A stretch of 64,000 bases of DNA, from positions 62,001 through 126,000 of the IMG/VR virus record IMGVR_UViG_3300045961_000282. One strand, 5' to 3'. The translations under genes were made by a program, and so were the position numbers. The notes under the pieces were generated by a model. It worked only from the letters and a program-made list of their open reading frames with translations, was not told where the DNA came from and did not search any database. Positions 1 to 64,000 of the stretch are shown here, in pieces (within the stretch, counting starts at the first letter, position 1; every line of letters begins with the position of its first letter).

Positions 1-1741
1 CGCTGGTCTCGAACGAAACCCTTCCCATCGCCCATGCTTCGGGATCGGCCCGGTTGGTCAATACCAGCGCGATCTGGTTCGCCAACTCCGCCGGGCGGTA
101 CCCGACAGGAACGGTACACAGGACATTGTTGACGTTCCTACCTGTCGTCAACGCCGCGCCCGTCCTACGGAACAGGGCGGAGAAGATGACGATCTGCCCA
201 ACCCGAGTTACCTTCGCTGCCGCATAGGCGCCCCAGTCTGGGGCATACGCACACTCGACCGTGCCCTTGCCTGCCATTTCGTCGGCGTACGCCTTGGTGG
301 CCGCATCCTCAGCCACCGAGGGGGTCGCCACTTGGAGTTGGACGAGGTTGCCAAACCCTCCATCCTTGACCTGCATCCGGTTGTTCGACCCCAGACCAAT
401 GGTTTGGAAGGACACGCCCGGCTTGTGGAACCGAATCCTCGGGTCGGCCGCGTTCTGCACCTCGAAGCCCAGTTGGGCAGTGTTGGTCAACTGCCCAGAC
501 ATCGTGTCGCCAGTTTCGTTGACCTTACCTGCCAGTGCGGTGGAAACCGCATTCTGACTGGGCGCCTGATCGGTGATGGAGCCCGGAGACATGGAATTGA
601 TAACTCTGCCGTTGGCATAGGCCTTTGAGGCGTTGACACTCATTGCCCTGTCGGTCTCAGATCCTGCCGAAGTGTTCAGGATTTTTCCGTCGACATATCC
701 CTTAGTGGCAATTCCAAGATTCGTGGTTGGACTTCCGACAATTTCAATAAGACCAGTTTGATTGCTGATTCTCAAAGCATCGGTGGCCGACGCATAGTCC
801 TTGCGCCACAGCCGGAACCGCACGTCGCCAGCATCTGCGCCGAGCGAGACTACCTGCGCCACCCACCCCCATCCATCGCGCGCCAACGTCAGGGCCGAAT
901 CGCCAGTGGGGGACGCGACGGCAAGGGCGTTGGCGTGGCCGCTGGCATCTGCGGTTACTTCGAGTCGAGGGGTTCTCAAAGTTCCGGTCATGCTGTCGCC
1001 ATCGACGTTGACGTACCGCAGGTCGGCCTGCTCCAAGGTCAGACCGCCGCCCGAGTCATCGTCTGTGTCGACCCAGATCTCGATGTTCGGGTCGACAGGC
1101 TGTTCTGCGTCGACCCAGACCTCTTTGACTCCGCCGCCGCTGGATGCCGTGACCGGGATCCACATGTCGTGGTCGGTGGAGTAGACGTGGGTCTTCGCGT
1201 CGCCGTGGGTGACATTGAATACCCGGATGCCGAAGACCTCGCAGGTTGCGCCGCCAAGCAACTCGATGCCGAACTCCTGCGGGGCCTTGTGCATAGAGGT
1301 CAGGGATATGGTTTGTTCCTCGTCCTGAACCTCGGCGAGTTTCCCGCTGACGACGAAACTCTGGGAGACGCGCACCTCGCCAGTCACCTTGCGTACGTCG
1401 AACTCGACGTGGATCGCGTCGCCGTCCTGCCAGCCAGAGGCGTCGTACTGCGCCCGCGCAAGGCCCTTGCTCGCAGGGCCAGTCAGGCGCACCACTCCGC
1501 CGCCCAGAGTCGTCAGAGCGACAGAGTCATAGCCGAATCCAAAGTTCAGTCTCCACTGGGTGGCGTTGGCGCCCCAGCCTGCAGTGATCAGGTTCGGCGC
1601 GATGGGTTCGATCCACACCATGCCCGCGGCGTAGAACTCCGGCGCGCTGGTGCCCACGTAGGGCTCGGCTCCGGCATCCCCCGTCGACACGAGGGGAATC
1701 CACTGGTCCGTGACGGGATCGCGGTACCACAGTTTCGCCAT
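1..1741 (-). CDS. Tail fibre / receptor-binding protein, 3'-truncated by the window edge
   Basis: Absent from the ORF track, consistent with no stop inside the window. Translated by hand at both ends: ATG at 1741 gives MAKLWYRDPVTDQWIPL..., and the frame is open near base 1 with the fibre motif DAATKAYAD and a C-terminal ...LCTVPVGYRP... typical of fibre tip domains. GGAGG lies upstream. Confidence 0.8.
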   Translation of the reverse strand, partial: MAKLWYRDPVTDQWIPLVSTGDAGAEPYVGTSAPEFYAAGMVWIEPIAPNLITAGWGANATQWRLNFGFGYDSVALTTLGGGVVRLTGPASKGLARAQYDASGWQDGDAIHVEFDVRKVTGEVRVSQSFVVSGKLAEVQDEEQTISLTSMHKAPQEFGIELLGGATCEVFGIRVFNVTHGDAKTHVYSTDHDMWIPVTASSGGGVKEVWVDAEQPVDPNIEIWVDTDDDSGGGLTLEQADLRYVNVDGDSMTGTLRTPRLEVTADASGHANALAVASPTGDSALTLARDGWGWVAQVVSLGADAGDVRFRLWRKDYASATDALRISNQTGLIEIVGSPTTNLGIATKGYVDGKILNTSAGSETDRAMSVNASKAYANGRVINSMSPGSITDQAPSQNAVSTALAGKVNETGDTMSGQLTNTAQLGFEVQNAADPRIRFHKPGVSFQTIGLGSNNRMQVKDGGFGNLVQLQVATPSVAEDAATKAYADEMAGKGTVECAYAPDWGAYAAAKVTRVGQIVIFSALFRRTGAALTTGRNVNNVLCTVPVGYRPAELANQIALVLTNRADPEAWAMGRVSFETS

Positions 1742-1822
1742 CAGGTGGGCTCCGATCCTCCAGTTCTGCCGCTCACCGCAGGGTATCGACGCCCACCGCT
1801 GCGGCGGCCCTCAAAACGCGAA

Positions 1823-2584
1823 TCAGCCGTTCAGCGGCACCCACCGCGTGCCGTTCCATGCCTTGGCATCCGAGCGCCAGCGGGTGCCGTTCCACATCTG
1901 GATCGGGTCCATCGCAACCCATGCAGAGCCGTTCCATGTCTTTGCTTCAGACTTGTCCTCGGGAACCTGTTGAGGCCCGGCCCATGTCGAGCCGGTGCCG
2001 TCCCAGAACATGTACACGTCGTCGATCCACGTCGTGGCTCCCGCCAGTTTGGTGAAGCGCAGCACCTCGGTGGAGGTATGGGTGCCGGTCAGAGGGGCAG
2101 CGCCCCCGTAGGGATTCTTGGCATTCACCCACTCCGTCCCGTCCACCCGAACGATCGCCTGCCCGACGTCCTTGCCGCCCGGCTTGAAGTAGACCTCGAT
2201 GTAGTGCCACTTGTTGAGGGTCAGCGTGTTCGTGGACGTGCCCCAGATCAAGAGTTGCGCGGTGTCACGCACCCGTATCTGCCCGGTCTGGGTGAGGCCC
2301 AGTGCGATGTCGGGGTTCGCCGTCGGGAACACCGCGAGAGCGCTGTTGACGACCGTCGTCGCCGAACCATACTTGAGAGCGAACCCCGCCCGCACCGAGC
2401 CCGAGCGGGCTCGTCCCTGCGCTGATATGGCGCGAAATGGGACGGTCGAGAGCGTTGCCCCGAAGAACTGCAAACACTTTCCCGTCCTGCCCGCGTCGAT
2501 GACGGAGAGGCCCGTGGCGGCGTCTACCCACGTGGGAGCAGAGTCCTGTGCGATGTTCGCACAGTTCCACAAGTAGTCAGTCAT
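1823..2584 (-). CDS. Putative fibre-tip adhesin (ConA/LamG-like beta-sandwich plus C-terminal triple WNGxxW repeat)
   Basis: 253 aa. LNKWHYIEVY...AIVRVDG...WIDDVY is a lectin-like pattern; it ends WNGSAWV-WNGTRW-WNGTRWV. Confidence 0.65.
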   Translation of the reverse strand: MTDYLWNCANIAQDSAPTWVDAATGLSVIDAGRTGKCLQFFGATLSTVPFRAISAQGRARSGSVRAGFALKYGSATTVVNSALAVFPTANPDIALGLTQTGQIRVRDTAQLLIWGTSTNTLTLNKWHYIEVYFKPGGKDVGQAIVRVDGTEWVNAKNPYGGAAPLTGTHTSTEVLRFTKLAGATTWIDDVYMFWDGTGSTWAGPQQVPEDKSEAKTWNGSAWVAMDPIQMWNGTRWRSDAKAWNGTRWVPLNG

Positions 2585-2587
2585 GGC

Positions 2588-3994
2588 TCAGCCCGCCGGA
2601 AGCCAGATGGTGCCCACGGTCGGGTTGGCGGGCGGGGTGGCACTCACCACGACCTTGCTGTCGACATACTCCTTGGTGGCAGCATGATCGGGTAGCGTCG
2701 GCTCCGCGACGGAGATGGGGATCAACTTCCCCGAGAGGGTCTGCCGGAAGTTGATCCCGTCGGCTTCGTCGGACCAGATCGACCGATCCACCGGACCCGA
2801 GAATCCTGTTCCCGTCTTGAGGATCAGGTCCTTGATCTCAAGGCCCTTGGCGGCCATGCGCCCGTTGGTGTTGTTGATGCTCAGCGTCGACTCGATGTAT
2901 GTGCCCGCGGCGTCATACCGGGCGACCGCCCACTCGCCGGGCTTGACCGACTGCTTCCAGCGGCGGATTCCGTCGAAGTGGTGATTGGTCGAGGTCTCGG
3001 TAGTCCCATAGGCGCCGGTGATGCCGTTGAGGTTCAGCGGGCCTTCCATGGTGTCGCCAGTCTTCTTGACGTATTCGAGGCCCGCTTCATCGACATATTG
3101 CTTGTTCGCCGCGTCGGTATTGTTCCCGGGCAGCGGCACGTTCCAGATCGCGCGCCCGTTGACGTCGATGGCCGGGCCGAGGATCGCGTCAGGCCCTTCG
3201 CGCGTGGCGAGGTTGAACATCAGGGGCCCCGTCATCGTGTCGCCGGTCTGCGCGACATAGCGGTCATCAGCCTCGGCCTGACCCATTCCCGATAGGCCGT
3301 CGACGTACTGCTTGTTTACCGCGTCCCGGTCATCCACCGGGTCGGCGAGGTTCGTCACCCGCTGCGGAGCCGTCCCGTTGTTCGTGATCTTGATCGGCTG
3401 ATTGCTGCCCAGTTGCAGATAGTCGATCCCGCGGATGTCGGTCCGCTTGCTGTACATGTCCATCTGGTCGATGGTCGAGTATTCGTTGCCGATCCCCACC
3501 ATCACCCAGTCATCGGTAGTGCGCTTGTGCAGGCCGAACGACGCCTGCTCGATCACCAGCGAGCCGGTCATCGTGTCGCCGGTCTTGGCCACGTAACGGT
3601 CGTCCAAGGCGAAGCGGTCGACATGGATCAATCCATCGTTGCCCAGTTTTGCCGCGTTGCCGGGGTCGGTGGACACCTTTGTCGGCCCCTCGGGACCAAT
3701 CGGACCCTGAATGCCCTGTGGCCCCTGTGGACCCTCACTGCCCTGTGGCCCCTGCTGGCCCTCGGGTCCGGGAGGCCCTTCGGGGCCCTGAACTCCCTCG
3801 GGGCCCTGAGGGCCCACGTCACCCTGCGGGCCCTGCGGTCCCTGCTCCCCCATGCCGACCCACTTCAGGCCGTCCCATGTCTTGGGCTGCCCATCGGTGG
3901 TGTCGAAGTAGGTGGCGCCCACGATCGGGCTGGCCGGAGGCGCGGCGAGCGCCACCAGCCCGATCGGAACGACGAACGTGTGAGCCTTGGCCAT
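2588..3994 (-). CDS. Collagen-like tail fibre protein
   Basis: 468 aa. Gly-X-Y run, repeated [11 protein letters not shown] and DAxNKxYVD motifs, ends [12 protein letters not shown]-terminus paralogous to 6295..7941. Confidence 0.8.
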
Positions 3995-4103
3995 TACGGT
4001 GGTCCTTCCGGGGGTGATGCCTCTCTGTCAGGGTAGCCGTGAGCCGCGCTCCCAAGGGGGCGTTTCCTCCAGTCGCCCCGTTCTTGCCGCCACGGCACTT
4101 TCG

Positions 4104-4928
4104 CTAGAAGGGACTCACGCTCAGTCGTTCGAACGAACCGTTGGCGACGCCCATGTATGCCCCCGCCCCCGCTCCACTCGAACGGCCTGCGCGACCCGCA
4201 ACCCTGAACCAGTTGCCATCCGCAGGGGCCGAGATGATTCCGGTGAGCACGCCGTGCGCGGTCCCGCCCCCAGCGAATCCCGTAGGAGCCCATAAGGATA
4301 ATACCGGAGAGAATGGATAGATAGTCCATCCAGATCCGTTGTAAGTCTCGAATCTAGCCTCTCGGAAAACCTGCTCACCAGAATCTGAAAAAATTGTCAG
4401 TGACACGCGATATGTGCCCTGCCCAAGCCACACCTGCCCATTCGCCTGCCACGCTACGCCTGTTTCGATTCCGTTCAGATGAAATCCTGATTTGATGGGA
4501 AGTCCATCGAATTCTCCCCAGCCACCATCGGCGGTCGGCCTCCACGCGCTTTCCTGACCATAGATTATCGAAATTGGAATACCGCGATCAACATCTTTTT
4601 TCTTGGCATACCTGTCATCAAGGATGCTCTCAGGAACGTAGATCAGGTTGTCGGTCCCCAGCGTCGCGAAATTGCCCGGGTCAACCGAGACGGCCGTTGG
4701 GCCCGCTGGCCCCACGGGACCCTGAATGCCCTGCGGGCCCTGCGGGCCCTGTGGTCCATCGCTTCCCTGCGGTCCCCGCTGCCCCTCGGGGCCGGGGGGT
4801 CCTTCGGGACCCTGAACCCCCTGCGCCCCCTGCGGACCAACGGCCCCCTGCGCGCCCGCCGGTCCGGGCGCGCCGACGATCGGCACGTACTGGCCAGAGG
4901 CCTCATCCCAGACCTTGAGAACGCCCAT
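4104..4928 (-). CDS. Collagen-like fibre protein with an AT-richer C-terminal domain
   Basis: Start moved to [14 protein letters not shown] (GGAGG upstream). Gly-X-Y repeat, then VSVDPGNxAxLGxDxLI shared with 2588..3994. Confidence 0.8.
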
Positions 4929-4945
4929 CAGCCCTCCTGCGGTTA

Positions 4946-5578
4946 CTATCGCCCGACGGCGATGTAGTAGATGCGGAACGCCCCGCCGTTGAAGGTGTGC
5001 CACAGACGAACCCATCCGAGCGATGGATTGTTCGGGTTCATCGCCGTGACCTGCCCGGCGTTGGCGCCGACGTCGCCGTTGATTGCATAGAAACTGATGA
5101 TTTCCGAAAGACCGGGAACTTTGAAGTCAGACGTCCCACCTCCGGAAAGAACTGCAGTTCCAGCCACCAATCTGGCCCCTTCGCCCATGATCGCGTCAAC
5201 GTAGCCCTTCGTAGCGGCTTCGTCGGCCTCGACTGGATTCGCGACCTTGACCCGAGCCTCTCCCGTCACCGCATCTGGGGTCGGCCGTGTGTAGAGCACT
5301 CCATTCTTGGCCTTGACGGTTTCGACGCCACGGACCTCGATGGTGCTCAACGGCCCCGTCATCGAGTCGCCCGACTTCTGCACGAACGACGACACGTCGG
5401 GAGCAGGCCCTTCCGGGCCCTGCGGCCCCTCGGGACCTTGGGCTCCGTCGGCTCCCGCAGGACCTTGCGGTCCCTCGGGGCCTTGGGGACCGGGCGGTCC
5501 CTGTGGGCCGCGAGGACCTGCCGTGTTCAGGGACCGCCACTCATTGGTCTCCGGGTCGCGGTACTTGATGACACCCAT
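4946..5578 (-). CDS. Short collagen-like fibre protein
   Basis: Start [14 protein letters not shown] is TGATG-coupled to the upstream stop. Gly-[10 protein letters not shown] and AATKGYVD motifs. Confidence 0.8.
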
Positions 5579-6291
5579 CAGGGCCTGCCTAGTGGAACCC
5601 AGCGGGTGCCGTTCCACACCTCAGCCTCGTGGCCAGATACCCAGCGGGTTCCGTTCCACAGTTCTGGGTAGGTCCACTTAGTGCCATCCCAGATCTGACC
5701 CGAAATCAAATCGGGTGGGTAGTTGAAGTTGCCGAAACTGAACCTGAATTCATCCTCTTCCCACTTGTTTGCACCCAGCCTGACGAAAACTACGTCCTTG
5801 GACCATGATATTAGGTGGCTGCCGATTATTTTCCAGCCCAATATTTTGCCGTTGTTTAGGGCGGGGGCGTATTCGAAGAACACCAGATCGTCTACGAAGC
5901 GAATTCGAAGCCATAAATATTGCAAAGAAACAGTTTCAGATTGTACATAATCTGTCCATCCCTGAGGATGGGTAACCGTTCCTTCTATCGAATCCGTTGA
6001 AACGAAGATGGACGCTTGCGCAGGACTCTTGCTTGAGTGAACTGAGAATTCAAGCGTAGCGTGATTGTATGGCCATTGAGTGACATCAATACTACAGAGC
6101 GCGTAAGAATTATCTGGAATGTAAGACGGATACGACTGCGCAGAAAACTCAGAAATGCCTACTCCGCCATCCTCCACCCACGCGCCTTGGTCACCAAAGC
6201 CTTCAACCACATCCCAGTCCCACCAGTTGCTCAGTGAATCCCTGAACTCGTGAAGTGGGATCGCAACAGCGCGCTCGTCGGGTTCGGTCAC
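5578..6291 (-). CDS. Putative fibre-tip adhesin (beta-rich, low GC) with C-terminal triple W(D/N)GxxW repeat
   Basis: 237 aa. Visibly AT-richer than its neighbours; ends WDGTKW-WNGTRW-WNGTRWV like 1823..2584. Confidence 0.65.
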
Positions 6292-6294
6292 AGA

Positions 6295-7941
6295 TCAGCC
6301 CGCCGGAACCCAGATCGTGCCCGGTGCCGGATCGGTCGGGCGGGTGGCGGCGATGACGACGTTGCTGGCTGGCTCCGTCCACTGGGGACGCCCGTACATA
6401 TCAAGAGAGAGAACCTTTCCCTCCTGAGCCAACGCGTTCCCTAGGTCGATCCGTGGCAACAACCGCAGCGCGTACGCGTTGCCACTCCGCTGGATCAGAG
6501 TGATGGGAGTCCAGTGCGCATTCTCGTCGCCCGGGTACGAGGGGGGCTCAAGAGTGGGGCGGTTAAACGTACACTGCCACAGCGCCTTGCTTGGCTCGTG
6601 CCACACGATGTCGCCGACGAAGTACCGACCACCCGCCTCCCATGTCGCGGGTGCCGCGGGCGGATTCGACGTGTCATCGGTTCCGCGCAGTGACGAGTAG
6701 AGCCGGGTGAGCCACTCGGATGGGTCGGGACGGTTTCCTCCGGGAATCCTCCACGTTGGCTCGCCATCCACCATAGTCAGAACTGATCCATCAGTTCCTC
6801 CGGTGAAAACCTGCACCTCTCCGGCAGGCCAACCTCCAATTACGAGATCGACACCCAAGTCGATGTCCCAGCCCATACTATTCGGGTTAATCGACTTGAT
6901 GGTATAGGTCTCCAGATCCGTACCACCGGACCGAATGAAAACAAACGAATCGCCCGCCTTGAGCGATGAGAAGTAACTCTCGCCGTCTGTACCGTTCTTG
7001 TCTACGCTGGCAACCCACGCCATCTTGTAACTGGAATCTACGGTCCATGAACCCGGGGCGAACCTGCCAGCAACGCCCCACGAGGTGCTCTTGGTGTAGA
7101 CCAGCGGGGGTTGGGCGGGCGGCAGTCCCTCATTCGGGACATCCATCGGCTCCCACTGCCCCTCAGCAGTGGTGCCCAGCACCTTGCCCGCCGGAGTGTC
7201 GGCCGGGGCCGTGACATCGGTAAGACCGTCGAGCACGCTGGCTCCGGGCTCGATCGGAATCGTCACCCCGCCAGAGCGGACATGGACCTTGCTGTTTTGG
7301 ATCCACATGGAGCCGTTTGAAGGGTTGGATGGCACATCACGCCAACCGTTTCCGACGGTGAGCACGCCGCCGATGAACAGAGGTCCGTTGGTGGAGGTGC
7401 CTTCCGGGGTGATCTCAAGATATGGGTAAGCGGGACCTTCGTCGACAGTCAGGCGAATCTTCCGCTTCTGAACAATTGCAGAAGTGGTCGAATCTGGCTT
7501 CATAGCCATTTCTTGATAGACTCGGAACTCTCCGAACGACTCGACAATCGACGTCGGGCCGGGAATCCATTCCTTGGCGACCGAATCCCAAATCAAGAAA
7601 ACGCGGCTGCTTCCTCCGTCCGGCAGCGCCGCAGCGCCCCCCTCGCCGCCCTCGGGCTCGGCGTCGGTGTCCCACCACAGGCCGGTGCGCTGCGGGTCCG
7701 GCGCGGGGGCGGGGGGCTCGTCGGGCTGGGCGAACATGATCGGGTACTGCAGATGGTCGTCGCCCTCCAGCCCGGTGAGTTCGCCGTGGTCGGCGACGCC
7801 GGACACCCACTGGGTGCCGTCCCACGTGCGGACCAACTTCAGGGTGGTGTCGAAGTAGGTGTCGCCCACGGCGGGGCTGTCAGGTGCTTCCGCCAGCGCG
7901 ACCAGACCAACGGGGACGACGAACTTATGTGCCTTGGCCAT
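6295..7941 (-). CDS. Tail fibre protein with a possible carbohydrate-binding module
   Basis: 548 aa. MAKAHKFVVP N-terminus; WEAGGRYFVGDIVWH...LWQC resembles CBM5/12-like modules; ends PAPGTIWVPAG. Confidence 0.75.
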   Translation of the reverse strand: MAKAHKFVVPVGLVALAEAPDSPAVGDTYFDTTLKLVRTWDGTQWVSGVADHGELTGLEGDDHLQYPIMFAQPDEPPAPAPDPQRTGLWWDTDAEPEGGEGGAAALPDGGSSRVFLIWDSVAKEWIPGPTSIVESFGEFRVYQEMAMKPDSTTSAIVQKRKIRLTVDEGPAYPYLEITPEGTSTNGPLFIGGVLTVGNGWRDVPSNPSNGSMWIQNSKVHVRSGGVTIPIEPGASVLDGLTDVTAPADTPAGKVLGTTAEGQWEPMDVPNEGLPPAQPPLVYTKSTSWGVAGRFAPGSWTVDSSYKMAWVASVDKNGTDGESYFSSLKAGDSFVFIRSGGTDLETYTIKSINPNSMGWDIDLGVDLVIGGWPAGEVQVFTGGTDGSVLTMVDGEPTWRIPGGNRPDPSEWLTRLYSSLRGTDDTSNPPAAPATWEAGGRYFVGDIVWHEPSKALWQCTFNRPTLEPPSYPGDENAHWTPITLIQRSGNAYALRLLPRIDLGNALAQEGKVLSLDMYGRPQWTEPASNVVIAATRPTDPAPGTIWVPAG

Positions 7942-8015
7942 CGCGGCGTTCCTCTCGGGGACGATCTGTGCCTACCGTGAGAGTACCGACGGAAGGCGGC
8001 GGTGGAGCGTCGTTT

Positions 8016-8174
8016 TCATTCATCTGCGGCGTCCGACCAGACCGAAATCCAATGGCCCTCACCATCGGACACCCAGACCCCCCGCGCGGGCGCCCACTGC
8101 CCCTCGTCGGTCATGACAGACACCGCAGTGGGCGGGACCCACCCCGTTCCGTCGCAGACCGTCAGCGGGTTCAT
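8016..8174 (-). CDS. Small 52-aa triple-Trp hairpin protein (below the ORF-track cutoff)
   Basis: ATG at 8174 overlaps the upstream TGA (TGATG). Hand translation: MNPLTVCDGTGWVPPTAVSVMTDEGQWAPARGVWVSDGEGHWISVWSDAADE, with three D-G/E-x-x-W units. Confidence 0.75.
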   Translation of the reverse strand: MNPLTVCDGTGWVPPTAVSVMTDEGQWAPARGVWVSDGEGHWISVWSDAADE

Positions 8175-8632
8175 CAGTATTGGATCCACACCGTTCCGGC
8201 GGGCTTGAGGCCCGAGGCTGGCTCCCGCGAGGTGATGAGCGCCGAGTCGCCGCGGCGGACCTCTTCGTCGGCGGGCGGGAACAGGGCGAACACCCCGTCG
8301 CCCTCGGTCTCGACGTAGAGTTTCAGGTTGTCCGGCGCGCGCGGGCCTTCGAGGCCGATCTGGACCTCGTCGATCAGCGCGGCGGAGATGGTGATGGTTC
8401 CGTCGCCGTTGTTGACGATCATGTCGCCGAGGACGTCCTGCGGGCGCAGGTAGTGCCCGTCGTGGGTGTGGTCCTTCAGCGCGTAGTTGTTCGAGACGTA
8501 GGTGAAGGTCGGGAACAGCGCATCGACTTCATCCTTGGTGTAGAAGTCGTCGAACTCGCTGTGCGCGTGATTGGGGACGTCAGGTTGCTCCCACTCGCCA
8601 GTGACGCCGTTGAAAATCCACACCTTGGCCAT
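8174..8632 (-). CDS. Short fibre-associated protein
   Basis: 152 aa. MAKVWIFNGVTGEW start, HxH metal-type fibre motifs (HAH, HTHDGHY), ends PAGTVWIQY. Confidence 0.7.
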   Translation of the reverse strand: MAKVWIFNGVTGEWEQPDVPNHAHSEFDDFYTKDEVDALFPTFTYVSNNYALKDHTHDGHYLRPQDVLGDMIVNNGDGTITISAALIDEVQIGLEGPRAPDNLKLYVETEGDGVFALFPPADEEVRRGDSALITSREPASGLKPAGTVWIQY

Positions 8633-8696
8633 CTGCCGCCCCTTGTGTCATTGGAGGACAGGGGGGCCCACTCGGGCCCCCCTGTCCGTTGTTCGA

Positions 8697-10835
8697 TCAG
8701 CCTGCGACGCGCCCGCCGGTCACGATGACGCGGTAGGTGCCGTCGGTGGCCTCAACGGTCACCGCATTCACACCGGCAGTGCAGACCGCCGCGCCGATGA
8801 AGCAAGCGCCGTCCCGCACCGCCACGATCACATCCTCGGTGCCGAGGTTGTGGGTGAAGGTGCCGGTTCCACCTGAAACGACGACCTGACCACCGACCGT
8901 CACCGCAATGCCTGCGGTAACAACGTCACCTCCAAGGCCCCCTTCAAGGTCACTCTTCAGTGCGAAGTCGGAGAGGTCGATCGCCAGCCCGCTGCCATCC
9001 TGCGACAGGACACCATCGGGATCAGCGATCTTGAGGCTGACGGCCTGCGTGTCAGCGTCGACATCGATCGCGTCCACGCCCGTAGCCGCCTTGTGAGTGT
9101 CGGCAATCGCACCGGAAACCGACCCGGTGGTGGCGTAGCCGCTGAGGTCGATCGCCAGACCCGCAGCGCTCTGCGACAACTCGGACGAAGCGAGATTGAG
9201 GCTAACTTCCTGCGTATCCGGATCCACCTCGATGGCGCTCGCCAGTGCCGCATTGGCGGCCTTATGGCTGTCTGTCGTCAGTTCGGTGATGTTCTGCTCG
9301 ATCGTGGTGATGTTCTGCTCGATCGTGCTGACATCGCCCTCAATGGTGACGACCTTGTTTTCGACCGTCGTGACCCGGTTATCGAGGTTGGTGACATTGG
9401 TCTGCAGGTTGGTGACGTCACCCGCCACGGCCTCGATTTCGTCAGTGAGGTCCTTGACGTACAGGCCCTCACCGGCGTTCAACTTGAGCGCCTGATCGGC
9501 CTCGCCCGACACCTTCACCGCAAGGCTGGAGGTCGGACCGGTCGGGTTGGCAATCGTCAGCGAATCGTTGACGTTGATCGCATTGATGCCCGCCGATGCA
9601 GCGGCCAGTTCCACCCACGCGGTCCCGCTGTAGATGAACGCCGAACCGGTACCGGTGTTGATGTACAGGTCGCCCGCCTGCACGTCAGTGCCGTCGAGTT
9701 GGGCATCGATCTCGGCGCCGTTTGAAGCCGTCCCTGAGTAGGTGTCGGCCAACCGCACTGCCTCAAGGGTCAGATTGAAAACGTCACCGGTCTTGTCGAC
9801 AACGATATAGCCGTCCGTCGTGATGTTGATTTCATCGATCCGCCCGTTGACCGCAGTCTCGACAGCACCTGCGGCAGCGGAAGCGGCGGCGTTCGCGGCG
9901 GTATCACGCGCGGTGGTGTACGCCGGATCGATGCCGACCTCGAACGTACCGTCACCCTTGACGACAGTGGTCTGGCCAGTGACGCCGTTGACGTCAATCT
10001 TGGAAGCAGCACCGGTGGCGATCTGGGTTCCCAACCAATCGGTGTCGATGCCGACGGCGAAGTTGCCACCGAGGGTCCCGCCACCCGTCAGGCCGGTGCC
10101 TGCGGTGACCGTGGTGGTCTTGTCGGCCTTGTTGGTATCGAGCAAGCCCTCGGCCGCCGTGGCGCGGTCGATCTCGGCCTGCAATGCCGACTGGTCGGCC
10201 TTAGCGGCGACGGTCGCCTTGAAAGCGGCGTCGAGACCGACGGTGTAGACGCCGCCAGTCTCACTGACGCCAATCTCACCGCCCACGCCCTGAACGTCGA
10301 TGTTGCCGACGGAGGCCTCAAGGTCGGTGACCTTGTCTTCCAGATCGGTGAGAGCGCCCGACAGATCCTCGACGAAGACGCCGTCCGAACTCACTACCAC
10401 GGCGTTGCCCTCGGTCGGACCAGCGACCACCGACACCACATCGGGGTCACCGCCTGTGCCCTCGACGATGGCGATGCCGTCACCGGCTTCGAGGTTGTTG
10501 GCAGAGAGTTCGGTGATCTTGTCATCGATCCACGTCTCGCTGACCTGAACCTCATTGTCCCCACTGAACTCAAGACCCACGCCGATAGCAACATCAAGCA
10601 TCAGATCATCTGCAAGGTCGCCGCCGCCCGTCAGGCCGCGACCCGTGTCGACCTTGCGAGTGTCAGGAACGTATCCATCGAGGGCACCACCCTCGCCCGT
10701 GATGCCCTCAAGGGCCTCGCCGATGGCATCGGTCAACTGCCCGAGGTTGACGGCCTCGTCGCTCGCCTCTGCGGCGAGTAGGCCCTCGATCTTGTGGTTG
10801 GTGAGGTCGAGATCTACGTAGAACTTCTGTGCCAT
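8697..10835 (-). CDS. Long fibre protein (coiled coil, AGTGLTGGG repeats, C-terminal HNLG domain)
   Basis: Start moved to MAQKFYVDL. TGxGLTGGGxL repeats, heptad run VTNLQTNVTNLDNRVTTVE..., C-terminal THNLGTEDVIV. Confidence 0.75.
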   Translation of the reverse strand: MAQKFYVDLDLTNHKIEGLLAAEASDEAVNLGQLTDAIGEALEGITGEGGALDGYVPDTRKVDTGRGLTGGGDLADDLMLDVAIGVGLEFSGDNEVQVSETWIDDKITELSANNLEAGDGIAIVEGTGGDPDVVSVVAGPTEGNAVVVSSDGVFVEDLSGALTDLEDKVTDLEASVGNIDVQGVGGEIGVSETGGVYTVGLDAAFKATVAAKADQSALQAEIDRATAAEGLLDTNKADKTTTVTAGTGLTGGGTLGGNFAVGIDTDWLGTQIATGAASKIDVNGVTGQTTVVKGDGTFEVGIDPAYTTARDTAANAAASAAAGAVETAVNGRIDEINITTDGYIVVDKTGDVFNLTLEAVRLADTYSGTASNGAEIDAQLDGTDVQAGDLYINTGTGSAFIYSGTAWVELAAASAGINAINVNDSLTIANPTGPTSSLAVKVSGEADQALKLNAGEGLYVKDLTDEIEAVAGDVTNLQTNVTNLDNRVTTVENKVVTIEGDVSTIEQNITTIEQNITELTTDSHKAANAALASAIEVDPDTQEVSLNLASSELSQSAAGLAIDLSGYATTGSVSGAIADTHKAATGVDAIDVDADTQAVSLKIADPDGVLSQDGSGLAIDLSDFALKSDLEGGLGGDVVTAGIAVTVGGQVVVSGGTGTFTHNLGTEDVIVAVRDGACFIGAAVCTAGVNAVTVEATDGTYRVIVTGGRVAG

Positions 10836-10869
10836 GTCTGTGTGCCCTTTCAAGGGGTGAACGTGCCGT

Positions 10870-10913
10870 GTCGCAGTGTCGCTTGCCCGCGGGGGCACAC
10901 AGTCGCAGTGTCG
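10870..10913. repeat. 12-bp direct repeat GTCGCAGTGTCG x2 in a divergent intergenic region
   Basis: Exact copies at 10870-10881 and 10902-10913, a 32-bp period. Confidence 0.7.
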
Positions 10914-11093
10914 TTCGCTACAAGTAGGGGGTCCTGCCGCTGGCAGTCTAGCCACGCAGCGCCGCGCCGAACGGGGAAATCCGCGGGAATCCTGCGCGGC
11001 CCGCTGCCCTGTTATGCTCCCGCGGCGCGGCGGGAATCCGTGGACGGATCGGTAGGGTGCCGCGCATCATGTCGGCGGTGGAGGGAGCCCTCG

Positions 11094-11480
11094 TTGAACC
11101 TGAACAACCTGCCCGGATGGACCACGCCACTGGTCGACGACGGCTGGGTGGGCGAGGACCAGAAGTTCCCGACCGCGCGGCAGGTGGTGTGCTGGACCGA
11201 CTGCCCGACCTGCGGGGCGCAGCGCGGCACGTATTGTTCAGCGGGGCTGGTGGTCAAGAAGACCGGCGAGATGCTCGACCTCGCGGCGTGGGTGGCCAGC
11301 AACGAGGGCAAGGCCGCGGCGGCACCGTCGTGCGCGCTGCGCCGCCAGCGGGCGCGCGGCGAACTGCGCAAGCGGATCAACGCCGAGAAGCGCCGCCTCA
11401 AGCAGATCGAGAAGGCGATGGACTGGTACTACGCCGAGCGCAACAAGCGCCGCGGGGATCAGACCGAGGCCCTCTTCTGA
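11094..11480 (+). CDS. Zinc-finger protein
   Basis: TTG start after GGAGGGAG. CPTCGAQRGTYC...SCALRR motif and a basic helical tail. Confidence 0.65.
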   Translation: MNLNNLPGWTTPLVDDGWVGEDQKFPTARQVVCWTDCPTCGAQRGTYCSAGLVVKKTGEMLDLAAWVASNEGKAAAAPSCALRRQRARGELRKRINAEKRRLKQIEKAMDWYYAERNKRRGDQTEALF

Positions 11481-11633
11481 GCCCGGTGGGCGGCGAAGAA
11501 CTCCGGCGGGGCGCACTCGATGTGGATCGCCCCCACGCCTTCCCAGACAACGGCGGGTTCCCCGCATACCCTGCAAGGACCACGACGATCCAGCCACTGC
11601 GGTCGGATGATCGGCATGAGAGGAACCCTAGCG

Positions 11634-12527
11634 ATGCCCAGTGACATCCGGATCGATCAAGCGCCGCGCAGCGGCGGCTATGACCTGACCGTGCGGGTGA
11701 CCGGCGAGGAGATGCGCGCGTGGAAGGACGCCGCGCGGCGCAACGGGATGGGCATGGCGCAGTGGATCTCCCTGAGCCTGACACTGGCCGAGAAGATGGC
11801 GCTGGTCGACGGCCACCAGCGCAACCCCGCCATCGGGCGCAAGATCGACCCGGTGCTGGCCAAGGCGATCGCACAGGCGGCCAAGGGCCAGCCGTGGGAG
11901 CACCGCGCGATGCTGCTGCTGGGAATCGGCGCGGAGTCCGATGAGGTCAAGACGCCGGTCAAGCGCAGCGGGCGCATTCCGGTGGAACTGACCGACCTGT
12001 TCGCCGAGTACGGCATCCCCTACCGCGACGTGGCGCCCAACTACTTCGCGGTGCTCGGCGACTGGGTGCTGTCGTGGCAGGAACTGGCGCTGGTGCTCAC
12101 CATCTGGCGCGAGGTGCAGTTCGACTGGTCGTTCATGACCGTCAAGCGGTTGCAGGAACTGGCCGGGATGACCACCCGCGACACCAAGAAGGCCATGGAG
12201 CGCGCGGTGGCCCAAGGCGTCGTGGAGCGCGAACCCTTGGATCTGGGCCGGGGCAACGGGCGTTCGTCGATGCGCACGCGGGTGGCCAAGGCAGCGGGCG
12301 AGGCCCTGCTGCGCGGCGAGATCCGCCCGGCCACGGTGGATGACTCCTTCAGTGAGAGTTACCTCACCGCGCAGTCGATGGTGTCGGCCTACGCCGACGG
12401 GTCCGAGGTCGACCCGCTGCTGCTCAAGGCCGCCCGGCAGGTGGCCGAGACCACCTCGCGGCCCACGGCCTCGGCGGTGATCAGCCGCTACCTCGAAGCC
12501 AAGGAAGCCAGTCAGTCGACGACCTGA
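11634..12527 (+). CDS. DNA-binding regulator (RHH-like N-terminus plus winged HTH)
   Basis: ATG after GAGAGGA. LTVRVTGEEMRAWKDAARRNGMGMAQWI is RHH-like; LSWQELALVLTIW...TVKRLQELAGMTTRDTKKAMERAVAQGVV is wHTH-like. Confidence 0.65.
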   Translation: MPSDIRIDQAPRSGGYDLTVRVTGEEMRAWKDAARRNGMGMAQWISLSLTLAEKMALVDGHQRNPAIGRKIDPVLAKAIAQAAKGQPWEHRAMLLLGIGAESDEVKTPVKRSGRIPVELTDLFAEYGIPYRDVAPNYFAVLGDWVLSWQELALVLTIWREVQFDWSFMTVKRLQELAGMTTRDTKKAMERAVAQGVVEREPLDLGRGNGRSSMRTRVAKAAGEALLRGEIRPATVDDSFSESYLTAQSMVSAYADGSEVDPLLLKAARQVAETTSRPTASAVISRYLEAKEASQSTT

Positions 12528-12997
12528 ACGCTCCACGCCTCGGCCAGCGCCCGGTCCTTGACCGCCGCCTGCTCGACCAGCCGGGCGGCCACCTTGGTCA
12601 CGTACTGCTGCTCGCCGTTGCTGCGCTGCAACGCCTTGAGCACGCCGGGGGCGTCCTTGATGATCGCTGCCCAGTGCCGCGGTTGCTCCGGGCACACCGG
12701 CCCATCCGGGTCAGGATGGCATTCCTCGCACGGCACCCCGCCGGTCGGCGGGGTGCCGACCTCCAGCCGGTTGCGACTGACCACATCGCAACTGGGGGAG
12801 TGGTACAGCGTCGAGTGCCCGACGCGCGCCAGCACGTAGGAGCCGCCGGTCGAGCGGTACAGGGAGAAGGAGATCCACCTGTGCGCGCCGTTGCGTCGCG
12901 AGTCGCTGCTGGCCAGCAACTGCCCGGTGAACCGGTACACCTGACCGTTGCCCGCAGGGATCGCGAACGGAGTCGTTGAGTCGTCTACTGTCATCAT
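12512..12997 (-). CDS. Hypothetical phage protein with a Cys cluster
   Basis: ATGA-coupled start MMTVDDS. RFTGQLLAS...RWISFSLYRSTGGSYVL pattern and CEEC. Overlaps the + strand gene by 16 nt. Confidence 0.65.
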   Translation of the reverse strand: MMTVDDSTTPFAIPAGNGQVYRFTGQLLASSDSRRNGAHRWISFSLYRSTGGSYVLARVGHSTLYHSPSCDVVSRNRLEVGTPPTGGVPCEECHPDPDGPVCPEQPRHWAAIIKDAPGVLKALQRSNGEQQYVTKVAARLVEQAAVKDRALAEAWSVQVVD

Positions 12998-14496
12998 GTC
13001 ATCCGATACTGAGTGGTCACTTCCACCTTGAGTCCCTTGATATCCAAATAACTGGCCTTCTGCGACCGAAAAACGGGACGAACTTGGTAGTCGCCGATGG
13101 CATCGAGCACGAACGGGACGTCGACCTCGATCTTGCGAGCCGCCCCCTGCCACTGAGTGGAACCCAGCACGTCCTCGAGTTTGCTGATCATGTAGTAGCC
13201 GCTGCCCCCGGAGTCGATGACCTGCTGGCCGTCCACATCGATCGTCGCGCCGCCGACGACCTCGACCGCGACGTCGACCGTCCCCTCGGGGTCGATCACC
13301 AGTTCCTCGGCGATCGGAACCGGCGTGCCGGGCAGCGTCACGTTGCGGATCTCGATGGCCATGTCGGCCACACCTGCCGGGTCGGTCTCCAGTTCCGGCA
13401 TCGCGCGGACTGCGGGGTCCGGCGGCGGCTTGATCTTCTTGACCTCGATGGTTGCGGTCAGCCGGGCGTAGACCATCGACTTCGGCGAGTAGTTGCGGAT
13501 GTAGAGGATCATCGCGATCTCGTCAGGCTTGGGCTTGTCTGGGTTGTAGGACGTGATGCTGCCGCTACCGATGCTGTGCCACCCGCCGTCGACCTGCAGT
13601 TCGAGGTCGAACGGGGAGGTCGCCCGGATGGCGGGCCCCTCGGCCCACGCCGACTCCCTGCCGGTGCGCAGGGCCGGTGAGTAGCGCGAGATGGCGATGT
13701 AGCCGGGGCTGCCGTCGGGCTTCTTGTCCCAGACGTACAGGGTCTTGGAGTCCGGCAGCCACAGCAACTGCCCCGGTCGCCCAGACACGCCTGCAGTCGA
13801 CTGCCCGCCGACCACCTTGGCCACCGAGGGAATCGTGCTCCATCCGTCCCTGTCGCGCTGGTACAGGACGTTCTCCTCGACCGAGAACGCCATGGAACCA
13901 TACGGAGCGTTGCCCGCCGTGGCACCGATCTCGGAGATGCTCCCGCCCACCAGCAACGTCCCGCCGAGCGCTGCGGTGTAGGTGCGGGCATCGGTGACCT
14001 TCACGTCGGCGTTGGCCGTCCCGGGGATGGTCACCTTGGCCAACGGCAGCCAGTTCTTTGCTGGCTGGGTCGTCTTCGCCACGATGCTCCACGCGCCGGG
14101 GGTGACGGTCGATCCACCCGCTTCCGGGTCGGAGATCTCGATGCCGACGAAGGCCGTGGTATCCACGTTGGGAACGTAGGCGGGCAGCACGGGCTGCTGC
14201 GGCCCATCAACGATCACGACGTATACTCCGGCGATCCCCTGCACCGCCGAATCCCCGGGGACGAAGGCAACCCCGGTGTTCACGCTGATCTTGGCTCCCG
14301 AGCCCGTCACCCGCAACGCCGTCTCCCCCAAGGAGTCGACCCCCTGCGGGCGCACGCCGGGCCGCGGGGACATCGGGACCAGACCCGACCCCGACTTCCC
14401 GCCGGGGGTCAGCAGGGCCCCGGTGTGGCTGCGGTCGAGCCGTGCAGGATAGATGCCGTCCTGCACGAACAGCGGCGGGTTGGCGTTGCTTGGCAT
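12994..14496 (-). CDS. Minor tail / baseplate protein
   Basis: 500 aa. Position after the tail tip genes. N-terminal YPARLDR...GVRP...LRVT...VNTGVAFV and PLAKVTIP...VTDART patterns are typical of actinophage minor tail proteins. Confidence 0.7.
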   Translation of the reverse strand: MPSNANPPLFVQDGIYPARLDRSHTGALLTPGGKSGSGLVPMSPRPGVRPQGVDSLGETALRVTGSGAKISVNTGVAFVPGDSAVQGIAGVYVVIVDGPQQPVLPAYVPNVDTTAFVGIEISDPEAGGSTVTPGAWSIVAKTTQPAKNWLPLAKVTIPGTANADVKVTDARTYTAALGGTLLVGGSISEIGATAGNAPYGSMAFSVEENVLYQRDRDGWSTIPSVAKVVGGQSTAGVSGRPGQLLWLPDSKTLYVWDKKPDGSPGYIAISRYSPALRTGRESAWAEGPAIRATSPFDLELQVDGGWHSIGSGSITSYNPDKPKPDEIAMILYIRNYSPKSMVYARLTATIEVKKIKPPPDPAVRAMPELETDPAGVADMAIEIRNVTLPGTPVPIAEELVIDPEGTVDVAVEVVGGATIDVDGQQVIDSGGSGYYMISKLEDVLGSTQWQGAARKIEVDVPFVLDAIGDYQVRPVFRSQKASYLDIKGLKVEVTTQYRMT

Positions 14497-14511
14497 GGGG
14501 ATCCTCCTGCG

Positions 14512-15249
14512 CTACAGCGGCGTCGGCGGGCTGGGGGCCTGCAGGCCCGGGGTCGTGGTGATCGGGCCGTAGTCGTCGACCCCGAGGATCGCGATGCCGA
14601 ACTCCGCGGGCACCAGATCGCGGATGGCCCACTTGTTTGGCTCCACCTCGACGCCGCGGGTGAACACCATCGGGTACACGTCGGGCGGCACCGGCTCAAG
14701 GGCGTCGATGTAGAGGTCGGGGTCGTAGACCACGTGGTCGAAGCCGATCCACCCGGTCAGTGGAACGTTCTGCGACGGGCGGGCGATGACGTCGGCGTAG
14801 ATGACGTGCTGCGTCCGGGTGGTTCCATCGATGTCGACGTATGGTTCGCTCTGCAGGAACGGCTGGACGTCCACCCGCACCACGCCCGGCGCGCCGCCGA
14901 CGCTGGAGCACGGGGCCAACGTGCTGACCCACGCCCGGTAGGTGGTGCCGTTGCCCAGCGGGGCGCACAGCCCCGGCAACCGCAGCACTGTCGTGCCGTT
15001 GGCCACGGACCCCGGGAACTGCACGCGCCCGCGCAACTCGATGCGCCCGTCGTTGAGTTTGCGCCACGCAGGCTCGCCGCCGTCCAGTTCGCTGGCGCCC
15101 GGGATCAGGGTCTGCACCCCGCGCCGCCACGCCCGCCGCCCGGTGCCGCGCTCGCGCGACTCGGCCTCGCTGAGGCGGCGCTCCAAGCGGTCGATGTGAT
15201 CCTCAAGGGTGATGGGGGAGATGGGCCCACCGATCATGCCGCCGCTCAT
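14512..15249 (-). CDS. Minor tail protein
   Basis: ATGA-coupled. N-terminal coiled coil IDRLERRLSEAE followed by a GRIELRG...VLRLP..AP beta domain. Confidence 0.65.
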   Translation of the reverse strand: MSGGMIGGPISPITLEDHIDRLERRLSEAESRERGTGRRAWRRGVQTLIPGASELDGGEPAWRKLNDGRIELRGRVQFPGSVANGTTVLRLPGLCAPLGNGTTYRAWVSTLAPCSSVGGAPGVVRVDVQPFLQSEPYVDIDGTTRTQHVIYADVIARPSQNVPLTGWIGFDHVVYDPDLYIDALEPVPPDVYPMVFTRGVEVEPNKWAIRDLVPAEFGIAILGVDDYGPITTTPGLQAPSPPTPL

Positions 15250-16727
15250 GGCCGACTGCCCCCCCACCCGCCAGTGCCGACGGCCCGGTGGGTGCCGTCC
15301 GAGGTCCGCAGGTACCGCAGGCCCTCGGAGTCCGACCCGGTGTCGACCTCGGGTGTCGGGGTGGTCTCCTCGACCGACTGGTCCTCCTCGTCGGGGCCGA
15401 TGTAGGGGTTGCGGGAGTTGATCGTGATCTCAGGCTTGACGTCCTCGATGCCGTCGTCGTTGGGGGTCACCGTGATGCCGCCGATCACGACGTACAGGTC
15501 CTCGGGGCGCACGTCGGACCCGGCGAAGATGTCGTCCTCGATCTTGATGCCGATCTCGTCGCCCATGAAGTATTGCTCGGTCCCGGGTGGGCCGAAGGTC
15601 GGCGGAAGGTCGGGATGCACAGTCAGGTCGAACTCGCCGACCGGCGGGTCGAAGGCCCGCAGGTACTTGGCTGCGTGCGACTCCATCGTGGCCTTGCTGC
15701 TGACCGTGGAGTGCGTGTAGGCCACGTCGATCAGCGGCCACCCCTCGTTGAGACGCTGCTGGTTGTAGAGCACCGCGTAGGCGCGCAGGTCGCCCTCGCC
15801 CGCGCCGAGCACGTAGGCCGCAGTCGCCGACTTGTCCGCATCGGCGGTCCATGAGTAGGACAGCATGTTGGCCGGGAATTCCCAGATGAACCCGGTCTCG
15901 AGGAACGGGCGGCCGAACCGCGGCCACGCGAACTCGATACGCCGGTCGACGCCGGAGATCGAGGTGGACCCCTCGGGCGCCTGCGCCACCGTGGCGTACC
16001 ACTCGAAGCCGTCCTTGAGCCCGGCGAGGGTCTCCAGATGCTCGCCGTAGGTGCGGAAGTCCCACTTCATGAACGACCGCCCCCGCTTGACCGTGTTGCG
16101 CGGCGTCGGACTGAGCAGCACGTGGATGTCGGAGTTGGGCCGCGGCGGCAGTTGGGCGGTTCCCAGCATGCCGCCCAGATACTCGCTTCGGTTCCCGCTC
16201 ATGTGGTCCCACAGCACCCGGAACATGTCGATCTGGTCGGTGCCCTCGATCGGCGGGTTCTTGGTCATGTCGCGGATGAACATCAGGTCCTGATCGAGGA
16301 TGCGGTGGTACATGTACGAATCGAAGGTGTCGCCCTCGATCTTGACCACCCGCTCCCCCGAGGACAGCGTGCGCTTCCACAGGATGCCGCCCCAGATCGG
16401 CACGCCGTCGCGGAACACGTAGACCACCGAGCGCCCGGGCGTCGTGGCCGTCATGTAGTCGCGCACCCGCGAGAACACCGGCACCGGCAGGTCGGCGGAG
16501 AACGTGCCGGGCTTCTTGATCGACCATGAGAACTGCACGTTGCGCAGCGGCAACTCCGCGATGGGGACGTCGGTGAACAGGTCGCACGCGACGTAGACGT
16601 ACTCGTGCCTCCGCCCATCCAGCGGCAGGCGACGGCCCAGCACGCTCGCCGGGGTTGCCCGCCCGACATCCACACCGACCTGCATCGGTGCAGACCACGT
16701 GCCCTCGACGCGACTGGACCCCGGCAT
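15246..16727 (-). CDS. Minor tail protein (tail-hub / ReqiPepy6 gp37-like)
   Basis: TGATG-coupled. IAELPL..VQFS....PGTFS, RDGVPIWGGILWKR, WEFPANM and AYVLGAGEG motifs; second gene after the tape measure. Confidence 0.75.
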   Translation of the reverse strand: MPGSSRVEGTWSAPMQVGVDVGRATPASVLGRRLPLDGRRHEYVYVACDLFTDVPIAELPLRNVQFSWSIKKPGTFSADLPVPVFSRVRDYMTATTPGRSVVYVFRDGVPIWGGILWKRTLSSGERVVKIEGDTFDSYMYHRILDQDLMFIRDMTKNPPIEGTDQIDMFRVLWDHMSGNRSEYLGGMLGTAQLPPRPNSDIHVLLSPTPRNTVKRGRSFMKWDFRTYGEHLETLAGLKDGFEWYATVAQAPEGSTSISGVDRRIEFAWPRFGRPFLETGFIWEFPANMLSYSWTADADKSATAAYVLGAGEGDLRAYAVLYNQQRLNEGWPLIDVAYTHSTVSSKATMESHAAKYLRAFDPPVGEFDLTVHPDLPPTFGPPGTEQYFMGDEIGIKIEDDIFAGSDVRPEDLYVVIGGITVTPNDDGIEDVKPEITINSRNPYIGPDEEDQSVEETTPTPEVDTGSDSEGLRYLRTSDGTHRAVGTGGWGGSRP

Positions 16728-18532
16728 CAGGACCCCATCCAGCCAGAGCGGTAGACCACCCAGCACTGGGTAGCGTCAAGGTCATCCGTGGTCGGCGGGT
16801 TGTTGGCAGGATCGACAGCGCCGTTGGCGTGGAACGTCAACTCGTTGTCGCCCTGCTGCAGGTAGATCCACGGGCTGGACAGTTTGAGCATCCACCGCCG
16901 GTTCTCGCCGTTGATGTCGTGCTGGTACATGTCGTCAACCATCACGTCTGCGGCCTGCCGCAGCACGACGGTGCGCCAGTAGCAGTCGACGATCAGCACC
17001 TCGCCGGTACGGATCGATCCTTGGAACGCCATGGTCTGGTTGGTGGTCCGATTGACGATCTTCGAATCGGTGGCGGGTCCGAAGATGTAGAACCGCGGCC
17101 ACACGTTGGTGGTGCCCTTGTTGACCGCAGGAAGGTAGGGATCGAACTCGACCGAACCATACGCTCGCCCGGGAGTCGGCGTGTAGCGCTGGTTGTGGCC
17201 CTCATCCTCGACGAGGTAGTCGCGGCCGTCGGTGGTTCCGTTGACCTTGATGTACTTGCGGTCCAACCCCCGTGCCCCCGACAGGTACTTCACCGGGTCC
17301 ACAGCCTTCAACTGCACCTCGAACTCAGTGCGACCGGTGCCGTCAAGGGTGTCGACCTTGGGCTGGTCGGACAGCCAGACCCACGCCTGCTTGGGCCACG
17401 GACCCTGCTCCCAGTCATGGAGCCCCTGATAGTCGAAGAACTCGACGTTGTTGCCCATCGGCTCCTTGGCCACGAACAGCGCGCCCGTGCGCACCGCATC
17501 GAGGGCGCGCAGCAGCCGCAGCCGCGGGACGGCCACCGACACCCCGCGGCCCGGCGTGAACGCCCCGCGCAGGGTGATGATGCGTGGCTCGTAGCGCCCG
17601 TCGATGGGGAACGACCCGTTGAGGTACCCCGGGCGCGGCAGGTCGGGCAGCGCGGGCGGCGGCAGGGTCCACCAGCCGTCGATGTCCAGCAGGCTCCAGC
17701 GGGTGCCGTCGGGGTCGGTGTAGTTCAGCAGCAGGGTGTCGGGTTCGTTCCAGACGTTGACCTCGGGAACATCCCAGTACGGCGCGACGGCGTTGTTGTT
17801 GATCAGGAAGACGTCCGATGCCTCGCAGGGCCCCGGCTTGGCCCAGAAGTCGTCGGACTCCGTCGGCGGCGGCTTGATGATCTCGCCGGTCCAGCGCAAC
17901 AGCAGAGCGGCATGGAACCACGGCCCCTGCCCGACCGAGCCGACGGTGTACTCCTGCTTGTTCCACGCATAGGCCGTGATCAGATCCGCAGGATCGGAGA
18001 CCTGCCCCTTGAGCGCGACGTGTCCGACGTCGTCCTTCCGGATGGTCGGCGGCTGGCCCTTTGAAGCGAAGATCCCGACGTAGGCCCGACGCTCATCCGT
18101 CCCCGACTCCAGCAGATCCAAGTTCCCTTCGCCATCGACCTGCGCGATCGTCATGCCGCTCATCGGCCGCCCATCGGCGTTGCGCACGAACGGCCCCGAC
18201 ATGGCCATCCCCAACGCCCGCCACTTGACCGGGTTGATCGGCGACGGGCTCAGGCGCAGCACGAGATCGTTCTGGATCGGCCCCTCGGCAACAAGGACAA
18301 CGGCAGTTTGTCCCGCGAGGGTCGAACCGTCCTCTGCACCCAACTGCCCATACTTGACGAATGACCCGGATCGCACCGAGACCTCAACCTCTGCGTCGAG
18401 GGTCAGCATGATCAGGTTCGCCAGCGAGTTGTAGGCCAGTTCGGAGACGTTGATCCGGATCTCTCCATCGATCGTCTGCCCGATGAAACTGGCCGTCGAC
18501 TGGACGATGTTGTTGACCGTCACGGTGCTCAT
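16727..18532 (-). CDS. Distal tail (Dit-like) protein with an N-terminal extension
   Basis: Directly after the tape measure. IDGWWTLPP...RYEPRIITLRG, QLKAVDPVKY, NKGTTNVWP...GPA and LQQGDNEL...YRSGW motifs. Confidence 0.75.
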   Translation of the reverse strand: MSTVTVNNIVQSTASFIGQTIDGEIRINVSELAYNSLANLIMLTLDAEVEVSVRSGSFVKYGQLGAEDGSTLAGQTAVVLVAEGPIQNDLVLRLSPSPINPVKWRALGMAMSGPFVRNADGRPMSGMTIAQVDGEGNLDLLESGTDERRAYVGIFASKGQPPTIRKDDVGHVALKGQVSDPADLITAYAWNKQEYTVGSVGQGPWFHAALLLRWTGEIIKPPPTESDDFWAKPGPCEASDVFLINNNAVAPYWDVPEVNVWNEPDTLLLNYTDPDGTRWSLLDIDGWWTLPPPALPDLPRPGYLNGSFPIDGRYEPRIITLRGAFTPGRGVSVAVPRLRLLRALDAVRTGALFVAKEPMGNNVEFFDYQGLHDWEQGPWPKQAWVWLSDQPKVDTLDGTGRTEFEVQLKAVDPVKYLSGARGLDRKYIKVNGTTDGRDYLVEDEGHNQRYTPTPGRAYGSVEFDPYLPAVNKGTTNVWPRFYIFGPATDSKIVNRTTNQTMAFQGSIRTGEVLIVDCYWRTVVLRQAADVMVDDMYQHDINGENRRWMLKLSSPWIYLQQGDNELTFHANGAVDPANNPPTTDDLDATQCWVVYRSGWMGS

Positions 18533-21500
18533 GCGCGCCTCCGATGCCTGAACGCAACCTCACGGCTGACCTTGACCGCCAGTTCGCGCTCGCTCATCCC
18601 CGGCGCCGGGAAGATCTGGAACGTGTCGCCGCCACGAACCCCGCTGGCCATGAGCGCCTCGGACATCTTGCGCAGTTCGGCGAGCATCTCGACCTCGGTC
18701 TGGCTGCGCCCCTTGGAGTCCAGCGGGGTGACCCGCTCGTGCCGCCCGCCCTCGGCCAGCAGCGCGGGGACGCCACCGGGGGTCGCCTTCACGATGCCGC
18801 CCTTGGCCAGCCGCACGCCGCGGCGCGCCATCATCCTGCGGGCGTCGTCGAAGCCCAACTCGAAGTGCAGGTGAGGGCCGGTGGATCCACCCGTGTTGCC
18901 CGACAGGCCGATCCGCTGGCCGACGCGCACCTTGGTCCCCACGCCGACGAACCGCTTGCTCAGGTGGGCGTACAGGCTGCGCGTGTTGTCGTGGTGCAGG
19001 ATCGCAAGGTACTGACCGTAGGACTTGTTCCCCCTGTCGGCCGAGGTGATCACGCGCCCCGAGGAGACCGCCTGCACGACGATGCCCGTCGGCGATCCGA
19101 TGTCGTAGGCGAACCACGGGTTGTGCCCACTGCGCGTGTAGGAGGGGAACCGCCGCGCCAACGGGTAGGTCCATCCATCGGCAGGGCCCTTGTAGGGCTC
19201 CACGGGACCCCCTGCACCGGACGACTTGTCGGCATCCAAGCCCTTCTGCGCCTTGTCAGCGAACTGTCGCAGCAATTGCAGGTTGTTGCGGAAGTAGTTG
19301 GTGACAAGCCCAATCATTCCGTCCTTGTCGGGAATCAGGGACAGGCCATTGGAAATGAGCGTGTTCAGTGCGTGGAACGCACCCTTGATCAACAGGTCAT
19401 CGATGAAGTCGGGCTTGAGGCTGCCCACCCAGTCCGTGGCCTTGCCGAACCACTCCTTGGCCCCACCCTGTGGCGGCGGGCCGCCTCGGCGCCACTTATC
19501 CAACGAGTCCTTACCAACCTGCTTGACCATGTTGCGCGTCAGCACGTACTCGCCCGGCGTCAACCGGGCCAACACGTTGTCGGCCCTGTCGCCGCGGTTA
19601 GGTCCCTTGACCTCACCGCCCGTGGCGTACCCGGGGATCCGCTTCAGTTCCTTGAGGTCAACGAAGGGCAACTTGTTCAACGACGGGATGATGTACTCGT
19701 TGATCTTGTCGGTCACCCAGTTGCTGGCCCGCGCCGCGCCCGACTTCAATCCGTCCCACAGGCCCGACATTCCGTCAGCAAATCTCTGCGGCAAGCCCCT
19801 GACCCACGGGATCACCGTGTCCGTGAAGAACGTCTTGAGCGAAGTGAACCCACTGACCGCCTTGTCCTTCAAGGACCCGAACAGGTTCCCGATGTTCTCT
19901 GCCACCCTGCTCGGCAGTCCCTTGACCCACGGGATGAAGGATTCCCTGAGCCACGTACCGAGGGAGACCATCAGGCCCTTGGCCTTCTCGATGATCCAGC
20001 CCCAGATGTTGATTCCAAGGTTGAGGATCTTGCCCGGGAGTCCCACCAGCCATGGCACGAATGAACCCACGAACCAGTTGGCAAGTTTAGGAATCAGATC
20101 AACGGCCTTGTTGACGATCCACGCGAAGATATCGATTCCCAGCGACAGGATCTTGAACGGCAGCGTCAGGAACCATGGAATCAATTTTGTGACGAGCCAC
20201 TTGCCCAAGCCTGAAATCAGATCCCATGCCTTGCTGAGCACCCATCCGAAGATGTCAATCCCCAGACCGAGGATCTTTCCGGGGAGCCCGGTCACCCACG
20301 GGATGAAACTGGTCGTGAACCAGTCGGTGACGGCGGGAACGATGTCCTTGACCTTGTCGGTGATCCATCCCCAGAAGTTTCCACCACCCTCGCTGGCCTC
20401 CTTGGGCGCGCCCTTGATCCATGGGATGAACGTGCCGGACCACCACTGCTGGATTGCGGGGATGATGTTGGAGATCTTGTCGGTGATCCACCCCCAGATG
20501 TTTCCAGCCGCATCGGATATCTTCGAGGGAAGACCCTTGAACCAAGCCCCGACCTTCTTCCCGAACTCCACCAGTTTCGGCTGAACCTTCGGCCAGATGT
20601 TCTGGAAGAACAGAATGATGAGTCCAATTGGGTTCGACGCCATGAGCAACGTCTTCCAATTCGACTTGAACCAGTCAGCAACCTTCTGACCGAATTCTTC
20701 AAGTGGGGCCTTGATCTTGCCCCAGAGGTTGCTGAAGACCTCCTTGATCTTGTCCCACGCCGCCGAGAACGCGCCCGTGATCTTGCCCCACAACTTGGGC
20801 GCCTCGGTGCTGAAGTTCTTGAAGAAGTTGATGATCTGATCGATGCTGATGCCGAACATTCCCAGCACATCGATGACCATCCACACGGCGCCGATGACGG
20901 CACCAACTGGGCCGAGGATCGCGAGGAATCCCTTGCCGAGGGCCTTCAGGCCCAACTTTCCGGCCACCTTGCCGAAGCCGCCCCAGATCTTGCTCAGGCC
21001 AGAGCCAACCTTGCCGAACTTTCCGGCCTTCTTGGCGGCATCAGCCATGTCGTCGGCTGCGCCAGCGACGGCGCCCCCCTTGCCGACCTTGCCGCCGAGG
21101 CCACCACCAACACCGCCGCCCGTGGTGACCGTGTCGATGATGACCGGCCCCGCGGACTTGGCCCCCAGTTTCGCAGCAACAGCGGCGTCCCTGCCTTCAT
21201 CGAACGCGTCGACGGACATGCCGTTCAAGGCGCGGCCGAAGTCGCGCTTGATCTCCATGCCGACTTCGGTGCCGGTCGTCTCAGTGGCGGTCTTCAGTCC
21301 TCGCTCAACAGCGTTGCCCATCTCGGTGCCGATGGACCCGACTCCGTTGGTCGCCTTGTCGAGTTCGTTCTTGATCTCGGCACCGACCTCGGAACCTGTG
21401 GTCTCCGTGGCTGCCTTGAGCCCCTGTTCGAGGCTGTTGCCCATGTCGGAACCCACGTCGGTCAGGCCCGTGGCAGCCTGCCGGAGTTCGTTCTCGATCT

Positions 21501-24500
21501 CGGTGACCAGCGTCTTCGCGGCCATGTCGAACTCGGCTTGGGTGAAGGAGTTGGCGATGCCTGCGATCATCTGGTCGCCGACCTGCTTCTCCATCACCGT
21601 CGAGGGTGACTTGATCCCCAAGTAGTCCTTGATGGCCTTGACCATCACCGCGCCAGCCTGCTCGCTCACCTTGGCCAGTTCGGAGAACCTCTCCCGCAAC
21701 CCCTTCTCGATGCCCTGAGCAGTGCCATCGCCGATCGCCTCTGCTGCAAAGCGGGCCTTGGCCTCGGTCTCCTTGGCCTCCTGCTCCCACTGCCTGCGCA
21801 TCTTGACGCCGATGGAGTTGATATCTCGATCCAATTTGTTTGAATCGATTTCAGCATCAACTTCCATCTTGACTTTTTGCTTGGCTGTTTTCCCTGCAGC
21901 CTTGGCGCCCGCCTTCGTCCCGAATGATCCCTCATCGAACCAATACTGGTTCTGCGCCTGCTTGGACGCCTTGCGCCCGTCGAAGAACCCCTGAACCTTC
22001 TTGCCGAAGTCCTTGAGCGAGCCGACAAACCTGCTCATCTGATCCTTCGCGCCCTTGAGGGCGTCCGGGATCTTCTTGATGGAGTCCACGATCCCCATGG
22101 CCTTGCCCGCCACGGTGCCCATGACTCCGGTGACGAGACGGAAGGCGAGAAGTGCGCCAACCACCTTGCCGATGATGCCTAGCAGGCCGTCAAAGCGAGA
22201 AAGCCATTCAACAACATTCCCGAGAACTGTGACAACAGTGCCGATAATGTCAGCAAAAGTTTGAATGGTTCCAGTTTCAGTGAAGAACTTTGCGAACTTC
22301 GGAACGGCTTCAATGATTTTGACGATGGCATCCGAGATCTGGCCGAAGGAGTCCTGCGCCACGGACTCAAGGGTCGGGATGATCGCGGTGAACGCGTCTG
22401 CGATCTTGCCGATTCCGGGGTCCGCGCCGAGACGGAACAGCATCCCGCCGATGGCACCAAGCAGTTCCAACAGCGACATGGCGTTGTTGCCTGCGCCGTT
22501 GAAAGTATCCGTGAGTCCCTTCTGGACCTTCTTGTCGTTCATGCGGGACGACCAGATTCTGGTCATAATTTCGATGTTGTCGAGGAAGACGCGGGCTGCG
22601 GGAAGGGCGGCCTCGAAGATTCCGCCCAATCCCTTGCCGATGTTCTTGATGATCCGCCACAACTGCCCGGCGATGTCGTTGGCCGTGCGGAAGAAGTCGG
22701 CGAGTTGGCTGTTCTCGCCGCCCTGCGCCTGTCCGTCGATGAACTTCTTGAACGTCCCCGTCGCCTCACTGATCGACAGCGACCACTCCTCAGCCAGTGG
22801 AGCCGTGGCGGCGAAGATCTGGGACAGGGGTTGCACGAGATTCAGGGCAGCGGTGGCGAGGTTCTGCAGGATGACGGCGTTGCTGTCGAGTATGGTTTTC
22901 AGCGCCGTCAGCGTCTTGGGCGTCGTGAACGCATTGGACAGGTTGATCGCGAAGTCGCCGAGGATCGTCGAGGTGTTGACGAACGCATCCTCGATCAACT
23001 GCATGAACGTCGTGTCTTCGATCAGGTTCTCGATGGCCTCCTGCAGTTTCGGGAAGAAGACCGCCTGTCCCGCCTTCTTGATCCGCTCGAAGACCGGCAG
23101 CACCTCATCGACCCAGAACCGCACGAAGTCCTGTGCCGCCGGGTCGAGTTTGGCGAAGGCGTCGTTCATGTTGTTGACCGCGGTGTCGAACGCCTTGGCC
23201 GAGTCGCTCATGGCGTCGTCGGTGCCGTCAATGGCCTTCTGCATGTTCAACTGAGCCCGGGCGATGGCCAGTTCGACATCCTTGGCCGTACGCGGCACAT
23301 CCTCCATGGCGCGCTTCAGGTCACGCTGCGCATCCGATACCCGCTCGGTCGCGTCAGCGATCCCCTCCTGCGCGTCCCGCACCCGCTCCTGTGCATCGGT
23401 CAGCGCCTCGTAGGCATCGCTGGTCCGCTCGACGGCATCGGCGTAGGCCTGCTGGGCGTTGAGGACCTCCTGATTCCCATCGACCCCCTCGGAGATCGCC
23501 TTGTTCGCCTCGTTGCGCAGGTCGCCGTTGCGCTCCTGCACCTCGCGCATGGTCTGCAGTTGCTCGCGATAGGCGAGGTCGGCCTCGTAGATGGCCTGCG
23601 CGTTGCCGCCTGCGCGGGCCTGCGCCAGTTTCTGCTCGGCCTTCTTGAGGTTGAGCGCCGCCCGCTCCTCGGTCAGGCTGGCCCGGTCCAGCGACATCCG
23701 CAGGTCTTCGATGCGCTCCTGCGCGCGCAGGCGGGCGTCGTTGATCGAGTTGAGCGCCTTCTCCTCGTCGGCGATCGCGCGCGTCACTCCGCGCTCAGCG
23801 TCGGAGACTCCCTCGATGGCGTCGCGCAGGCCCTCCTCGGCGTCGGACACACCCTCGATGGCATCCTCGAGACTCTCGTGCGCATCGTTGACCCGCTCGA
23901 CAGCATCTTGGTTCTTGCGCGCCCCCTCGATGATCGCGTCGTTGAGGGCGTCGCGCGCCTCGCGGATGCGCATCAGTCGCTCGGCCTCATCGGCCTGCGC
24001 CTTCTTCGTGGTGTCAGCAGAGGACTTCGTTGCCTTGGCGGCGGCGCTCTGCATCTTGGTGTACGAACTGATCGCCTCGCCCACGCCGCCGAACAGTTTC
24101 GTGGCGACGATCCCCGCCTGCCCAAGGGCCATCAGCACGTTGCCGAACTTCAGTGCTGCAGGAGCGGCGTAGACGAAGGCTGACCCCAGCATGACCACGG
24201 CTGATGCCAACGAGGAGACCGCGCCGATCACGCCCGTGATGACGCCCTGCATCACGTTCAACTGCACGATGTTCTGCAGCAGGCCGGTGATCAGGTTCTC
24301 GAACGGCGCGGGCGTGCGCTTGCTCATCCAACTGTCGAACGAGTTGCGGAACCCGAGGCCGTAGCGGTTCCCGCCGTCGCCGCCCGCGCCGCCGTAGTCG
24401 ATCCTGTTGCGCAGGGCGTCACTGACGCTGTCGGCCACTGACGACCCGAGGGTTCCGCCGCCGCCCGACGTCGACGCGCTCTGGATCTGGCGCTGCATCG

Positions 24501-24867
24501 CCCCCGCGAAATCGAGGTTGGACTCGAACCCCCGGCTGGCGTCGTCGGCGATCTGTCGCCCCATGCTGTCGCCATCGATGGCATCGGGCAGGAAATCGAG
24601 ATGGGCAACAGCCCTCTGCATGAACCCGTTGCCGAAGGCGTCGCCCGCCAGTTCCCCGGCAGCCTCGAAGTCCCGGGACATGTCGACCAACATGTCGGGC
24701 AGGTCGCCCAGACTGGCCGAGACCTGCTCGCGGATGCCCCGCCCGATCCGGTCGCCGATCTCCTGCCCGATGTTGCCGACGTCGATGCGGCCGAACTGGC
24801 GCTCGATGTCCTTGGCCAGTTGACTGACGTCGCCTAGAATTTTGACAGTCGCTGTTCCTACGAGCAT
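18529..24867 (-). CDS. Tape measure protein with a C-terminal M23 peptidase domain
   Basis: About 2112 aa from MLVGTATV. Long helical and coiled-coil regions, Trp-periodic repeats, YATGG and LAKGG motifs flanking YAHLS...GNTGGSTGPHLHFE (M23 HxH). Confidence 0.92.
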   Translation of the reverse strand: MLVGTATVKILGDVSQLAKDIERQFGRIDVGNIGQEIGDRIGRGIREQVSASLGDLPDMLVDMSRDFEAAGELAGDAFGNGFMQRAVAHLDFLPDAIDGDSMGRQIADDASRGFESNLDFAGAMQRQIQSASTSGGGGTLGSSVADSVSDALRNRIDYGGAGGDGGNRYGLGFRNSFDSWMSKRTPAPFENLITGLLQNIVQLNVMQGVITGVIGAVSSLASAVVMLGSAFVYAAPAALKFGNVLMALGQAGIVATKLFGGVGEAISSYTKMQSAAAKATKSSADTTKKAQADEAERLMRIREARDALNDAIIEGARKNQDAVERVNDAHESLEDAIEGVSDAEEGLRDAIEGVSDAERGVTRAIADEEKALNSINDARLRAQERIEDLRMSLDRASLTEERAALNLKKAEQKLAQARAGGNAQAIYEADLAYREQLQTMREVQERNGDLRNEANKAISEGVDGNQEVLNAQQAYADAVERTSDAYEALTDAQERVRDAQEGIADATERVSDAQRDLKRAMEDVPRTAKDVELAIARAQLNMQKAIDGTDDAMSDSAKAFDTAVNNMNDAFAKLDPAAQDFVRFWVDEVLPVFERIKKAGQAVFFPKLQEAIENLIEDTTFMQLIEDAFVNTSTILGDFAINLSNAFTTPKTLTALKTILDSNAVILQNLATAALNLVQPLSQIFAATAPLAEEWSLSISEATGTFKKFIDGQAQGGENSQLADFFRTANDIAGQLWRIIKNIGKGLGGIFEAALPAARVFLDNIEIMTRIWSSRMNDKKVQKGLTDTFNGAGNNAMSLLELLGAIGGMLFRLGADPGIGKIADAFTAIIPTLESVAQDSFGQISDAIVKIIEAVPKFAKFFTETGTIQTFADIIGTVVTVLGNVVEWLSRFDGLLGIIGKVVGALLAFRLVTGVMGTVAGKAMGIVDSIKKIPDALKGAKDQMSRFVGSLKDFGKKVQGFFDGRKASKQAQNQYWFDEGSFGTKAGAKAAGKTAKQKVKMEVDAEIDSNKLDRDINSIGVKMRRQWEQEAKETEAKARFAAEAIGDGTAQGIEKGLRERFSELAKVSEQAGAVMVKAIKDYLGIKSPSTVMEKQVGDQMIAGIANSFTQAEFDMAAKTLVTEIENELRQAATGLTDVGSDMGNSLEQGLKAATETTGSEVGAEIKNELDKATNGVGSIGTEMGNAVERGLKTATETTGTEVGMEIKRDFGRALNGMSVDAFDEGRDAAVAAKLGAKSAGPVIIDTVTTGGGVGGGLGGKVGKGGAVAGAADDMADAAKKAGKFGKVGSGLSKIWGGFGKVAGKLGLKALGKGFLAILGPVGAVIGAVWMVIDVLGMFGISIDQIINFFKNFSTEAPKLWGKITGAFSAAWDKIKEVFSNLWGKIKAPLEEFGQKVADWFKSNWKTLLMASNPIGLIILFFQNIWPKVQPKLVEFGKKVGAWFKGLPSKISDAAGNIWGWITDKISNIIPAIQQWWSGTFIPWIKGAPKEASEGGGNFWGWITDKVKDIVPAVTDWFTTSFIPWVTGLPGKILGLGIDIFGWVLSKAWDLISGLGKWLVTKLIPWFLTLPFKILSLGIDIFAWIVNKAVDLIPKLANWFVGSFVPWLVGLPGKILNLGINIWGWIIEKAKGLMVSLGTWLRESFIPWVKGLPSRVAENIGNLFGSLKDKAVSGFTSLKTFFTDTVIPWVRGLPQRFADGMSGLWDGLKSGAARASNWVTDKINEYIIPSLNKLPFVDLKELKRIPGYATGGEVKGPNRGDRADNVLARLTPGEYVLTRNMVKQVGKDSLDKWRRGGPPPQGGAKEWFGKATDWVGSLKPDFIDDLLIKGAFHALNTLISNGLSLIPDKDGMIGLVTNYFRNNLQLLRQFADKAQKGLDADKSSGAGGPVEPYKGPADGWTYPLARRFPSYTRSGHNPWFAYDIGSPTGIVVQAVSSGRVITSADRGNKSYGQYLAILHHDNTRSLYAHLSKRFVGVGTKVRVGQRIGLSGNTGGSTGPHLHFELGFDDARRMMARRGVRLAKGGIVKATPGGVPALLAEGGRHERVTPLDSKGRSQTEVEMLAELRKMSEALMASGVRGGDTFQIFPAPGMSERELAVKVSREVAFRHRRRA

Positions 24868-24874
24868 CGCTACA

Positions 24875-25333
24875 TCACCCCATCGGGCCGTCGAGCATCG
24901 GGAACGGGCGGGACCCACTCTGCGGCTTGGTCGGCGGGATGTACCCGGCAACAGGCTTCGTCGGGTCGCGGCTCACGTCACCGAGCGCCATGACGTCGCT
25001 GGCCACGGGGCCCTCGACGCGCTTGGGCTCGGGAATGCTACCGTCGCCGTAGACGAACTCCCACTCGGGCGAATGTCCTGACGGGGTGCCGTACGAGGAG
25101 CCGCTCGAAGTGGGTGTCTGGGCGATGATGTTGACCTCGTGGCGCATCGTCATCATCGCCTCGTACACCTCCTTCTCGACCAGCGCCTCCTCGACAATCC
25201 GCTGTTGAATCGCGTTCAGGGCGCGATCGGCTGGGAGAGTCCGGAGGTCTACTCCTCTTCCGATGAAGTGTCCGTCGACGTACGGCCACCATTCGATCGC
25301 CCACTGGCAGAGCGCGACCGCGCCTTGGTAGGG
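24875..25333 (-). CDS. Tail assembly chaperone, frameshifted C-terminal part (GT-like)
   Basis: The -1 frame relative to the upstream chaperone reads ...PYQGAVALCQWAIEWWPYVDG... up to the tape measure. No convincing independent start. Confidence 0.65.
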   Translation of the reverse strand, partial: PYQGAVALCQWAIEWWPYVDGHFIGRGVDLRTLPADRALNAIQQRIVEEALVEKEVYEAMMTMRHEVNIIAQTPTSSGSSYGTPSGHSPEWEFVYGDGSIPEPKRVEGPVASDVMALGDVSRDPTKPVAGYIPPTKPQSGSRPFPMLDGPMG

Positions 25334-25656
25334 CGGGTGGTGTACTGCTCCACCAGCCATCCTGCGATCTCCCCCAAGGTCTCGACGTCGACGATCTGAT
25401 CGGGGTCCTTGATCATCGCGTCGAACCGGATGGCGTCGTCCTCTTCCAGCGCGGTGTTCAGGAACTCCACGATCGCCTCGGCGGCGGCACCGCCCGAGTT
25501 GCTGTCCGCGCGGCGCACGAAGTCCAGAAGGGCTGCGCCGGACATCGCCTGTCGGCAAGAGAACTCCTCGCCATTGAGAGCGAAGCCGAGCGGGGGGAAC
25601 TCGTCAATCGCGGTGGTCTTGCCGAAATCCTTGAAACGGGCATCCTTTGTCGCCAT
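25249..25656 (-). CDS. Tail assembly chaperone (G-like)
   Basis: MATKDARFKDFG...FALNGEEFSC...WLVEQYTTRPT, in the canonical position before the tape measure. Confidence 0.8.
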   Translation of the reverse strand: MATKDARFKDFGKTTAIDEFPPLGFALNGEEFSCRQAMSGAALLDFVRRADSNSGGAAAEAIVEFLNTALEEDDAIRFDAMIKDPDQIVDVETLGEIAGWLVEQYTTRPTKARSRSASGRSNGGRTSTDTSSEEE

Positions 25657-25811
25657 GTCATTCCTCACTCGTGTCGGCGCAGTCCGGGTCGGCTGTCGAG
25701 GGCCGAGCGGTTGCTGCTGTGCGTCTCTGCATCGTTCCCGTGAACCATACGGGCAGGGTCATTCAATCACAGCGCCGCTGCACCGACCCGCGATTTCCGC
25801 CGGGCGAGAGT

Positions 25812-26219
25812 TCACGCGGCCTTGAACTTGATGACCACGGTCAAAGCATTCAAGAGATACCGATTTGCTTTGGTGCCGGGGTGATGCACGACGGTCGTGA
25901 CGACCATCCGCCCGCGCGACTTGAACCGCATCACCGACCCCGGCCGCGCATGGATCGCATGCGGTCGGGTGCCCTCGTGGTGCATGTAGGCGTAGGACAG
26001 TTTCGACCCGACCTCGACCTCCAGTCCGCGGGGGTGGCTGGTCACCCGCCCGACTTGGATGCTGCGCGCCAGTTTGCCGGTGCGCTTGCCCACCAGAACT
26101 CGGGCGTCGGCCTGCACCATCTTGCCCAGCACCTTGAGGTGCCGCCCGGTCATCCCGCCGGGGGTCCAGAACGTCCGAACGAAGTTGCTGTTCGGGGTGA
26201 ACGTGACCCCGCCCGCCAT
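25812..26219 (-). CDS. HK97 gp10-like tail completion / neck protein
   Basis: RTGKLARSI...VGSKLSYAYMHHEGTRPH...VHHPGTKANRYL. Confidence 0.75.
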   Translation of the reverse strand: MAGGVTFTPNSNFVRTFWTPGGMTGRHLKVLGKMVQADARVLVGKRTGKLARSIQVGRVTSHPRGLEVEVGSKLSYAYMHHEGTRPHAIHARPGSVMRFKSRGRMVVTTVVHHPGTKANRYLLNALTVVIKFKAA

Positions 26220-26716
26220 CAGGGCACCGCAGCCTGAATCGACAGCACGATGCCCACGAAGCCGCCGCTCGGCTCGCCCACGGCCACCGAGGTGATGATC
26301 CCGTAGTTCGGACCCAGCGGGTCACTGTCCATCGCGTTGGCCGCCTGCATCAGCAGCCACGCGTCGCGCATCAGCGACGTGCCGCTGGCGGTCAGCGTCT
26401 CGGCCTCCGGCGGCTTCATCCCGCGGCCTGTGGGAGTCGGGAAGCAGCGCACCAGATGCACCTCGAACGTCGCGGTGATCGGTGCGTGGCAGTTGCTGGG
26501 CTCCTCGCCCGCGCCGGGCGCGCCGTTCTCCAGCCCGCCGAATGTCAGGACCAGTTCCTCGCAGTCATGAACCGGCTCGCCCACCGTCATCAGCCGCCGC
26601 GAGGGCAGGTCGACCCCGGCTGTCTGGAACGTCAGGACCACTGTGTCGAGGATGTAGTCGGCGAAGCGCTCCAGCCGGTCGGCTTGGAACGTCCACGTCA
26701 ACGCCGGGCTGGTCAT
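26219..26716 (-). CDS. Tail terminator-like protein
   Basis: 165 aa in the neck block. VHLVRCFP and GEPSGGFVG motifs. Confidence 0.6.
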   Translation of the reverse strand: MTSPALTWTFQADRLERFADYILDTVVLTFQTAGVDLPSRRLMTVGEPVHDCEELVLTFGGLENGAPGAGEEPSNCHAPITATFEVHLVRCFPTPTGRGMKPPEAETLTASGTSLMRDAWLLMQAANAMDSDPLGPNYGIITSVAVGEPSGGFVGIVLSIQAAVP

Positions 26717-27084
26717 CAGTCCACCTGCAGGCGCTCTCGGATCATCGCCAGCGGGTCGACCTCCTCGGCCACCGCGACGACCTCGGTGCTGGTCGGCTCT
26801 GCGACGACGGGCGCCTCGACGACCTCAGGGGTGCTGTACTTCTTGATCACCGTCGTGAGGTTGGCCACCAGCGACACCCGCGGGCGGGACTCGGCCTGCT
26901 CCTTGGCGAGGTACCGCGCGGCGCGGTCAGGGTCCTCGCCGACCCACGTCATTACCTGAACCGCGGTGCCGATGGGCAGCCCGTCGCGGTCAGTCTCGAT
27001 GATCTGGTCCCCGCGGCGGGCCTTCGGCGCGGCCGGGGCGCGGTGCGAGTGCGGCAGGTAGGGGTTCTGGTAGTGAGCGGTCAC
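26716..27084 (-). CDS. Hypothetical virion-associated protein
   Basis: GTGA-coupled. GTAVQVMTWVGEDPDRAARYLAKE...RPRVSLV helical motif. Confidence 0.6.
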   Translation of the reverse strand: MTAHYQNPYLPHSHRAPAAPKARRGDQIIETDRDGLPIGTAVQVMTWVGEDPDRAARYLAKEQAESRPRVSLVANLTTVIKKYSTPEVVEAPVVAEPTSTEVVAVAEEVDPLAMIRERLQVD

Positions 27085-27281
27085 TGTGTCTCCTGACGGA
27101 TCGAGTCCCATGTGTCGGCGGGAACGTGGATGTCGATGGCCCACGTGTCGGGGTTGGTGGATTTCAGCAGAACCATATCCGCCTCGAGGCGGACCACCCG
27201 TTCCTGCAGTTCCACCAGCGTGTTCAGCAGCGCTTCGACGGTCGGATTTGAGGCAAGGCTCACCCAGTCCTGTCGCATCAT
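27081..27281 (-). CDS. Small coiled-coil hypothetical protein
   Basis: MMRQDW start after GGAAGGA; fills the gap in the operon. Confidence 0.55.
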   Translation of the reverse strand: MMRQDWVSLASNPTVEALLNTLVELQERVVRLEADMVLLKSTNPDTWAIDIHVPADTWDSIRQETQ

Positions 27282-27300
27282 CGTTCCTTCCGCAGTGTTG

Positions 27301-28659
27301 CTAGCCTGAAACAACGACCCAGTGTGGCCCCATGGATGGGACCTCCACCGTCACTCGTGCAAGGTTCTCGTCGACGCAGGTCACCGAAGTGATGACACGG
27401 TCTCCAGATTCCTCGTCATGGACAGCGACTGAAACCCAGCGCTGCCCGAGGTTGTGCCAGATATCGAATGGGCCAGAGCCGAAGACGTGCTCGCGATACA
27501 CGCGGGCTGGGGCCGTCTCGCTAGGCACCTGAACCCACGTGTTCGGATCCACGTCAGGATGCCACTGGGGCTGTGTCCCGATCTTGTCGACCGCCCAGAA
27601 CTTCGCCTTGTTCGCCGCGCCATCCTCGACGTAGACCCGCACGCCGGGGCGAAGGCTGTTGACCTCGCTGGTGTCAGGGGAGCGCTCGAAACCCGTCGCG
27701 GTGTGGACGTAGATGCCGTTCTGGATCGGGTTGCTCTGGTCCTTGATCAGGACCCGGCCACCCTCAGGGATAAGGGTGCCATCGATATACACATCACCGA
27801 CGGCGCCGAGATCCACCTCCTCGACCGAGGCGGCCACCACGGGCGCATAGCGGTACGCGCCGAGTAGGACGTTCTGCACGATCTGCGCAACCCACTCCGG
27901 ATCGACGTTGACCGCGCTGTTGACGATGACCCCATTGCCAGCAACGACATCAAGGGTCCGCCCAGTGCGCCCCCCGAGGCGTTCGGAGAGGCCGTTTCCG
28001 GCCTTGGTGAACAACTTGATGTAACTCGGGTCAACGGTGACCTTGCCGCCCTCAAGGACGATCCCGTCGCCCGGGTCGACCGACAGGGTGTCCTCGTCCT
28101 TGGTTAGGCCGTCGCCTGCAATGACGTTCGCCGACTGGTCGCCCAGTTCCTCGGCAACCGTGGCCATGTCGACGACCAGCGTCCGATGGTCGACGTTGTC
28201 GAGTTTCAGGCCACGGCCGAACTGCACCGAGATCGTCTGGTCGGGCGAATCGATCGGAGTGATGGCGATGCCGCCGCCCGCGACGAACGCGCTGCCGCCG
28301 ACGCTCTCACCGGGAGGACCCTGAGGCCCCGGAGGGCCATCGGGTCCCGCGGGTCCCTGTGGGCCGGGGGGGCCTTCCGGCCCCTGTTGGCCCTCCGGTC
28401 CGGGCGGGCCGGACAGGGGGCCGAGGTCCACCCACTCGCTTCCGGTCCATACCCACAGGTGCGAGTCGCTGTCGGAGATCAGCGCATCGCCGGGCTCGGT
28501 GCCGGGCTCGGTCGGCGGGCCGCTGGGGATGTGACCGATGATCCTGATGTTGAGGTTGATCGCCGGAATCGACGTGGTGTCGAACCAGAAATCGTCAGGG
28601 TCAGCCCCTACGGGCGGGGTGTCGCTGACCCAAATGTCAACATCAGGGATCTTGGTCAT
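27301..28659 (-). CDS. Collagen-containing head/neck fibre protein
   Basis: ATGA-coupled [10 protein letters not shown]. Gly-X-Y, AGxG(L/I) repeats, [19 protein letters not shown] domain, C-terminal HNLG domain. Confidence 0.75.
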
Positions 28660-31265
28660 CGCCGGACGGGCTCCCATGCGCCAAGGTGGCCGGTGATCAC
28701 GATGATGAACTGCTCCCCAATGGGCACGCCGGAGAAGTTGATCCGCACCGTGTTCTCGTCGACGCAAGTGACTCCGACGCCCGCCAGCGTGCCGTCCTCG
28801 ATGTCGAAGACCTGCGTGGTGACCCAACGGTTGCCGAAGTTGTGCGGAACCTCGAACTGCTCATTCACCTGACCGACGGTGTGGATCTCCTCGTAGGCGA
28901 CTGAGTTGCTCTTCAGCCACGCCTTGAAGTCATCCTCGTCCTTGTTCTCGTTGCCGGGCAGTTCCTGCCAGATCTCGACGACGCTGCGGCCGGGATCGCC
29001 CTTGATGGACTCAAGGTAGTCATCAACGGTTCCGTCTTCGTTGCCGGGCAGTTCCTTCCATACATCGAAGGCGCTCGGACCATCGGGGCCCGCCGGACCA
29101 GCCGGACCTGCGTCGCCCTGCGGACCCTTGATGGTTCCGACGTTCTGCCAGTCGGAGCCGTCCCAGACGTGCAGGTCCTCGCCGACGATCCACCCGTCGC
29201 CGGGCGTATTGTTCTCCGTCGGCAGTTCGCCGACGGTAGGCACGCTGCCCTTGATGACGACGCTGGTGCCATCGGCGCCCGCGGCCCCATCGGCACCCGC
29301 GGGACCCTCAGGGCCCATGGGGCCCTGAGGGCCAGTGATGGAATCAAGGAACTCGGCTTCGGTCAGACCCTCGTTGCCCTCGATCTGCAGCCAGACCTCA
29401 AAGGCGCTCTTGCCCTCGGGGCCGGGCTCGCCCTGCGGGCCAACCTCGCCCTGAATGCCCTGATCGCCGGGGTCACCCTTGTCGCCCTGTGGGCCGGGCG
29501 CTCCAGGGTCACCGGGGTCACCCTGCGGGCCCTGAATGCCCTGCTCGCCCTGTGGGCCAACCTCACCCTGCGGCCCCTGCGGACCCTGTGGCCCCTCGGG
29601 ACCAATCGGACCTTCGACACCCTGTGGTCCCTGAGGACCGATGTCACCCTGCAGTCCCTGCGGACCGGGGTCGCCCTGCGGACCGGGGTCGCCTTGATCG
29701 CCCTTGTCGCCCTGCGGGCCGGGCACGGTGGAGTCGGCTCCGGGGTCACCTTGCGGCCCCTGCTCGCCCTGTGGGCCAACCTCGCCTTGCGGCCCCTGCT
29801 CGCCCTGTGGGCCAACCTCGCCCTGCGGACCGACTTCACCCTGTGGGCCCTGCTCGCCGGGCTCACCCGGCTCGCCCTTCAGGCCATCAAGGAACTCTTC
29901 AAGAGTCCCGGTATTGCCCTCCTCTTGCCAGATCTCGTAGGCACTCTTGCCGTCGACACCGTCCTTGCCGTCGGCACCATCAGCGCCGTCGGCACCGGGC
30001 TCGCCCTTCAGCCCCTCAAGGAACTCCTCAAGGGTTCCGGTGTTGCCCTCCTCCTGCCAGATCTCGTAGGCGCTCTTTCCGGGGGCACCATCGGCTCCGT
30101 CAGCGCCAGCGGGACCCTCCGGTCCCTCGGGACCCTGCGGCCCACGGATCGGACCGACGTCGACCCACTTGCTGTTCTCGTCGTCCCAGACGTGCAGGTG
30201 ACCGGTATCCTCGGCGATGTAGCCGTCGCCGGGGTTGGTTCCCACAGCAGGCAGGGAGGCTTCGTCGGGAACAGTGCCCTTGATCGTGACACTGGTTCCT
30301 GCGTCGCCCTTGTCGCCCTGATCGCCCTTCTCGCCGGGGATGCCCTGCTCACCCTGCGGACCCGCAGGTCCCTGTTCTCCGGGCTCGCCCTTCAGGCCCT
30401 CAAGGAAGTCTTCAAGACTTCCCTCATTCCCCGCATCGAGCCACTGGTCGTAGGCGTCCTTGCCGTCAACGCCGTCAGCGCCGGGGTCGCCCTTGTCGCC
30501 CTTGAGCCCTTCGAGGAACTCGGTCTCGTCCTTGCCCTCGTTGCCGGGGATTTCCTGCCAGATCTCGAGGGCGCTCTTCCCGGGCTCCCCTTGCTCGCCC
30601 TGCGCCCCATCGGCACCAGCAGGACCTGCGGGCCCCTCCTGACCTTCGGGTCCCTCAACACCCTGTGGTCCCTCGGGACCAACGGGACCAACGGGACCAG
30701 CCTCGCCCTGCGGGCCAACCGGCCCTGCGGGGCCCATGGGCCCTTCGGGGCCAGCGGGACCCACAGGCCCCTCCACGCCCTGCGGGCCTTCTGCGCCATC
30801 GATGCCGGGCAGCCCCTGCGGACCCTCAGGGCCTTCGGGTCCCTCGGGGCCTGCGGGGCCCACCAAACCCTGCGGACCCTCGGGGCCGATGGGGCCGGGG
30901 TCGCCCTGCAGGCCCTGCTCACCCTGCGGGCCTTGGATGCCCTGCTGCCCCTCGGGACCCTCGATGCCCTGCTCACCCTGCGGGCCCTCGGGTCCTGCCG
31001 GTCCGGGCGGTCCGACGAACGGTCCGGCGTCGACCCACGCCTCGCCGCCCCACACCCACAGGTGGCCGTTGTCGTCGGACACCCACGCATCGCCGGGGGT
31101 CTCGCCTGCGTCGGCAGGCGGGCCCACCGGGATGTGCCCGAGGATGTTCAGCCCGAGGAGCGGCACCTTCGAGGTGTCGAACCAGAAGTCATCGGGATCC
31201 GCTGCCGTGGGGGGCGTGCTACCCACCCAGATGTCGGCATCGACGATCTCGAACGGGTCAGCCAT
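28656..31265 (-). CDS. Large collagen-like fibre protein
   Basis: About 869 aa from MADPFEIV. Extensive Gly-X-Y interrupted by KSA(Y/F)E(I/V)W...GN.G...FL..LKG repeats; C-terminal HNFG domain. Confidence 0.85.
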
Positions 31266-31788
31266 GTCGAACCTCCACTGCGCGGCGCAGGACCCCGTGG
31301 ACCCACGTTCCATTGATCTTGTAGGCGATCGTTCCCTGCACGCGCCAGTCATTGACGCTGTCGAACCGCAGGCCCTTCGTTTCGAAATCGATGGTCTGGT
31401 CGACCTCGACGACGGAGAAGCACTCCTTGGCCGCCTCGGACCACGTACCGGGGTCGGGGCAGCGCTGCTTGGCCTCGACGCAGTAGTCGCCCGGTGGCAG
31501 CGCGTCGTCGGGGGTGAACGACCACGTGCCGTCGGGATTGACCGTCGCGTAGACCGAGGACCCGCCGGGCTTGATGACCAGCCAGATCTGGCAGCCCGGC
31601 TTGCCCGTGCCAGTGATGGTCGGCGGGTTCTCCGGCAGGACCGGCGGGATCGGGTCGATGGTCGGCTTCTGCGAGGCGCCGCTGCCCGACCCGTGCGGGG
31701 CCTTGGGGTCCCACCAGATCCGCCAGTCGCGGGGCCACGGCGGGGCCGAGGACGTCACTGCCCGCCACTGGTTGCTCGGGATGCTCAC
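31258..31788 (-). CDS. Bacterial Ig-like domain protein
   Basis: GTGA-coupled start [17 protein letters not shown]...[20 protein letters not shown] is a Big-type Ig motif. Confidence 0.7.
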
Positions 31789-32558
31789 CTGCGCCTCCTT
31801 CTTGCAGGGGCTGCCACGGGCCACGTCTTGCGCCGCCCGACCGGCAGGTCGGGGGAGAAGACCCGGGCGGGCAACTGAGCCTTGTTCGGGTTGATTGCTT
31901 TCAGGAATACATCCACAGAGTAGAGACCAATGCGGCCGTCGGTCAGGAAATCCTGCGGATCGAAGATGCTGTAGTTGACACCCTGCCGCGACACGCTGGT
32001 GACCCGCTCGGGCAGGCGGCATTCGTCGGGGCACTCGATGGACTTCACGAACTCGTTGGCCAGATCCAGCACCGCGGTGACTCCGGCGGGCGGCGGCTTC
32101 GAACCATACGTGTAGGTCACCTCGAGGCCGCACGGGTCGAAGCACGGATCGCACACCCCATCACCCGCGGGCGCGAGGTAGGCGTGGTCGTAGACCGCCA
32201 GCGTCTTGAGGTCGACCTCGGCGCCCGAGGGCAGCCGTCGCACGGCCTTGATCTCGCGCACCGGGCGGCCCCGCAGGAACAGGAACTTCTGATCCTCGCG
32301 GCGGCCCCAGTTCGGGTCGCGGAACCGCGAGGCGAAGTAGGCGTACCCCGCCCGGTAGTCGCCCGCGTCGGGCACCCATCCCCCGCAACAGGGGATGCCG
32401 CCGTCGCAGATGTACTCCTCGGTGACCTCATGGACCCCGGACCACTTGCGCCCTGACAGCACCCACAGCAGGTAACTGGCCGTGGCCAGCGCCTCGGCGG
32501 CGTTCGGTGAGGTGGGCTTGTCGAGGTCGGTCACCTCGGCCCAGAGTCCGGCGGTCAC
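31785..32558 (-). CDS. Head-to-tail adaptor
   Basis: [13 protein letters not shown]...[10 protein letters not shown]...LANEF...[15 protein letters not shown]...G.IGL..VD.FL...NP motif. Confidence 0.8.
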
Positions 32559-33511
32559 GACGACAGCACCACCCAACCGCGGGACCCGTTGTGGTTGATG
32601 ATCGACTTCTCGCCAGTCAAGCGGATCAGGGTGTTGGACACGTACTCGATGTAGACCACGTTGTTCGACACGAAGGTGCCCGACCGCGTGTAGTCGATCA
32701 GGATCTCGACGTTCGGCCTCTTGTTGTAGAAGTTGTCCGGGATCGGAACGTCCATCTGTGCATAGACGTTGGCCAGCGGCCCCGAGGTCACCTGCAGGAA
32801 GGCGAGGGGGAACATGGCGTGCTCGGCACCCGGCCCCGGCTCACCCTGCGGTCCCTGCACCGTCCCGAAGTTGTACCACTCCGGAGCGCCGTTGACATCG
32901 ATCCATGCCCACAGGTTCCTGCAGGTATCGATGTAACCGTCGCCGACGTTGACGCCCGGGAACGGCGGCGGAAATTCGCAGTCGGGCCCGTTGGCGAAGG
33001 TGCCGATGATCAGGATGCCGCCGCCACGGGGACCCTCGGGACCCTGAATCCCCTGAATCCCCTGCGGGCCCTGCGGACCCTGCGGCCCCTCGGGGAGTTC
33101 GATCTTGGAGCCGGAGTTGATCCACTCGCCGAGCGTGCTGTTCCAGTACCAGATGTCTCCACTGACGCTGTCGAAGTAGAGATCATTCGGATTCGGCGGA
33201 CCTGTGGGGTGGATCGCGCTGGGCTCACCCTGACCGATCAACCACCGACCACCGTCGGCGCCATCCTTGCCCGGCGGCCCCTCGGGTCCGGCGGGACCCA
33301 TCGGCAGGCCCTGATGAACCTGTATGTACTCGATCGTCGTGTACCGCTCACCCTCGGCGCGACCCGCGACAGGATCCCCCTGCACGGGGAACCGCCCCTG
33401 CGGATGAATGATCTCCGTGGCAGGAACGTCGGGGTAGGGGATCCCGTCCCGGTTCAGGTCGACGTCCGGGATGGGAATCTCGACCGGAGATCCGATGTCG
33501 TAGTCGGCCAT
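32555..33511 (-). CDS. Collagen-containing fibre protein
   Basis: TGATG-coupled MADYDIG. Gly-X-Y and DLYFDSVSGDIWYW motifs. Confidence 0.7.
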   Translation of the reverse strand: MADYDIGSPVEIPIPDVDLNRDGIPYPDVPATEIIHPQGRFPVQGDPVAGRAEGERYTTIEYIQVHQGLPMGPAGPEGPPGKDGADGGRWLIGQGEPSAIHPTGPPNPNDLYFDSVSGDIWYWNSTLGEWINSGSKIELPEGPQGPQGPQGIQGIQGPEGPRGGGILIIGTFANGPDCEFPPPFPGVNVGDGYIDTCRNLWAWIDVNGAPEWYNFGTVQGPQGEPGPGAEHAMFPLAFLQVTSGPLANVYAQMDVPIPDNFYNKRPNVEILIDYTRSGTFVSNNVVYIEYVSNTLIRLTGEKSIINHNGSRGWVVLSS

Positions 33512-34380
33512 CAGTTCTCCTCCACGGGGCCGTTCATCTGGATCCAGACCTGCCCATGGGACCAGTTCGTGCCGTACCAACCGCGGGTTCCGCGGCGGTT
33601 CGGGATCGCTTCGCTCACGATGTTGGTCAACGGAATCCAGTCGGTCCAGTTCCCGTCGCGCATGACCCGGCTGAACATCAGCCCGCGCTCCATGTCGACG
33701 ACCGTTTGGGCCACGGTCGAGTTGCCGATCTTCTCCACCAAGCCGATCGTGCGCCCCGGCGTTCCGGGCGGGGCGCTCTTGCCCGCCGCGGGAGTTCCTG
33801 CGCCGCCGATCTGCTGGTAGATGCCCTGCTCGGTGGCGTTGTCCCAGTCGTGCCCCGTGTCGATGGCCTCGTTGACCCCAGAGACATAGTCTCCAAAGAA
33901 CCTCTGAAGGGGAACCCTGTCATAAACGCGATTGAAGTATTCGACATTCACCGCATCTCGAAGATTCGGCGCATCAAAATCAGGCGTTCCGACCTGAATT
34001 GCCTTGTCGAAGTCGGCCCCTTCGTTGCCGTACAGGGTTCCGGTCAGCGGGTTGTCGGGACCGGCAACGAAAGGCAGGTAGTCCAGATCGTGGTCATGCT
34101 CGTTGACGGACCCTGTCGGACCCTTGAGGGACGTCCCTGTCGGCTCCCAGACCCCGTTCTCAACCACCCACACGTCGCCGGAGTCGGAGTCAAGGTAGTA
34201 ACTGCCGTTCGGGACGCCGGGGGGATTGACGGGATCGCCTGAACCGATCTTCCAACCGATTCCCTCGGATCCTCGTGGCCCCATCGGCCCGCGAGGAAGT
34301 TCGATCGCCACGTCCACAGCGTCGATCCAGTCCACGGGCGTCGTCGCTGCCCGAGGAGTGATGCTCGGCTCAAGCGCCAC
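33511..34380 (-). CDS. Fibre protein with a pyocin-knob-like domain
   Basis: GSYYLDSDSGDVW, DAVNVEY, DWDNATEQGIY...QT......MFSR....GNWTDW. Confidence 0.65.
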   Translation of the reverse strand: MALEPSITPRAATTPVDWIDAVDVAIELPRGPMGPRGSEGIGWKIGSGDPVNPPGVPNGSYYLDSDSGDVWVVENGVWEPTGTSLKGPTGSVNEHDHDLDYLPFVAGPDNPLTGTLYGNEGADFDKAIQVGTPDFDAPNLRDAVNVEYFNRVYDRVPLQRFFGDYVSGVNEAIDTGHDWDNATEQGIYQQIGGAGTPAAGKSAPPGTPGRTIGLVEKIGNSTVAQTVVDMERGLMFSRVMRDGNWTDWIPLTNIVSEAIPNRRGTRGWYGTNWSHGQVWIQMNGPVEEN

Positions 34381-34383
34381 TGG

Positions 34384-34863
34384 TCACCTCCTCCTTGTTG
34401 CTACCGGCGTGATCATCGCGGGATGCGTGACGTCGGCAGGGGCGTAGATGAAGCCACGCACCAGAGTGCGCACGTGGTCGTAGTTGAAACCATACGAAGC
34501 AATGGTTTCGGTGACTTGGAAATCCCACATACTCACTGGCGGCAGGTACTGCGCGGATGGTTCCGACAGGTAGAGCCTGATGATTCCCTGCTGCCGGTAT
34601 GTGATGATGTCTCCGGTCAAAGGATCCCGGATTTCATCGCCGTTCTGGTCGAGGATCGGATGATCATCAATGATCTGGAACCGTGAAATCTCTGGACCGT
34701 CAGGATTTGCGCGAATATGCGCTTCCATCTTTGTCCAGTCGCTCACGTCGACGGGTTGCCCCTGATGGCGCATGCGGAGTCGGATGGTCAGTGAGTCACC
34801 GCGGTAGTGGGTGATGTCCAGCCGCGCGGGCGTGAGGTTCGGGAGTTCAGCGCGCCTTGGCAT
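34384..34863 (-). CDS. Beta-sandwich fibre-attachment protein (BppU-N/LtfC-like)
   Basis: RLDITHYRGDS...PVDVSDW...AHIR...WDFQVT...VRTLVRG...DVT. Confidence 0.6.
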   Translation of the reverse strand: MPRRAELPNLTPARLDITHYRGDSLTIRLRMRHQGQPVDVSDWTKMEAHIRANPDGPEISRFQIIDDHPILDQNGDEIRDPLTGDIITYRQQGIIRLYLSEPSAQYLPPVSMWDFQVTETIASYGFNYDHVRTLVRGFIYAPADVTHPAMITPVATRRR

Positions 34864-35332
34864 TTCCGTACTCCGTTGAATACTCGACAAGCCCGGTGGT
34901 GACGTCGTTGACCAGCGTGACGGTGCCGCGCAGGACCGTGCGCACCCAGCCCTGCGGAGTGATCGCCTCCAGATCCCAGATTCCACTGGTCGTGATGAGC
35001 CGCGACTGCTGGTTCGTCAGCCGCATGGCGACAACGCCGTTCTCGTTGTCCCGGGCGACCTCCTGCATCGCGGCCTGCAGGGGCGCGTCGGGCGACGCGC
35101 GGATCTCGGCCTTGAACCGCCAGTTGGTGATGTCCAGCACGGCGGGCGTGTTCCCATCGGGGCCCAGCGAGCCGACCACGAACCACCACTCGTAGGTGTC
35201 GCCGCGGTAGATCGAGATGTTGTAGGTCCCGGGAAACAGGAACTGCGGATCATAGGCACGCAGGGTGCGCGCAGGAAGCGGCGCAGGTGCAGTGCTGTAC
35301 CGGACAACGGCGCCATCGTCACGGACGGGCAT
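34847..35332 (-). CDS. Beta-sandwich fibre-attachment protein (paralog)
   Basis: YNISIYRGDT...LDITNW...AEIR...WDLE...VRTVLRG...DVT. Confidence 0.6.
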   Translation of the reverse strand: MPVRDDGAVVRYSTAPAPLPARTLRAYDPQFLFPGTYNISIYRGDTYEWWFVVGSLGPDGNTPAVLDITNWRFKAEIRASPDAPLQAAMQEVARDNENGVVAMRLTNQQSRLITTSGIWDLEAITPQGWVRTVLRGTVTLVNDVTTGLVEYSTEYGNAKAR

Positions 35333-36041
35333 CCAGCACGCTCCCTTCCTGCACCAACAGGATCCCGGCGAGCAGGATGCGCGGCTCATGGAAGGTGTTC
35401 CACGCGCGCAACACGTAACTGAATCGTCCGGGTGTCAGAGTCGCTGCGTCAGAGGCCGTGAGGCTCAGGATGATTGTGTCGCGGTTGGGGGAAACTGTCA
35501 GCCAAGGTGCACCGATCCACCGCAGAACCTCATCGCCCGCGAAGTCGGAGAGTACGAACTCCGGGGCGAGGGTGGAGTCGAAGGAGATCTCGTCATCCGC
35601 GGGCAGCAGTCCGGGGAGAGATATGGTTCTCTCGAAGGAATGCCCCGCCGTGAGGATCGGTGTCCACGACCCGGCCAGCGCACTGCGCGGCGGGTTGATC
35701 GACACAGACAACTCGGCGAACGCAGGACCGTGGGCGATCCGCTGGTTGGCCACCCAGATGTCGTAGTGCCCGGAGGATGTGACGGCCGCCGTGACCTCGG
35801 CGGGCAGGTCGACGTTGAGCATCGTCGTGTCGAGGGGATCGACCGAACAATACGGCGCGAGGTCGAGGATCAGCCGCCCTGCCGCGGCGGCCCGAATCTC
35901 GGCGCGCACAGGCTGCCCCTCGACACCGAACCCCGCAGGGAACGAGATGTTGAGGGGCTGCCCTTGAACGATGCACAGCGGGGTCGGCTGCGAGTCATCA
36001 CAGCCGACCCCCTCTGCACATCCGCGCGTCCGCCATGCCAC
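35319..36041 (-). CDS. Tandem beta-sandwich structural protein (distant paralog of the two downstream genes)
   Basis: LCIVQGQP...RAEIR...YDIWV, plus a second repeat ...ILSLTASD...YVL...RILLAG. Confidence 0.55.
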   Translation of the reverse strand: MAWRTRGCAEGVGCDDSQPTPLCIVQGQPLNISFPAGFGVEGQPVRAEIRAAAAGRLILDLAPYCSVDPLDTTMLNVDLPAEVTAAVTSSGHYDIWVANQRIAHGPAFAELSVSINPPRSALAGSWTPILTAGHSFERTISLPGLLPADDEISFDSTLAPEFVLSDFAGDEVLRWIGAPWLTVSPNRDTIILSLTASDAATLTPGRFSYVLRAWNTFHEPRILLAGILLVQEGSVLDARP

Positions 36042-36076
36042 GGAATCGCCTCTTCCTCAGGTGACGACTCCGGGGG

Positions 36077-36919
36077 TCAGCGGGTTGCGCCAGCGTCGAG
36101 AGCCGAGGTCGCCTGCCCGAGATCCGCCTCGTAGGAGAACGGGGTGACGGTCTCCGGGTGCGGCTTGATGTTGGCAGAGTCGGCCACGCCGGGATCGTTG
36201 GTGACGCCGCTGTTGTCCACCCAGCCGCGAGTGTTCGGCCCGGTCTCGCAGGGAATCTCGTTGTCGCGGGCGTACATGTACGGACGGTCGGTGGCATCCG
36301 GCCACGCCCAGTCGTCCACACCACCAGTGCCGAAGTTGATGTTGCCGACGCCGAAGCCCTCGAAGGCGTTGGCCAGCACACCGTTCTCGATCACACGGTC
36401 GCCCGACGGGCGCAACTGCACCTTCGGGAAGACCCAGCGGTAGTACGGCAGGTCGTTGTCGCGGGCGCCATCACGGATGGCCAGCGACCAGACCTCGATC
36501 GCCACACCGTCCTGATTGGGCGCGTCGCCGACCTTGCCCGAGGCGTAGCCGATCGTCGAGCCCTCAAGGTCCTTGCCCTGCAGCGGAGCGGGCAGGTCGC
36601 CATCGCTCTCCGGCAGATTGAGCAGGACGCCGCCGGTCAGCAGTTCGGTGACCTCTGGGTCTGGCTCACAGATCGCCAGTTCCATCGTGGCGCGCTTGAG
36701 CGTGTCGGGGGCCTTGTAGGTGATGCAGACCTCGCCCGCCGCGTTCTTCTCGGTCGTCTCGTCACCCTCTTCGTACTCGGGGGTGAACGAGACCCGCATG
36801 AAGGCCTTGGTGACGTAGACCGTCCCCTCGGCTGCCTTCATCGGGGTGCCGTCAGGCGCAAGGCGGGTCAGTCGAAGGCAGACCCCCTGCACGCTGGCCG
36901 CGTAGTTATTGACAGCCAT
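36077..36919 (-). CDS. Major tail protein
   Basis: MAVNNYAASVQGVCLRLTRL...FTPEYEEGDE..EKNAAGEVC...DTLKR...ICEPDPE...AIEVWS...YYRWVFP. Confidence 0.85.
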   Translation of the reverse strand: MAVNNYAASVQGVCLRLTRLAPDGTPMKAAEGTVYVTKAFMRVSFTPEYEEGDETTEKNAAGEVCITYKAPDTLKRATMELAICEPDPEVTELLTGGVLLNLPESDGDLPAPLQGKDLEGSTIGYASGKVGDAPNQDGVAIEVWSLAIRDGARDNDLPYYRWVFPKVQLRPSGDRVIENGVLANAFEGFGVGNINFGTGGVDDWAWPDATDRPYMYARDNEIPCETGPNTRGWVDNSGVTNDPGVADSANIKPHPETVTPFSYEADLGQATSALDAGATR

Positions 36920-36939
36920 TTGTGTGTCTCCTAATCGGT

Positions 36940-37782
36940 TCAGACTTGGTTGAGGTCGACCTTGACGGCGAAGGTGCAGCATCCGTCGAATGCGACCGCC
37001 GCAAGGCGCTCTGCCTTGAAGCGAATGTCGTTTTTTGCCACATCGACTGCTTGGCCGAGCGTCTCGGGATAGATCGCCGGATCCCCCAACCAGACCTGCA
37101 CCGGCCCGGTGGCGAACGCCCACGTCCCGTCCCACGCGCCACCACCGGACGGGTCACTGGTGCTGTACCCGCTGCCCGCGATGACCATGGACCCGACTTT
37201 GGTGAACAGGACCCCGTCTTCCTCCACGAGGCTCTTGATGGCCCCGGCTGTCCCTCGGGTGAGGTGCAGCACAGGGGCACCGCCGTAGCCGCAGTCGGCG
37301 TAGGCATCCTCAAGGAGTGCGATGGCCGCCTTCGGGGAAACCCCGGAGGAGTCGACGATCACGGTGCCGGGCCCGGTGAGCCAGCGGCCCACGGGGTCGG
37401 CCTGTGACGCCACGGCGCCCCACTTGAGTTCGAACTCCAGCGCCTTCTGCGTGGAGGCCTCAAGCAGGTCCTTGACCCGCCCCTCGGCCTTGTTGCGGAA
37501 GTCCGCCCCGAAGGTCGAGGTGCAGGTGTCGGTGACCGTGATGCCCATGGGCGGCGCGCTGACGATCCGGTCCTTGCCCGTCCCGTCGGAGACGTTGGTC
37601 TCGTTCGGGTCGCACAGGTCCCAGAGGTCAACCTTGGCCGCGCAGGACAGCGACTCGTAGGCGACTCCCCCCTCCCACCGATCGACATCGGGGGTCAGGG
37701 TGATCCTGTTGACCAGTCCGAAAGGGGCCGCGGCCAGCGCGGGAGCGTCGACGACTCCGCCGACAGTCTTGTTCGTGGCCAC
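36940..37782 (-). CDS. Second capsid protein (major capsid pentamer-type)
   Basis: 280 aa directly after the major capsid gene. RWEGGVAY, ALEFEL..G, IAGSGY, ATGPV...N.....AER motifs. Confidence 0.7.
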   Translation of the reverse strand: MATNKTVGGVVDAPALAAAPFGLVNRITLTPDVDRWEGGVAYESLSCAAKVDLWDLCDPNETNVSDGTGKDRIVSAPPMGITVTDTCTSTFGADFRNKAEGRVKDLLEASTQKALEFELKWGAVASQADPVGRWLTGPGTVIVDSSGVSPKAAIALLEDAYADCGYGGAPVLHLTRGTAGAIKSLVEEDGVLFTKVGSMVIAGSGYSTSDPSGGGAWDGTWAFATGPVQVWLGDPAIYPETLGQAVDVAKNDIRFKAERLAAVAFDGCCTFAVKVDLNQV

Positions 37783-37823
37783 GGCCCCTCCTCGGTCTGC
37801 TCTTTCGCCTGTCAGTCAGTCGA

Positions 37824-39821
37824 TCAGTAGTCGACCGCGCTGACGTCCAGCGTGCCCGCGGACGCGCCGTTGACGTTCAGCGTCTGGGTGACCCACAGGC
37901 TGTCGAGGCCGGTCTTGGCCACGGCGAGGAACTGCTCGGTGAACATGCAGTAGTCGTTCTTCTGGACGAGGTTCATGTCCCGAACGATGCCGATGTCCAG
38001 CGTGCCGCCGTCGAGCAGCGTGAAGGTGCCCTCCGCGAACAGCGCCCACTCGACGGTGTCCGGGTAGTCGTCCACGGTCGGCTCGGCGCCGCCGGACGCA
38101 CCCTCCATCGACCACGTGGGCCGGATGTTGCGGGCGGCGAAGAACCGCTCGATGGTGGCGTCAGCCAGCGCGAAGGTGGTCTCCAGCCCGTCGCCCGGCA
38201 ACTGCGCGGTCAGATCCGAGCGGATCATCGCGTGCAGCCACTGCGGCCCGACGAAGCGGAGCGGCAGGTTCGGGTCGAGGCGGTGCTTGTAGCGGTACGC
38301 CACAGCGGCGCGCTCCACGGCGATCAGCACGTCGCGTGCGGTGCCGAGGGTCGCGTCGACGGTGTGCGCGTCGGACAGATCCTTGATCTTGTCGAGGACG
38401 TACTGCTCGGCGAACCGGGCAGCGGCGACCAGCGCCAGATCGTTGTGCCGGGCGATCAACTCGGGGAAGGCCCGGGTCATCAGGTTGCCGAAGCACATGC
38501 ACATCGTGACGGCCTCGAGGTACACGTCGGTCTCCGGCGCGCACTGAACGGTGAGGCAGTTCTTCTTGAGGTCCGGGTCCGAAGCGGCGGCGATGTCGTC
38601 GTCGTTGGTCCAGACACCGAAGGCGCCGAGGTACTCGTCGAACGTCGGCGACGGGACGAACCGGATGCCACCGCGGTCGGCGTTGAACGTCGGCAGCGAG
38701 TCCTTGACCGGGGTCGCGGTCGAGCCGCCGATGTCGAACAGGTCGTAGTTCACCGGCAGCGGGGCGCACCAGCCGCCGGAGGCCACGATCACGCTCGGAT
38801 CGGTGACGTTCTTGATCTTCTCGGTGTTGGTGTCGACCTCGTTGCCGCGCAGGGTGCGCTCCTCCGGGAAGGTCGCCAGCAGCGAGGCCACGACGACCTG
38901 CTCGCCGTTGCCACCGGAAGCGCGGCGCAGGCCATGCAGGCGCATCGCCATGGCCTCAGCCAGTGCGAGTCGATCCTTCAGCGGCGACCCGGCGGAGATG
39001 CCGGGGATGTCGCCGCCCGCCACGAGGGCGATCGGGGCCGCGTTGCCGCGGGCCACGGGAAGACGGTCAGCCGGGGCCGAGAACGTCGGCTCCGAGGTTT
39101 CGTTGCTCATCTGAGCCTCCGTGCTCGTAGCGGTGGTGTCTTCGTTGGCGAAGACGGGGGTCTCTTCTTCCTTGTCCTCCTCGGTCGCCTCGGGGGCCTC
39201 AGCGATCTCCTCAGCGGGGATCTCGATGACCTCCTCGATGACCTCGGGAACCTCGTCCTCCTCGGACTCATCCATGGAGAACTCGGCCTCGACAGCGGCC
39301 TCGACGGCCTCCTCAACCGCGGCCTCGGCCTCAGCCGTGACCTCGACGGAGGCCTCGACGGTCTCCTCGACTGCGGCCTCGATGACCTCGTCGGTCGCCG
39401 CCTCTGCCTCGACCGGGACCTCAGTGGCGGCCTCGACGGCCTCCTCGATCACGGCCTCGGTGGAAGCGATCACCGGCTCCTCGGCGACTGCCTCGGCAGC
39501 CTCCTCGGTGGCGAAGGTGGTCGGCGGCTCGGTGGCCTCCTCGGCAGGAGCCTCAGCGGCCTCGGCGTCGGCGCTCTGGATCCGCGTCGCGGCCTGCGCG
39601 GCCTCTGCGGCCAGTTCTGCCTTCTCGGCGTCGCGGCGGCCCATCTCGGCCCGCACGCTCTCCACCGAGTCGGCGAGGAACGTCATCTCAGCCACGGACT
39701 CGCGGCTGACTTCCTGCCCTTCGACAACCTCGAAGGCAGCGATGATGCTGCTCTCCAGTTCCGAGAGTTCGTCTTCGGACAGATCTGCAAGACGGTCGAT
39801 CATCCCTCGGATGTCGTCCAT
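37824..39821 (-). CDS. Major capsid protein (hexamer-type) with a long acidic N-terminal extension
   Basis: AGGAGG RBS. ASGGWCAPLPVNYDL, DSLPTFNADRGGIRF, FGNLMTRAFPELI and LDGGTLDIGIVRD..L...NDY..F.E motifs. Confidence 0.9.
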   Translation of the reverse strand: MDDIRGMIDRLADLSEDELSELESSIIAAFEVVEGQEVSRESVAEMTFLADSVESVRAEMGRRDAEKAELAAEAAQAATRIQSADAEAAEAPAEEATEPPTTFATEEAAEAVAEEPVIASTEAVIEEAVEAATEVPVEAEAATDEVIEAAVEETVEASVEVTAEAEAAVEEAVEAAVEAEFSMDESEEDEVPEVIEEVIEIPAEEIAEAPEATEEDKEEETPVFANEDTTATSTEAQMSNETSEPTFSAPADRLPVARGNAAPIALVAGGDIPGISAGSPLKDRLALAEAMAMRLHGLRRASGGNGEQVVVASLLATFPEERTLRGNEVDTNTEKIKNVTDPSVIVASGGWCAPLPVNYDLFDIGGSTATPVKDSLPTFNADRGGIRFVPSPTFDEYLGAFGVWTNDDDIAAASDPDLKKNCLTVQCAPETDVYLEAVTMCMCFGNLMTRAFPELIARHNDLALVAAARFAEQYVLDKIKDLSDAHTVDATLGTARDVLIAVERAAVAYRYKHRLDPNLPLRFVGPQWLHAMIRSDLTAQLPGDGLETTFALADATIERFFAARNIRPTWSMEGASGGAEPTVDDYPDTVEWALFAEGTFTLLDGGTLDIGIVRDMNLVQKNDYCMFTEQFLAVAKTGLDSLWVTQTLNVNGASAGTLDVSAVDY

Positions 39822-40002
39822 GTCTTACCTCCTGTCGGAAGCGGTGATCGACGGCGAGGGGATTCATGGGGACTGTCCCGAAACCATCGGCTCGTAGAAC
39901 GAGGGCGCATCACCGCGTGGGTGCGTATGTCATTCGGGGCATCCGAGGGGTCGGGGCCTTCCGCCGGGGGCGGGGGCGCGGAGCGCTCGCTGCTTGTGGT
40001 TC

Positions 40003-40030
40003 ATCGTATGGCTCGAACCATACGCGTCAA
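40003..40030 (-). promoter_or_regulatory. SigA-like promoter for the capsid genes with an embedded palindrome
   Basis: TTGACG-16 nt-TACGAT on the minus strand. Inverted repeat CGTATGG-N6-CCATACG at 40005-40024. Confidence 0.65.
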
Positions 40031-40082
40031 CAGATTCCGCGAATCCGTCAAAACTTCTTTGATCCAGTTCTCATCCCGGCCG

Positions 40083-40121
40083 GAAAGCGAACGCCACCCC
40101 CGGTTGCCCGGGGGTGGTGTT
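40083..40121 (-). terminator. Intrinsic terminator-like hairpin after the protease gene
   Basis: AACACCACCCCCGG-GCAA-CCGGGGGTGGCGTT followed by CGCTTT, 9 nt after the TAG. Confidence 0.65.
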
Positions 40122-40130
40122 CTTGCCTGC

Positions 40131-43100
40131 CTACACCCTTTCGGTGTCGTAGCCACGCCTGTAGTTCTGCGAATCCACGATGATGCGCTCGAGGAAATTC
40201 ACGATGTCGGCCACGGACCGCTCGACCTCGCCGCTCATGTACGGCCCGAAGTGCTTGGTGATCCGCTCTTCGAGGTTGCTCTGCTTCATGTACCTCTTCA
40301 TCGCGTCTTGGATCTCGGTGGGCAACTGGTCGAACGGGATCGTCGCCTCCGGGCCGCGGGCTTCGATGCGCTCCATCAGGCTGGCCATGTCCTGCGCCGC
40401 CTTGATCACCTCGGACTGGGTGCGCTCGTCGATCTTGCTCTCGGCTGCGGAGTCGAGGGCCTCCTTGGCCAACTTCGCTGTCTCTGGCTCCGCCATCCCC
40501 TCCTGCTCCGCAACGCGCTCGGCCTCCTTGATGGCCTTGAGTGCCGCGCGCACCTCGGGGGCCGAGGAACTCGGCGAGTTGCGCAGCCGGTAGTAGATCT
40601 TGCGGAACCGACCCACGTCGTCGCGGGAGATCTTCTGCTCATCCCACTCGCGGCGGCGCATCGTCTTCAGAGATGCCACCAGCGCCTCGGTGGCCTCAAC
40701 GAAAGGGACGTCGGCAGACAAGTCCTTCCATGTGTCGGGGATCAGTTCCGGGTGACCAAGGGCACGGGCCCGCTTCGAGATATGCTTTCGGATCTCGGGC
40801 TTGTCCGCGGGGTTCCCGCGACCGTACGCCTTGATGGCCGCCTTGAGGTCAGCGACGGTGGCGATCGGGTAGCGACCGCCCTTCATCGCGATACCCTCCT
40901 TGGCCATCTCCTCGCGCTTCTCCGAGGAGTAGTCGCGGAACTCCGCGGCGTCGACGGCCTGCATGGCCAGCGTGATCTCCGACCAGTCGGACAGGTTCTT
41001 CCAGTCCTCGGGGATCAGTTCCGGGTGGCCGAGGGCACGGGCGCGCTTGGCGATGTGCTTGCGCACCTTGGCCCGCTCCGACTCCTTGGCCCGACCGTAG
41101 GACTTGATGGCCCGCTTGAGGTCGGCGACGTCGGCGATCGGGTAGGCCCCATCGGGCAGGGCCCAGCCCTTCTTGGCCATCGCCTTGCGGCGCTCGACGC
41201 TCACCGGCTGAGTCGAGAGAACCCGCGCCTTGGCCATCCGCGCCGAGACCTCCAGCGCCTTGGCATCCAGTGGCGCGAACACCCGCCGCCGGGCGGCCAG
41301 CGCCGCGGCCTGCGGGTCCAGTGCGATCAACTGGTCGGCGTACAGCGGGGCAAGGCCTGCGGCGACCAGCGCCAGCACCTCGCCCGAGGCGACGCGAGCC
41401 TCCACCAGCGGGAACCCGGGGACGTTGACCGAGCACGCGGCAACCAGTTCCAGCGCGCCTTGGATCGGTCGCCAGTCCCCGGAGATGCTCGACGCCCGCG
41501 CGGCACGGACCTGCTCGGCGGTGACCGCCGGGCGCAGCGACCCGGCGACCCAGATGCCGTGGCTGTCCTCGCCTGCCGCCACATCGGCCCACGCGCTGGC
41601 GGTGTCATCGTAGTGCTTGACTGCCTCGCGCGCGTCGGCGCTCAGGCTGGCGTGCCCGCCGGTCAGCGTCAACTGGCCAACGCGAACATCCTCGCCCTCC
41701 TTGGTGCGCACCAGCCCGGTCATGAAGTAGGCGTAGCCCGAGCGCGAGCGCGGCGGGCGGGTGCCGAACCCCATGCCGATGTGGTCGACGTGCCATGCCG
41801 CGAGGTGGCCGAACACCCGGCCGTCGTCGGTGATGGTCAGCCGGGTGGGCTTGGTCAGCCCGGGATTGTCGAACCACTCCTTCGGCGGGTAGATCGGCGC
41901 GGCCTTGAAGCCCGACGCGGTGATCGCGAAGGTGGCCTGCGCCTCCTCGCGCAGCAGGGTGGCCAGTTCCTCAAGCATCCGCTGCTCATCGGGGCCGAGT
42001 TCCTGCGTGTACTCGCCGTCGGGCAGCGGGGCGGGCTCGTCCAGTTCGATGCGGCACTCTTGGAAGGCAGGCTTGGCCACCAGCGTCGCGGCCATGATGC
42101 GACCCTTGGTGATGTCCATCTTGTCGGGGGTGACGGTCTCCTCGTCATCCTCCTTCTTCTCGGCCTCCGTGGTGCCCGGGCCCTTGCCCTTGATCTTGGC
42201 CTCGAAGCGGTCGAGGTCGGCGGACACGCCGCGCAGGAAGCCCTCGCGGATCATCCGCACAGCCTCCATCGCCAGCGGGCTGGTGTCGAACACGCCGGTC
42301 GCGTTGCCCATCCCGCCCTCGACCCGCTCGACGGAATCGATGCGGCCCACGATCGCCGCGCCGTCATGGCCCTGCATGGAGTTGGGCTGCCACAGCAACG
42401 GGATCGGCAGGTCGCGCAGTTCGACCACGCCCTCCTTGAAGGTCCGGCCGTCGCCGGACTCGATCCCCTCCGGCAGCAGCAGGGGGATCCGGAACGTGAC
42501 GGGCGCGGGCTTCTGGCCGTTGAGCATCATCAGGATCGGGTTTGCATCGGGCATGGCTTCTCCTGAGTGATCGGCGGTGGCCACTAGCACCGTATTGTTC
42601 GCGTTCGCCGCGCTGCGCGCAGCCACTTTTGCCCAATACGAACCGGGGCGACCACCCCAGCCGTACATGATCCGGTGCTTCATGTCACCGGTCCACATCC
42701 GTGTCATTTCCTTGTGGCGCAATGCGCACCAACCCTTTGCCCGCGGACCAAGATGCTTGGACAGGTACTTCACGCAGCGATCAAAGTCACCCGGGGAGTT
42801 CCACCTGATCTTCGCTCCGCCCTTCCCGATGGTCCAGTACCGGCGCAACTTCTCGGCATTCCCCCGGTTCCGGTCGGCCCCACCCGCGGCGATCAGGGCG
42901 TCCAGTTCCTCGTCGCTGTACGCCTCCAGCCCGGTGGTGGCCGACTCCAGCGCCGCCGTCAGGCTCATCGTCGCCCCGTCGCGCAGGGCCATCGCCATCG
43001 GGAAGGTGTACTCGGTCCAGAAGTCATCCTCGCCGACGACCAGCGAGTTGAAGACCTGCGTCGGCTGCGACTCGGGGAACGGCGGCAGTTCGGCGATCGG

Positions 43101-43646
43101 CGCGGTCATGTAGGCGATCGTCTCGTGCGGGGTGAAGTCGTGGTCCTCGGAGACGTCGAACCCCTCGGCCTTGAGGTCGTTGACCAACTGCGTGCGCATC
43201 TCGGCCAACCCGGGGATGTCCCACGACATCCACAGCACTGGCTTGCCATCCTCCGGCGGGGTGAACGTGCCCCAACCCTGTGCGCGGCCCTCGACCGGCG
43301 GCCAGTCCGACTCGGCCAACCAACGCCGGGTGAAGTCGTGCAGCCGCTGACGCTCCAGACCGTCGGCCTCACCGATGTAGGCCAACGTGATGTGGCGCTC
43401 GTCGAGGGGCAGTTCCTGCGCCTGTGCTGCAGCCGTGGGACCCACGCCGTACTGGCTGGCCACCTCCGGCACGATGCGGAACGCCAACATCGTCTTGACC
43501 GGTGCCTGCGGGTCGCGCTCCCCCTGCCCCTCGTGGTGCACGTCGCGCACGACTCGGCCACGCGGCAGGATGCGGGAGTCGCGGGCGACGAAGGTCGCGA
43601 CCGACCCGTCGGGGTTCCACAGCGGGGTGATCTCGTCGGGAATCAT
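40131..43646 (-). CDS. Multidomain capsid maturation protease with an N-terminal 2H phosphoesterase
   Basis: ATGA-coupled MIPDEI, about 1171 aa. HITL and HETI 2H motifs; PEGIESGDGR...PLLWQ...GHDGA..VGRI...GVSADLD protease core; DDGRVFGH...SGDWR domain; two ~65-aa repeats (G.YPIA.V.DLK.AIK.YGR). Confidence 0.8.
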   Translation of the reverse strand: MIPDEITPLWNPDGSVATFVARDSRILPRGRVVRDVHHEGQGERDPQAPVKTMLAFRIVPEVASQYGVGPTAAAQAQELPLDERHITLAYIGEADGLERQRLHDFTRRWLAESDWPPVEGRAQGWGTFTPPEDGKPVLWMSWDIPGLAEMRTQLVNDLKAEGFDVSEDHDFTPHETIAYMTAPIAELPPFPESQPTQVFNSLVVGEDDFWTEYTFPMAMALRDGATMSLTAALESATTGLEAYSDEELDALIAAGGADRNRGNAEKLRRYWTIGKGGAKIRWNSPGDFDRCVKYLSKHLGPRAKGWCALRHKEMTRMWTGDMKHRIMYGWGGRPGSYWAKVAARSAANANNTVLVATADHSGEAMPDANPILMMLNGQKPAPVTFRIPLLLPEGIESGDGRTFKEGVVELRDLPIPLLWQPNSMQGHDGAAIVGRIDSVERVEGGMGNATGVFDTSPLAMEAVRMIREGFLRGVSADLDRFEAKIKGKGPGTTEAEKKEDDEETVTPDKMDITKGRIMAATLVAKPAFQECRIELDEPAPLPDGEYTQELGPDEQRMLEELATLLREEAQATFAITASGFKAAPIYPPKEWFDNPGLTKPTRLTITDDGRVFGHLAAWHVDHIGMGFGTRPPRSRSGYAYFMTGLVRTKEGEDVRVGQLTLTGGHASLSADAREAVKHYDDTASAWADVAAGEDSHGIWVAGSLRPAVTAEQVRAARASSISGDWRPIQGALELVAACSVNVPGFPLVEARVASGEVLALVAAGLAPLYADQLIALDPQAAALAARRRVFAPLDAKALEVSARMAKARVLSTQPVSVERRKAMAKKGWALPDGAYPIADVADLKRAIKSYGRAKESERAKVRKHIAKRARALGHPELIPEDWKNLSDWSEITLAMQAVDAAEFRDYSSEKREEMAKEGIAMKGGRYPIATVADLKAAIKAYGRGNPADKPEIRKHISKRARALGHPELIPDTWKDLSADVPFVEATEALVASLKTMRRREWDEQKISRDDVGRFRKIYYRLRNSPSSSAPEVRAALKAIKEAERVAEQEGMAEPETAKLAKEALDSAAESKIDERTQSEVIKAAQDMASLMERIEARGPEATIPFDQLPTEIQDAMKRYMKQSNLEERITKHFGPYMSGEVERSVADIVNFLERIIVDSQNYRRGYDTERV

Positions 43647-43960
43647 TTCGACTCCGCCTTCTTCCGGTCGTAGGCGTCCATCTGCTCGATGACGGTCATC
43701 AACGTCTCCTGATCGAGTTCCACGACCGGTGGCGGCTTGATCCCGGTCAGGGCGCGCAGGAAGTTGGGGGCCTCGACCCAGCCGCCGTTCTTGCGCTCGA
43801 AGGCCCGCAGCCCCGAGCCGTCCGGCTTGGGGACGATGGCCAACAGGTTCACGACCGCCGAAGGGTCGATGGAGTCGACCAGAGCGCCAAACCAAGGACT
43901 TATGGGCTGACCAGCCGCTGTCAGAGCCACCTCGGCCCGGCTCCACGTGGTGGCGCTCAT
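43643..43960 (-). CDS. Hypothetical head-module protein
   Basis: ATGA-coupled at both ends. ALVDSIDPSAV..LLAIVP...PPPVVELD. Confidence 0.7.
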   Translation of the reverse strand: MSATTWSRAEVALTAAGQPISPWFGALVDSIDPSAVVNLLAIVPKPDGSGLRAFERKNGGWVEAPNFLRALTGIKPPPVVELDQETLMTVIEQMDAYDRKKAESK

Positions 43961-45183
43961 GCCCCGATCCCCATCTGCTCGCGGGCCCATTCGAGGTAGG
44001 CCTCAAGGCGCGCCTTGGGGTCCTCGACCAACGGCAGCGGCTCGGGCAGTCGCGCCGGGGACTCCTTGGTCACGACCTCGATGCTGTTGGAGTCGACCGT
44101 GCGCCGGTTGCCCTCGTCGTCCTCGATGACCAACTGGCCGTTCTCGATGCCCTTGACGTAGCCGAGGGCGCCGTCCTTGCTGCGCACCCGCGCACCCACC
44201 TTCGCGAACCGGCCGTGCCAGTCGCGCGGCTGGTTCGTGCTGTGGTGGTCAGAGGCTCGCTCTTTTGGGTCGGCATCAGCCGCGGGCTCGGCCCCTTCCT
44301 CGGCGACAGGAGCCGCGGCTGGCTCTCCTGCGGCGGCCAGTGTCATCCGCGTCGAGGCCATCTTCGCCATCGCGAGGCTGCGCTGGCGCACCAGTGCCGC
44401 CTTGGCCATCCGCTCCCGCGCCTCGGCTGCCTCGGCGCTGAAGTCGGTGGCGACCAGTTCGCTCAGCGAGGCGCCGTCGTGCACAACCTCGGCGAGGGCG
44501 TCGCGAACCATACTGGCTTCGAGTTCGTCGTCTTCATCGTCGTCGCCGTCGGGGCCATCGTCGCCCATCGCATCCTCAAGGGCGTCGGCCAACTTCTCTA
44601 CGGTCTCGTCGAGTTGGGTGGCAAGGCCCAGTGCGGTTTCGACGATCTCTTGGAGTTCCTCCGGCTCGTCATTCTCGGGCTCACTGTCGGGCATCTCCAT
44701 GGACTGGACCGACAGTTCGGCTGACCCCGTGACGTCGGGCTCCTCGGAGGTGGCCTGCGGGGCCTGCGGGGTTTCCCCGGCCATCTTGGTGAGGAAGTCG
44801 ATGATCGCGGTCGTTTCCTCGTCGGTGAACTCGAACAGTTCCTCGACGTCGATGTCGGCATCCTCGTCCACCGCCCCGTCGGGATCCTCGGCGGCAGCCA
44901 GCATCGCCACGCAGCGCTGCGCCCACTCCCGCCCGGCGTCCCCGCCATAGAGCCCCGCCTGCCCGGCCCGGTTGGGGTCGTAGCGCCAGTCTCCGGAGAA
45001 GAACCGCAGCATCTCCATCGGAACGCTCAGGTCCACCGGCATGGAGGAGTTGAGCACCTGTGCGACTGACACCGAGGGGGCGTCGCTGATCCCGAGGGCC
45101 TCACCCTGCCGCGCCTTGAGGGCGGCGTCGGCGCGCTGGGCCACCTTCTTGGGGACCCGCAGAGTCCGCTTCTTATTGCTCAT
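43957..45183 (-). CDS. Head-module protein (GGDAG..WA domain, acidic linker, RDxxGRF plus SH3-like domain)
   Basis: Start MSNKKRTL overlaps the upstream stop. LYGGDAGREWA; QPRDWHGRFAKVGARVR. Confidence 0.7.
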   Translation of the reverse strand: MSNKKRTLRVPKKVAQRADAALKARQGEALGISDAPSVSVAQVLNSSMPVDLSVPMEMLRFFSGDWRYDPNRAGQAGLYGGDAGREWAQRCVAMLAAAEDPDGAVDEDADIDVEELFEFTDEETTAIIDFLTKMAGETPQAPQATSEEPDVTGSAELSVQSMEMPDSEPENDEPEELQEIVETALGLATQLDETVEKLADALEDAMGDDGPDGDDDEDDELEASMVRDALAEVVHDGASLSELVATDFSAEAAEARERMAKAALVRQRSLAMAKMASTRMTLAAAGEPAAAPVAEEGAEPAADADPKERASDHHSTNQPRDWHGRFAKVGARVRSKDGALGYVKGIENGQLVIEDDEGNRRTVDSNSIEVVTKESPARLPEPLPLVEDPKARLEAYLEWAREQMGIGA

Positions 45184-45739
45184 CGGCCACATCCTCGTCG
45201 TCGAGTTCCTGCCGTGACAGCCAATCTTGAAGGAACGCGACGCGCTCAGCCCGCTCCTCGGCGGTGTAGGGAATCGCCATCGCTCCGGCGGCGGCGCGGA
45301 ACTCCGCGGCCACGTCGGGCTTCCATGCCTCATCGAGCCCCTCGACGTTGGCGAGGCAGGCCGAGGGGTCATCCATGGCCAGTCGCTCCCGCGCGCGGCG
45401 CACTTGGTCGAGGCGGCCCTGTCGCTCCGGTGACGCCTGTCGGATCGCGGCAGCCAACTGCGCCCGCATGGCATCGATGGCGGGCACAAACTCCATGTCC
45501 AGTTGCACTGGGTCGGAGATGGCAAGGTTGCCGTGGGCGGTTCCGTAGAGTTCGAAAGCCAACTCGTCAGACAGCGGAACGTTGGCCTGTTGGTACAGCG
45601 CATGCATAGCGACCAACGCGGCCTTGGATCCCGGCACTTCGCCGTCGGCCGAGATGATGCGGCCAACCTTGCCGTCAGAGAGGAACGCCAGAGTCGGGGC
45701 TCCGGTGAGCGGGTTCGAGGCAACCAGTGCGGTGACCAT
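45173..45739 (-). CDS. Hypothetical protein (second small gene after the giant ORF)
   Basis: TGATG-coupled MVTALVAS, 188 aa. Confidence 0.7.
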   Translation of the reverse strand: MVTALVASNPLTGAPTLAFLSDGKVGRIISADGEVPGSKAALVAMHALYQQANVPLSDELAFELYGTAHGNLAISDPVQLDMEFVPAIDAMRAQLAAAIRQASPERQGRLDQVRRARERLAMDDPSACLANVEGLDEAWKPDVAAEFRAAAGAMAIPYTAEERAERVAFLQDWLSRQELDDEDVADEQ

Positions 45740-46011
45740 CAGGACAGGCCCTCCCCGGAGACGTTGATGCCGCGGGCGGTCAGCATGGCCATGTAGGCAA
45801 GCCACTCCTCGCGGGACGCCGACACGATGTTGGCGTGCTCCTCGTAGTCGCTCTGCCGCTCGCCGGTCTCGTCATCGACCGACCCACCCGCTCGGTACTC
45901 GGCCGCGGCGATCGGATCGTAGCGATCGACGCCCTGATCCTTGAGCCACTGTGCCCACATGCTCTGCACCTCGGCAATTGTGGCCAGTTGCTCCTGACCG
46001 CTCGCGCTCAC
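45739..46011 (-). CDS. Small acidic protein, candidate immunity protein
   Basis: 90 aa, GTGA-coupled to the stop of the giant ORF. The immunity role is inferred from position only. Confidence 0.65.
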   Translation of the reverse strand: MSASGQEQLATIAEVQSMWAQWLKDQGVDRYDPIAAAEYRAGGSVDDETGERQSDYEEHANIVSASREEWLAYMAMLTARGINVSGEGLS

Positions 46012-49000
46012 ACCACACCTCCGCTCGCTCCGCCGCCCGCAGGGGCGCCCGCCTCAGGTACTGCGCCCTCGGGGACCTCACCCTCGGGGACTTGCGGAGC
46101 GGGGGCCGCGGGGGCTGCTGGCCCACTGCCCCCGCGCTGCGCCTCTGCCTTTCGACGCATGCGCTCCATCCTGCGCATCATCTTCTCGGTGTAGTAGTTC
46201 TCGACGAGGGTGTACAGCCGATCCCTGCGCAGGTTCTTGCGTCCCTGCCATGAATTGCCCAGCATGCCCTTCTTGCCCGCCCATGGCTGCCCAGATTCAT
46301 CGGCTGGGTCGTAGCCGATCTGAGACAACTCGAACGGGGTCGGGAAGTTCTCGTCGCTTGGCGAGGTGTTCTGCATGCGCTCTTGGATCGCGGCAAAGTC
46401 GGCACGGTCCTTGTCCGTCCTCAGGTGCCGTTGGATAGATGACATCAAGTACCGGGCCTGACCGAGAGGGTCTGACTTCCAGCCGAATCCTGCCGTTGCC
46501 CATGCATATCCACCGACTGAGATGTTTGCATGAACATCATAATGCTTGATGCCATTCAGAATGGACCAATCGGACGTCTGTTTCACCAATTGTCCAGCAA
46601 GTCCGGTGTTCTGAACGTCATTATCCATGATCATGTATGCGGCATAAATGCTGGTGTTTTGAACCGTGACGTAGCCGTTTCCGACTCGCGGCATGTCCCG
46701 CAGGACATTTTCGCGCTGCCGTTCAATTGCTTGCGCCAGTTCAGATGGTGAATCAGCATTGAGCGCTTGGCTGATCGCGTCATCACCGACCTTGGCTCGG
46801 CGCAGGGCGTCGGCGATGTCGGATGTTGAAGCAGCATCCATGTCAACGATCCATCGGCTCGCTTCAAGGATCTGTGGTGCGGTCAACTGCAACCCGGAAG
46901 ACCCGACTTGATGCAGTTCGGCCAGCGCCTTCTCGCCGTACGCCTTGCGCGCGGAGCCAAACGCATCAGACAACTTCTTCACATTTTGCCCGACCGCATT
47001 CCACAGATCTTCGATAGATGCGACGTTCCCATCGGAATCGAGAATCGTGGCCCCTCGCGCATAGGACCGCATCAATGAGAAGTCGAACGAGGAGGATCCA
47101 TCCCCTGCATAACTGCTCAGAGCCTTCTGCAATTCACGAAGTTGGTTGTAATTTCCAATCGAGAATCCCGTTTCACCGAGCGGTTTCGATTGGTCCGCTT
47201 CGCTGACGAATTCACGGAACTCGTAGTTGATGTTTCCGTTGCGATCCCGGATCGGGCTTGAGGTGACGACCATTGCCAGCGCCGGGGCACCGGGGCGATC
47301 GGATATCTGAGTCGCCTCAGCAACGGCCCGCAAGGCACGTGTCGAGTTGTCCGCGGTCATGTCATCGAGCCGCGTTGCGGCCCCTGCGCGCTCGAAATCG
47401 TGGCCCAGCGGGTTGAACTGAGCAACCAACTGCTGGATCTCGCGCTTCTTGATCTGCTCGGCGCGGCGGCTCATCACCGACGGGCCATTGAGTTCCCTGA
47501 CCGGGACCCACGAGCGCGACCGCAGGGCGGCGGCGCCGAGGTTGGTTCGGTTGACGCTGGCCAGTGACGCGATCTCGAACGGTGTCGGGAGCCCCTCGAG
47601 GTCGGTGGCATCCTCGAGGTCGCGAACCATATCCGCGATGATCGCCTGCGCCGCTTCGTCGTCGCCCGAATCCCGGGCCGCCCGCGCCAGCATGGCCCGC
47701 ACGATGTCCTTGGTGGAGTCAAAGCCACCCATGGCGATGACGTCCCAGTCGAAGCCCGAGTTCGCCGCCGTGAGCCGCGCCGACGGGGGTGCATCGACAA
47801 TCTGCAGCGACGTTGCGCCGTTGGCGATCGCGTGGCGCTCCGCCGCCTTCAGGGCCTCCTGTTGGGCAAGGCGCACCGACTGCGACGTTCCCGGATCGAT
47901 CCCGACCCTGACGGTCGGAGGAAGGTCGCCGCTGCGGTCGATCTGCAGGGTGAACTTGCCGCCATTTTCGGCGCGGCCTCGCGGCTGGAGGGTCACGGCG
48001 ATGCGCCCGCCGGTCGGGGTCAGTTCGATGCTGTCAATCGACTGAATCCCACGGAACTCGGGGTTGGACAGCAGGTCGGCGAACAACTGCTCGCGAACCG
48101 CGTCGGGGACCGAGGAATCGGCAAGATTGGCGATGGATGGCGCCGACTGCCCTATGTGCATGATCCGGGCCGCTTCGCCCGCCCCGTGGCGACTGCGCAG
48201 GGCGTCGGAGTCAGCGGGACTGAAGGAGGCATTGATCCCCGACGTCCCGAAGTAACGGACTGGGTCGGCGACCAACGGGCTGGACTGCGCCAGCGACAGA
48301 TCGTAACCGCGCTCCCGTCGCACCTCCCCGGTGCGCAGGTCGCGAACTGTCACATACCCCCACGAGGCAGCAGCGTTCGTCCCGGGCTCCGGTTCGGTGC
48401 CAAGAACCACGGCAGACTGGGCGCTTGAGCCATATCCCATCCTTACCGTGTCGCCGACGACCAGACCGTTTCCGCCCCCGTCCGTGACAACGCCATCGGT
48501 CCCGGAAGTTGGTCGACGAACCAGTTGTCCATCGGAATCGACCAAGGCATTGACCTGTGCCTGACGGACTCGCTCGACGTCCATCTCGTCCTGCAGGGTC
48601 CGCATCGCGAACAGCGCCTCGCGGCGTTGCTGCATGGGGGTTGCGGGATCCAAGGCGATGCGCTCGACGACCGCGAGCGCCTGCATGTTCACCTCATGGC
48701 GGGCCGCGTACAGCATCGTGGGTGATGAGAGGCCGTTGGCCGCCGAAATCCCTGTCCGATAGGCCCGCGCAGCGTCCGGATCAACGCTCTCCATGACCCC
48801 AGTGAGGTCGTCGCCATAGCGGTTGATCGCGATCTGCATCAGCGATGAGTTGGCAGCCACCAATCCCGGCGGGACCGTCTGGCCTCGCTCGCGCCGGGCG
48901 ACCATGAGGTTGCGCAGGATCCCATTCGCTCCGACGAGGTCTCCGCCATCGATGGCCCTGCTCGCGACCTGCAGCGCCGACCGCTCTGCCTCACTGACCC

Positions 49001-52000
49001 CATCAGACGCAGCCGCTTGGTCGATGGCCGCCTTCGCAGAATTCCGGCGCGATGTCGCCGAGTAGCCTGAGGGTTGCTGAACTTCCCCAATCCCCCCCAT
49101 CGCGTCGCGGATCGATGCGTAGGCCAAGTTGACCGCATCGGCACGATCTGGGTCATAGCCTTCAAACGAAGAGCCCAGACCGGCGTTGTTCAGCAACGCC
49201 GCGGACGCCCGCTCGAGTTGATCTCGCGCCGTGGCGGCATCGCCGTCGCGCAGAGCGGTCGCTGCGGACTGCAGGACCGTGGAAACGTCAGCATCGGCCG
49301 TGTCCGCGAAGACTGATTGAGCCAGTTCATCGATCTGGTCGGCCTTCTCGGTGAAATCAACCGGGGGTGCCTCGGGAGTCGTTGACTCAGGAACGGTCGC
49401 CTCAGGCTGCGGCTGGTTCGACCCAACCCGCATCCTGCTATCGATCCGGTCGCGCAGGCCGACCGCGACGGACCGCCGGTAGTCACCGTAGGCGAGCGAG
49501 TCGATCACGTCGGTCAGGATGTTGCGCGCGGTGGCTCCGTCGCCGTTGCGCAGCGCGTCCACGGCTCGCTGCCCCATCCTGCGCAGGTCGGCCGGAACGC
49601 CTTGGGCTTCGAGGATTCCGGTTGCCTCGGAGATGAGGTCGCTGTAATCCACCTGCGGCTGAGCCTCGGGAGCCTCGGGCTCGGGAGCCTCGGGAGCCTC
49701 GGGCGCCGTCGGCTCCTCGGGGGCCTCGGGGGCCTCTGGGGCCTCTGGGGCGGCTTCGGGCTCGGGGGCCGGGGGTTCCTCGGGGGTCGGCCTGTCCTGT
49801 GGCGCCTGTCCGCGGGACAGTTCCTCTCGAACCATACGGACGATGTCGGCATCACTGATGGCGCCGTCGACCGCGGGGTTCTCCCAAAGGCGCTCACCCG
49901 GGCGGATGTCAGCGCCGCTGTTGCGGAGGTCCTCGATCGACTCCGGGTCCATCTCATGCAGGACCCCGGCGCGCTCAAGGACGCGCAGGACGCGCTGAAC
50001 CTCGTCGTCGCTCCACTGCGGGAACATGCCCCGGATCTCCGTGAGATCCCAGTTGACGACGCCGTTCTGGCCAACGAGTGCATCGACCGCTTGGGCGACA
50101 TTGGAATCCACCGAAGCGATGTCAAGACCGACCGACTCGCTCTGTGCGTAGGCGCGCACAATCTGATCGGCGATCTCGGCGTCGGTGAGGTTGGCGGCGC
50201 CCGCCCCGTACCCGTACCGCGCCATGCTGTCGCCGATGTCGATCCGCGACAGGACTCCGGCGTCGACCAGTCGGTCCAGCATCCCTTGGGCGCGGGCCAT
50301 GTTCATGTTACCGTACGTCGCCACGAACTCCGGCGTGACCGCGAGGTAATCGCGCAGCGCGGCGGCGAACTGCTGGGCGCGGGCAATCTCGGCGCTGCCG
50401 GGTGCCGACACGGGCAGGCCCGGAACGCCGTCATTGGGATCGCGTCGGTCGGGCATGGCGTCGCGCACGTCACCGTTGGGATCCCACACGGCGAGGGCAT
50501 CGCGCAGTTCTGCATCGCGCGCGTCGCCCGCTTGGCGCAGCCGCCACAGGGCGGCGTCGAACATGATCCGCTGCTCCGCTGAACCGTCAGGGAGTTGCAG
50601 CGCCGCAGCCAGCGTGGCACGGGCGTTCTGGCGATGCCGGTGGGCGGTCGCCTTCGCCGGGTCGCGCGGGGACACCGACATGTTGGTCGGCAGGCCACCC
50701 ATGATGTTCGCCACGCGCGACCGGGTGTCGGCGGCGGCGGCGGCCCAGTCGTTGTCGCCCCAGTGGGAGTCGCGCAGGGCCATCATGCGCCGCACTGCGT
50801 CCGCATCGCCCGCCTGCGACAGCCGCGAGAGGCCGAGGGAGTAGAAGGCCTCGAACTCGCCGAACTGCCCCGCCCGGTAGGCGCGTCGGGCCAGCGCGAA
50901 GGAGTTGGCCGCCTTCCGCCGGGCGTCGGCCTCCTGCCCCTCGCCGAGTTCGGCCACGAGGGCCCGCTGGCGGGTGACCTCATCAGAGATCGAGGCGATC
51001 TCCGCGTCGGTCCACGAAGCCCCCCGGGCGGTCGGGCGGCTCGGGGCGAGGTTGTCGTCGGCCAACCGGAACGTCGGATCGTCAAGGTTGCGCAGCCGGT
51101 CGGGGTTGACCCGAACCCGCGCGGCGTTCATCAAGCCCCGCAACTCCGTAGCGTGCACGAGATCCAGCGCGTTGCGGGCGCGCATCAGGGCGGCCCAGCG
51201 CTTCGCCGAACCCGGCTCAGCGTTCAGCGCATCCCCGAATGCCTTCTTCGCGAAGATCAGGGCCGACCCCGCCTCGCTGCCGCGTCCCATGTAGCGGATC
51301 AGTGCTGCGATCGACCCGCTGATCGCCTCGTCGTCCATGTCCCATGAGGTGTCGCTCAGGGAACGGCCGTGAGCACGATGCCGGATGTCCAGCAACTCAT
51401 CGCGCAGTTGGGCCAGATCGGCATTGTCGCCGGAGCGGCTCGCGGCGCGGTTGAGGCGGTTGATGACCCGCTCCAGCACGGCTTCGCGATCGAAGTTGGT
51501 GGCCGGTCCGAGGTCGCCGCGCAGCAGCCGGTTCAGATCGCGCTGGGCGACGTTGATGGCCGCCTGCACCTGCTGGCTGGTCAGGAATCGGGGGTCGCCC
51601 GCCAGTCCGTTGAGCCGGTCGGCCACGGACTGCAGGCTGTCGACCGAGGATGAGTAGTCAGCCTCATCCATGTAGTCGTCCATGTACCAGTACCCGTCGG
51701 GATCACCCTCGGGGGTCTGGAGGATCCGGTTCCCGGACTCGATCCACTCGCTGGTCGCGTCGGCCTGCTCGCGGGTGTAGTTCTCGAGGCTAACCTGCGG
51801 GTAGTCGTCCAGATAGCGGTTGAGCAGGGCATCGGCCCGTGCTGACGCCTCAAGCAGGCTCACCCGATCGGCTGCGCTGAACGCACCGTTGGCCTCTTGG
51901 GTGAAATGCCGCGACGCGAAGAGCAGCCGGTTGGCGCGGCCACGGTTGGCCCGGCGCGTTCCCAGCGGCTCGGACAGATCACCGATGCTGTCGACCAGTT

Positions 52001-55000
52001 CCTGCCAGTAGCGCTGGACGTTGGGGCGCGCCCCGGACAGCGCCTCAGTGATGCCGGACAACTGATCCGCATAAGGCTGCTGCCGCCACCCTGCAGAGTC
52101 GGTGGCCCGCTCCGCCGAAACCTGCGCCTCCTGCGGGGTGACCGTCGGCGCGGCGTCGGGCTCGTCTCCCGCGTCGGCCATCTGCATCGCCTGCGCGTAG
52201 GCGTCCAGCGCCGCAGGATCGGCGTCCTGCCCTTGCGCGTTGGCCTCCAGCGCCGCGTTCGTCGCGGGGTCGTTGCGCACCGCCTCGGCCGCGTCGGCCT
52301 CGGAGAGGGCGGTTTCCACGTGGCGGGTGGTGGATTCGTCCATCCCCGCCTCGCGCGCCACCTGTGCAACAGACTCACGGGTCGGCTCGGGGGTACTGGC
52401 CTCTGGGGTCGCAGAAACAGCCCCTCGGGGCCCTTCGCCCAACAGCGCATCCGCATACTCGGCACTATCGCTGCCTGCGAGGTCGTTCAAGAACTCGTCG
52501 ACGTTGCCATCGTGCTCATCCATGAGGTTGCGCACGAGCGCATTGCGTTGCCGCTGCGTCAGCGAGTCCCACTGATCCACCGCGTCGCTGATTGCGCCTT
52601 CCGCGCGCAGGTTGATCGGATCTTCGTCCTCGATCGGCGCGACCTCTGCGGCGGGCGCCTGCTGCGCCCCGGTGCGTTCGCGCCGTCGCCGCTCCCGCTG
52701 CAGGTCGCGGCGGTCGCGATTGATCTGGCGCTGCCAGTCGCGTGCCGCTGCCCGGCGCTCGGCCCGGTACTGCCGCGCCGCCCGGCGCTCGGCGGCCAGC
52801 CGTCGGCGCTCGCGGGCCTTGGGCTGGTTGCGCCGGTCGATGCGCGTGCGCGGGTATCCGGCCTTGCGCAGCATGCTGCCGATCCGGCGGCTCTGTGCAC
52901 GGGCCTTGCGGGCGGCGTTGACCTCACCAAGCGCCTCGGCCTCGGCGGCCCAGTCGCTCAACGCCTGCTGCATGTCGGCCAGCGCCTGCGCTGCGGCATC
53001 CTCGTCGCCGTTGGCGAGGGCTTCGCTGTACCGACCGCGCGCGTCATCGAGCCGCGAAGTCGCTCCGCCCGAACGCTCCTCGATCTGCCGCTTCGTCTCC
53101 GCGAGGTACTCGGCGTCCTCGGCGAAGTCGAAGTTGTCGTTGGGGTTACGACCAACCGCCGGGTTCTCGCCCAGCGGCACCCGTGGCGGCCCGTTCTGCT
53201 CGGCCTGCTCCCGGGCAGCGGCAATGTCAGCCGCTTCTTCGAGGGTGTCCGCGGCGTCGTCGAGGGCCCCGGCGACGTTGTCGCTGTCCTGAGCCGCAAT
53301 GGCGCCGTCGTCCACAGCGTTGGCGGCGTCCGACAGGCTGTGGCTGTCGGCGTCGGGGCGGATCGAGCCGTCGTCGCTGACCACCGAGTTGATGGCATCG
53401 CGAGCCGCCTGAACCTCGGGACGCGCGGCAACCTCGGGCTCGGCCTCGACGGCGTCCTCGACGTTGAACAGCGCCATCTGGTTGAGGTCATCGGCTTCGG
53501 CGTCGAACTCGGTGTTCAGCCACGCCCCGCGCGCGTCGTCTTCCTCGGCATCGAAATCTGCGTCGTGCTGGCGCAGGAAGTCGGCCAACTCGGTCCGCAG
53601 CGGGCCCATATGGTTCCGAAGGCCACGCCACGCAGCGAAGTCGTCATCCTCGATGTCATCGAGGCGGGACATCATGCTGTCGATGGTTCCGACGGCTGCG
53701 CGGATGTTGCGGATCGTGTCGTCGCCACTTCCGGCGTCTGCTAGCGCGAGGAAGTCGCTGATCCGACGCATCCGCTCACGCAGGTAGTCATGCGTGAGTT
53801 CGTCGGGGAAGGCGTTGATGGCGTCGCCGATCAAGCCAACCCCGTTGGCCGCGTCGTCGATGTCGATCAGTTGCTCCATCAGGTCGCCCTGAGAAAGGCC
53901 CTGCCATGCACCCATCGCACCTTCGGCGGCCAGATCGGGAAGGACCTCCAGACCCGACTCCTCCAGCGCCTGCAGTTCCTCGTTGCTCAGGCCCTCGGGG
54001 GCGCCAGCGATGTCGACCAGATTCCCGTCGGCGTCATACTCGACCTCGATGCGATCGCCGGGGGACAGTTCGGTTCCGGGCCACTGGCTGGACCAGCCCA
54101 AGGGCACCTCGAAGTAGCGGCGGCCCGGGGCGGGGCGAGCCTCGGCCTCGGGGGCCTCGCCTGCCGTCACCTCTTCGTGGCTGACGATCCGCCCGTCGCG
54201 GCGGACCACCCGGAAGGTCCTGCCGCTTTCGGCTCCCCGGTACGGGTACACCGTGGTGATCTCGCCATCGGGGGTGCGCTGGGTTTCCAGCCACCCGCTG
54301 ATCTCCTCGCCGTCCGGGGTGCGGTAGTTCCCAGTCATTCCCTGAACTGGGCGCTGCTCTTCGGGGGCTTCGGGGATTTCGGCGCGCGGCTCCTCCTCGG
54401 GAATCTCGGCCCGCACCCCCTCGGGGGCCTCTTCATCGACCTCTTCAAGATCCGTCGACTCGAAGGTAGCCAGATCCAGCGTCCGTCGGGCACCGCGCTC
54501 GCGGGCCGCGGCCTCAGCCGCCTCGGGGGTGTCGTAGACGTCGACGATGTCGGCGACGACCTCTCCGGTGTCGGGGTCGACGACGAACGCGACATGCGCG
54601 CCGTTCTCGCCGCTCAACTCCTCCCAGTTGTCGTCGATGAACGTCGCCGCATTGGCCCGCTGGAACTCCGCGAACTGGAACCGCCGCTCATTGCCGCGGG
54701 CAACCGCGATGCCGGACTCGGGGAAAGCCCCCTCGGCGGGGTCGAACGCGACGCCCTGCCGCTCATCGAAGGCACGAATGACGTGCTCGACTGCATCGTT
54801 GGGAACCATATCCTCGTCGGCGTTGACCCGGAGGTGCCTGCGGTGCCGGTCGAGACGCTGGCGGAACTTGCGGTCGGTCTCCTCCTGCTTGGCCCGCTGG
54901 GCCTCAAGGTCGAACGGCTCGACGCCGCGCTCGATGCCGCCGTCGACCGCAGCCTTGAGGATGGCGACCATGTCCTCGACGTCGGTGTCGGCGTGGTGCT

Positions 55001-57938
55001 CGCCCGTGCGGTCGATGCCGTAGAACCGGCGCATCGTGTCCATCTTGTCGTTGCGCGGAACTCCCTCGCCCCGACCGCGCAGGTTCTCGCCATGGAGCGC
55101 GCGGAACACCGGAAGGGTGTCGAGGATGCCGCCCTCAGGCATCCAATCCTGTCCGCCGGTCACACCCAAGTCGCGCAAGCGCTGCCGGATCGGCTCAAGG
55201 TCGACCCCCTCGGACTCCCCTGCGCGAGACGGGTTCATCACCGCGTCGATCATGTCGCGCAGCATCGAGGTGTCGAAGGCGGCGTTCTGCGCCACCACCA
55301 TGTCGGGCCCGATGAACTCGACCATCTCGGGCAGGACTTCCTGCCACGGGCGTTCCTGCGATGCCTCCTCGTCGGTGATGCCGTGAACCTGCTGAGCGAA
55401 CGGGTTGCTCGGCTTCCCGGGGTTCATCCTGAAGACGCGGCGATCGACCTCTTCGCCGTTCTCGAAGCGGATCAGCGCAGCGGAGACGGGGCGGTCTGGA
55501 AGGTCCATGCCCTCGGCGTCGGCCTGCATCCGCTCGCCCGCAAGGCCAGTGGTCTCCAAGTCGAAGCCGACCAAGGATCCATTGTTGATCCGGTCACGCA
55601 GCGCTTCGAGCGAAACAGTCCCATCCTCGTTCTGAATGCCAGCGGCCCGTCCCTGCAGGGCGGGGAACGTGCGGCCGGGCAGGAAGGGCTCCTTCAACTT
55701 GCCACGGACGAACTGCTTGCTCGGCAGCCGCTCGCTGGCCCGCTTGCCAAGGATGCGGGCAGTCTCCACCAAACCCGCAGCGGCGTCGCTGACGTCAACC
55801 GCGAGCCTGCTGTCGTCGCCACCCGACAACCGACGGCGCAGGGCGGCCCGCTGCACGGCGGTGGCCGCGTTGGCAACATCCTTGGCCCACTTGCCGAGAT
55901 CGCTCTCGCGCGCCTCGCTGTCGGCGTCGACTGCGCGCAGGGCGGCCACGGCGTCGGCTGCGTCGGGGTTGTCGGCCACGAACCCGTCGAGCAGCCCGTC
56001 GAGGTTGTCGTAGGCCATGTCGAAGTTGCGCCGCGCCGGGGCGGTGATGTTCTCTAGCCGCTTGTGCATGTCGCGGCTGTCGCGCGCGAACGTCTCCACC
56101 ATGCCTGCGCGCTCTTGAACGCCTGCCGCAACGTCGCGGCGGGCACGATCCTCAGCGGAAACTAGCGCACTGGGCTGCCCGTCGATCTCCGCGATGCGCC
56201 GCTCGGCGGCCTTGCGGGCCCGGTTTGCGGCCAGAGCGGCGCGGTCGAAGACCGTGCTGCGCATCGCCAGCGGCTCGATCTCACCGGACTCGATGTTGCG
56301 CGCCATTGCCTCAAGGGCATTGACATCCTCGGGGCCCAGCGCGTCGACAGTGTCCGGGTCGGTGATCAGCGCCCGGGCGTCGGCGACAGCGTCGTCCGAA
56401 CCATACGGCGAGGTCTCGGGGGCGGCCTCCGGCTCCGACTCGGGAATCTCCGCGACGACCTCGGGCTCGGGGGCTACTTCACCGGCATCCCCGACGCCCT
56501 CAGCGCCTCGGTCACCCTCTGCAGAAACTGCTCCTTCGTCTCCCCCGGGTTCGGCTTCATCAGCACCGGCTGGGGCTGCGCCTTCGGGGCCTTCTCCTCG
56601 TCCACCTTCTTCTCCCTCTGGTTGTGGCTCGGGGGCCGCCGGGGCCTCGGCTTCGGGGGCTTCCTGCGGCTCGGTCGTGGCCCGCTGCTCCGGGCGCGTG
56701 AATGCCCGGATCGTATCCTCGCGGCCACCTGATCCGGCGGCCACGCCGATCTCGTCGATGCGCTCCTGAATGTCCGCAGGCTGGTCCTCGCGGGCGTCGC
56801 GCAGAGCGCGGCGCAGGTTCTCGCGGCGGTCGTCGCCGGGGTCGTTGAGCAGGCCGACGATGGCGTCAGCGACCTTGTTGCGCTGGTCGAAGTCGGGATC
56901 AACGGGGGCGAGGCTGCGGAACAGATCCACCGCCTGTTGCGCCAGCGCGTCATCCCCTTCCTCGGTGGGGATGTCCATCCGGTCGGCGACCTCGCGCAAC
57001 TGGCGGCCGAGGTCGCGGCCCTGCGCGAAGGCGAAGTTCCCGCGCTCGAAGTCATCGGCGATGCGTCGCAGGTTGTCGGCCGCGAACGGATCGACGATCC
57101 CGTCCGCGTTCCTCGCGATGGCCTTGTCGGCGATCTGCAGTGCCCGGGCGAAGCGGTCCTTCTGTCCTGCCGGGGCCATCCGCTGGCGCCGCTTGGCGCC
57201 CTCCATCAGGCGGTTGAGTTCCCGCACCTGCTGCTGCCCGAGCGGCTCGCCGCGCGCGCCCGATCCGTCCCATTTCTCGTAGTCCCCGCCGATCAGGTCC
57301 TCGGGGTCGTTCTCGCCGAGGGCCTCGGCATCATTCGGGTTGTCCGGCAGTTGGGCCCGCCCGCCCGCCTTGGTCCCGGGGTCGGAAACGATCTCCAACT
57401 GGTCCGGGGACAGGCGCACAAACCGCGTCTCGCCGGGCTGCAGGTCATCGGGAACCCCGATTCCCATGCTCTCGATGTCGTCGTTGGTCGGATCACCGCC
57501 GCGCCCGAGATCATTTACTCGGGTGCTGATTTCAACAACAACGTCTTCATTGTTGTTCAATGCGCCCGCAATTCGCCCGTAGGCAACCGCGTCGCGACCA
57601 TCGGGGCGCTTGAAGACGGAGACGATCTGGAACGTCGCCTCTTCCTCGCCGTTCTCGTTGCGCACCCAGTTGGGCTGCTTGCGCCGCCGCGGGCCGATGT
57701 ACTTGAGGAACCGGCCCTTGCGGTCACGCAGCCAGTAGATCTCCTTGAAGTCCGCAATCAGCGCAAGGACCGCGCCGGGCAACGCCCCGCGGCCGACGAA
57801 CTGGGAATCCGTCCCGTAGAAATCGAGGATGTCGAACTCGGTCGCCAGCGGCGGCAGGCCGATCTCCTTCCGTGCCGCGTTGGTGCTTGCGACCATCGAA
57901 TCGAAGCCGAAAACCGGCGAGCGGTCGTCAGAGTGCAC
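46008..57938 (-). CDS. Giant polyvalent head-associated protein (DEDDh 3'-5' exonuclease, wHTH pair, SH3-like, two GNAT-like domains)
   Basis: 3976 aa open frame, GTG start after AGGAG. FDLETTG...HGIT...VAQNAAFD...LDTL...HHADTD (DnaQ-like, ~54950-55590); VQNTGLAG...HANISVGGYAWATAGF (GNAT-like, ~46230-46680). Confidence 0.85.
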   Translation of the reverse strand: MHSDDRSPVFGFDSMVASTNAARKEIGLPPLATEFDILDFYGTDSQFVGRGALPGAVLALIADFKEIYWLRDRKGRFLKYIGPRRRKQPNWVRNENGEEEATFQIVSVFKRPDGRDAVAYGRIAGALNNNEDVVVEISTRVNDLGRGGDPTNDDIESMGIGVPDDLQPGETRFVRLSPDQLEIVSDPGTKAGGRAQLPDNPNDAEALGENDPEDLIGGDYEKWDGSGARGEPLGQQQVRELNRLMEGAKRRQRMAPAGQKDRFARALQIADKAIARNADGIVDPFAADNLRRIADDFERGNFAFAQGRDLGRQLREVADRMDIPTEEGDDALAQQAVDLFRSLAPVDPDFDQRNKVADAIVGLLNDPGDDRRENLRRALRDAREDQPADIQERIDEIGVAAGSGGREDTIRAFTRPEQRATTEPQEAPEAEAPAAPEPQPEGEEGGRGEGPEGAAPAGADEAEPGGDEGAVSAEGDRGAEGVGDAGEVAPEPEVVAEIPESEPEAAPETSPYGSDDAVADARALITDPDTVDALGPEDVNALEAMARNIESGEIEPLAMRSTVFDRAALAANRARKAAERRIAEIDGQPSALVSAEDRARRDVAAGVQERAGMVETFARDSRDMHKRLENITAPARRNFDMAYDNLDGLLDGFVADNPDAADAVAALRAVDADSEARESDLGKWAKDVANAATAVQRAALRRRLSGGDDSRLAVDVSDAAAGLVETARILGKRASERLPSKQFVRGKLKEPFLPGRTFPALQGRAAGIQNEDGTVSLEALRDRINNGSLVGFDLETTGLAGERMQADAEGMDLPDRPVSAALIRFENGEEVDRRVFRMNPGKPSNPFAQQVHGITDEEASQERPWQEVLPEMVEFIGPDMVVAQNAAFDTSMLRDMIDAVMNPSRAGESEGVDLEPIRQRLRDLGVTGGQDWMPEGGILDTLPVFRALHGENLRGRGEGVPRNDKMDTMRRFYGIDRTGEHHADTDVEDMVAILKAAVDGGIERGVEPFDLEAQRAKQEETDRKFRQRLDRHRRHLRVNADEDMVPNDAVEHVIRAFDERQGVAFDPAEGAFPESGIAVARGNERRFQFAEFQRANAATFIDDNWEELSGENGAHVAFVVDPDTGEVVADIVDVYDTPEAAEAAARERGARRTLDLATFESTDLEEVDEEAPEGVRAEIPEEEPRAEIPEAPEEQRPVQGMTGNYRTPDGEEISGWLETQRTPDGEITTVYPYRGAESGRTFRVVRRDGRIVSHEEVTAGEAPEAEARPAPGRRYFEVPLGWSSQWPGTELSPGDRIEVEYDADGNLVDIAGAPEGLSNEELQALEESGLEVLPDLAAEGAMGAWQGLSQGDLMEQLIDIDDAANGVGLIGDAINAFPDELTHDYLRERMRRISDFLALADAGSGDDTIRNIRAAVGTIDSMMSRLDDIEDDDFAAWRGLRNHMGPLRTELADFLRQHDADFDAEEDDARGAWLNTEFDAEADDLNQMALFNVEDAVEAEPEVAARPEVQAARDAINSVVSDDGSIRPDADSHSLSDAANAVDDGAIAAQDSDNVAGALDDAADTLEEAADIAAAREQAEQNGPPRVPLGENPAVGRNPNDNFDFAEDAEYLAETKRQIEERSGGATSRLDDARGRYSEALANGDEDAAAQALADMQQALSDWAAEAEALGEVNAARKARAQSRRIGSMLRKAGYPRTRIDRRNQPKARERRRLAAERRAARQYRAERRAAARDWQRQINRDRRDLQRERRRRERTGAQQAPAAEVAPIEDEDPINLRAEGAISDAVDQWDSLTQRQRNALVRNLMDEHDGNVDEFLNDLAGSDSAEYADALLGEGPRGAVSATPEASTPEPTRESVAQVAREAGMDESTTRHVETALSEADAAEAVRNDPATNAALEANAQGQDADPAALDAYAQAMQMADAGDEPDAAPTVTPQEAQVSAERATDSAGWRQQPYADQLSGITEALSGARPNVQRYWQELVDSIGDLSEPLGTRRANRGRANRLLFASRHFTQEANGAFSAADRVSLLEASARADALLNRYLDDYPQVSLENYTREQADATSEWIESGNRILQTPEGDPDGYWYMDDYMDEADYSSSVDSLQSVADRLNGLAGDPRFLTSQQVQAAINVAQRDLNRLLRGDLGPATNFDREAVLERVINRLNRAASRSGDNADLAQLRDELLDIRHRAHGRSLSDTSWDMDDEAISGSIAALIRYMGRGSEAGSALIFAKKAFGDALNAEPGSAKRWAALMRARNALDLVHATELRGLMNAARVRVNPDRLRNLDDPTFRLADDNLAPSRPTARGASWTDAEIASISDEVTRQRALVAELGEGQEADARRKAANSFALARRAYRAGQFGEFEAFYSLGLSRLSQAGDADAVRRMMALRDSHWGDNDWAAAAADTRSRVANIMGGLPTNMSVSPRDPAKATAHRHRQNARATLAAALQLPDGSAEQRIMFDAALWRLRQAGDARDAELRDALAVWDPNGDVRDAMPDRRDPNDGVPGLPVSAPGSAEIARAQQFAAALRDYLAVTPEFVATYGNMNMARAQGMLDRLVDAGVLSRIDIGDSMARYGYGAGAANLTDAEIADQIVRAYAQSESVGLDIASVDSNVAQAVDALVGQNGVVNWDLTEIRGMFPQWSDDEVQRVLRVLERAGVLHEMDPESIEDLRNSGADIRPGERLWENPAVDGAISDADIVRMVREELSRGQAPQDRPTPEEPPAPEPEAAPEAPEAPEAPEEPTAPEAPEAPEPEAPEAQPQVDYSDLISEATGILEAQGVPADLRRMGQRAVDALRNGDGATARNILTDVIDSLAYGDYRRSVAVGLRDRIDSRMRVGSNQPQPEATVPESTTPEAPPVDFTEKADQIDELAQSVFADTADADVSTVLQSAATALRDGDAATARDQLERASAALLNNAGLGSSFEGYDPDRADAVNLAYASIRDAMGGIGEVQQPSGYSATSRRNSAKAAIDQAAASDGVSEAERSALQVASRAIDGGDLVGANGILRNLMVARRERGQTVPPGLVAANSSLMQIAINRYGDDLTGVMESVDPDAARAYRTGISAANGLSSPTMLYAARHEVNMQALAVVERIALDPATPMQQRREALFAMRTLQDEMDVERVRQAQVNALVDSDGQLVRRPTSGTDGVVTDGGGNGLVVGDTVRMGYGSSAQSAVVLGTEPEPGTNAAASWGYVTVRDLRTGEVRRERGYDLSLAQSSPLVADPVRYFGTSGINASFSPADSDALRSRHGAGEAARIMHIGQSAPSIANLADSSVPDAVREQLFADLLSNPEFRGIQSIDSIELTPTGGRIAVTLQPRGRAENGGKFTLQIDRSGDLPPTVRVGIDPGTSQSVRLAQQEALKAAERHAIANGATSLQIVDAPPSARLTAANSGFDWDVIAMGGFDSTKDIVRAMLARAARDSGDDEAAQAIIADMVRDLEDATDLEGLPTPFEIASLASVNRTNLGAAALRSRSWVPVRELNGPSVMSRRAEQIKKREIQQLVAQFNPLGHDFERAGAATRLDDMTADNSTRALRAVAEATQISDRPGAPALAMVVTSSPIRDRNGNINYEFREFVSEADQSKPLGETGFSIGNYNQLRELQKALSSYAGDGSSSFDFSLMRSYARGATILDSDGNVASIEDLWNAVGQNVKKLSDAFGSARKAYGEKALAELHQVGSSGLQLTAPQILEASRWIVDMDAASTSDIADALRRAKVGDDAISQALNADSPSELAQAIERQRENVLRDMPRVGNGYVTVQNTSIYAAYMIMDNDVQNTGLAGQLVKQTSDWSILNGIKHYDVHANISVGGYAWATAGFGWKSDPLGQARYLMSSIQRHLRTDKDRADFAAIQERMQNTSPSDENFPTPFELSQIGYDPADESGQPWAGKKGMLGNSWQGRKNLRRDRLYTLVENYYTEKMMRRMERMRRKAEAQRGGSGPAAPAAPAPQVPEGEVPEGAVPEAGAPAGGGASGGVV
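56474..56605 (-). CDS. Nested 43-aa gene in the +1 frame of the giant gene
   Basis: AGGGAG-N6-GTG start; MDEEKAPKAQPQPVLMKPNPGETKEQFLQRVTEALRASGMPVK then TAG. Host-frame codons become A/T-ending over exactly this interval. Confidence 0.65.
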   Translation of the reverse strand: MDEEKAPKAQPQPVLMKPNPGETKEQFLQRVTEALRASGMPVK

Positions 57939-58473
57939 CAGACTCTCCTGTCGTACCGTTGCTGTTCGTCATGCCGTCACGCTGTGCTTCACAGATGTTT
58001 GAGAGTAATGCGTCGAACTGATCCGCCGAAGGCATTTCCGCGATCCCCTGCTCGGCGTCAAAGCGACGCACCATCGAATCCGCCCACCGCTTGCCCGGGT
58101 CGCCGCCCCAAAGCAGCCACGCCACGTAGCCCGGGGTCTCCGAGCCCTTCTTGGCCCAGTCGGGTTTGCGGTCCACCGCGTGCCGGGCGAAGTACGCATG
58201 CATCTTCCGTATGGTTTCCCGACTACATGACTGCCCCGCAGCCAACTGCTTGCCGCGCGCCCGGCCGACGTCGGTCAGGTTCTTTCCGCCGCGGCCCTCC
58301 TTGAGCAGGTCGAGGCCGCGCTGCGCAGCCTTCTGCACGTCCTTCGGCGGGGCGTAGGTGTCGCTGGCCGCCGCCGTGATGGGCGCTACGGCTGCCAGTG
58401 GGGCGCCGATCTTGGCCATCATCCGCCGCCGCAGGTCGTCGCTGCCGATCTGGTAGCCGGTCTGGCTGGTCAT
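57928..58473 (-). CDS. Head-associated protein (WLLWGGDPGxxWA family)
   Basis: ATGA-coupled to the portal. PPKDVQKAAQRGL...VGRARGKQLA...TIRKMHAYFARH...VAWLLWGGDPGKRWA. Confidence 0.75.
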   Translation of the reverse strand: MTSQTGYQIGSDDLRRRMMAKIGAPLAAVAPITAAASDTYAPPKDVQKAAQRGLDLLKEGRGGKNLTDVGRARGKQLAAGQSCSRETIRKMHAYFARHAVDRKPDWAKKGSETPGYVAWLLWGGDPGKRWADSMVRRFDAEQGIAEMPSADQFDALLSNICEAQRDGMTNSNGTTGESGAL

Positions 58474-60215
58474 CGAACCCTCCGCAAACCATACTCATCG
58501 GGCATCGGGATCGATGTGTCCGTCGGGATCCTCTTGCGCAGTTGCTCCGGCTGCTGCGGTGGCGCCTCTTCCTCAGGAACCTCCTCCGGCTCCGGCGCGG
58601 CGGGGCCCTGCCCAACCTCCGGCAGCGGCAGGCCCTCAAGGACTTCCGGTGGCAGCGGGGCGGCCCCTTCGCCCGGGGCGGGCATCTGGCCGGTCTCCAG
58701 CAGGCTCTGCAGGTTCTCCGGCATCGGCGTCTTGGCCCCGGCGATGTTCTGCTCGCGTACCTCGCCCAGCAGGTCGGGGGCGATCCGCTGGTAGACCGAC
58801 TCGGCGAACTCGCCTGCGATCTGTCCGCGGCTGACGGTGATGCGCTTGATCAACTCATCGCCGCTGGGGGCGTCGGTCTCGGCAAAGCCGTGCGCCGAGC
58901 GCCACGCGCTGCCGGACAACAGGTAGCGATCCCATCCATCGGAGGCGCTCTGTGCCCGGTCGGCCGAGGTGAGGATGTCCGACGGGTCGTACCAGACGAC
59001 GATCTTCTCGGCAATGTCCGGGTCAACGCCCTTGGCAATCAGGGCGGGCCGCATGAACATTGCAGTCAGGGCGTCGCAGAGCAGCAACGTCATGGGCTCG
59101 ATGTGCCCGCGGTACATGGTCTGGTTGATCTGCACCGCGTTGCTGTACTTGACGTTGGCCAAGCCGGTCACGACGTCCTTGGGCACATCGACGCCCTGCA
59201 GGATCCGCTCCAGAACCCGGTCGGCGCGCTCAGCCAGCGCAGCATCGAAGGACCGCTCGAAACTGAAGTGCCTGATCTGGGAACCCAACTCACCGGGGCC
59301 GCGGATGAGCAGCGGAACCACGGCGCTGGCCGATTCCTCGTCGGCGATGGGAGTCGTCATCGCGGCCATCAGTTCGGCTTCGAAGGAGTCGGCATCCTCC
59401 TCGAAGGAGCCGTCCTCGTTGACCACATCCGGCGCGGCGGCGACACTCAGGCCGTCTGGGACGAACAGTGCGCCCGCGTTGAGCCGCGATTTCGCCGTGG
59501 CCCGCACGGTGCGGTTGAGCAGCAGCAGTTCCTCACACAGTTGCAGCAGGGCCCGCATCGAGGAGTCGGCCTCGTCGTGGAACCGCGCGTGGGGCCGCCA
59601 GATCCGTCCCACGAACGCGCTGGACTCCAGCGGCTTGATTCCTTGGGTGCCCATCGAGCGAGCGGTCTGGACCGAGATCTTCCCGTTGTTGTCGACCTGC
59701 ACCTCGTCGATCGACCGGATCGTCCACTTCTCTGGAACCGTTCCATCAATGGAGGGCAACTGCTGGACCAGATAGCACTCGCCTGCGACCGAGAGGTTGA
59801 TGGAGGCGTCGGCGATCATCCCGGGGATGCCGCCGTGGCAGGACTGCAGTCGGTTGAGTTGGTTGTGCGCGAGGGCGACGACGTCCTCGTCGAGCGCAGG
59901 TACGTCCGACAGCGTCGACGGGGGATCGGAGGGCTCAGCGACGTAGGCGACATGAAGCCGCATTCGCGACATCAGGGCCGCGACCAGCATGAAGGCGTAC
60001 TTGATCTCCCCGATGCTGTCGTAATACTCCCACGCCTCGGACTGCCACGCCGACGTGGCGCCCTTGCGCTTCTTCAACTGCTCCAGTTCGCCGCGATCGG
60101 TGATCTTCATCCGCGCGGCGGCGGCGACCAACGGGCGGGGGGCGTTGAAGGGCAATGCCTCGGCGCGCTCGACCCCGGCGGGCAGGGGCTCGGGGGCCCT
60201 GCTGAAGACGCCCAT
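58470..60215 (-). CDS. Portal protein
   Basis: TGATG-coupled MGVFSRA. AWQSEAWEYYDSIGEIKYA, NLSVAGECYL, RIWRPH.R...EADS, SRLNAG and SASAVVP motifs of actinophage portals. Confidence 0.9.
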   Translation of the reverse strand: MGVFSRAPEPLPAGVERAEALPFNAPRPLVAAAARMKITDRGELEQLKKRKGATSAWQSEAWEYYDSIGEIKYAFMLVAALMSRMRLHVAYVAEPSDPPSTLSDVPALDEDVVALAHNQLNRLQSCHGGIPGMIADASINLSVAGECYLVQQLPSIDGTVPEKWTIRSIDEVQVDNNGKISVQTARSMGTQGIKPLESSAFVGRIWRPHARFHDEADSSMRALLQLCEELLLLNRTVRATAKSRLNAGALFVPDGLSVAAAPDVVNEDGSFEEDADSFEAELMAAMTTPIADEESASAVVPLLIRGPGELGSQIRHFSFERSFDAALAERADRVLERILQGVDVPKDVVTGLANVKYSNAVQINQTMYRGHIEPMTLLLCDALTAMFMRPALIAKGVDPDIAEKIVVWYDPSDILTSADRAQSASDGWDRYLLSGSAWRSAHGFAETDAPSGDELIKRITVSRGQIAGEFAESVYQRIAPDLLGEVREQNIAGAKTPMPENLQSLLETGQMPAPGEGAAPLPPEVLEGLPLPEVGQGPAAPEPEEVPEEEAPPQQPEQLRKRIPTDTSIPMPDEYGLRRVR

Positions 60216-60517
60216 CAGAGCCTCGTCGAGATCATGCCGGTCACTGCTGAGGCTGTGAGCATTCGTGCCACCGGCTCCCATGTCGTTGGCGAGACCCGCC
60301 GGGCGACGACGACGGCCGCTCCGGCCCAGATGCTCACGCACCACGGGCAGGTGAACAGGTATCCGATCTTGCTGTCGGCAGGATCGTGCCTGTCCCACAC
60401 CCAGTCGCGCACGGGTGCAGCGATCTCGTCCTCGATCAGAAGGCGGGTCAGTCGATATGTCGCTAAGGCGTCCACGACCAACGCAAGGCCGCTGCCACCA
60501 GAGTTGAGGGTACCCAC
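60215..60517 (-). CDS. DUF1360-like membrane protein
   Basis: LATYRLTRLL.ED.I..PVR...YLFTCPWCVSIW. Confidence 0.75.
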   Translation of the reverse strand: MGTLNSGGSGLALVVDALATYRLTRLLIEDEIAAPVRDWVWDRHDPADSKIGYLFTCPWCVSIWAGAAVVVARRVSPTTWEPVARMLTASAVTGMISTRL

Positions 60518-60545
60518 GAATCGATTCCTCTACCGTCGGTTTTGC

Positions 60546-60764
60546 TCAGGAGTGGCGGGACTCGTTGGCACCGATGGCGCGCATGTTCTGCCACGTGATG
60601 ATCGTGGAGAGGTACCACCTCGGCCGGTCGGCCAGCATCACGTCGGGCTCAGGCAGGTAGCCGCGCTTTCGGTAGTTGCGCAGGGTCGCCTCGCCGACGC
60701 CGGTCCGCGCCGAGATGTCCTTGTAGCCGAGCAGGGGATCGTCGGGTCCGCCCTTGGTGAGCAT
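60546..60764 (-). CDS. Small HTH DNA-binding protein (AlpA/excisionase-like)
   Basis: LLGYKDISARTGVGEATLRNYRKRGYLPEPD....RPRW; GGAGG RBS. Confidence 0.8.
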   Translation of the reverse strand: MLTKGGPDDPLLGYKDISARTGVGEATLRNYRKRGYLPEPDVMLADRPRWYLSTIITWQNMRAIGANESRHS

Positions 60765-60861
60765 GGTTCCTCCGCATTGTGGTTCGTGCCGCGCTGTGTG
60801 GCAGCGTAACCATACGAAGGAGGGGCGTCAGGGAAATCTGTATTTGACGGTCATTTGATTC

Positions 60862-60937
60862 TGGTACGGGCGGCGGGATTCGAACCCGCACTGCATCGGT
60901 TTTGAGCCGATTGTCTCTGCCGTTGGACTACGCCCGC
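60862..60937 (-). tRNA. tRNA-Leu(CAA) with a short variable loop and encoded CCA
   Basis: Acceptor GCGGGCG/CGCCCGT+ACCA, anticodon arm ATCGG-CTCAAAA-CCGAT, 5-nt variable loop, T arm GCGGG-TTCGAAT-CCCGC; 76 nt. Confidence 0.92.
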
Positions 60938-61171
60938 CTATTCAGTTTCCAGCAACAGGCACGCAGGCCATGACCCATAAGTCCGCTGCGGCCCACCGAA
61001 GTTGCCCGGCTCGACACACTGGGCAGAGATGCCGACTCGCTGGTAGAAGACGCACTCTCCGCAGGTCGCCTCAGTCGGGCACCGCTTGCGCAGCAACCAC
61101 GCCTTGGATGCCGGATGGATCCCCAGTCTCAGGAGTGCGCGATCGCTTCCGCCCGCCACACGTCCTTCCAC
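60938..61171 (-). CDS. Small Cys-rich hypothetical protein
   Basis: GIHP...TCGEC...C...WPAC; its stop abuts the tRNA. Confidence 0.55.
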   Translation of the reverse strand: MEGRVAGGSDRALLRLGIHPASKAWLLRKRCPTEATCGECVFYQRVGISAQCVEPGNFGGPQRTYGSWPACLLLETE

Positions 61172-61434
61172 AGCAACCCTCCATGGTCGGCATAGGCGGG
61201 GATGGAGTGCTTGAGCGCGGCGGACAAACCGGACTGCGCGACGCGCATCGCCTCGGGCATCGCCGCGACGCCGGATGCCTTGACGTTCGAGCAGCGGAAC
61301 AGGATCAGCCCGTCCTCGCGGCCCTCGACCTCAACTGCGAATTTCGGACCTTCGACGGCCATCTCGAACGCGACCTGTTCAGCGGTAACGGAATCAGGTG
61401 GGCGGACGAAGAGTTGGACGGTGAACTCAGGCAC
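61129..61434 (-). CDS. Hypothetical protein
   Basis: GTG start PEFTVQLFV overlaps the upstream stop and follows GGAG. Confidence 0.55.
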   Translation of the reverse strand: MPEFTVQLFVRPPDSVTAEQVAFEMAVEGPKFAVEVEGREDGLILFRCSNVKASGVAAMPEAMRVAQSGLSAALKHSIPAYADHGGLLWKDVWRAEAIAHS

Positions 61435-61888
61435 CCGCGCGCTCCTGCGCCTCGGCGACGATCTGGCTCCACGGCTTGCCGATCCGCAGTCGGATGGTGG
61501 CCACCGACGGTGCGCGCTTGCCCTCCTTGCGCCGGGCGTCGATCCACGTGGTGAACGCGGCCAGTGACTTCCCCTCGCCGCTGCGCACCCACTGCGCCAC
61601 CCAGTCGAGGCACTCATTGGCGGTCCACTTGGGCTTCGGTCCGTTGAGGGACTTCGCCGCCTGCTCCTCGGAGATGCCCGCCGACACGCGCGCTTCGTTC
61701 CATGTGCGCCACGTGTAGGGCACGATGGCGGTGGAGGAGGGGATCCCCTTGCGGTCGGCCGGGGGGATCAGGTCGCGCCACGCGCGATAGGACACCGCCG
61801 ATGGGACCTGCCCGGTCTCCTTGAGGCACAATCGAAGCGATTTGATCGCCCGACTTTCCAAAGATTCCTGAACGGCCGCATGTGACAT
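61427..61888 (-). CDS. Homing-endonuclease-associated repeat (HNH_repeat-like) DNA-binding protein
   Basis: Two repeats: G.VPS...Y..W...PSS..I....TWNEA...AG and KWT..EC...PSVATI..R.G..W. Confidence 0.65.
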   Translation of the reverse strand: MSHAAVQESLESRAIKSLRLCLKETGQVPSAVSYRAWRDLIPPADRKGIPSSTAIVPYTWRTWNEARVSAGISEEQAAKSLNGPKPKWTANECLDWVAQWVRSGEGKSLAAFTTWIDARRKEGKRAPSVATIRLRIGKPWSQIVAEAQERAGA

Positions 61889-61894
61889 GGTGGA

Positions 61895-61903
61895 ATCATA
61901 GCA
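61895..61903 (-). promoter_or_regulatory. Extended -10 (TGcTATGAT) for a leaderless transcript
   Basis: TATGAT ends 6 nt before the ATG at 61888; no RBS present. Confidence 0.6.
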
Positions 61904-61990
61904 AACAAAACTAACCACGGACGGGAAGCAGCGGGGGTATGGTTCACGTCAGTGACGCACGACGTTCCCCGAGCCGATGGAGCACCTGCG

Positions 61991-62233
61991 ATGTTGCGCA
62001 AGCCTCGCGTGAAGAAGGCCGAACCGGCACCCGCCGCGAAGAAGCCTGCGCCCAAGCCCGAGCGGGCCGCCGTCCCCGCCACCCCGGCGTCACAGGCAAC
62101 CCCCGCCACCCCGGCGTCACAGGCAACCCCCGCCACCCCGGCGACACCACCGCCGCCGCCCGAGCCGCCGAAGCCCCCGGTGACTCCGCCTGCTGGCGAG
62201 CCGGTGTCCGACGAGGTCCCCCCGCTGCCCTGA
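61991..62233 (+). CDS. Lys/Pro/Ala-rich low-complexity protein
   Basis: ATG after GGAG; TGATG-coupled to the HNH gene. Confidence 0.55.
   Translation: MLRKPRVKKAEPAPAAKKPAPKPERAAVPATPASQATPATPASQATPATPATPPPPPEPPKPPVTPPAGEPVSDEVPPLP
62074..62143. repeat. 27-bp tandem repeat, about 2.6 copies (PATPASQAT)
   Basis: CCCCGCCACCCCGGCGTCACAGGCAAC at 62074 and 62101, partial copy at 62128. Confidence 0.85.
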
Positions 62234-62709
62234 TGAGGCCGCGCCGTCCGCGGGGGATGGTGTTCCGGGCCGACCCGTCGTCGCAGATGGCGGCCTACAT
62301 GGCCTACATGCGCTCCCCCGCGTGGCGGGCGTTCCGCGCCGCGTGGTTGGCGACGTACGACAGCAAGTACAAGGTGCGGCGGTGCTATGTCTGTCGCATC
62401 TCACAGGCCGAGTTCGGGAAGTCGTTGGATCTGCATCACCGCACGTATGAGCGGGTGGGGGGCAACGAGAGGTTCACGGATCTCGTGTTGGTGTGCCGTC
62501 CCTGCCATCGGCGCATCACCCGGGAGTGGCGCGCGCGGGGGAAGACCGGCCTCACCCTGACGCTGTGGGAACTGACGAGCCTGCACCGCGCGAGGGCGGG
62601 TAGCCCAAAATCCGGCGGCACTCATCGTCGTTCTTCGGGTGCCCCTTCCCCCGCGGGATCCCCAGCGCGTCGCAGCAGTGGGCGCAGCGCGGGGCGGAAA
62701 GCCGGGTGA
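62233..62709 (+). CDS. HNH endonuclease
   Basis: Y.AY.RSPAW...CYVC...LDLHHRTYERVG.E...DLVLVCRPCH. Confidence 0.85.
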   Translation: MRPRRPRGMVFRADPSSQMAAYMAYMRSPAWRAFRAAWLATYDSKYKVRRCYVCRISQAEFGKSLDLHHRTYERVGGNERFTDLVLVCRPCHRRITREWRARGKTGLTLTLWELTSLHRARAGSPKSGGTHRRSSGAPSPAGSPARRSSGRSAGRKAG

Positions 62710-62893
62710 ACAGGCCGGGCAGCGTCAGGTGCCCTGAGCGCCCACAGACGGTCACGCCGGGGCCTGAGGTCCAGTAGTCATCGGGGTCGTAGTGGTAGTC
62801 CTCGGCGCTGCGCACGGCGTGGATGGCACGCCAACTGGGCAGCATGGCCCACTCGGGCCACGTCGTGTCCCGGGCGGCGAGGAACGTGGCCAT
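62552..62893 (-). CDS. Cys/His-rich hypothetical protein
   Basis: IHAV...TVCG...APRCAHC; has its own leaderless promoter; overlaps the HNH 3' end. Confidence 0.6.
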   Translation of the reverse strand: MATFLAARDTTWPEWAMLPSWRAIHAVRSAEDYHYDPDDYWTSGPGVTVCGRSGHLTLPGLFTRLSAPRCAHCCDALGIPRGKGHPKNDDECRRILGYPPSRGAGSSVPTASG

Positions 62894-62923
62894 GCCCAAA
62901 GGTTAGCATGCTAAGATTCAAGA
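62894..62923. promoter_or_regulatory. Bidirectional leaderless promoter on the palindrome TTAGCATGCTAA
   Basis: TGcTAAGAT-N6-ATG on + (62924) and TGcTAACCT-N6-ATG on - (62893). Confidence 0.7.
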
Positions 62924-63127
62924 ATGGATCTGGTGCAGGAAGCCAAGGCTGCGGTCAAGGAACTGTGGGACCGCCACTGGGACGACAGGGACATCTATCC
63001 GCCGCCCACCGACCACGACATCGTTGTGGCAATTGTGCAACGGATCGAGCCGGTGATCCGTGCCAGCGAGCGGCAGCGGATCGTGGACGCGCAGTATGGG
63101 CCCGATGGGAGCCGGTGGAATGGCTGA
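62924..63127 (+). CDS. Hypothetical protein
   Basis: 67 aa with a leaderless start. Confidence 0.6.
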   Translation: MDLVQEAKAAVKELWDRHWDDRDIYPPPTDHDIVVAIVQRIEPVIRASERQRIVDAQYGPDGSRWNG

Positions 63128-63311
63128 GTACACGTGGAACCAGCCGATGTGCGATGCCTGCTGGCGGCGCGAGCGCGGCGAGCGCACCCCCGTGCGGGTC
63201 CGTGAGTCCGAACTGGAGCAGTGCGCCTTCTGTGGGTTCGGCACGTCGAGCGGCATCTACGTGCGACAGGACCCGCTGACCGTCAAGTATCCGCGGATCA
63301 AAGAGGACTGA
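63120..63311 (+). CDS. Small zinc-binding protein
   Basis: CDACW...CAFCG; overlaps both neighbours. Confidence 0.65.
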   Translation: MAEYTWNQPMCDACWRRERGERTPVRVRESELEQCAFCGFGTSSGIYVRQDPLTVKYPRIKED

Positions 63312-63574
63312 TGATCGAGTTCTGGTGGGAGGTCTTTCTGGGAATGCTGCTGGTCGCCTCACCTTTCCTGCTCATCTACGGCGGCGTCGCCATCTGGGCA
63401 GTGGTCGACCTGATCATCCAGCGGCGCCGATGTCCCGCATGCAAGGGTCACACCGCCGCCGTTCTGGCGGTCGGCCCCGACCTCTCCCTGTTGTGCAGTT
63501 ACCACAGGACTCGCCTGCGCATCATCGAGCGCAAGGAGGCTGAGGTGCTCGGCGAGTGGCCGAACATCTCCTGA
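63311..63574 (+). CDS. Small membrane protein with a CxxC...CxxH motif
   Basis: TGATG-coupled; hydrophobic N-terminal half, CPAC and CSYH. Confidence 0.6.
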   Translation: MIEFWWEVFLGMLLVASPFLLIYGGVAIWAVVDLIIQRRRCPACKGHTAAVLAVGPDLSLLCSYHRTRLRIIERKEAEVLGEWPNIS

Positions 63575-63575
63575 C

Positions 63576-64000
63576 CTACTCCATCGTCGCGGCGACGGCG
63601 TCCAACTGATCCGCCGAAGCCCGCAGCGCAGCCGCCTTGGCGCGCAGGTCCGCCACCGCTGGGTGCGGCTTGGACGTCTCCGGCTGCGGCTCGGGTTCCC
63701 ATGCGACCGAGCGCAGGAACTGGTCGCGGGCGATGACGCCCCATGAGGTCGGCTTGACGTTGCTCCCGTCGGTCAGGGCATTGACGTCGAACCACGGGCC
63801 GAACAGGAACGGGATGGCCCCGGCGAAGTTGGGTGAGTCCTTGAACCTGCTGGCGAAGAACGCACAGGCGTCCTTGGTCCACTGCTCGCTGACCGTGTCC
63901 GGCGTTCCGTTGTAGTTGCCGAACTCGCTCTCTTCCATGACGTGCTTGGTCGAGGTGCCGCCGTTGTCGGCGATCCACTTCGCCCGATCCCACTTCTTGT
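63576..64000 (-). CDS. C-terminal part of a gene entering from the right edge, possibly glycoside-hydrolase-like
   Basis: Frame open to base 64000 (KKWDRAKWIAD...SEFG...FAGAIPF). SEFG resembles a clan-A nucleophile strand, but this is weak. Confidence 0.5.
   Translation of the reverse strand, partial: KKWDRAKWIADNGGTSTKHVMEESEFGNYNGTPDTVSEQWTKDACAFFASRFKDSPNFAGAIPFLFGPWFDVNALTDGSNVKPTSWGVIARDQFLRSVAWEPEPQPETSKPHPAVADLRAKAAALRASADQLDAVAATME

Follow-up and report, generated by a model that had tools for sequence, protein, structure and literature searches.

What does a gene of about 12 kb encode, and what would its product do, in the head module of a phage? The question is raised by the window, by which we mean the 64,000-nt stretch of IMG/VR virus record IMGVR_UViG_3300045961_000282 that was analysed here; the source phage has a high-GC genome of 206 kb (CheckV completeness 99%). 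An earlier note on this DNA had described the gene and read its product as an effector polyprotein delivered from the virion. The observation is confirmed by our analysis, and its interpretation is partly supported.

The 12-kb reading frame and its setting

The product of the gene (P0001, Table 1; hereafter the giant) has a predicted mass of 430 kDa, a pI of 4.6 and not a single cysteine. Its reading frame is unbroken across 3,976 codons, and its GTG start lies 5 nt past an AGGAGAG, in an 11-nt overlap with the end of the 181-aa gene. Long false reading frames are common in high-GC DNA, several of more than 600 aa overlap the giant on the opposite strand, and it could be argued that the giant is not one gene at all, but a chance reading frame or a mis-assembled fusion. 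This reading is already effectively refuted: GC3 frame analysis confines the coding signal to one frame along the full ~12 kb, the domain matches and homologues described below fall in that frame, and the stop/RBS/start junction is kept in relatives. Since homologues of its last 950-1,600 aa are encoded by five independent metagenome contigs, the giant is a real gene and not a high-GC artefact.

The PEAPE linkers noted earlier are present as four Pro/Glu/Ala-rich stretches (residues ~421-512, 1165-1200, 2705-2762 and 3937-3976). The AT-richer end was likewise borne out, with a GC of 0.51-0.59 at residues ~3510-3810 against ~0.68; it takes in the helices that precede the tip and extends halfway through GNAT module copy 2. 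The possibility that this dip marks a recently acquired toxin cassette was considered and rejected, as a shallower dip is seen in two relatives (L086 and L087) and the region is conserved in close relatives; it is at most an old acquisition. About 80% of the giant is acidic, mostly helical and without an assigned role, and for ~3,000 residues neither a homologue beyond the lineage nor a confident fold was found. Word-based searches with the whole giant and with its N-terminus gave no matches, a protein-atlas search found no look-alike of the N-terminus, and self-BLAST showed no repetition within the giant (E <= 0.01). Pfam and NCBIfam, scanned segment by segment, added only sub-threshold noise (CUE, UPF0147, DinB_2), which was discarded, and among 50,697 phage records megablast and tblastn picked out nothing but generic exonucleases and gp5 of Microbacterium phage Jera.

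The minus-strand gene order is portal, g181, giant and then capsid. The placement of the giant between portal and protease, as claimed earlier, holds for the head slot but not for direct adjacency: the 181-aa gene lies between portal and giant, and genes of 408 and 115 aa separate the 188-aa gene from the 'protease'. In relatives, the segment homologous to g181 forms the N-terminus of a gene downstream of the giant. The 'protease' label comes solely from PHROG and from the annotation of relatives, to whose 'capsid maturation protease' genes one region of the protein is homologous; its firm domain is the 2H phosphoesterase alone. The translational coupling proposed for the 90-aa and 188-aa genes is matched by overlapping starts (that of g90 is a GTG within GTGTGA, preceded by GGAGG), but these are not peculiar to the two genes, as overlaps are general in the operon (11 nt each for g181/giant and g188/next gene). 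Judging from this layout, the giant is probably co-transcribed, and is start/stop-overlapped, with portal, head and capsid genes.

Table 1. Positions in the window of the giant, its modules and the neighbouring genes
Feature	Position	Strand	Remarks
Portal	58470..60398	-	phrog_776, 3e-99
g181	57928..58473	-	phrog_2859
Giant gene P0001	46008..57938	-	3,976 aa; single ORF
N-terminal R-D-x-x-G-R-F motif with small beta module	57513..57737	-	Motif, residues 71-77; module, residues ~68-142; head-incorporation candidate
Linker 1, acidic, Pro/Glu/Ala/Gly-rich	56403..56678	-	Residues ~421-512
DEDDh (DnaQ/RNase T-like) 3'-5' exonuclease domain	54888..55583	-	Residues 786-1017
Unnamed ~95-aa module	54471..54755	-	Residues 1062-1156; recurs at C-terminus of five-GNAT protein P0003
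Linker 3, PEAPE-type	49653..49826	-	Residues ~2705-2762
Small beta-barrel (SH3/Tudor/KOW-like), candidate	48285..48548	-	Residues ~3131-3218; low-confidence model
GNAT module copy 1, degenerate	47487..47858	-	Residues 3361-3484
GNAT module copy 2 ('tip')	46227..46658	-	Residues 3761-3904
Basic helix and Pro/Ala-rich tail	46011..46226	-	C-terminal end of giant, after tip
g90	45739..46011	-	90 aa, acidic; motifs S-D-Y-E-E-H and A-M-L-x-A-R-G-I conserved
g188	45173..45739	-	188 aa, acidic; starts in TGATG
g408	43957..45183	-	408 aa
Head protein ('protease')	40131..43640	-	~1,169 aa; 2H phosphoesterase domain; start coordinate approximate

Exonuclease, GNAT and N-terminal modules

The exonuclease domain matched Pfam RNase_T (PF00929; 9.2e-12, 46.2 bits against a cut-off of 24), phrog_192 of PHROG (1.4e-26), the PolC exonuclease 2p1j in the PDB (1.2e-6) and DEDD families of NCBIfam. 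Its Exo I (D-x-E), Exo II (D) and Exo III (H-x4-D) residues are complete (FDLETTG, NAAFD and HHADTD), with an insertion of ~50 aa separating Exo II from Exo III, and its closest kin are replicative proofreading domains. The ~95-aa module that follows it is shared with P0003 (BLASTP, 38.5% identity, E 5e-10). An AF2 model of residues 2860-3760 (five sequences, pLDDT 60.5) gave no usable match in Foldseek; a few SH3-like barrel hits are a hint of the small barrel listed in Table 1.

The GNAT-like tip of the earlier note was confirmed by homology. With an HMM built excluding the giant, copy 2 was recovered at E 1.6e-45 and copy 1 at E 1.5e-10 (BLASTP of copy 1 against the P0003 copies, ~3e-4); the tip also matched the C-terminus of Jera gp5 in a pairwise comparison (E 3e-11), and the module was found in 452 database proteins. 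Copy 1 has lost motif A and the GGY-W-A motif. In copy 2, motif A (pattern Q/R-x-x-G-x-G/A, the beta4-alpha3 element) reads Q-N-T-G-L-A and aligns with the family consensus Q-G-Q-G-F-A, and the family motifs GGYAWA, GFGW and PTPFE are retained. The giant's own copy alone gave no Pfam match, relatives of the module reach Acetyltransf_1 at up to 1.4e-20, and the family profile run against the PDB returned GNATs only (best 0.002). An AF2 model of the tip (pLDDT 85.7) aligned with solved GNATs, among them the toxins TacT and AtaT, over the 47-84-residue acetyl-CoA core only (E >= 0.16); the modelled segment may omit the N-terminal GNAT strands. The protein atlas gave a weak GNAT lead for the giant's C-terminus, and an IMG/VR scan with the tip as query gave no matches. 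The tip thus retains the acetyl-CoA motif, while a full GNAT fold and acetyltransferase activity are putative.

The company kept by this module is informative. In 96 of the 150 best hits no more than 30 aa separate it from the C-terminus, and 26 of 49 mid-size carriers also bear a MuF-type head domain (11 Phage_Mu_F, 9 VG15 and 6 Phage_min_cap2). Going by its name, we take VG15 to be the mycobacteriophage L5 gp15 type. Carriers from cultured phages go by the annotation head morphogenesis protein or minor head protein, and the large multi-copy GNAT proteins also bear ART and metallopeptidase (Peptidase_Mx) domains. Both the GNAT family and the position of the gene are, by sequence comparison, strongly associated with capsid-internal proteins, and the family's usual fusion to MuF-type head proteins gives good comparative support to a probable packaging of the giant in the capsid. 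In the tail region that follows the tip, the window shares GGAGGTGTGGTGTGA with L086 and L087 without a single difference. A conserved C-terminal G-G-V-V was considered as a signal and rejected, since the RBS and the GTG of the gene that follows are embedded in its codons.

The earlier failure to recognise a MuF domain in the giant was reproduced: no MuF, Phage_min_cap2 or MuF-like N-terminal profile matched it, PF04233 and PF06152 are absent from the entire 206-kb genome, and HMMs built from the domains at the N-terminus of GNAT carriers found no match in the window phage. Near its N-terminus the giant has an R-D-x-x-G-R-F motif and a small beta module (hhalign Prob 83%, E 8.8e-6), which are common to the syntenic giants described below and to g408, whose C-terminal ~100 aa hold H-H-x3-Q-P-R-D-W-H-G-R-F-A and the beta module. 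The phage has a third such motif, close to the C-terminal end of its 2H head protein. Throughout a clade of actinophages the motif marks the N-terminus of the post-portal giant, and in multi-GNAT proteins it follows every GNAT unit; an IMG/VR scan with the g408 C-terminus gave no matches. One short motif and the hhalign result moderately support the N-terminal module as a candidate for head incorporation.

Companion genes and syntenic giants

Homologues of g90 stand immediately after the giant in L085, L086, L087 and L090, and those of g188 keep a constant position (57-77% identity, 32% in L085). No family match was obtained for g90 in PHROG and NCBIfam profile scans, and no family, fold or look-alike match for g188, the protein atlas included; an IMG/VR scan with g188 also gave no matches, nor did a scan of one JGI metagenome. 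Microbacterium phage A3Wally gp86, equal to g188 in size and position, was compared and is unrelated. As judged by sequence, g90 and g188 are conserved, lineage-specific companions of the giant. In relative P0002 the giant extends ~650 residues further at the C-terminus and its GNAT is degenerate, and homologues of both genes still follow it. Changes in the tip are thus not tracked by the two genes, and the immunity-like role proposed for them was not supported; they may instead act in assembly or holding, or be additional proteins of the head interior. The variable C-terminal effector of the earlier note fared no better: the giants of L086-L089 are colinear with that of the window to the final residue (46-52% identity), and their most conserved blocks are the GNAT modules.

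The window portal shows 44-51% identity with those of phage DSL-LC01 and of Microbacterium and Arthrobacter phages, and 44-54% when syntenic IMG/VR contigs are counted in; nearly all of these relatives have a reading frame of 2,000-3,000+ aa one or two genes past the portal. Among them are a 3,289-aa gene of Actinomycetia phage DSL-LC01, A3Wally gp85 and genes on ~60 IMG/VR contigs. BLASTP and phmmer detected no similarity between the window giant and those of DSL-LC01, A3Wally and 80 IMG/VR loci; the size of the post-portal gene is conserved clade-wide, its sequence is not. When 18 syntenic giants were scanned, UvrD helicase was found in seven and RNase_T also in seven, with DnaG primase, kinase-like, ART and WYL domains in others, and the GNAT module of the window giant recurs in three syntenic giants. 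Slot, size, polyvalent content and the N-terminal R-D-x-x-G-R-F module are thus shared with the window giant, whereas the small genes downstream are unrelated to g90 and g188.

Proposed role and alternatives

For polyvalent proteins encoded in virion modules, Iyer et al. (2017, PMC5512222) proposed packaging and injection, and they count GNAT and ART as typical of the class. As the earlier note had proposed, the giant belongs with these proteins, as a new and very divergent member of the class: it combines at least two distinct effector-type domains (the DEDDh exonuclease and two GNAT modules) with at least one further shared module in one huge polypeptide, and it sits among the virion genes of a portal-terminase phage. 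Relatives sharing its GNAT pair it with ART and a zincin-like peptidase. Of the domains catalogued for the class (LPD families, MuF, MPTase, ART and kinases among others), the giant has GNAT, listed there as protein-modifying, while Pfam scans gave no LPD, MuF, MPTase or ART; the DEDDh exonuclease is not a listed hallmark in PMC5512222, where the word occurs only in the reference list. The giant is also larger than most members, and ~80% of its sequence is orphan. It agrees with Jera gp5 (Phage_min_cap2 plus GNAT) in GNAT family, portal-adjacent slot and C-terminal placement, but compared with MuF/SPP1 gp7/L5 gp15-type head proteins it lacks the ~350-aa anchor and has instead ~3,700 aa with an exonuclease and a degenerate GNAT copy.

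The virion RNA polymerase of coliphage N4 (vRNAP) is a protein of ~3,500 aa. It is packaged in the virion (cited in PMC5512222), and phi24B gp47, a polyvalent protein of 2,811 aa, was detected in virions by proteomics and proposed to form an ejection conduit (bioRxiv 10.64898/2026.04.10.717836). The two set a precedent for proteins of ~3,000-3,500 aa that capsids carry and discharge into the host, although they are unrelated to the giant in sequence and domains and neither is known to have its GNAT or a DEDDh exonuclease.

Considering its portal-adjacent gene, its intact exonuclease and a GNAT module that is usual on capsid-internal MuF-type proteins, the giant is most likely an injected cargo, and on balance we favour a very large polyvalent protein that is probably packaged and ejected with the DNA. 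It would be produced late and enter the prohead, possibly via the N-terminal R-D-x-x-G-R-F/beta module instead of a MuF domain, and would leave the capsid together with the DNA; right at the onset of the next infection the GNAT would acetylate host proteins, and the exonuclease would trim host or defence-related nucleic acid 3'-5'. The prohead protease might conceivably cut the giant at its linkers. With an exonuclease nearest to proofreading domains, and primase and helicase in syntenic giants, the giant could alternatively serve to jump-start replication rather than to counter defence. A tentative extension, with a modest chance of being right, is that R-D-x-x-G-R-F/W and the beta module constitute an undescribed, MuF-independent capsid-loading or processing signal, and that g90 and g188 are dedicated loading or holding factors for this 430-kDa cargo.

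One other explanation is that the giant serves chiefly as a structural protein of the head interior or of ejection, either an inner-body/scaffold-like filler or a DNA conduit across the thick actinobacterial envelope, in which the enzymes are minor passengers. The acidic, helical and Cys-free bulk without enzymatic signature, the location in a head-assembly operon, a slot that conserves size and not sequence, and the conduit role proposed for phi24B gp47 would all fit; however, it is the GNAT modules and not the helical parts that are best conserved among relatives, neither the exonuclease nor GNAT copy 2 has lost its catalytic motifs, and syntenic giants are rich in enzymes. We regard this as unlikely, while noting that it overlaps with the cargo reading, as packaging is required by both. 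A late multi-enzyme protein that is not packaged, and that processes DNA or modifies phage or host proteins in the producing cell during assembly, is a less probable scenario. Profile scans (MuF and LPD included) recognised no known capsid-targeting domain in the giant, and the exonuclease resembles replication proofreaders; against this stand a gene with overlapping starts between portal and capsid, a GNAT family overwhelmingly fused to MuF-type head proteins, and polyvalent giants filling the slot across the clade.

Much less probable still is a polymorphic toxin of the MuF type, with a C-terminal GNAT that the 90-aa and/or the 188-aa protein would neutralise. With the MuF toxins, described from temperate phages (Jamet et al. 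2017, PMC5576092), the giant shares the head-module position, a C-terminal enzymatic domain and a small reading frame directly downstream; GNAT toxins with antitoxins do exist (TacT and AtaT, both among the partial fold matches of the tip), and the tip region is AT-richer. Yet the giant differs from these toxins in having no MuF domain, a conserved C-terminus (the tip is colinear and the best-conserved portion among relatives) and small genes whose homology persists even beside a different C-terminus and a degenerate GNAT; neither g90 nor g188 matches a known immunity family, and no tyrosine or serine integrase was found in the 206-kb record.

Taken together, these results introduce no new principle, as the polyvalent class and the packaging idea date from 2017 (PMC5512222). 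They do link a widespread unnamed GNAT family to a clade-wide post-portal giant gene of freshwater and soil actinophages, the contents of which (primase, helicase, exonuclease, kinase-like, ART and GNAT) are shuffled between lineages, and they yield cloneable domains for host-takeover and counter-defence assays as well as a candidate loading motif. If packaged, the giant would be among the largest proteins in any phage capsid, and a test case for the delivery of enzymes by actinophages ahead of gene expression.

The giant gene and its operon

The source record is a 206,257-bp IMG/VR virus (CheckV completeness 99%), of which bases 62001-126000 form the window, with a GC content of ~68%. Every gene around the giant lies on the minus strand, and the giant itself is an uninterrupted ORF of 3,976 codons. 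As a long ORF in a high-GC genome is little proof by itself, a GC3 frame analysis was run; the third-position GC signal was confined to the giant's frame over the full 12 kb. The coordinates given in the earlier note were right, and both the linkers and the AT-richer 3' region described there were recovered, the former in the translated protein and the latter at residues ~3510-3810 (GC 0.51-0.59). The giant (430 kDa, pI 4.6) lacks cysteine and is very poor in lysine, and its net charge is strongly negative apart from one Arg-rich basic island of 75 residues (1701-1775).

The neighbouring genes, named by their length in amino acids, were resolved by the same analysis. The junctions g181/giant, giant/g90, g90/g188 and g188/g408, as read from the sequence, are GTGTGA, TGATG or 11-nt overlaps. 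Since several genes share such junctions, translational coupling is a property of the whole operon; the coupled g90 and g188 starts reported earlier do overlap, but are not special to this pair.

Features of the window and motif positions in compared loci
Feature	Position	Strand	Remark
Portal	58470-60398	-	phrog_776, 3e-99
g181	57928-58473	-	between portal and giant
Giant	46008-57938	-	3,976 aa
R-D-x-x-G-R-F/W motif in giant	~57716-57736	-	residues 71-77
~95-aa module in giant	54471-54755	-	residues 1062-1156
g90	45739-46011	-	
g188	45173-45739	-	
g408	43957-45183	-	
Motif in g408	~44205-44226	-	C-terminus
115-aa gene	43643-43990	-	
2H protein, ~1,169 aa	40131-~43640	-	2H phosphoesterase domain; homologous to 'capsid maturation protease' genes of relatives
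Motif in 2H protein	~40604-40625	-	C-terminus
Major capsid protein	37824-39821	-	
2,140-aa ORF	18529-24951	-	downstream, tail region
Motif in other loci	L002 nt 23978; L003 nt 21845; L085-L090		

In the 2H protein, a 2H domain (2'-5' RNA ligase/cyclic phosphodiesterase; its residues ~78-181) is fused to the protease-homologous region; for this type of fusion, degradation of nucleotide defence signals has been suggested (PMC5512222). The g181 product shares homology with the first ~100 aa of a 612-aa gene (L003:35369-37204), which in DSL-LC01 and other relatives sits downstream of the giant; the segment has thus changed sides of the giant gene. The second very long ORF, of 2,140 aa, is possibly a tape measure or other large virion protein.

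The slot after the portal

Portals of 44-54% identity were found in Actinomycetia phage DSL-LC01, in ~190-kb Microbacterium/Arthrobacter phages and in many IMG/VR contigs, with lower values (37-39%) in Gordonia phages; many Mycobacterium phage records also matched (<60%). Almost all of these relatives carry an ORF of 2,000-3,000+ aa one or two genes past the portal, and neither BLASTP nor phmmer detected similarity between these giants and that of the window. In 18 syntenic giants scanned, a UvrD-type helicase and an RNase_T exonuclease were each present in seven, a KTSC and a PI3/PI4-kinase-like domain each in three, and a complete DnaG primase, an ART and a WYL domain in one each; the GNAT module of the window's giant was also present in three syntenic giants. 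Despite the lack of detectable similarity, these proteins and the window's giant are one kind of thing, and the position after the portal is, throughout the clade, a slot for shuffled polyvalent proteins. Phage polyvalent proteins are described as multi-domain and located in virion modules, packaging and injection have been proposed for them, and their typical protein-modifying domains include GNAT and ART (PMC5512222); this description fits the domain content and position of the syntenic giants. In phi24B, a polyvalent protein of 2,811 aa was found in the virions (bioRxiv 10.64898/2026.04.10.717836). Post-portal giants of freshwater actinophage contigs (L004-L083, e.g. L004:5855-14524) contain full DnaG primase, UvrD helicase, DEDDh exonuclease, kinase-like, ART and WYL domains.

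Domains, tip and downstream genes

The sole above-threshold Pfam domain in the giant is a DEDDh exonuclease (RNase_T, residues 790-991; 46.2 bits, cut-off 24), an assignment backed by PHROGs, NCBIfam and PDB sequence matches; the catalytic residues of Exo I, II and III are legible in the translation. The unnamed ~95-aa module shortly after it recurs as the extreme C-terminus of a five-GNAT protein, P0003 (38.5% identity, E 5e-10).

Among phage records, the only tblastn match to the tip was at the C-terminal end of gp5 of Microbacterium phage Jera; this Phage_min_cap2 protein is portal-adjacent and matches Acetyltransf_1 weakly. When 1.84 billion representatives were searched exhaustively by HMMER with residues 2777-3976, 452 proteins came up, almost all of them matched at residues ~3761-3906; in 96 of the 150 best matches the module lay within 30 residues of the C-terminus. 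The 49 mid-size carriers included Phage_Mu_F (11), VG15 (nine) and Phage_min_cap2 (six) proteins, with Acetyltransf_1 reached in eight and ADP-ribosyltransferase in two. Larger carriers contain the module two to five times, with Acetyltransf_1 matches up to 1.4e-20, and a zincin-like peptidase or ART. A PDB search with the module profile returned GNATs exclusively, aligned on the acetyl-CoA motif. With a module HMM built without the window's sequences, the tip scored 1.6e-45 and a second copy (residues 3361-3484), which has lost both motif A and the GGY-W-A motif of the family, 1.5e-10. AF2 modelled the tip module with confidence (pLDDT 85.7). Among solved structures the model matched GNATs alone, but only across a 47-84-residue core and with weak E-values; among viral models it matched the whole module in phage proteins, one annotated as head morphogenesis. 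Homology, profile and model matches thus bear out the label GNAT-like, a complete GNAT fold and acetyltransferase activity being putative.

Closer relatives were located via the g188 protein (57-77% identity) and via P0002, the giant of L085. Five contigs (L085-L091) share the order giant, 90-103-aa gene, 186-191-aa gene, g408 homologue(s) and ~106-aa gene; L086, the only one reaching further, continues with the 2H protein and, in the position of the capsid gene, a 709-aa gene. The giants of L086-L089 are colinear with that of the window to the final residue (46-52% identity), and are best conserved in both GNAT blocks (48-65% versus 24-41% elsewhere). The more distant P0002 (L085:15-6398) aligns with residues 2370 to 3909 and has a degenerate GNAT without motif A, then ~650 extra C-terminal residues; its downstream neighbours are nevertheless homologous to g90, g188 and g408. 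By eye, these extra residues form putative helical repeats resembling D-P-x-L-x-x-R-F-D-x-L, absent from the window's giant. The giants of the window, L086 and L087 end in an identical G-G-V-V, which was rejected as a C-terminal signal because the following gene has its RBS and GTG start embedded in these codons.

The earlier note had placed the giant in the slot of MuF genes, whose products carry variable C-terminal effectors, and had called g90 and g188 immunity-like. That a toxin tip is neutralised by a downstream immunity gene is unlikely. The comparison of C-termini proposed there revealed no polymorphism in L086-L089, and the small genes persist in L085 beside a different C-terminus; the tip is therefore conserved rather than polymorphic, and the small genes do not appear to track its changes. 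Neither small protein matched a family, fold or look-alike, and Pfam profile searches found no MuF or Phage_min_cap2 domain in the giant or anywhere in the genome. MuF toxins are described from temperate phages (PMC5576092), whereas no integrase was found in this phage record.

A candidate anchor and the proposed role

Alignment of the syntenic giants brought out a short motif, R-D-x-x-G-R-F/W; in its longer form it reads Q-P-R-D-x-x-G-R-W/F, and glycines or a small beta module come next. The genome contains five copies in its six frames, three of them in frame within head-module genes, against ~0.01 expected by our own rough, not tool-computed, estimate over the 5,553 residues of the three proteins. 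Thirteen of the 18 syntenic giants have a single copy (12 near residue 190-220, one near residue 45); in A3Wally gp85, as in the first gene after the portal of DSL-LC01, it lies near residue 30, and all g408 homologues keep it. In P0004, a multi-GNAT protein, three of four copies lie 12-28 residues after a GNAT unit and the fourth is N-terminal. Giant residues 31-175 aligned with a profile of the motif module by hhalign (probability 83%, E 8.8e-6), for which Pfam holds no model and the searchable literature no mention. The module is a lead, rather than a result, for a possible MuF-independent loading of the giant.

Taken together, we moderately favour a virion-packaged polyvalent cargo, with processing and targets presumed, that would release its exonuclease and acetyltransferase into the host at the start of infection; g90 and g188 are its two lineage-specific companion genes. 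The main rival is a chiefly structural giant that would serve as an internal body or an ejection conduit, the enzymes being passengers. The giant is a new, unusually large and highly divergent member of the class described in 2017; it brings no new principle, and its interest is as an experimental handle.

What the first reader, a model, noticed from the sequence alone, without database searches (positions are those of the whole stretch)
56474..56620. Hidden 43-aa gene nested out of frame inside the 3976-aa giant gene
Seen: a purine-rich RBS (AGAGGGAGAAGAAG), GTG at 56605 and TAG at 56474 define MDEEKAPKAQPQPVLMKPNPGETKEQFLQRVTEALRASGMPVK in the +1 frame. Over the same interval the giant frame is a featureless G/E/A linker, and 27 of its 44 codons end in A/T, whereas the flanking codons are almost all G/C-ending. 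The nested frame has 42 of 43 G/C-ending codons and encodes an amphipathic helix (ETKEQFLQRVTEALRA). This is the pattern expected when the second frame is the constrained one. Inference: an internal immunity, chaperone or regulatory peptide engulfed by a polyvalent protein through gene fusion across it. Standard gene callers would miss it.
Basis: partly seen in the sequence, partly recalled or inferred. Interest (0 to 1): 0.8.

Follow-up and report, generated by a model that had tools for sequence, protein, structure and literature searches.

The report
Small gene nested in giant phage gene
A 43-codon reading frame hidden out of frame inside the flexible linker of a 3976-residue phage virion protein is probably a real, separately translated small gene, because a distantly related phage has the same arrangement at the same spot. 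Its translation and function are untested.

Summary
At 56474-56605 (-), the giant gene's own frame drops to 17 of 44 G/C-ending codons. Its protein sequence predicts 33.1 +/- 2.8 (z -5.7). The +1 frame holds a GAGGGAG ribosome-binding site, a 6-nt spacer, GTG, 43 codons and TAG.

The window is the structural module of a 206-kb metagenomic phage. The giant gene lies just after the portal gene.

Only one informative relative exists (L002; portal 64-75% identical). It has the same anomaly right after the same conserved N-terminal module (28 of 63 codons, z -5.3), with a +1 ORF that has a ribosome-binding site, a start and a stop. In both phages the A/T-ending zone ends at the +1 stop codon.

Best reading (about 0.55): an overprinted small gene, translated from an internal start, encoding a Pro/Lys/Glu-rich arm plus an amphipathic helix.

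Weaknesses:
- There are no free-standing homologues.
- The two peptides are not significantly alike.
- The 42-of-43 G/C-ending count is largely a by-product of the linker's GNN codons.
- There are no expression data.

The main rival is a position-conserved rare-codon pause cluster at a domain boundary. The proposed immunity, chaperone or regulatory role has no evidence.

The parts
46008..57938 (-). Giant ORF (3976 aa, GTG start). It is a virion-module polyvalent-type protein. The only recognised domain is a DEDDh/RNase_T exonuclease at aa 790-991 (window 54966-55571).
   Evidence: It lies directly downstream of the portal gene (58470-60398) and a small gene (57928-58473). JGI and Logan call it as one gene.
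56739..57938 (-). Conserved N-terminal module of the giant protein (aa 1 to about 400): a beta-rich core followed by a helical bundle. It is the only part shared with P0001 and P0002.
   Evidence: The AlphaFold model has mean pLDDT 60.8 and no PDB fold match.
56475..56627 (-). Zone of A/T-ending frame-0 codons (33 of 51) inside a Pro/Glu/Ala linker. The best change-point segment is gene index 1311-1464.
   Evidence: It starts 22 nt before the GTG and ends at the +1 TAG.
56612..56618 (-). Shine-Dalgarno-like GAGGGAG, 6 nt (AAGAAG) upstream of the GTG.
   Evidence: Duplex energy with the anti-SD is -8.5 kcal/mol, within the range of this phage's real genes. Only 7 of 314 internal ATG/GTG sites in the giant gene reach this value.
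56474..56605 (-). Nested +1-frame ORF: GTG, 43 codons, then TAG at 56476-56474.
56492..56536 (-). Amphipathic helix of the nested peptide (residues 24-38). Residues 1-23 form a Pro/Lys/Glu/Gln-rich arm.
   Evidence: AlphaFold single-sequence model: helix at 24-38, pLDDT about 84-94 there. The hydrophobic moment exceeds permutations of synonymous codons, P 0.0006-0.01.

Best explanation
An overprinted small gene.

Proposed mechanism:
- The late structural mRNA is read right to left on the window. Ribosomes translating the giant protein read this stretch in frame 0 as an acidic Gly/Glu/Ala linker. This linker joins the conserved N-terminal module to the variable cargo domains.
- Other ribosomes bind the internal GAGGGAG site, start at GTG 56605 in the +1 frame and stop at TAG 56474-56476.
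- The product is a 43-residue protein with a Pro/Lys/Glu-rich arm and a 15-20-residue amphipathic C-terminal helix.
- Both frames are constrained. The peptide fixes the frame-0 third positions (A/T, because they are its second codon positions). The linker fixes the peptide's third positions as G.

Shown: the anomaly, its sharp limits, and its recurrence in a related phage.

Inferred: translation itself, and a role as a small partner made together with the giant virion protein (assembly or packaging helper, or regulator). The function is unknown.
For: 1. The synonymous-site anomaly is confined to the ORF. Window: GC3 17 of 44 against 33.1 +/- 2.8 (z -5.7). L002: 28 of 63 against 46.1 +/- 3.4 (z -5.3). 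All four flanks are normal.
2. L002 is a syntenic relative: portal 64-75% identical, protease/scaffold 68%, giant N-module 49%. Synonymous sites between the two are presumably saturated at this divergence (inference), yet the signal sits just after the same N-module in both.
3. That zone holds the strongest A/T-ending cluster in each giant gene (21 of 30 and 20 of 30; other clusters reach 15-17 of 30). In L002, +1 beats frame 0 by up to 10 bits there, with only one other trivial spot (3 bits) in 4433 windows.
4. Change-points of the A/T-ending zone end at the +1 stop in both phages. Window: index 1464, the last base of TAG. L002: index 1935, against TGA at 1924-1926. The zones begin at or just before a +1 start with a ribosome-binding site: window GTG 1333; L002 TTG 1633 or GTG 1735, at -8.1 and -8.3 kcal/mol.
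5. This phage's genes use GGAGG-type sites, and such a site before an internal start is rare in the giant gene (7 of 314).
6. The order of the synonymous codons yields a Pro-free amphipathic helix more often than permutation does (P 0.0006-0.01). AlphaFold gives a confident helix at residues 24-38.
7. The sequence is reproduced by a second assembler.
Against: - There are no expression data. No RNA run was identified (no RNA-specific search was run), and the source DNA run is kept only as contigs.
- No homologue of either peptide was found as a free-standing protein or in any family library. The language-model 'recognition' score is low.
- The window and L002 peptides differ in length (43 against 63-97 aa) and are not significantly similar (P 0.19). 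Purifying selection on the peptide sequence is therefore not shown.
- Given the frame-0 protein, the +1 frame would be open anyway (P 0.85-0.87), and its codon likelihood is only z 1.8 and 2.6 above null.
- Purine-rich Glu/Gly codons generate SD-like strings and GTG easily.
- The third family member (L003) has A/T-ending clusters at poly-Pro linkers without any plausible +1 peptide.
- The comparison rests on two genomes only.
Confidence: 0.55

Rival explanations
1. A position-conserved cluster of rare (A/T-ending) codons plus SD-like purine strings at the boundary between the N-terminal module and the cargo. It would slow ribosomes so that the first domain of a 3976-residue protein can fold or dock. 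The +1 ORF would be an untranslated by-product.
For: - The robust signal is rare synonymous codons in frame 0, at the same domain boundary in two homologues.
- Position-specific conservation of rare-codon clusters is documented (PMC5438181, found).
- The +1 openness and G-ending codons follow from the linker composition.
- L003 has A/T-ending linker clusters with no credible +1 peptide.
- The two +1 peptides are not significantly alike.
Against: - It does not predict that the cluster ends at a +1 stop codon in both phages. By my own rough estimate from the +1 stop rate of the flanks (about 2.6% per codon), the joint chance is about 0.01.
- It does not predict that the cluster begins at a +1 start with a ribosome-binding site.
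- It does not predict that codon order should give an amphipathic, Pro-free helix.
- The other Pro/Glu/Ala linkers of the window's giant gene, including both immediate flanks, use normal codons.
Confidence: 0.22
2. Programmed +1 (or -2) ribosomal frameshifting. A fraction of ribosomes leave frame 0 at the start of the zone and terminate at TAG. This would give a short isoform of about 485 residues (N-module plus helix tail) beside the full-length giant protein.
For: - The +1 frame is open far upstream, so a fusion product is possible.
- The zone lies exactly at the end of the conserved module, and paired long and short products are common in phage structural genes (general knowledge).
- An SD-like element can stimulate +1 shifting, as in prfB (general knowledge).
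Against: - By inspection, there is no shift-prone site: no in-frame stop, no CCC_U or CUU_U type codon, and no motif shared by the window and L002 other than the GTG context.
- There is no downstream structure. The fold z-score is +1.27 and there is no Rfam match.
- The +1 coding signal starts at a start codon with a ribosome-binding site in both phages.
Confidence: 0.06
3. A relic of out-of-frame remodelling. The helix segment was once in frame in the giant protein. Two compensating 1-nt indels (an extra G in GAGGGAG, a lost G at AAG-TAG) moved it out of frame, and the +1 signal is an unerased footprint.
For: - Removing and adding one G would give a natural-looking continuous linker-helix-linker (inspection; change-point boundaries).
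- Such remodelling is documented in bacteria (PMC8788219, found).
- Weakly similar in-frame motifs exist elsewhere: window giant aa about 2753 (E 0.37) and P0002 aa about 175-200.
Against: - The same out-of-frame state exists in L002, which is diverged enough that an untranslated footprint should have decayed (inference). The alternative would be two independent recent double indels at the same spot.
- The G excess at +1 third positions shows that frame 0 has also adapted.
- The P0002 motif is not at the homologous position.
Confidence: 0.07
4. A compositional coincidence in a low-complexity linker with no function at any level.
For: - Alternative frames are often open in a 66% G+C genome.
- There are only two genomes to compare, and the boundaries were chosen after seeing the data.
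Against: - z is -5.7 and -5.3 against the synonymous null, with normal flanks.
- The zone holds the strongest A/T-ending cluster in both giant genes, at the same junction.
- There is no tandem repeat, and the segment's G+C content equals that of the genome.
Confidence: 0.08

Closest known systems
Lambda Rz1 inside Rz (embedded spanin gene)
   Same: A small (about 60 aa), proline-rich ORF lies wholly inside the +1 frame of a longer phage gene, with its own ribosome-binding site and start. Standard gene callers miss it.
   Different: Rz1 is an outer-membrane lipoprotein with a signal peptide and a lipobox Cys, and it sits in a lysis cassette. The nested peptide here has no Cys, no hydrophobic leader and no lysis context. 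Its host gene is a giant virion-module protein, and the overlap lies in an inter-domain linker.
Overprinted genes of small phages (phiX174 E in D, K in A/C; MS2 L)
   Same: Two frames of one stretch both encode protein. The newer or less constrained frame is low-complexity and disordered, and codon usage is asymmetric between the frames.
   Different: Those occur in tiny genomes under strong size constraint and are experimentally proven. This one is in a 206-kb phage with no size pressure and is unproven.
Position-conserved rare-codon clusters at domain boundaries (PMC5438181)
   Same: A cluster of rare synonymous codons sits at the same position in homologues, after a domain.
   Different: Here the cluster is bounded by a start and a stop codon of another frame in both homologues.
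Programmed frameshift pairs in phage structural genes (tail chaperone G/GT, T7 10A/10B, Listeria phage PSA +1 shifts); E. coli prfB and dnaX
   Same: Two frames are used in one late gene, and an SD-like element lies near the frame switch.
   Different: No slippery or hungry-codon site and no stimulatory structure were found. The alternative-frame signal begins at a start codon.
Polyvalent proteins of phages and conjugative elements (Iyer et al. 2017, PMC5512222)
   Same: The host gene is a giant multi-domain protein encoded beside the portal gene. By analogy it is probably packaged and injected. Relatives carry other enzyme domains (kinase-like, GNAT).
   Different: That paper's text has no occurrence of 'overlapping' or 'linker'. 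Only one catalogued domain (DEDDh exonuclease) is detectable here.

Membership tests
Embedded out-of-frame phage gene (Rz1 type) | ORF wholly inside another gene, in a different frame of the same strand | tested here: met
   56474-56605 (-) lies in the +1 frame of 46008-57938 (-).
Embedded out-of-frame phage gene (Rz1 type) | Own ribosome-binding site and start codon | tested here: met
   GAGGGAG, 6 nt, GTG, at -8.5 kcal/mol. This is rare among internal starts. L002 has equivalents. In silico only.
Embedded out-of-frame phage gene (Rz1 type) | Signal peptide with lipobox Cys; lysis-cassette context | tested here: not met
   The peptide has no Cys and no hydrophobic leader. The neighbours are portal, protease/scaffold and capsid genes. 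It is not a spanin.
Overlapping (dual-coding) gene in general | Reduced freedom at synonymous sites of the host frame, confined to the overlap and conserved in relatives | tested here: met
   z -5.7 and -5.3 with normal flanks, at the same junction in two phages. n = 2.
Overlapping (dual-coding) gene in general | Purifying selection on, or homology of, the second product | tested here: inconclusive
   The two peptides are not significantly similar (P 0.19). No homologues were found elsewhere. There are too few sequences for dN/dS.
Overlapping (dual-coding) gene in general | Translation of the second frame | not testable with these tools
   No RNA or ribosome-profiling data were identified. The only run found is the DNA source, kept as contigs.
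Programmed +1 ribosomal frameshift | Shift-prone site (P-site codon able to re-pair in +1, followed by a stop or hungry codon), conserved in relatives | tested here: not met
   Inspection of both loci found none.
Programmed +1 ribosomal frameshift | Stimulatory RNA structure or correctly spaced SD | tested here: not met
   The fold z-score is +1.27 and there is no Rfam match. The SD spacing fits initiation at the GTG.
Conserved rare-codon pause cluster | Cluster of rare synonymous codons at a homologous position | tested here: met
   This feature is shared with the overlap hypothesis and does not discriminate between them.
Out-of-frame remodelled segment (compensated frameshift) | A relative carries the segment in the host frame at the same position | tested here: not met
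   L002 has it out of frame too. The P0002 look-alike motif aligns elsewhere.
Polyvalent protein (host gene) | Several unrelated effector domains in one polypeptide, encoded with the portal/terminase packaging genes | tested here: inconclusive
   The portal-adjacent context is met. Only one known domain was found. Relatives carry kinase-like and GNAT domains.
Immunity protein or antitoxin | Homology to a known immunity or antitoxin family, or an adjacent toxin domain | tested here: not met
   The peptide has no Pfam, NCBIfam, PADLOC or PHROG hit. No toxin domain was recognised in the giant protein.

The most novel reading that the evidence does not exclude
The inter-domain linker of an injected giant phage protein is a conserved dual-coding module. 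It houses an independently translated micro-protein, made in fixed linkage with the giant protein, that acts as its dedicated partner (for example a packaging or unfolding helper, or a timer of cargo activity). The linker frame would have arisen by fusion of two genes across an older small gene. This would be a class of 'linker-embedded' genes not described for polyvalent proteins.
Probability: 0.15. Interest if true: 0.7.

Novelty: new member of a known kind. Interest (0 to 1): 0.45.

Why it matters
If translated, this is an overlapping gene in a large double-stranded DNA phage, where genome compaction cannot be the reason. It would sit in the linker of a giant virion protein of the kind thought to be injected with the DNA.

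Two consequences would follow:
- Low-complexity linkers of giant phage proteins can hide genes that annotation pipelines discard by design.
- The unknown giant protein would gain a candidate partner that could be used in pull-down experiments.

It is also a clean test case for separating two explanations of conserved synonymous-site anomalies, a second reading frame or a translational pause. Both make opposite and easily tested predictions here.

If it is not translated, it is a good example of a position-conserved rare-codon cluster at a domain boundary.

Tried and rejected
- **DNA similarity.** The region has no match in the phage or plasmid collections. tblastn of the peptide and of the N-module against phages found nothing.
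- **Word-indexed protein searches.** Nothing was found for the giant N-terminus, the window peptide or the L002 peptide.
- **Exhaustive phmmer.** The first 780 residues found only two relatives among 1.84 billion representatives. Both are single-member clusters.
- **Locus searches.** The N-domain profile found only the window's own contig in the viral collection and nothing in the metagenome (two scans) or genome collections. A search with a later conserved giant segment found only itself.
- **Portal relatives.** 79 further phages with a portal about 49-55% identical were fetched. None has the N-module, and none passed the G+C and ORF-length filters of my frame scan, so they added nothing.
- **ESM Atlas, Pfam, NCBIfam, PADLOC and PHROGs on the peptides.** No usable hit.
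- **Fold of the N-module.** The model has modest confidence and no PDB match.
- **Paralogue of the peptide in the window.** None was significant.
- **Assembly error.** Unlikely: a second assembler reproduces the stretch.
- **Tandem-repeat origin.** Rejected.
- **Antisense gene.** The antisense frame scores lower than +1.
- **Internal promoter or RNA element.** None was found.
- **P0002 in-frame look-alike motif.** It was first taken as a sign of an ancestral in-frame segment. It was dropped because it aligns after the beta-core, not at the linker.

Full report
**What is there.** On the minus strand, GAGGGAG (56618-56612) is followed by AAGAAG, GTG (56605-56603), 42 further codons and TAG (56476-56474). 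The frame is +1 relative to the 3976-codon ORF 46008-57938. Over this span the giant frame reads a Gly/Glu/Ala/Asp linker in which 27 of 44 codons end in A/T. The flanks have 31 of 44 and 39 of 44 G/C-ending codons. The +1 frame has 42 of 43 G/C-ending codons. The +1 frame is part of a 193-codon open stretch, but upstream of about 56630 it translates to Arg/Pro/Ser junk.

**Is it more than chance?** I held the giant protein sequence fixed and redrew synonymous codons from the phage's own usage.
- The expected G/C-ending count is 33.1 +/- 2.8. The observed 17 was never reached in 5000 draws (z -5.7), and both flanks are normal.
- In 12,992 sliding windows over 13 long ORFs, this is the only place where the +1 frame clearly out-scores the annotated frame other than at ORF 5' ends. 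It does so by up to 27.5 bits. One other internal spot reaches only 1.6 bits, and the remaining cases are over-extended ORF 5' ends.
- A second assembler's 32-kb contig from the probable source run matches 55500-57900 without a difference. There is no tandem repeat, and the segment's G+C content equals the genome's.

The +1 third positions are 86% G, against 37% genome-wide, because they are the first bases of GNN codons. For the same reason the +1 frame would stay open in 87% of randomisations, and its codon likelihood is only z 1.8 above that null. The informative signal is the A/T excess at frame-0 third positions, which are the second positions of the +1 codons.

**Context.** The window comes from a 206-kb IMG/VR contig from a freshwater-sediment sample. 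It holds a tailed-phage structural module:
- portal, 58470-60398;
- a small gene, 57928-58473;
- the giant gene;
- a 588-aa gene;
- a protein combining a 2H phosphoesterase domain with a protease/virion-protein region, 40131-44006;
- major head protein, 37824-39821;
- tail fibre, tape-measure protein and distal tail protein.

The giant protein has one recognisable domain, a DEDDh exonuclease at aa 790-991. Its position beside the portal gene matches that described for phage polyvalent proteins, which are thought to be packaged and injected (PMC5512222).

**Relatives.** An exhaustive search with the first 780 residues found only two proteins.
- P0001 (3137 aa, locus L002) shares the N-terminal module: 49% identity over aa 47-229 and 31% over aa 249-395. 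It lies in a syntenic phage, with portal 64-75% identical and protease/scaffold 68% identical.
- P0002 (1759 aa, L003) shares only the beta-core.
- All other searches for relatives returned nothing or only the window's own contig.

**The key comparison.** In L002, just after the end of the same N-module, the giant frame again loses its codon bias.
- The nested span has 28 of 63 G/C-ending codons against 46.1 +/- 3.4 expected (z -5.3), with normal flanks.
- The +1 frame out-scores frame 0 there by up to 10 bits. Only one other spot in 4433 windows does so, by 3 bits.
- The +1 frame carries a purine-rich ribosome-binding site, GTG at gene index 1735, 63 codons and TGA at 1924. An alternative start, TTG at 1633, also has a ribosome-binding site.
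- Change-point fitting of A/T-ending codons gives segments 1311-1464 in the window and 1632-1935 in L002. The window's 3' edge is the last base of the +1 TAG. The L002 edge lies three codons past the +1 TGA. Each 5' edge sits at or just upstream of a +1 start with a ribosome-binding site.
- This zone is the strongest A/T-ending cluster in both giant genes: 21 of 30 and 20 of 30, against 15-17 of 30 elsewhere, and the weaker clusters mostly carry stops in the other frames.

At this divergence an untranslated footprint would not be expected to persist, so something constrains these sites in both lineages.

**Start signal and peptide.**
- The phage's genes use GGAGG-type sites with spacers of about 5-8 nt.
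- In the giant gene, only 7 of 314 internal ATG/GTG sites have an equally good site, and the nested GTG is one of them.
- I permuted the observed synonymous codons among equal amino acids, which keeps the giant protein and its rare-codon content unchanged. A Pro-free amphipathic stretch as strong as the real one appeared in only 0.06-1% of trials for the window. For L002 the test was not significant (P 0.06-0.59).
- AlphaFold predicts a confident helix at residues 24-38, preceded by an extended Pro/Lys/Glu arm.

**What argues against a real gene.**
- The two peptides differ in length and are not significantly similar (P 0.19).
- Neither has a homologue in any library.
- L003 has A/T-ending clusters at poly-Pro linkers whose +1 translation is clearly junk.
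- Purine-rich Glu/Gly codons readily create SD-like strings.
- The comparison rests on two genomes, and there are no expression data.

**Explanations.**
1. *Nested gene.* The best-supported reading is a small gene translated from its own start, with both frames co-adapted (about 0.55).
2. *Rare-codon pause cluster.* The main rival is a position-conserved rare-codon and SD-like pause cluster at the domain boundary (about 0.22; PMC5438181). It explains the core signal. It does not explain why the cluster is bounded by a start and a stop of another frame in both phages.
3. *Frameshifting.* Programmed +1 frameshifting is unlikely (about 0.06). There is no shift site, the RNA is less structured than shuffled controls (z +1.27), and Rfam finds nothing.
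4. *Frameshift relic.* A relic of compensating frameshifts (about 0.07; PMC8788219) would need independent recent events in both lineages. It also conflicts with the G excess, which shows that the linker frame has adapted.
5. *Coincidence.* Pure coincidence is given about 0.08.

**Origin and function.** The +1 frame has the more gene-like codon usage, and the giant frame is low-complexity. By the usual criterion for overlapping pairs, this suggests the small ORF is the older frame. The zone also lies at the junction between the conserved module and cargo that differs between the two phages. No evidence bears on an immunity, chaperone or regulatory role.

**Comparison with known systems.** The nearest analogue is lambda Rz1 inside Rz. 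It too is small, proline-rich, in the +1 frame and fully embedded, with its own start. The defining lipoprotein signal and lysis context are absent here, so the resemblance is in gene architecture only.

**Verdict.** This is a credible but unproven new example of an overprinted phage gene, in an unusual place. It is of moderate interest and can be tested cheaply with a +1-frame reporter and a frame-0-synonymous start knockout.

Noticed in passing
L002:103-2805 (portal), residues about 361-709: The portal protein of the related phage carries an insertion of about 350 residues that is absent from the window's portal. By eye it resembles an intein with a homing-endonuclease core, but Pfam gave no hit.
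   Followed up: partly
window 40131-44006 (-): A 1291-codon ORF combines a 2H phosphoesterase (2'-5' RNA ligase superfamily) domain at aa 200-303 with a region at aa 504-943 that matches PHROG families annotated portal protein, head maturation protease and virion structural protein. Its first 90 or so codons look like an over-extension into the upstream gene.
   Followed up: partly
window 18529-24951 (-): The tape-measure protein (2140 aa) ends in an M23-type peptidase/endolysin-like domain (aa about 1947-2037). It also has an A/T-ending codon cluster (21 of 30) over a hydrophobic stretch at gene index 2610-2802, where the other frames contain stops.
   Followed up: partly
L003:2411-7690, gene index 1326-1482 and 4476-4587: The distant family member has A/T-ending clusters at poly-Pro linkers (runs of CCA). 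Their +1 translation is His/Arg-rich junk. This shows that linkers in this family can carry unusual codons without a credible second gene.
   Followed up: partly
window 57928-58473 (-): The 181-aa gene between the portal and giant genes overlaps the giant start by 11 nt. It matches phrog_2859 and, weakly, LPD11 (E 0.086). Homologous stretches lie mostly about 5-8 kb from the portal gene in nine other IMG/VR phages, possibly as part of larger proteins.
   Followed up: partly
window 49593-49682 (-), giant protein aa about 2753: An in-frame Pro/Glu linker followed by a short helix ending in Gly-Val-Pro weakly resembles the nested peptide (E 0.37 within the window). This is probably chance.
   Followed up: no
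window 49527-49805 (-), giant protein aa 2712-2804: A stretch of the giant protein gives a weak, far sub-threshold match to an IgA Fc-binding protein model (24.8 bits; cutoff 1700). It is probably a low-complexity repeat region.
   Followed up: no
window 28656-31352 (-): A collagen-like repeat tail-fibre protein (898 aa) matches dozens of tail-fibre PHROG families.
   Followed up: no
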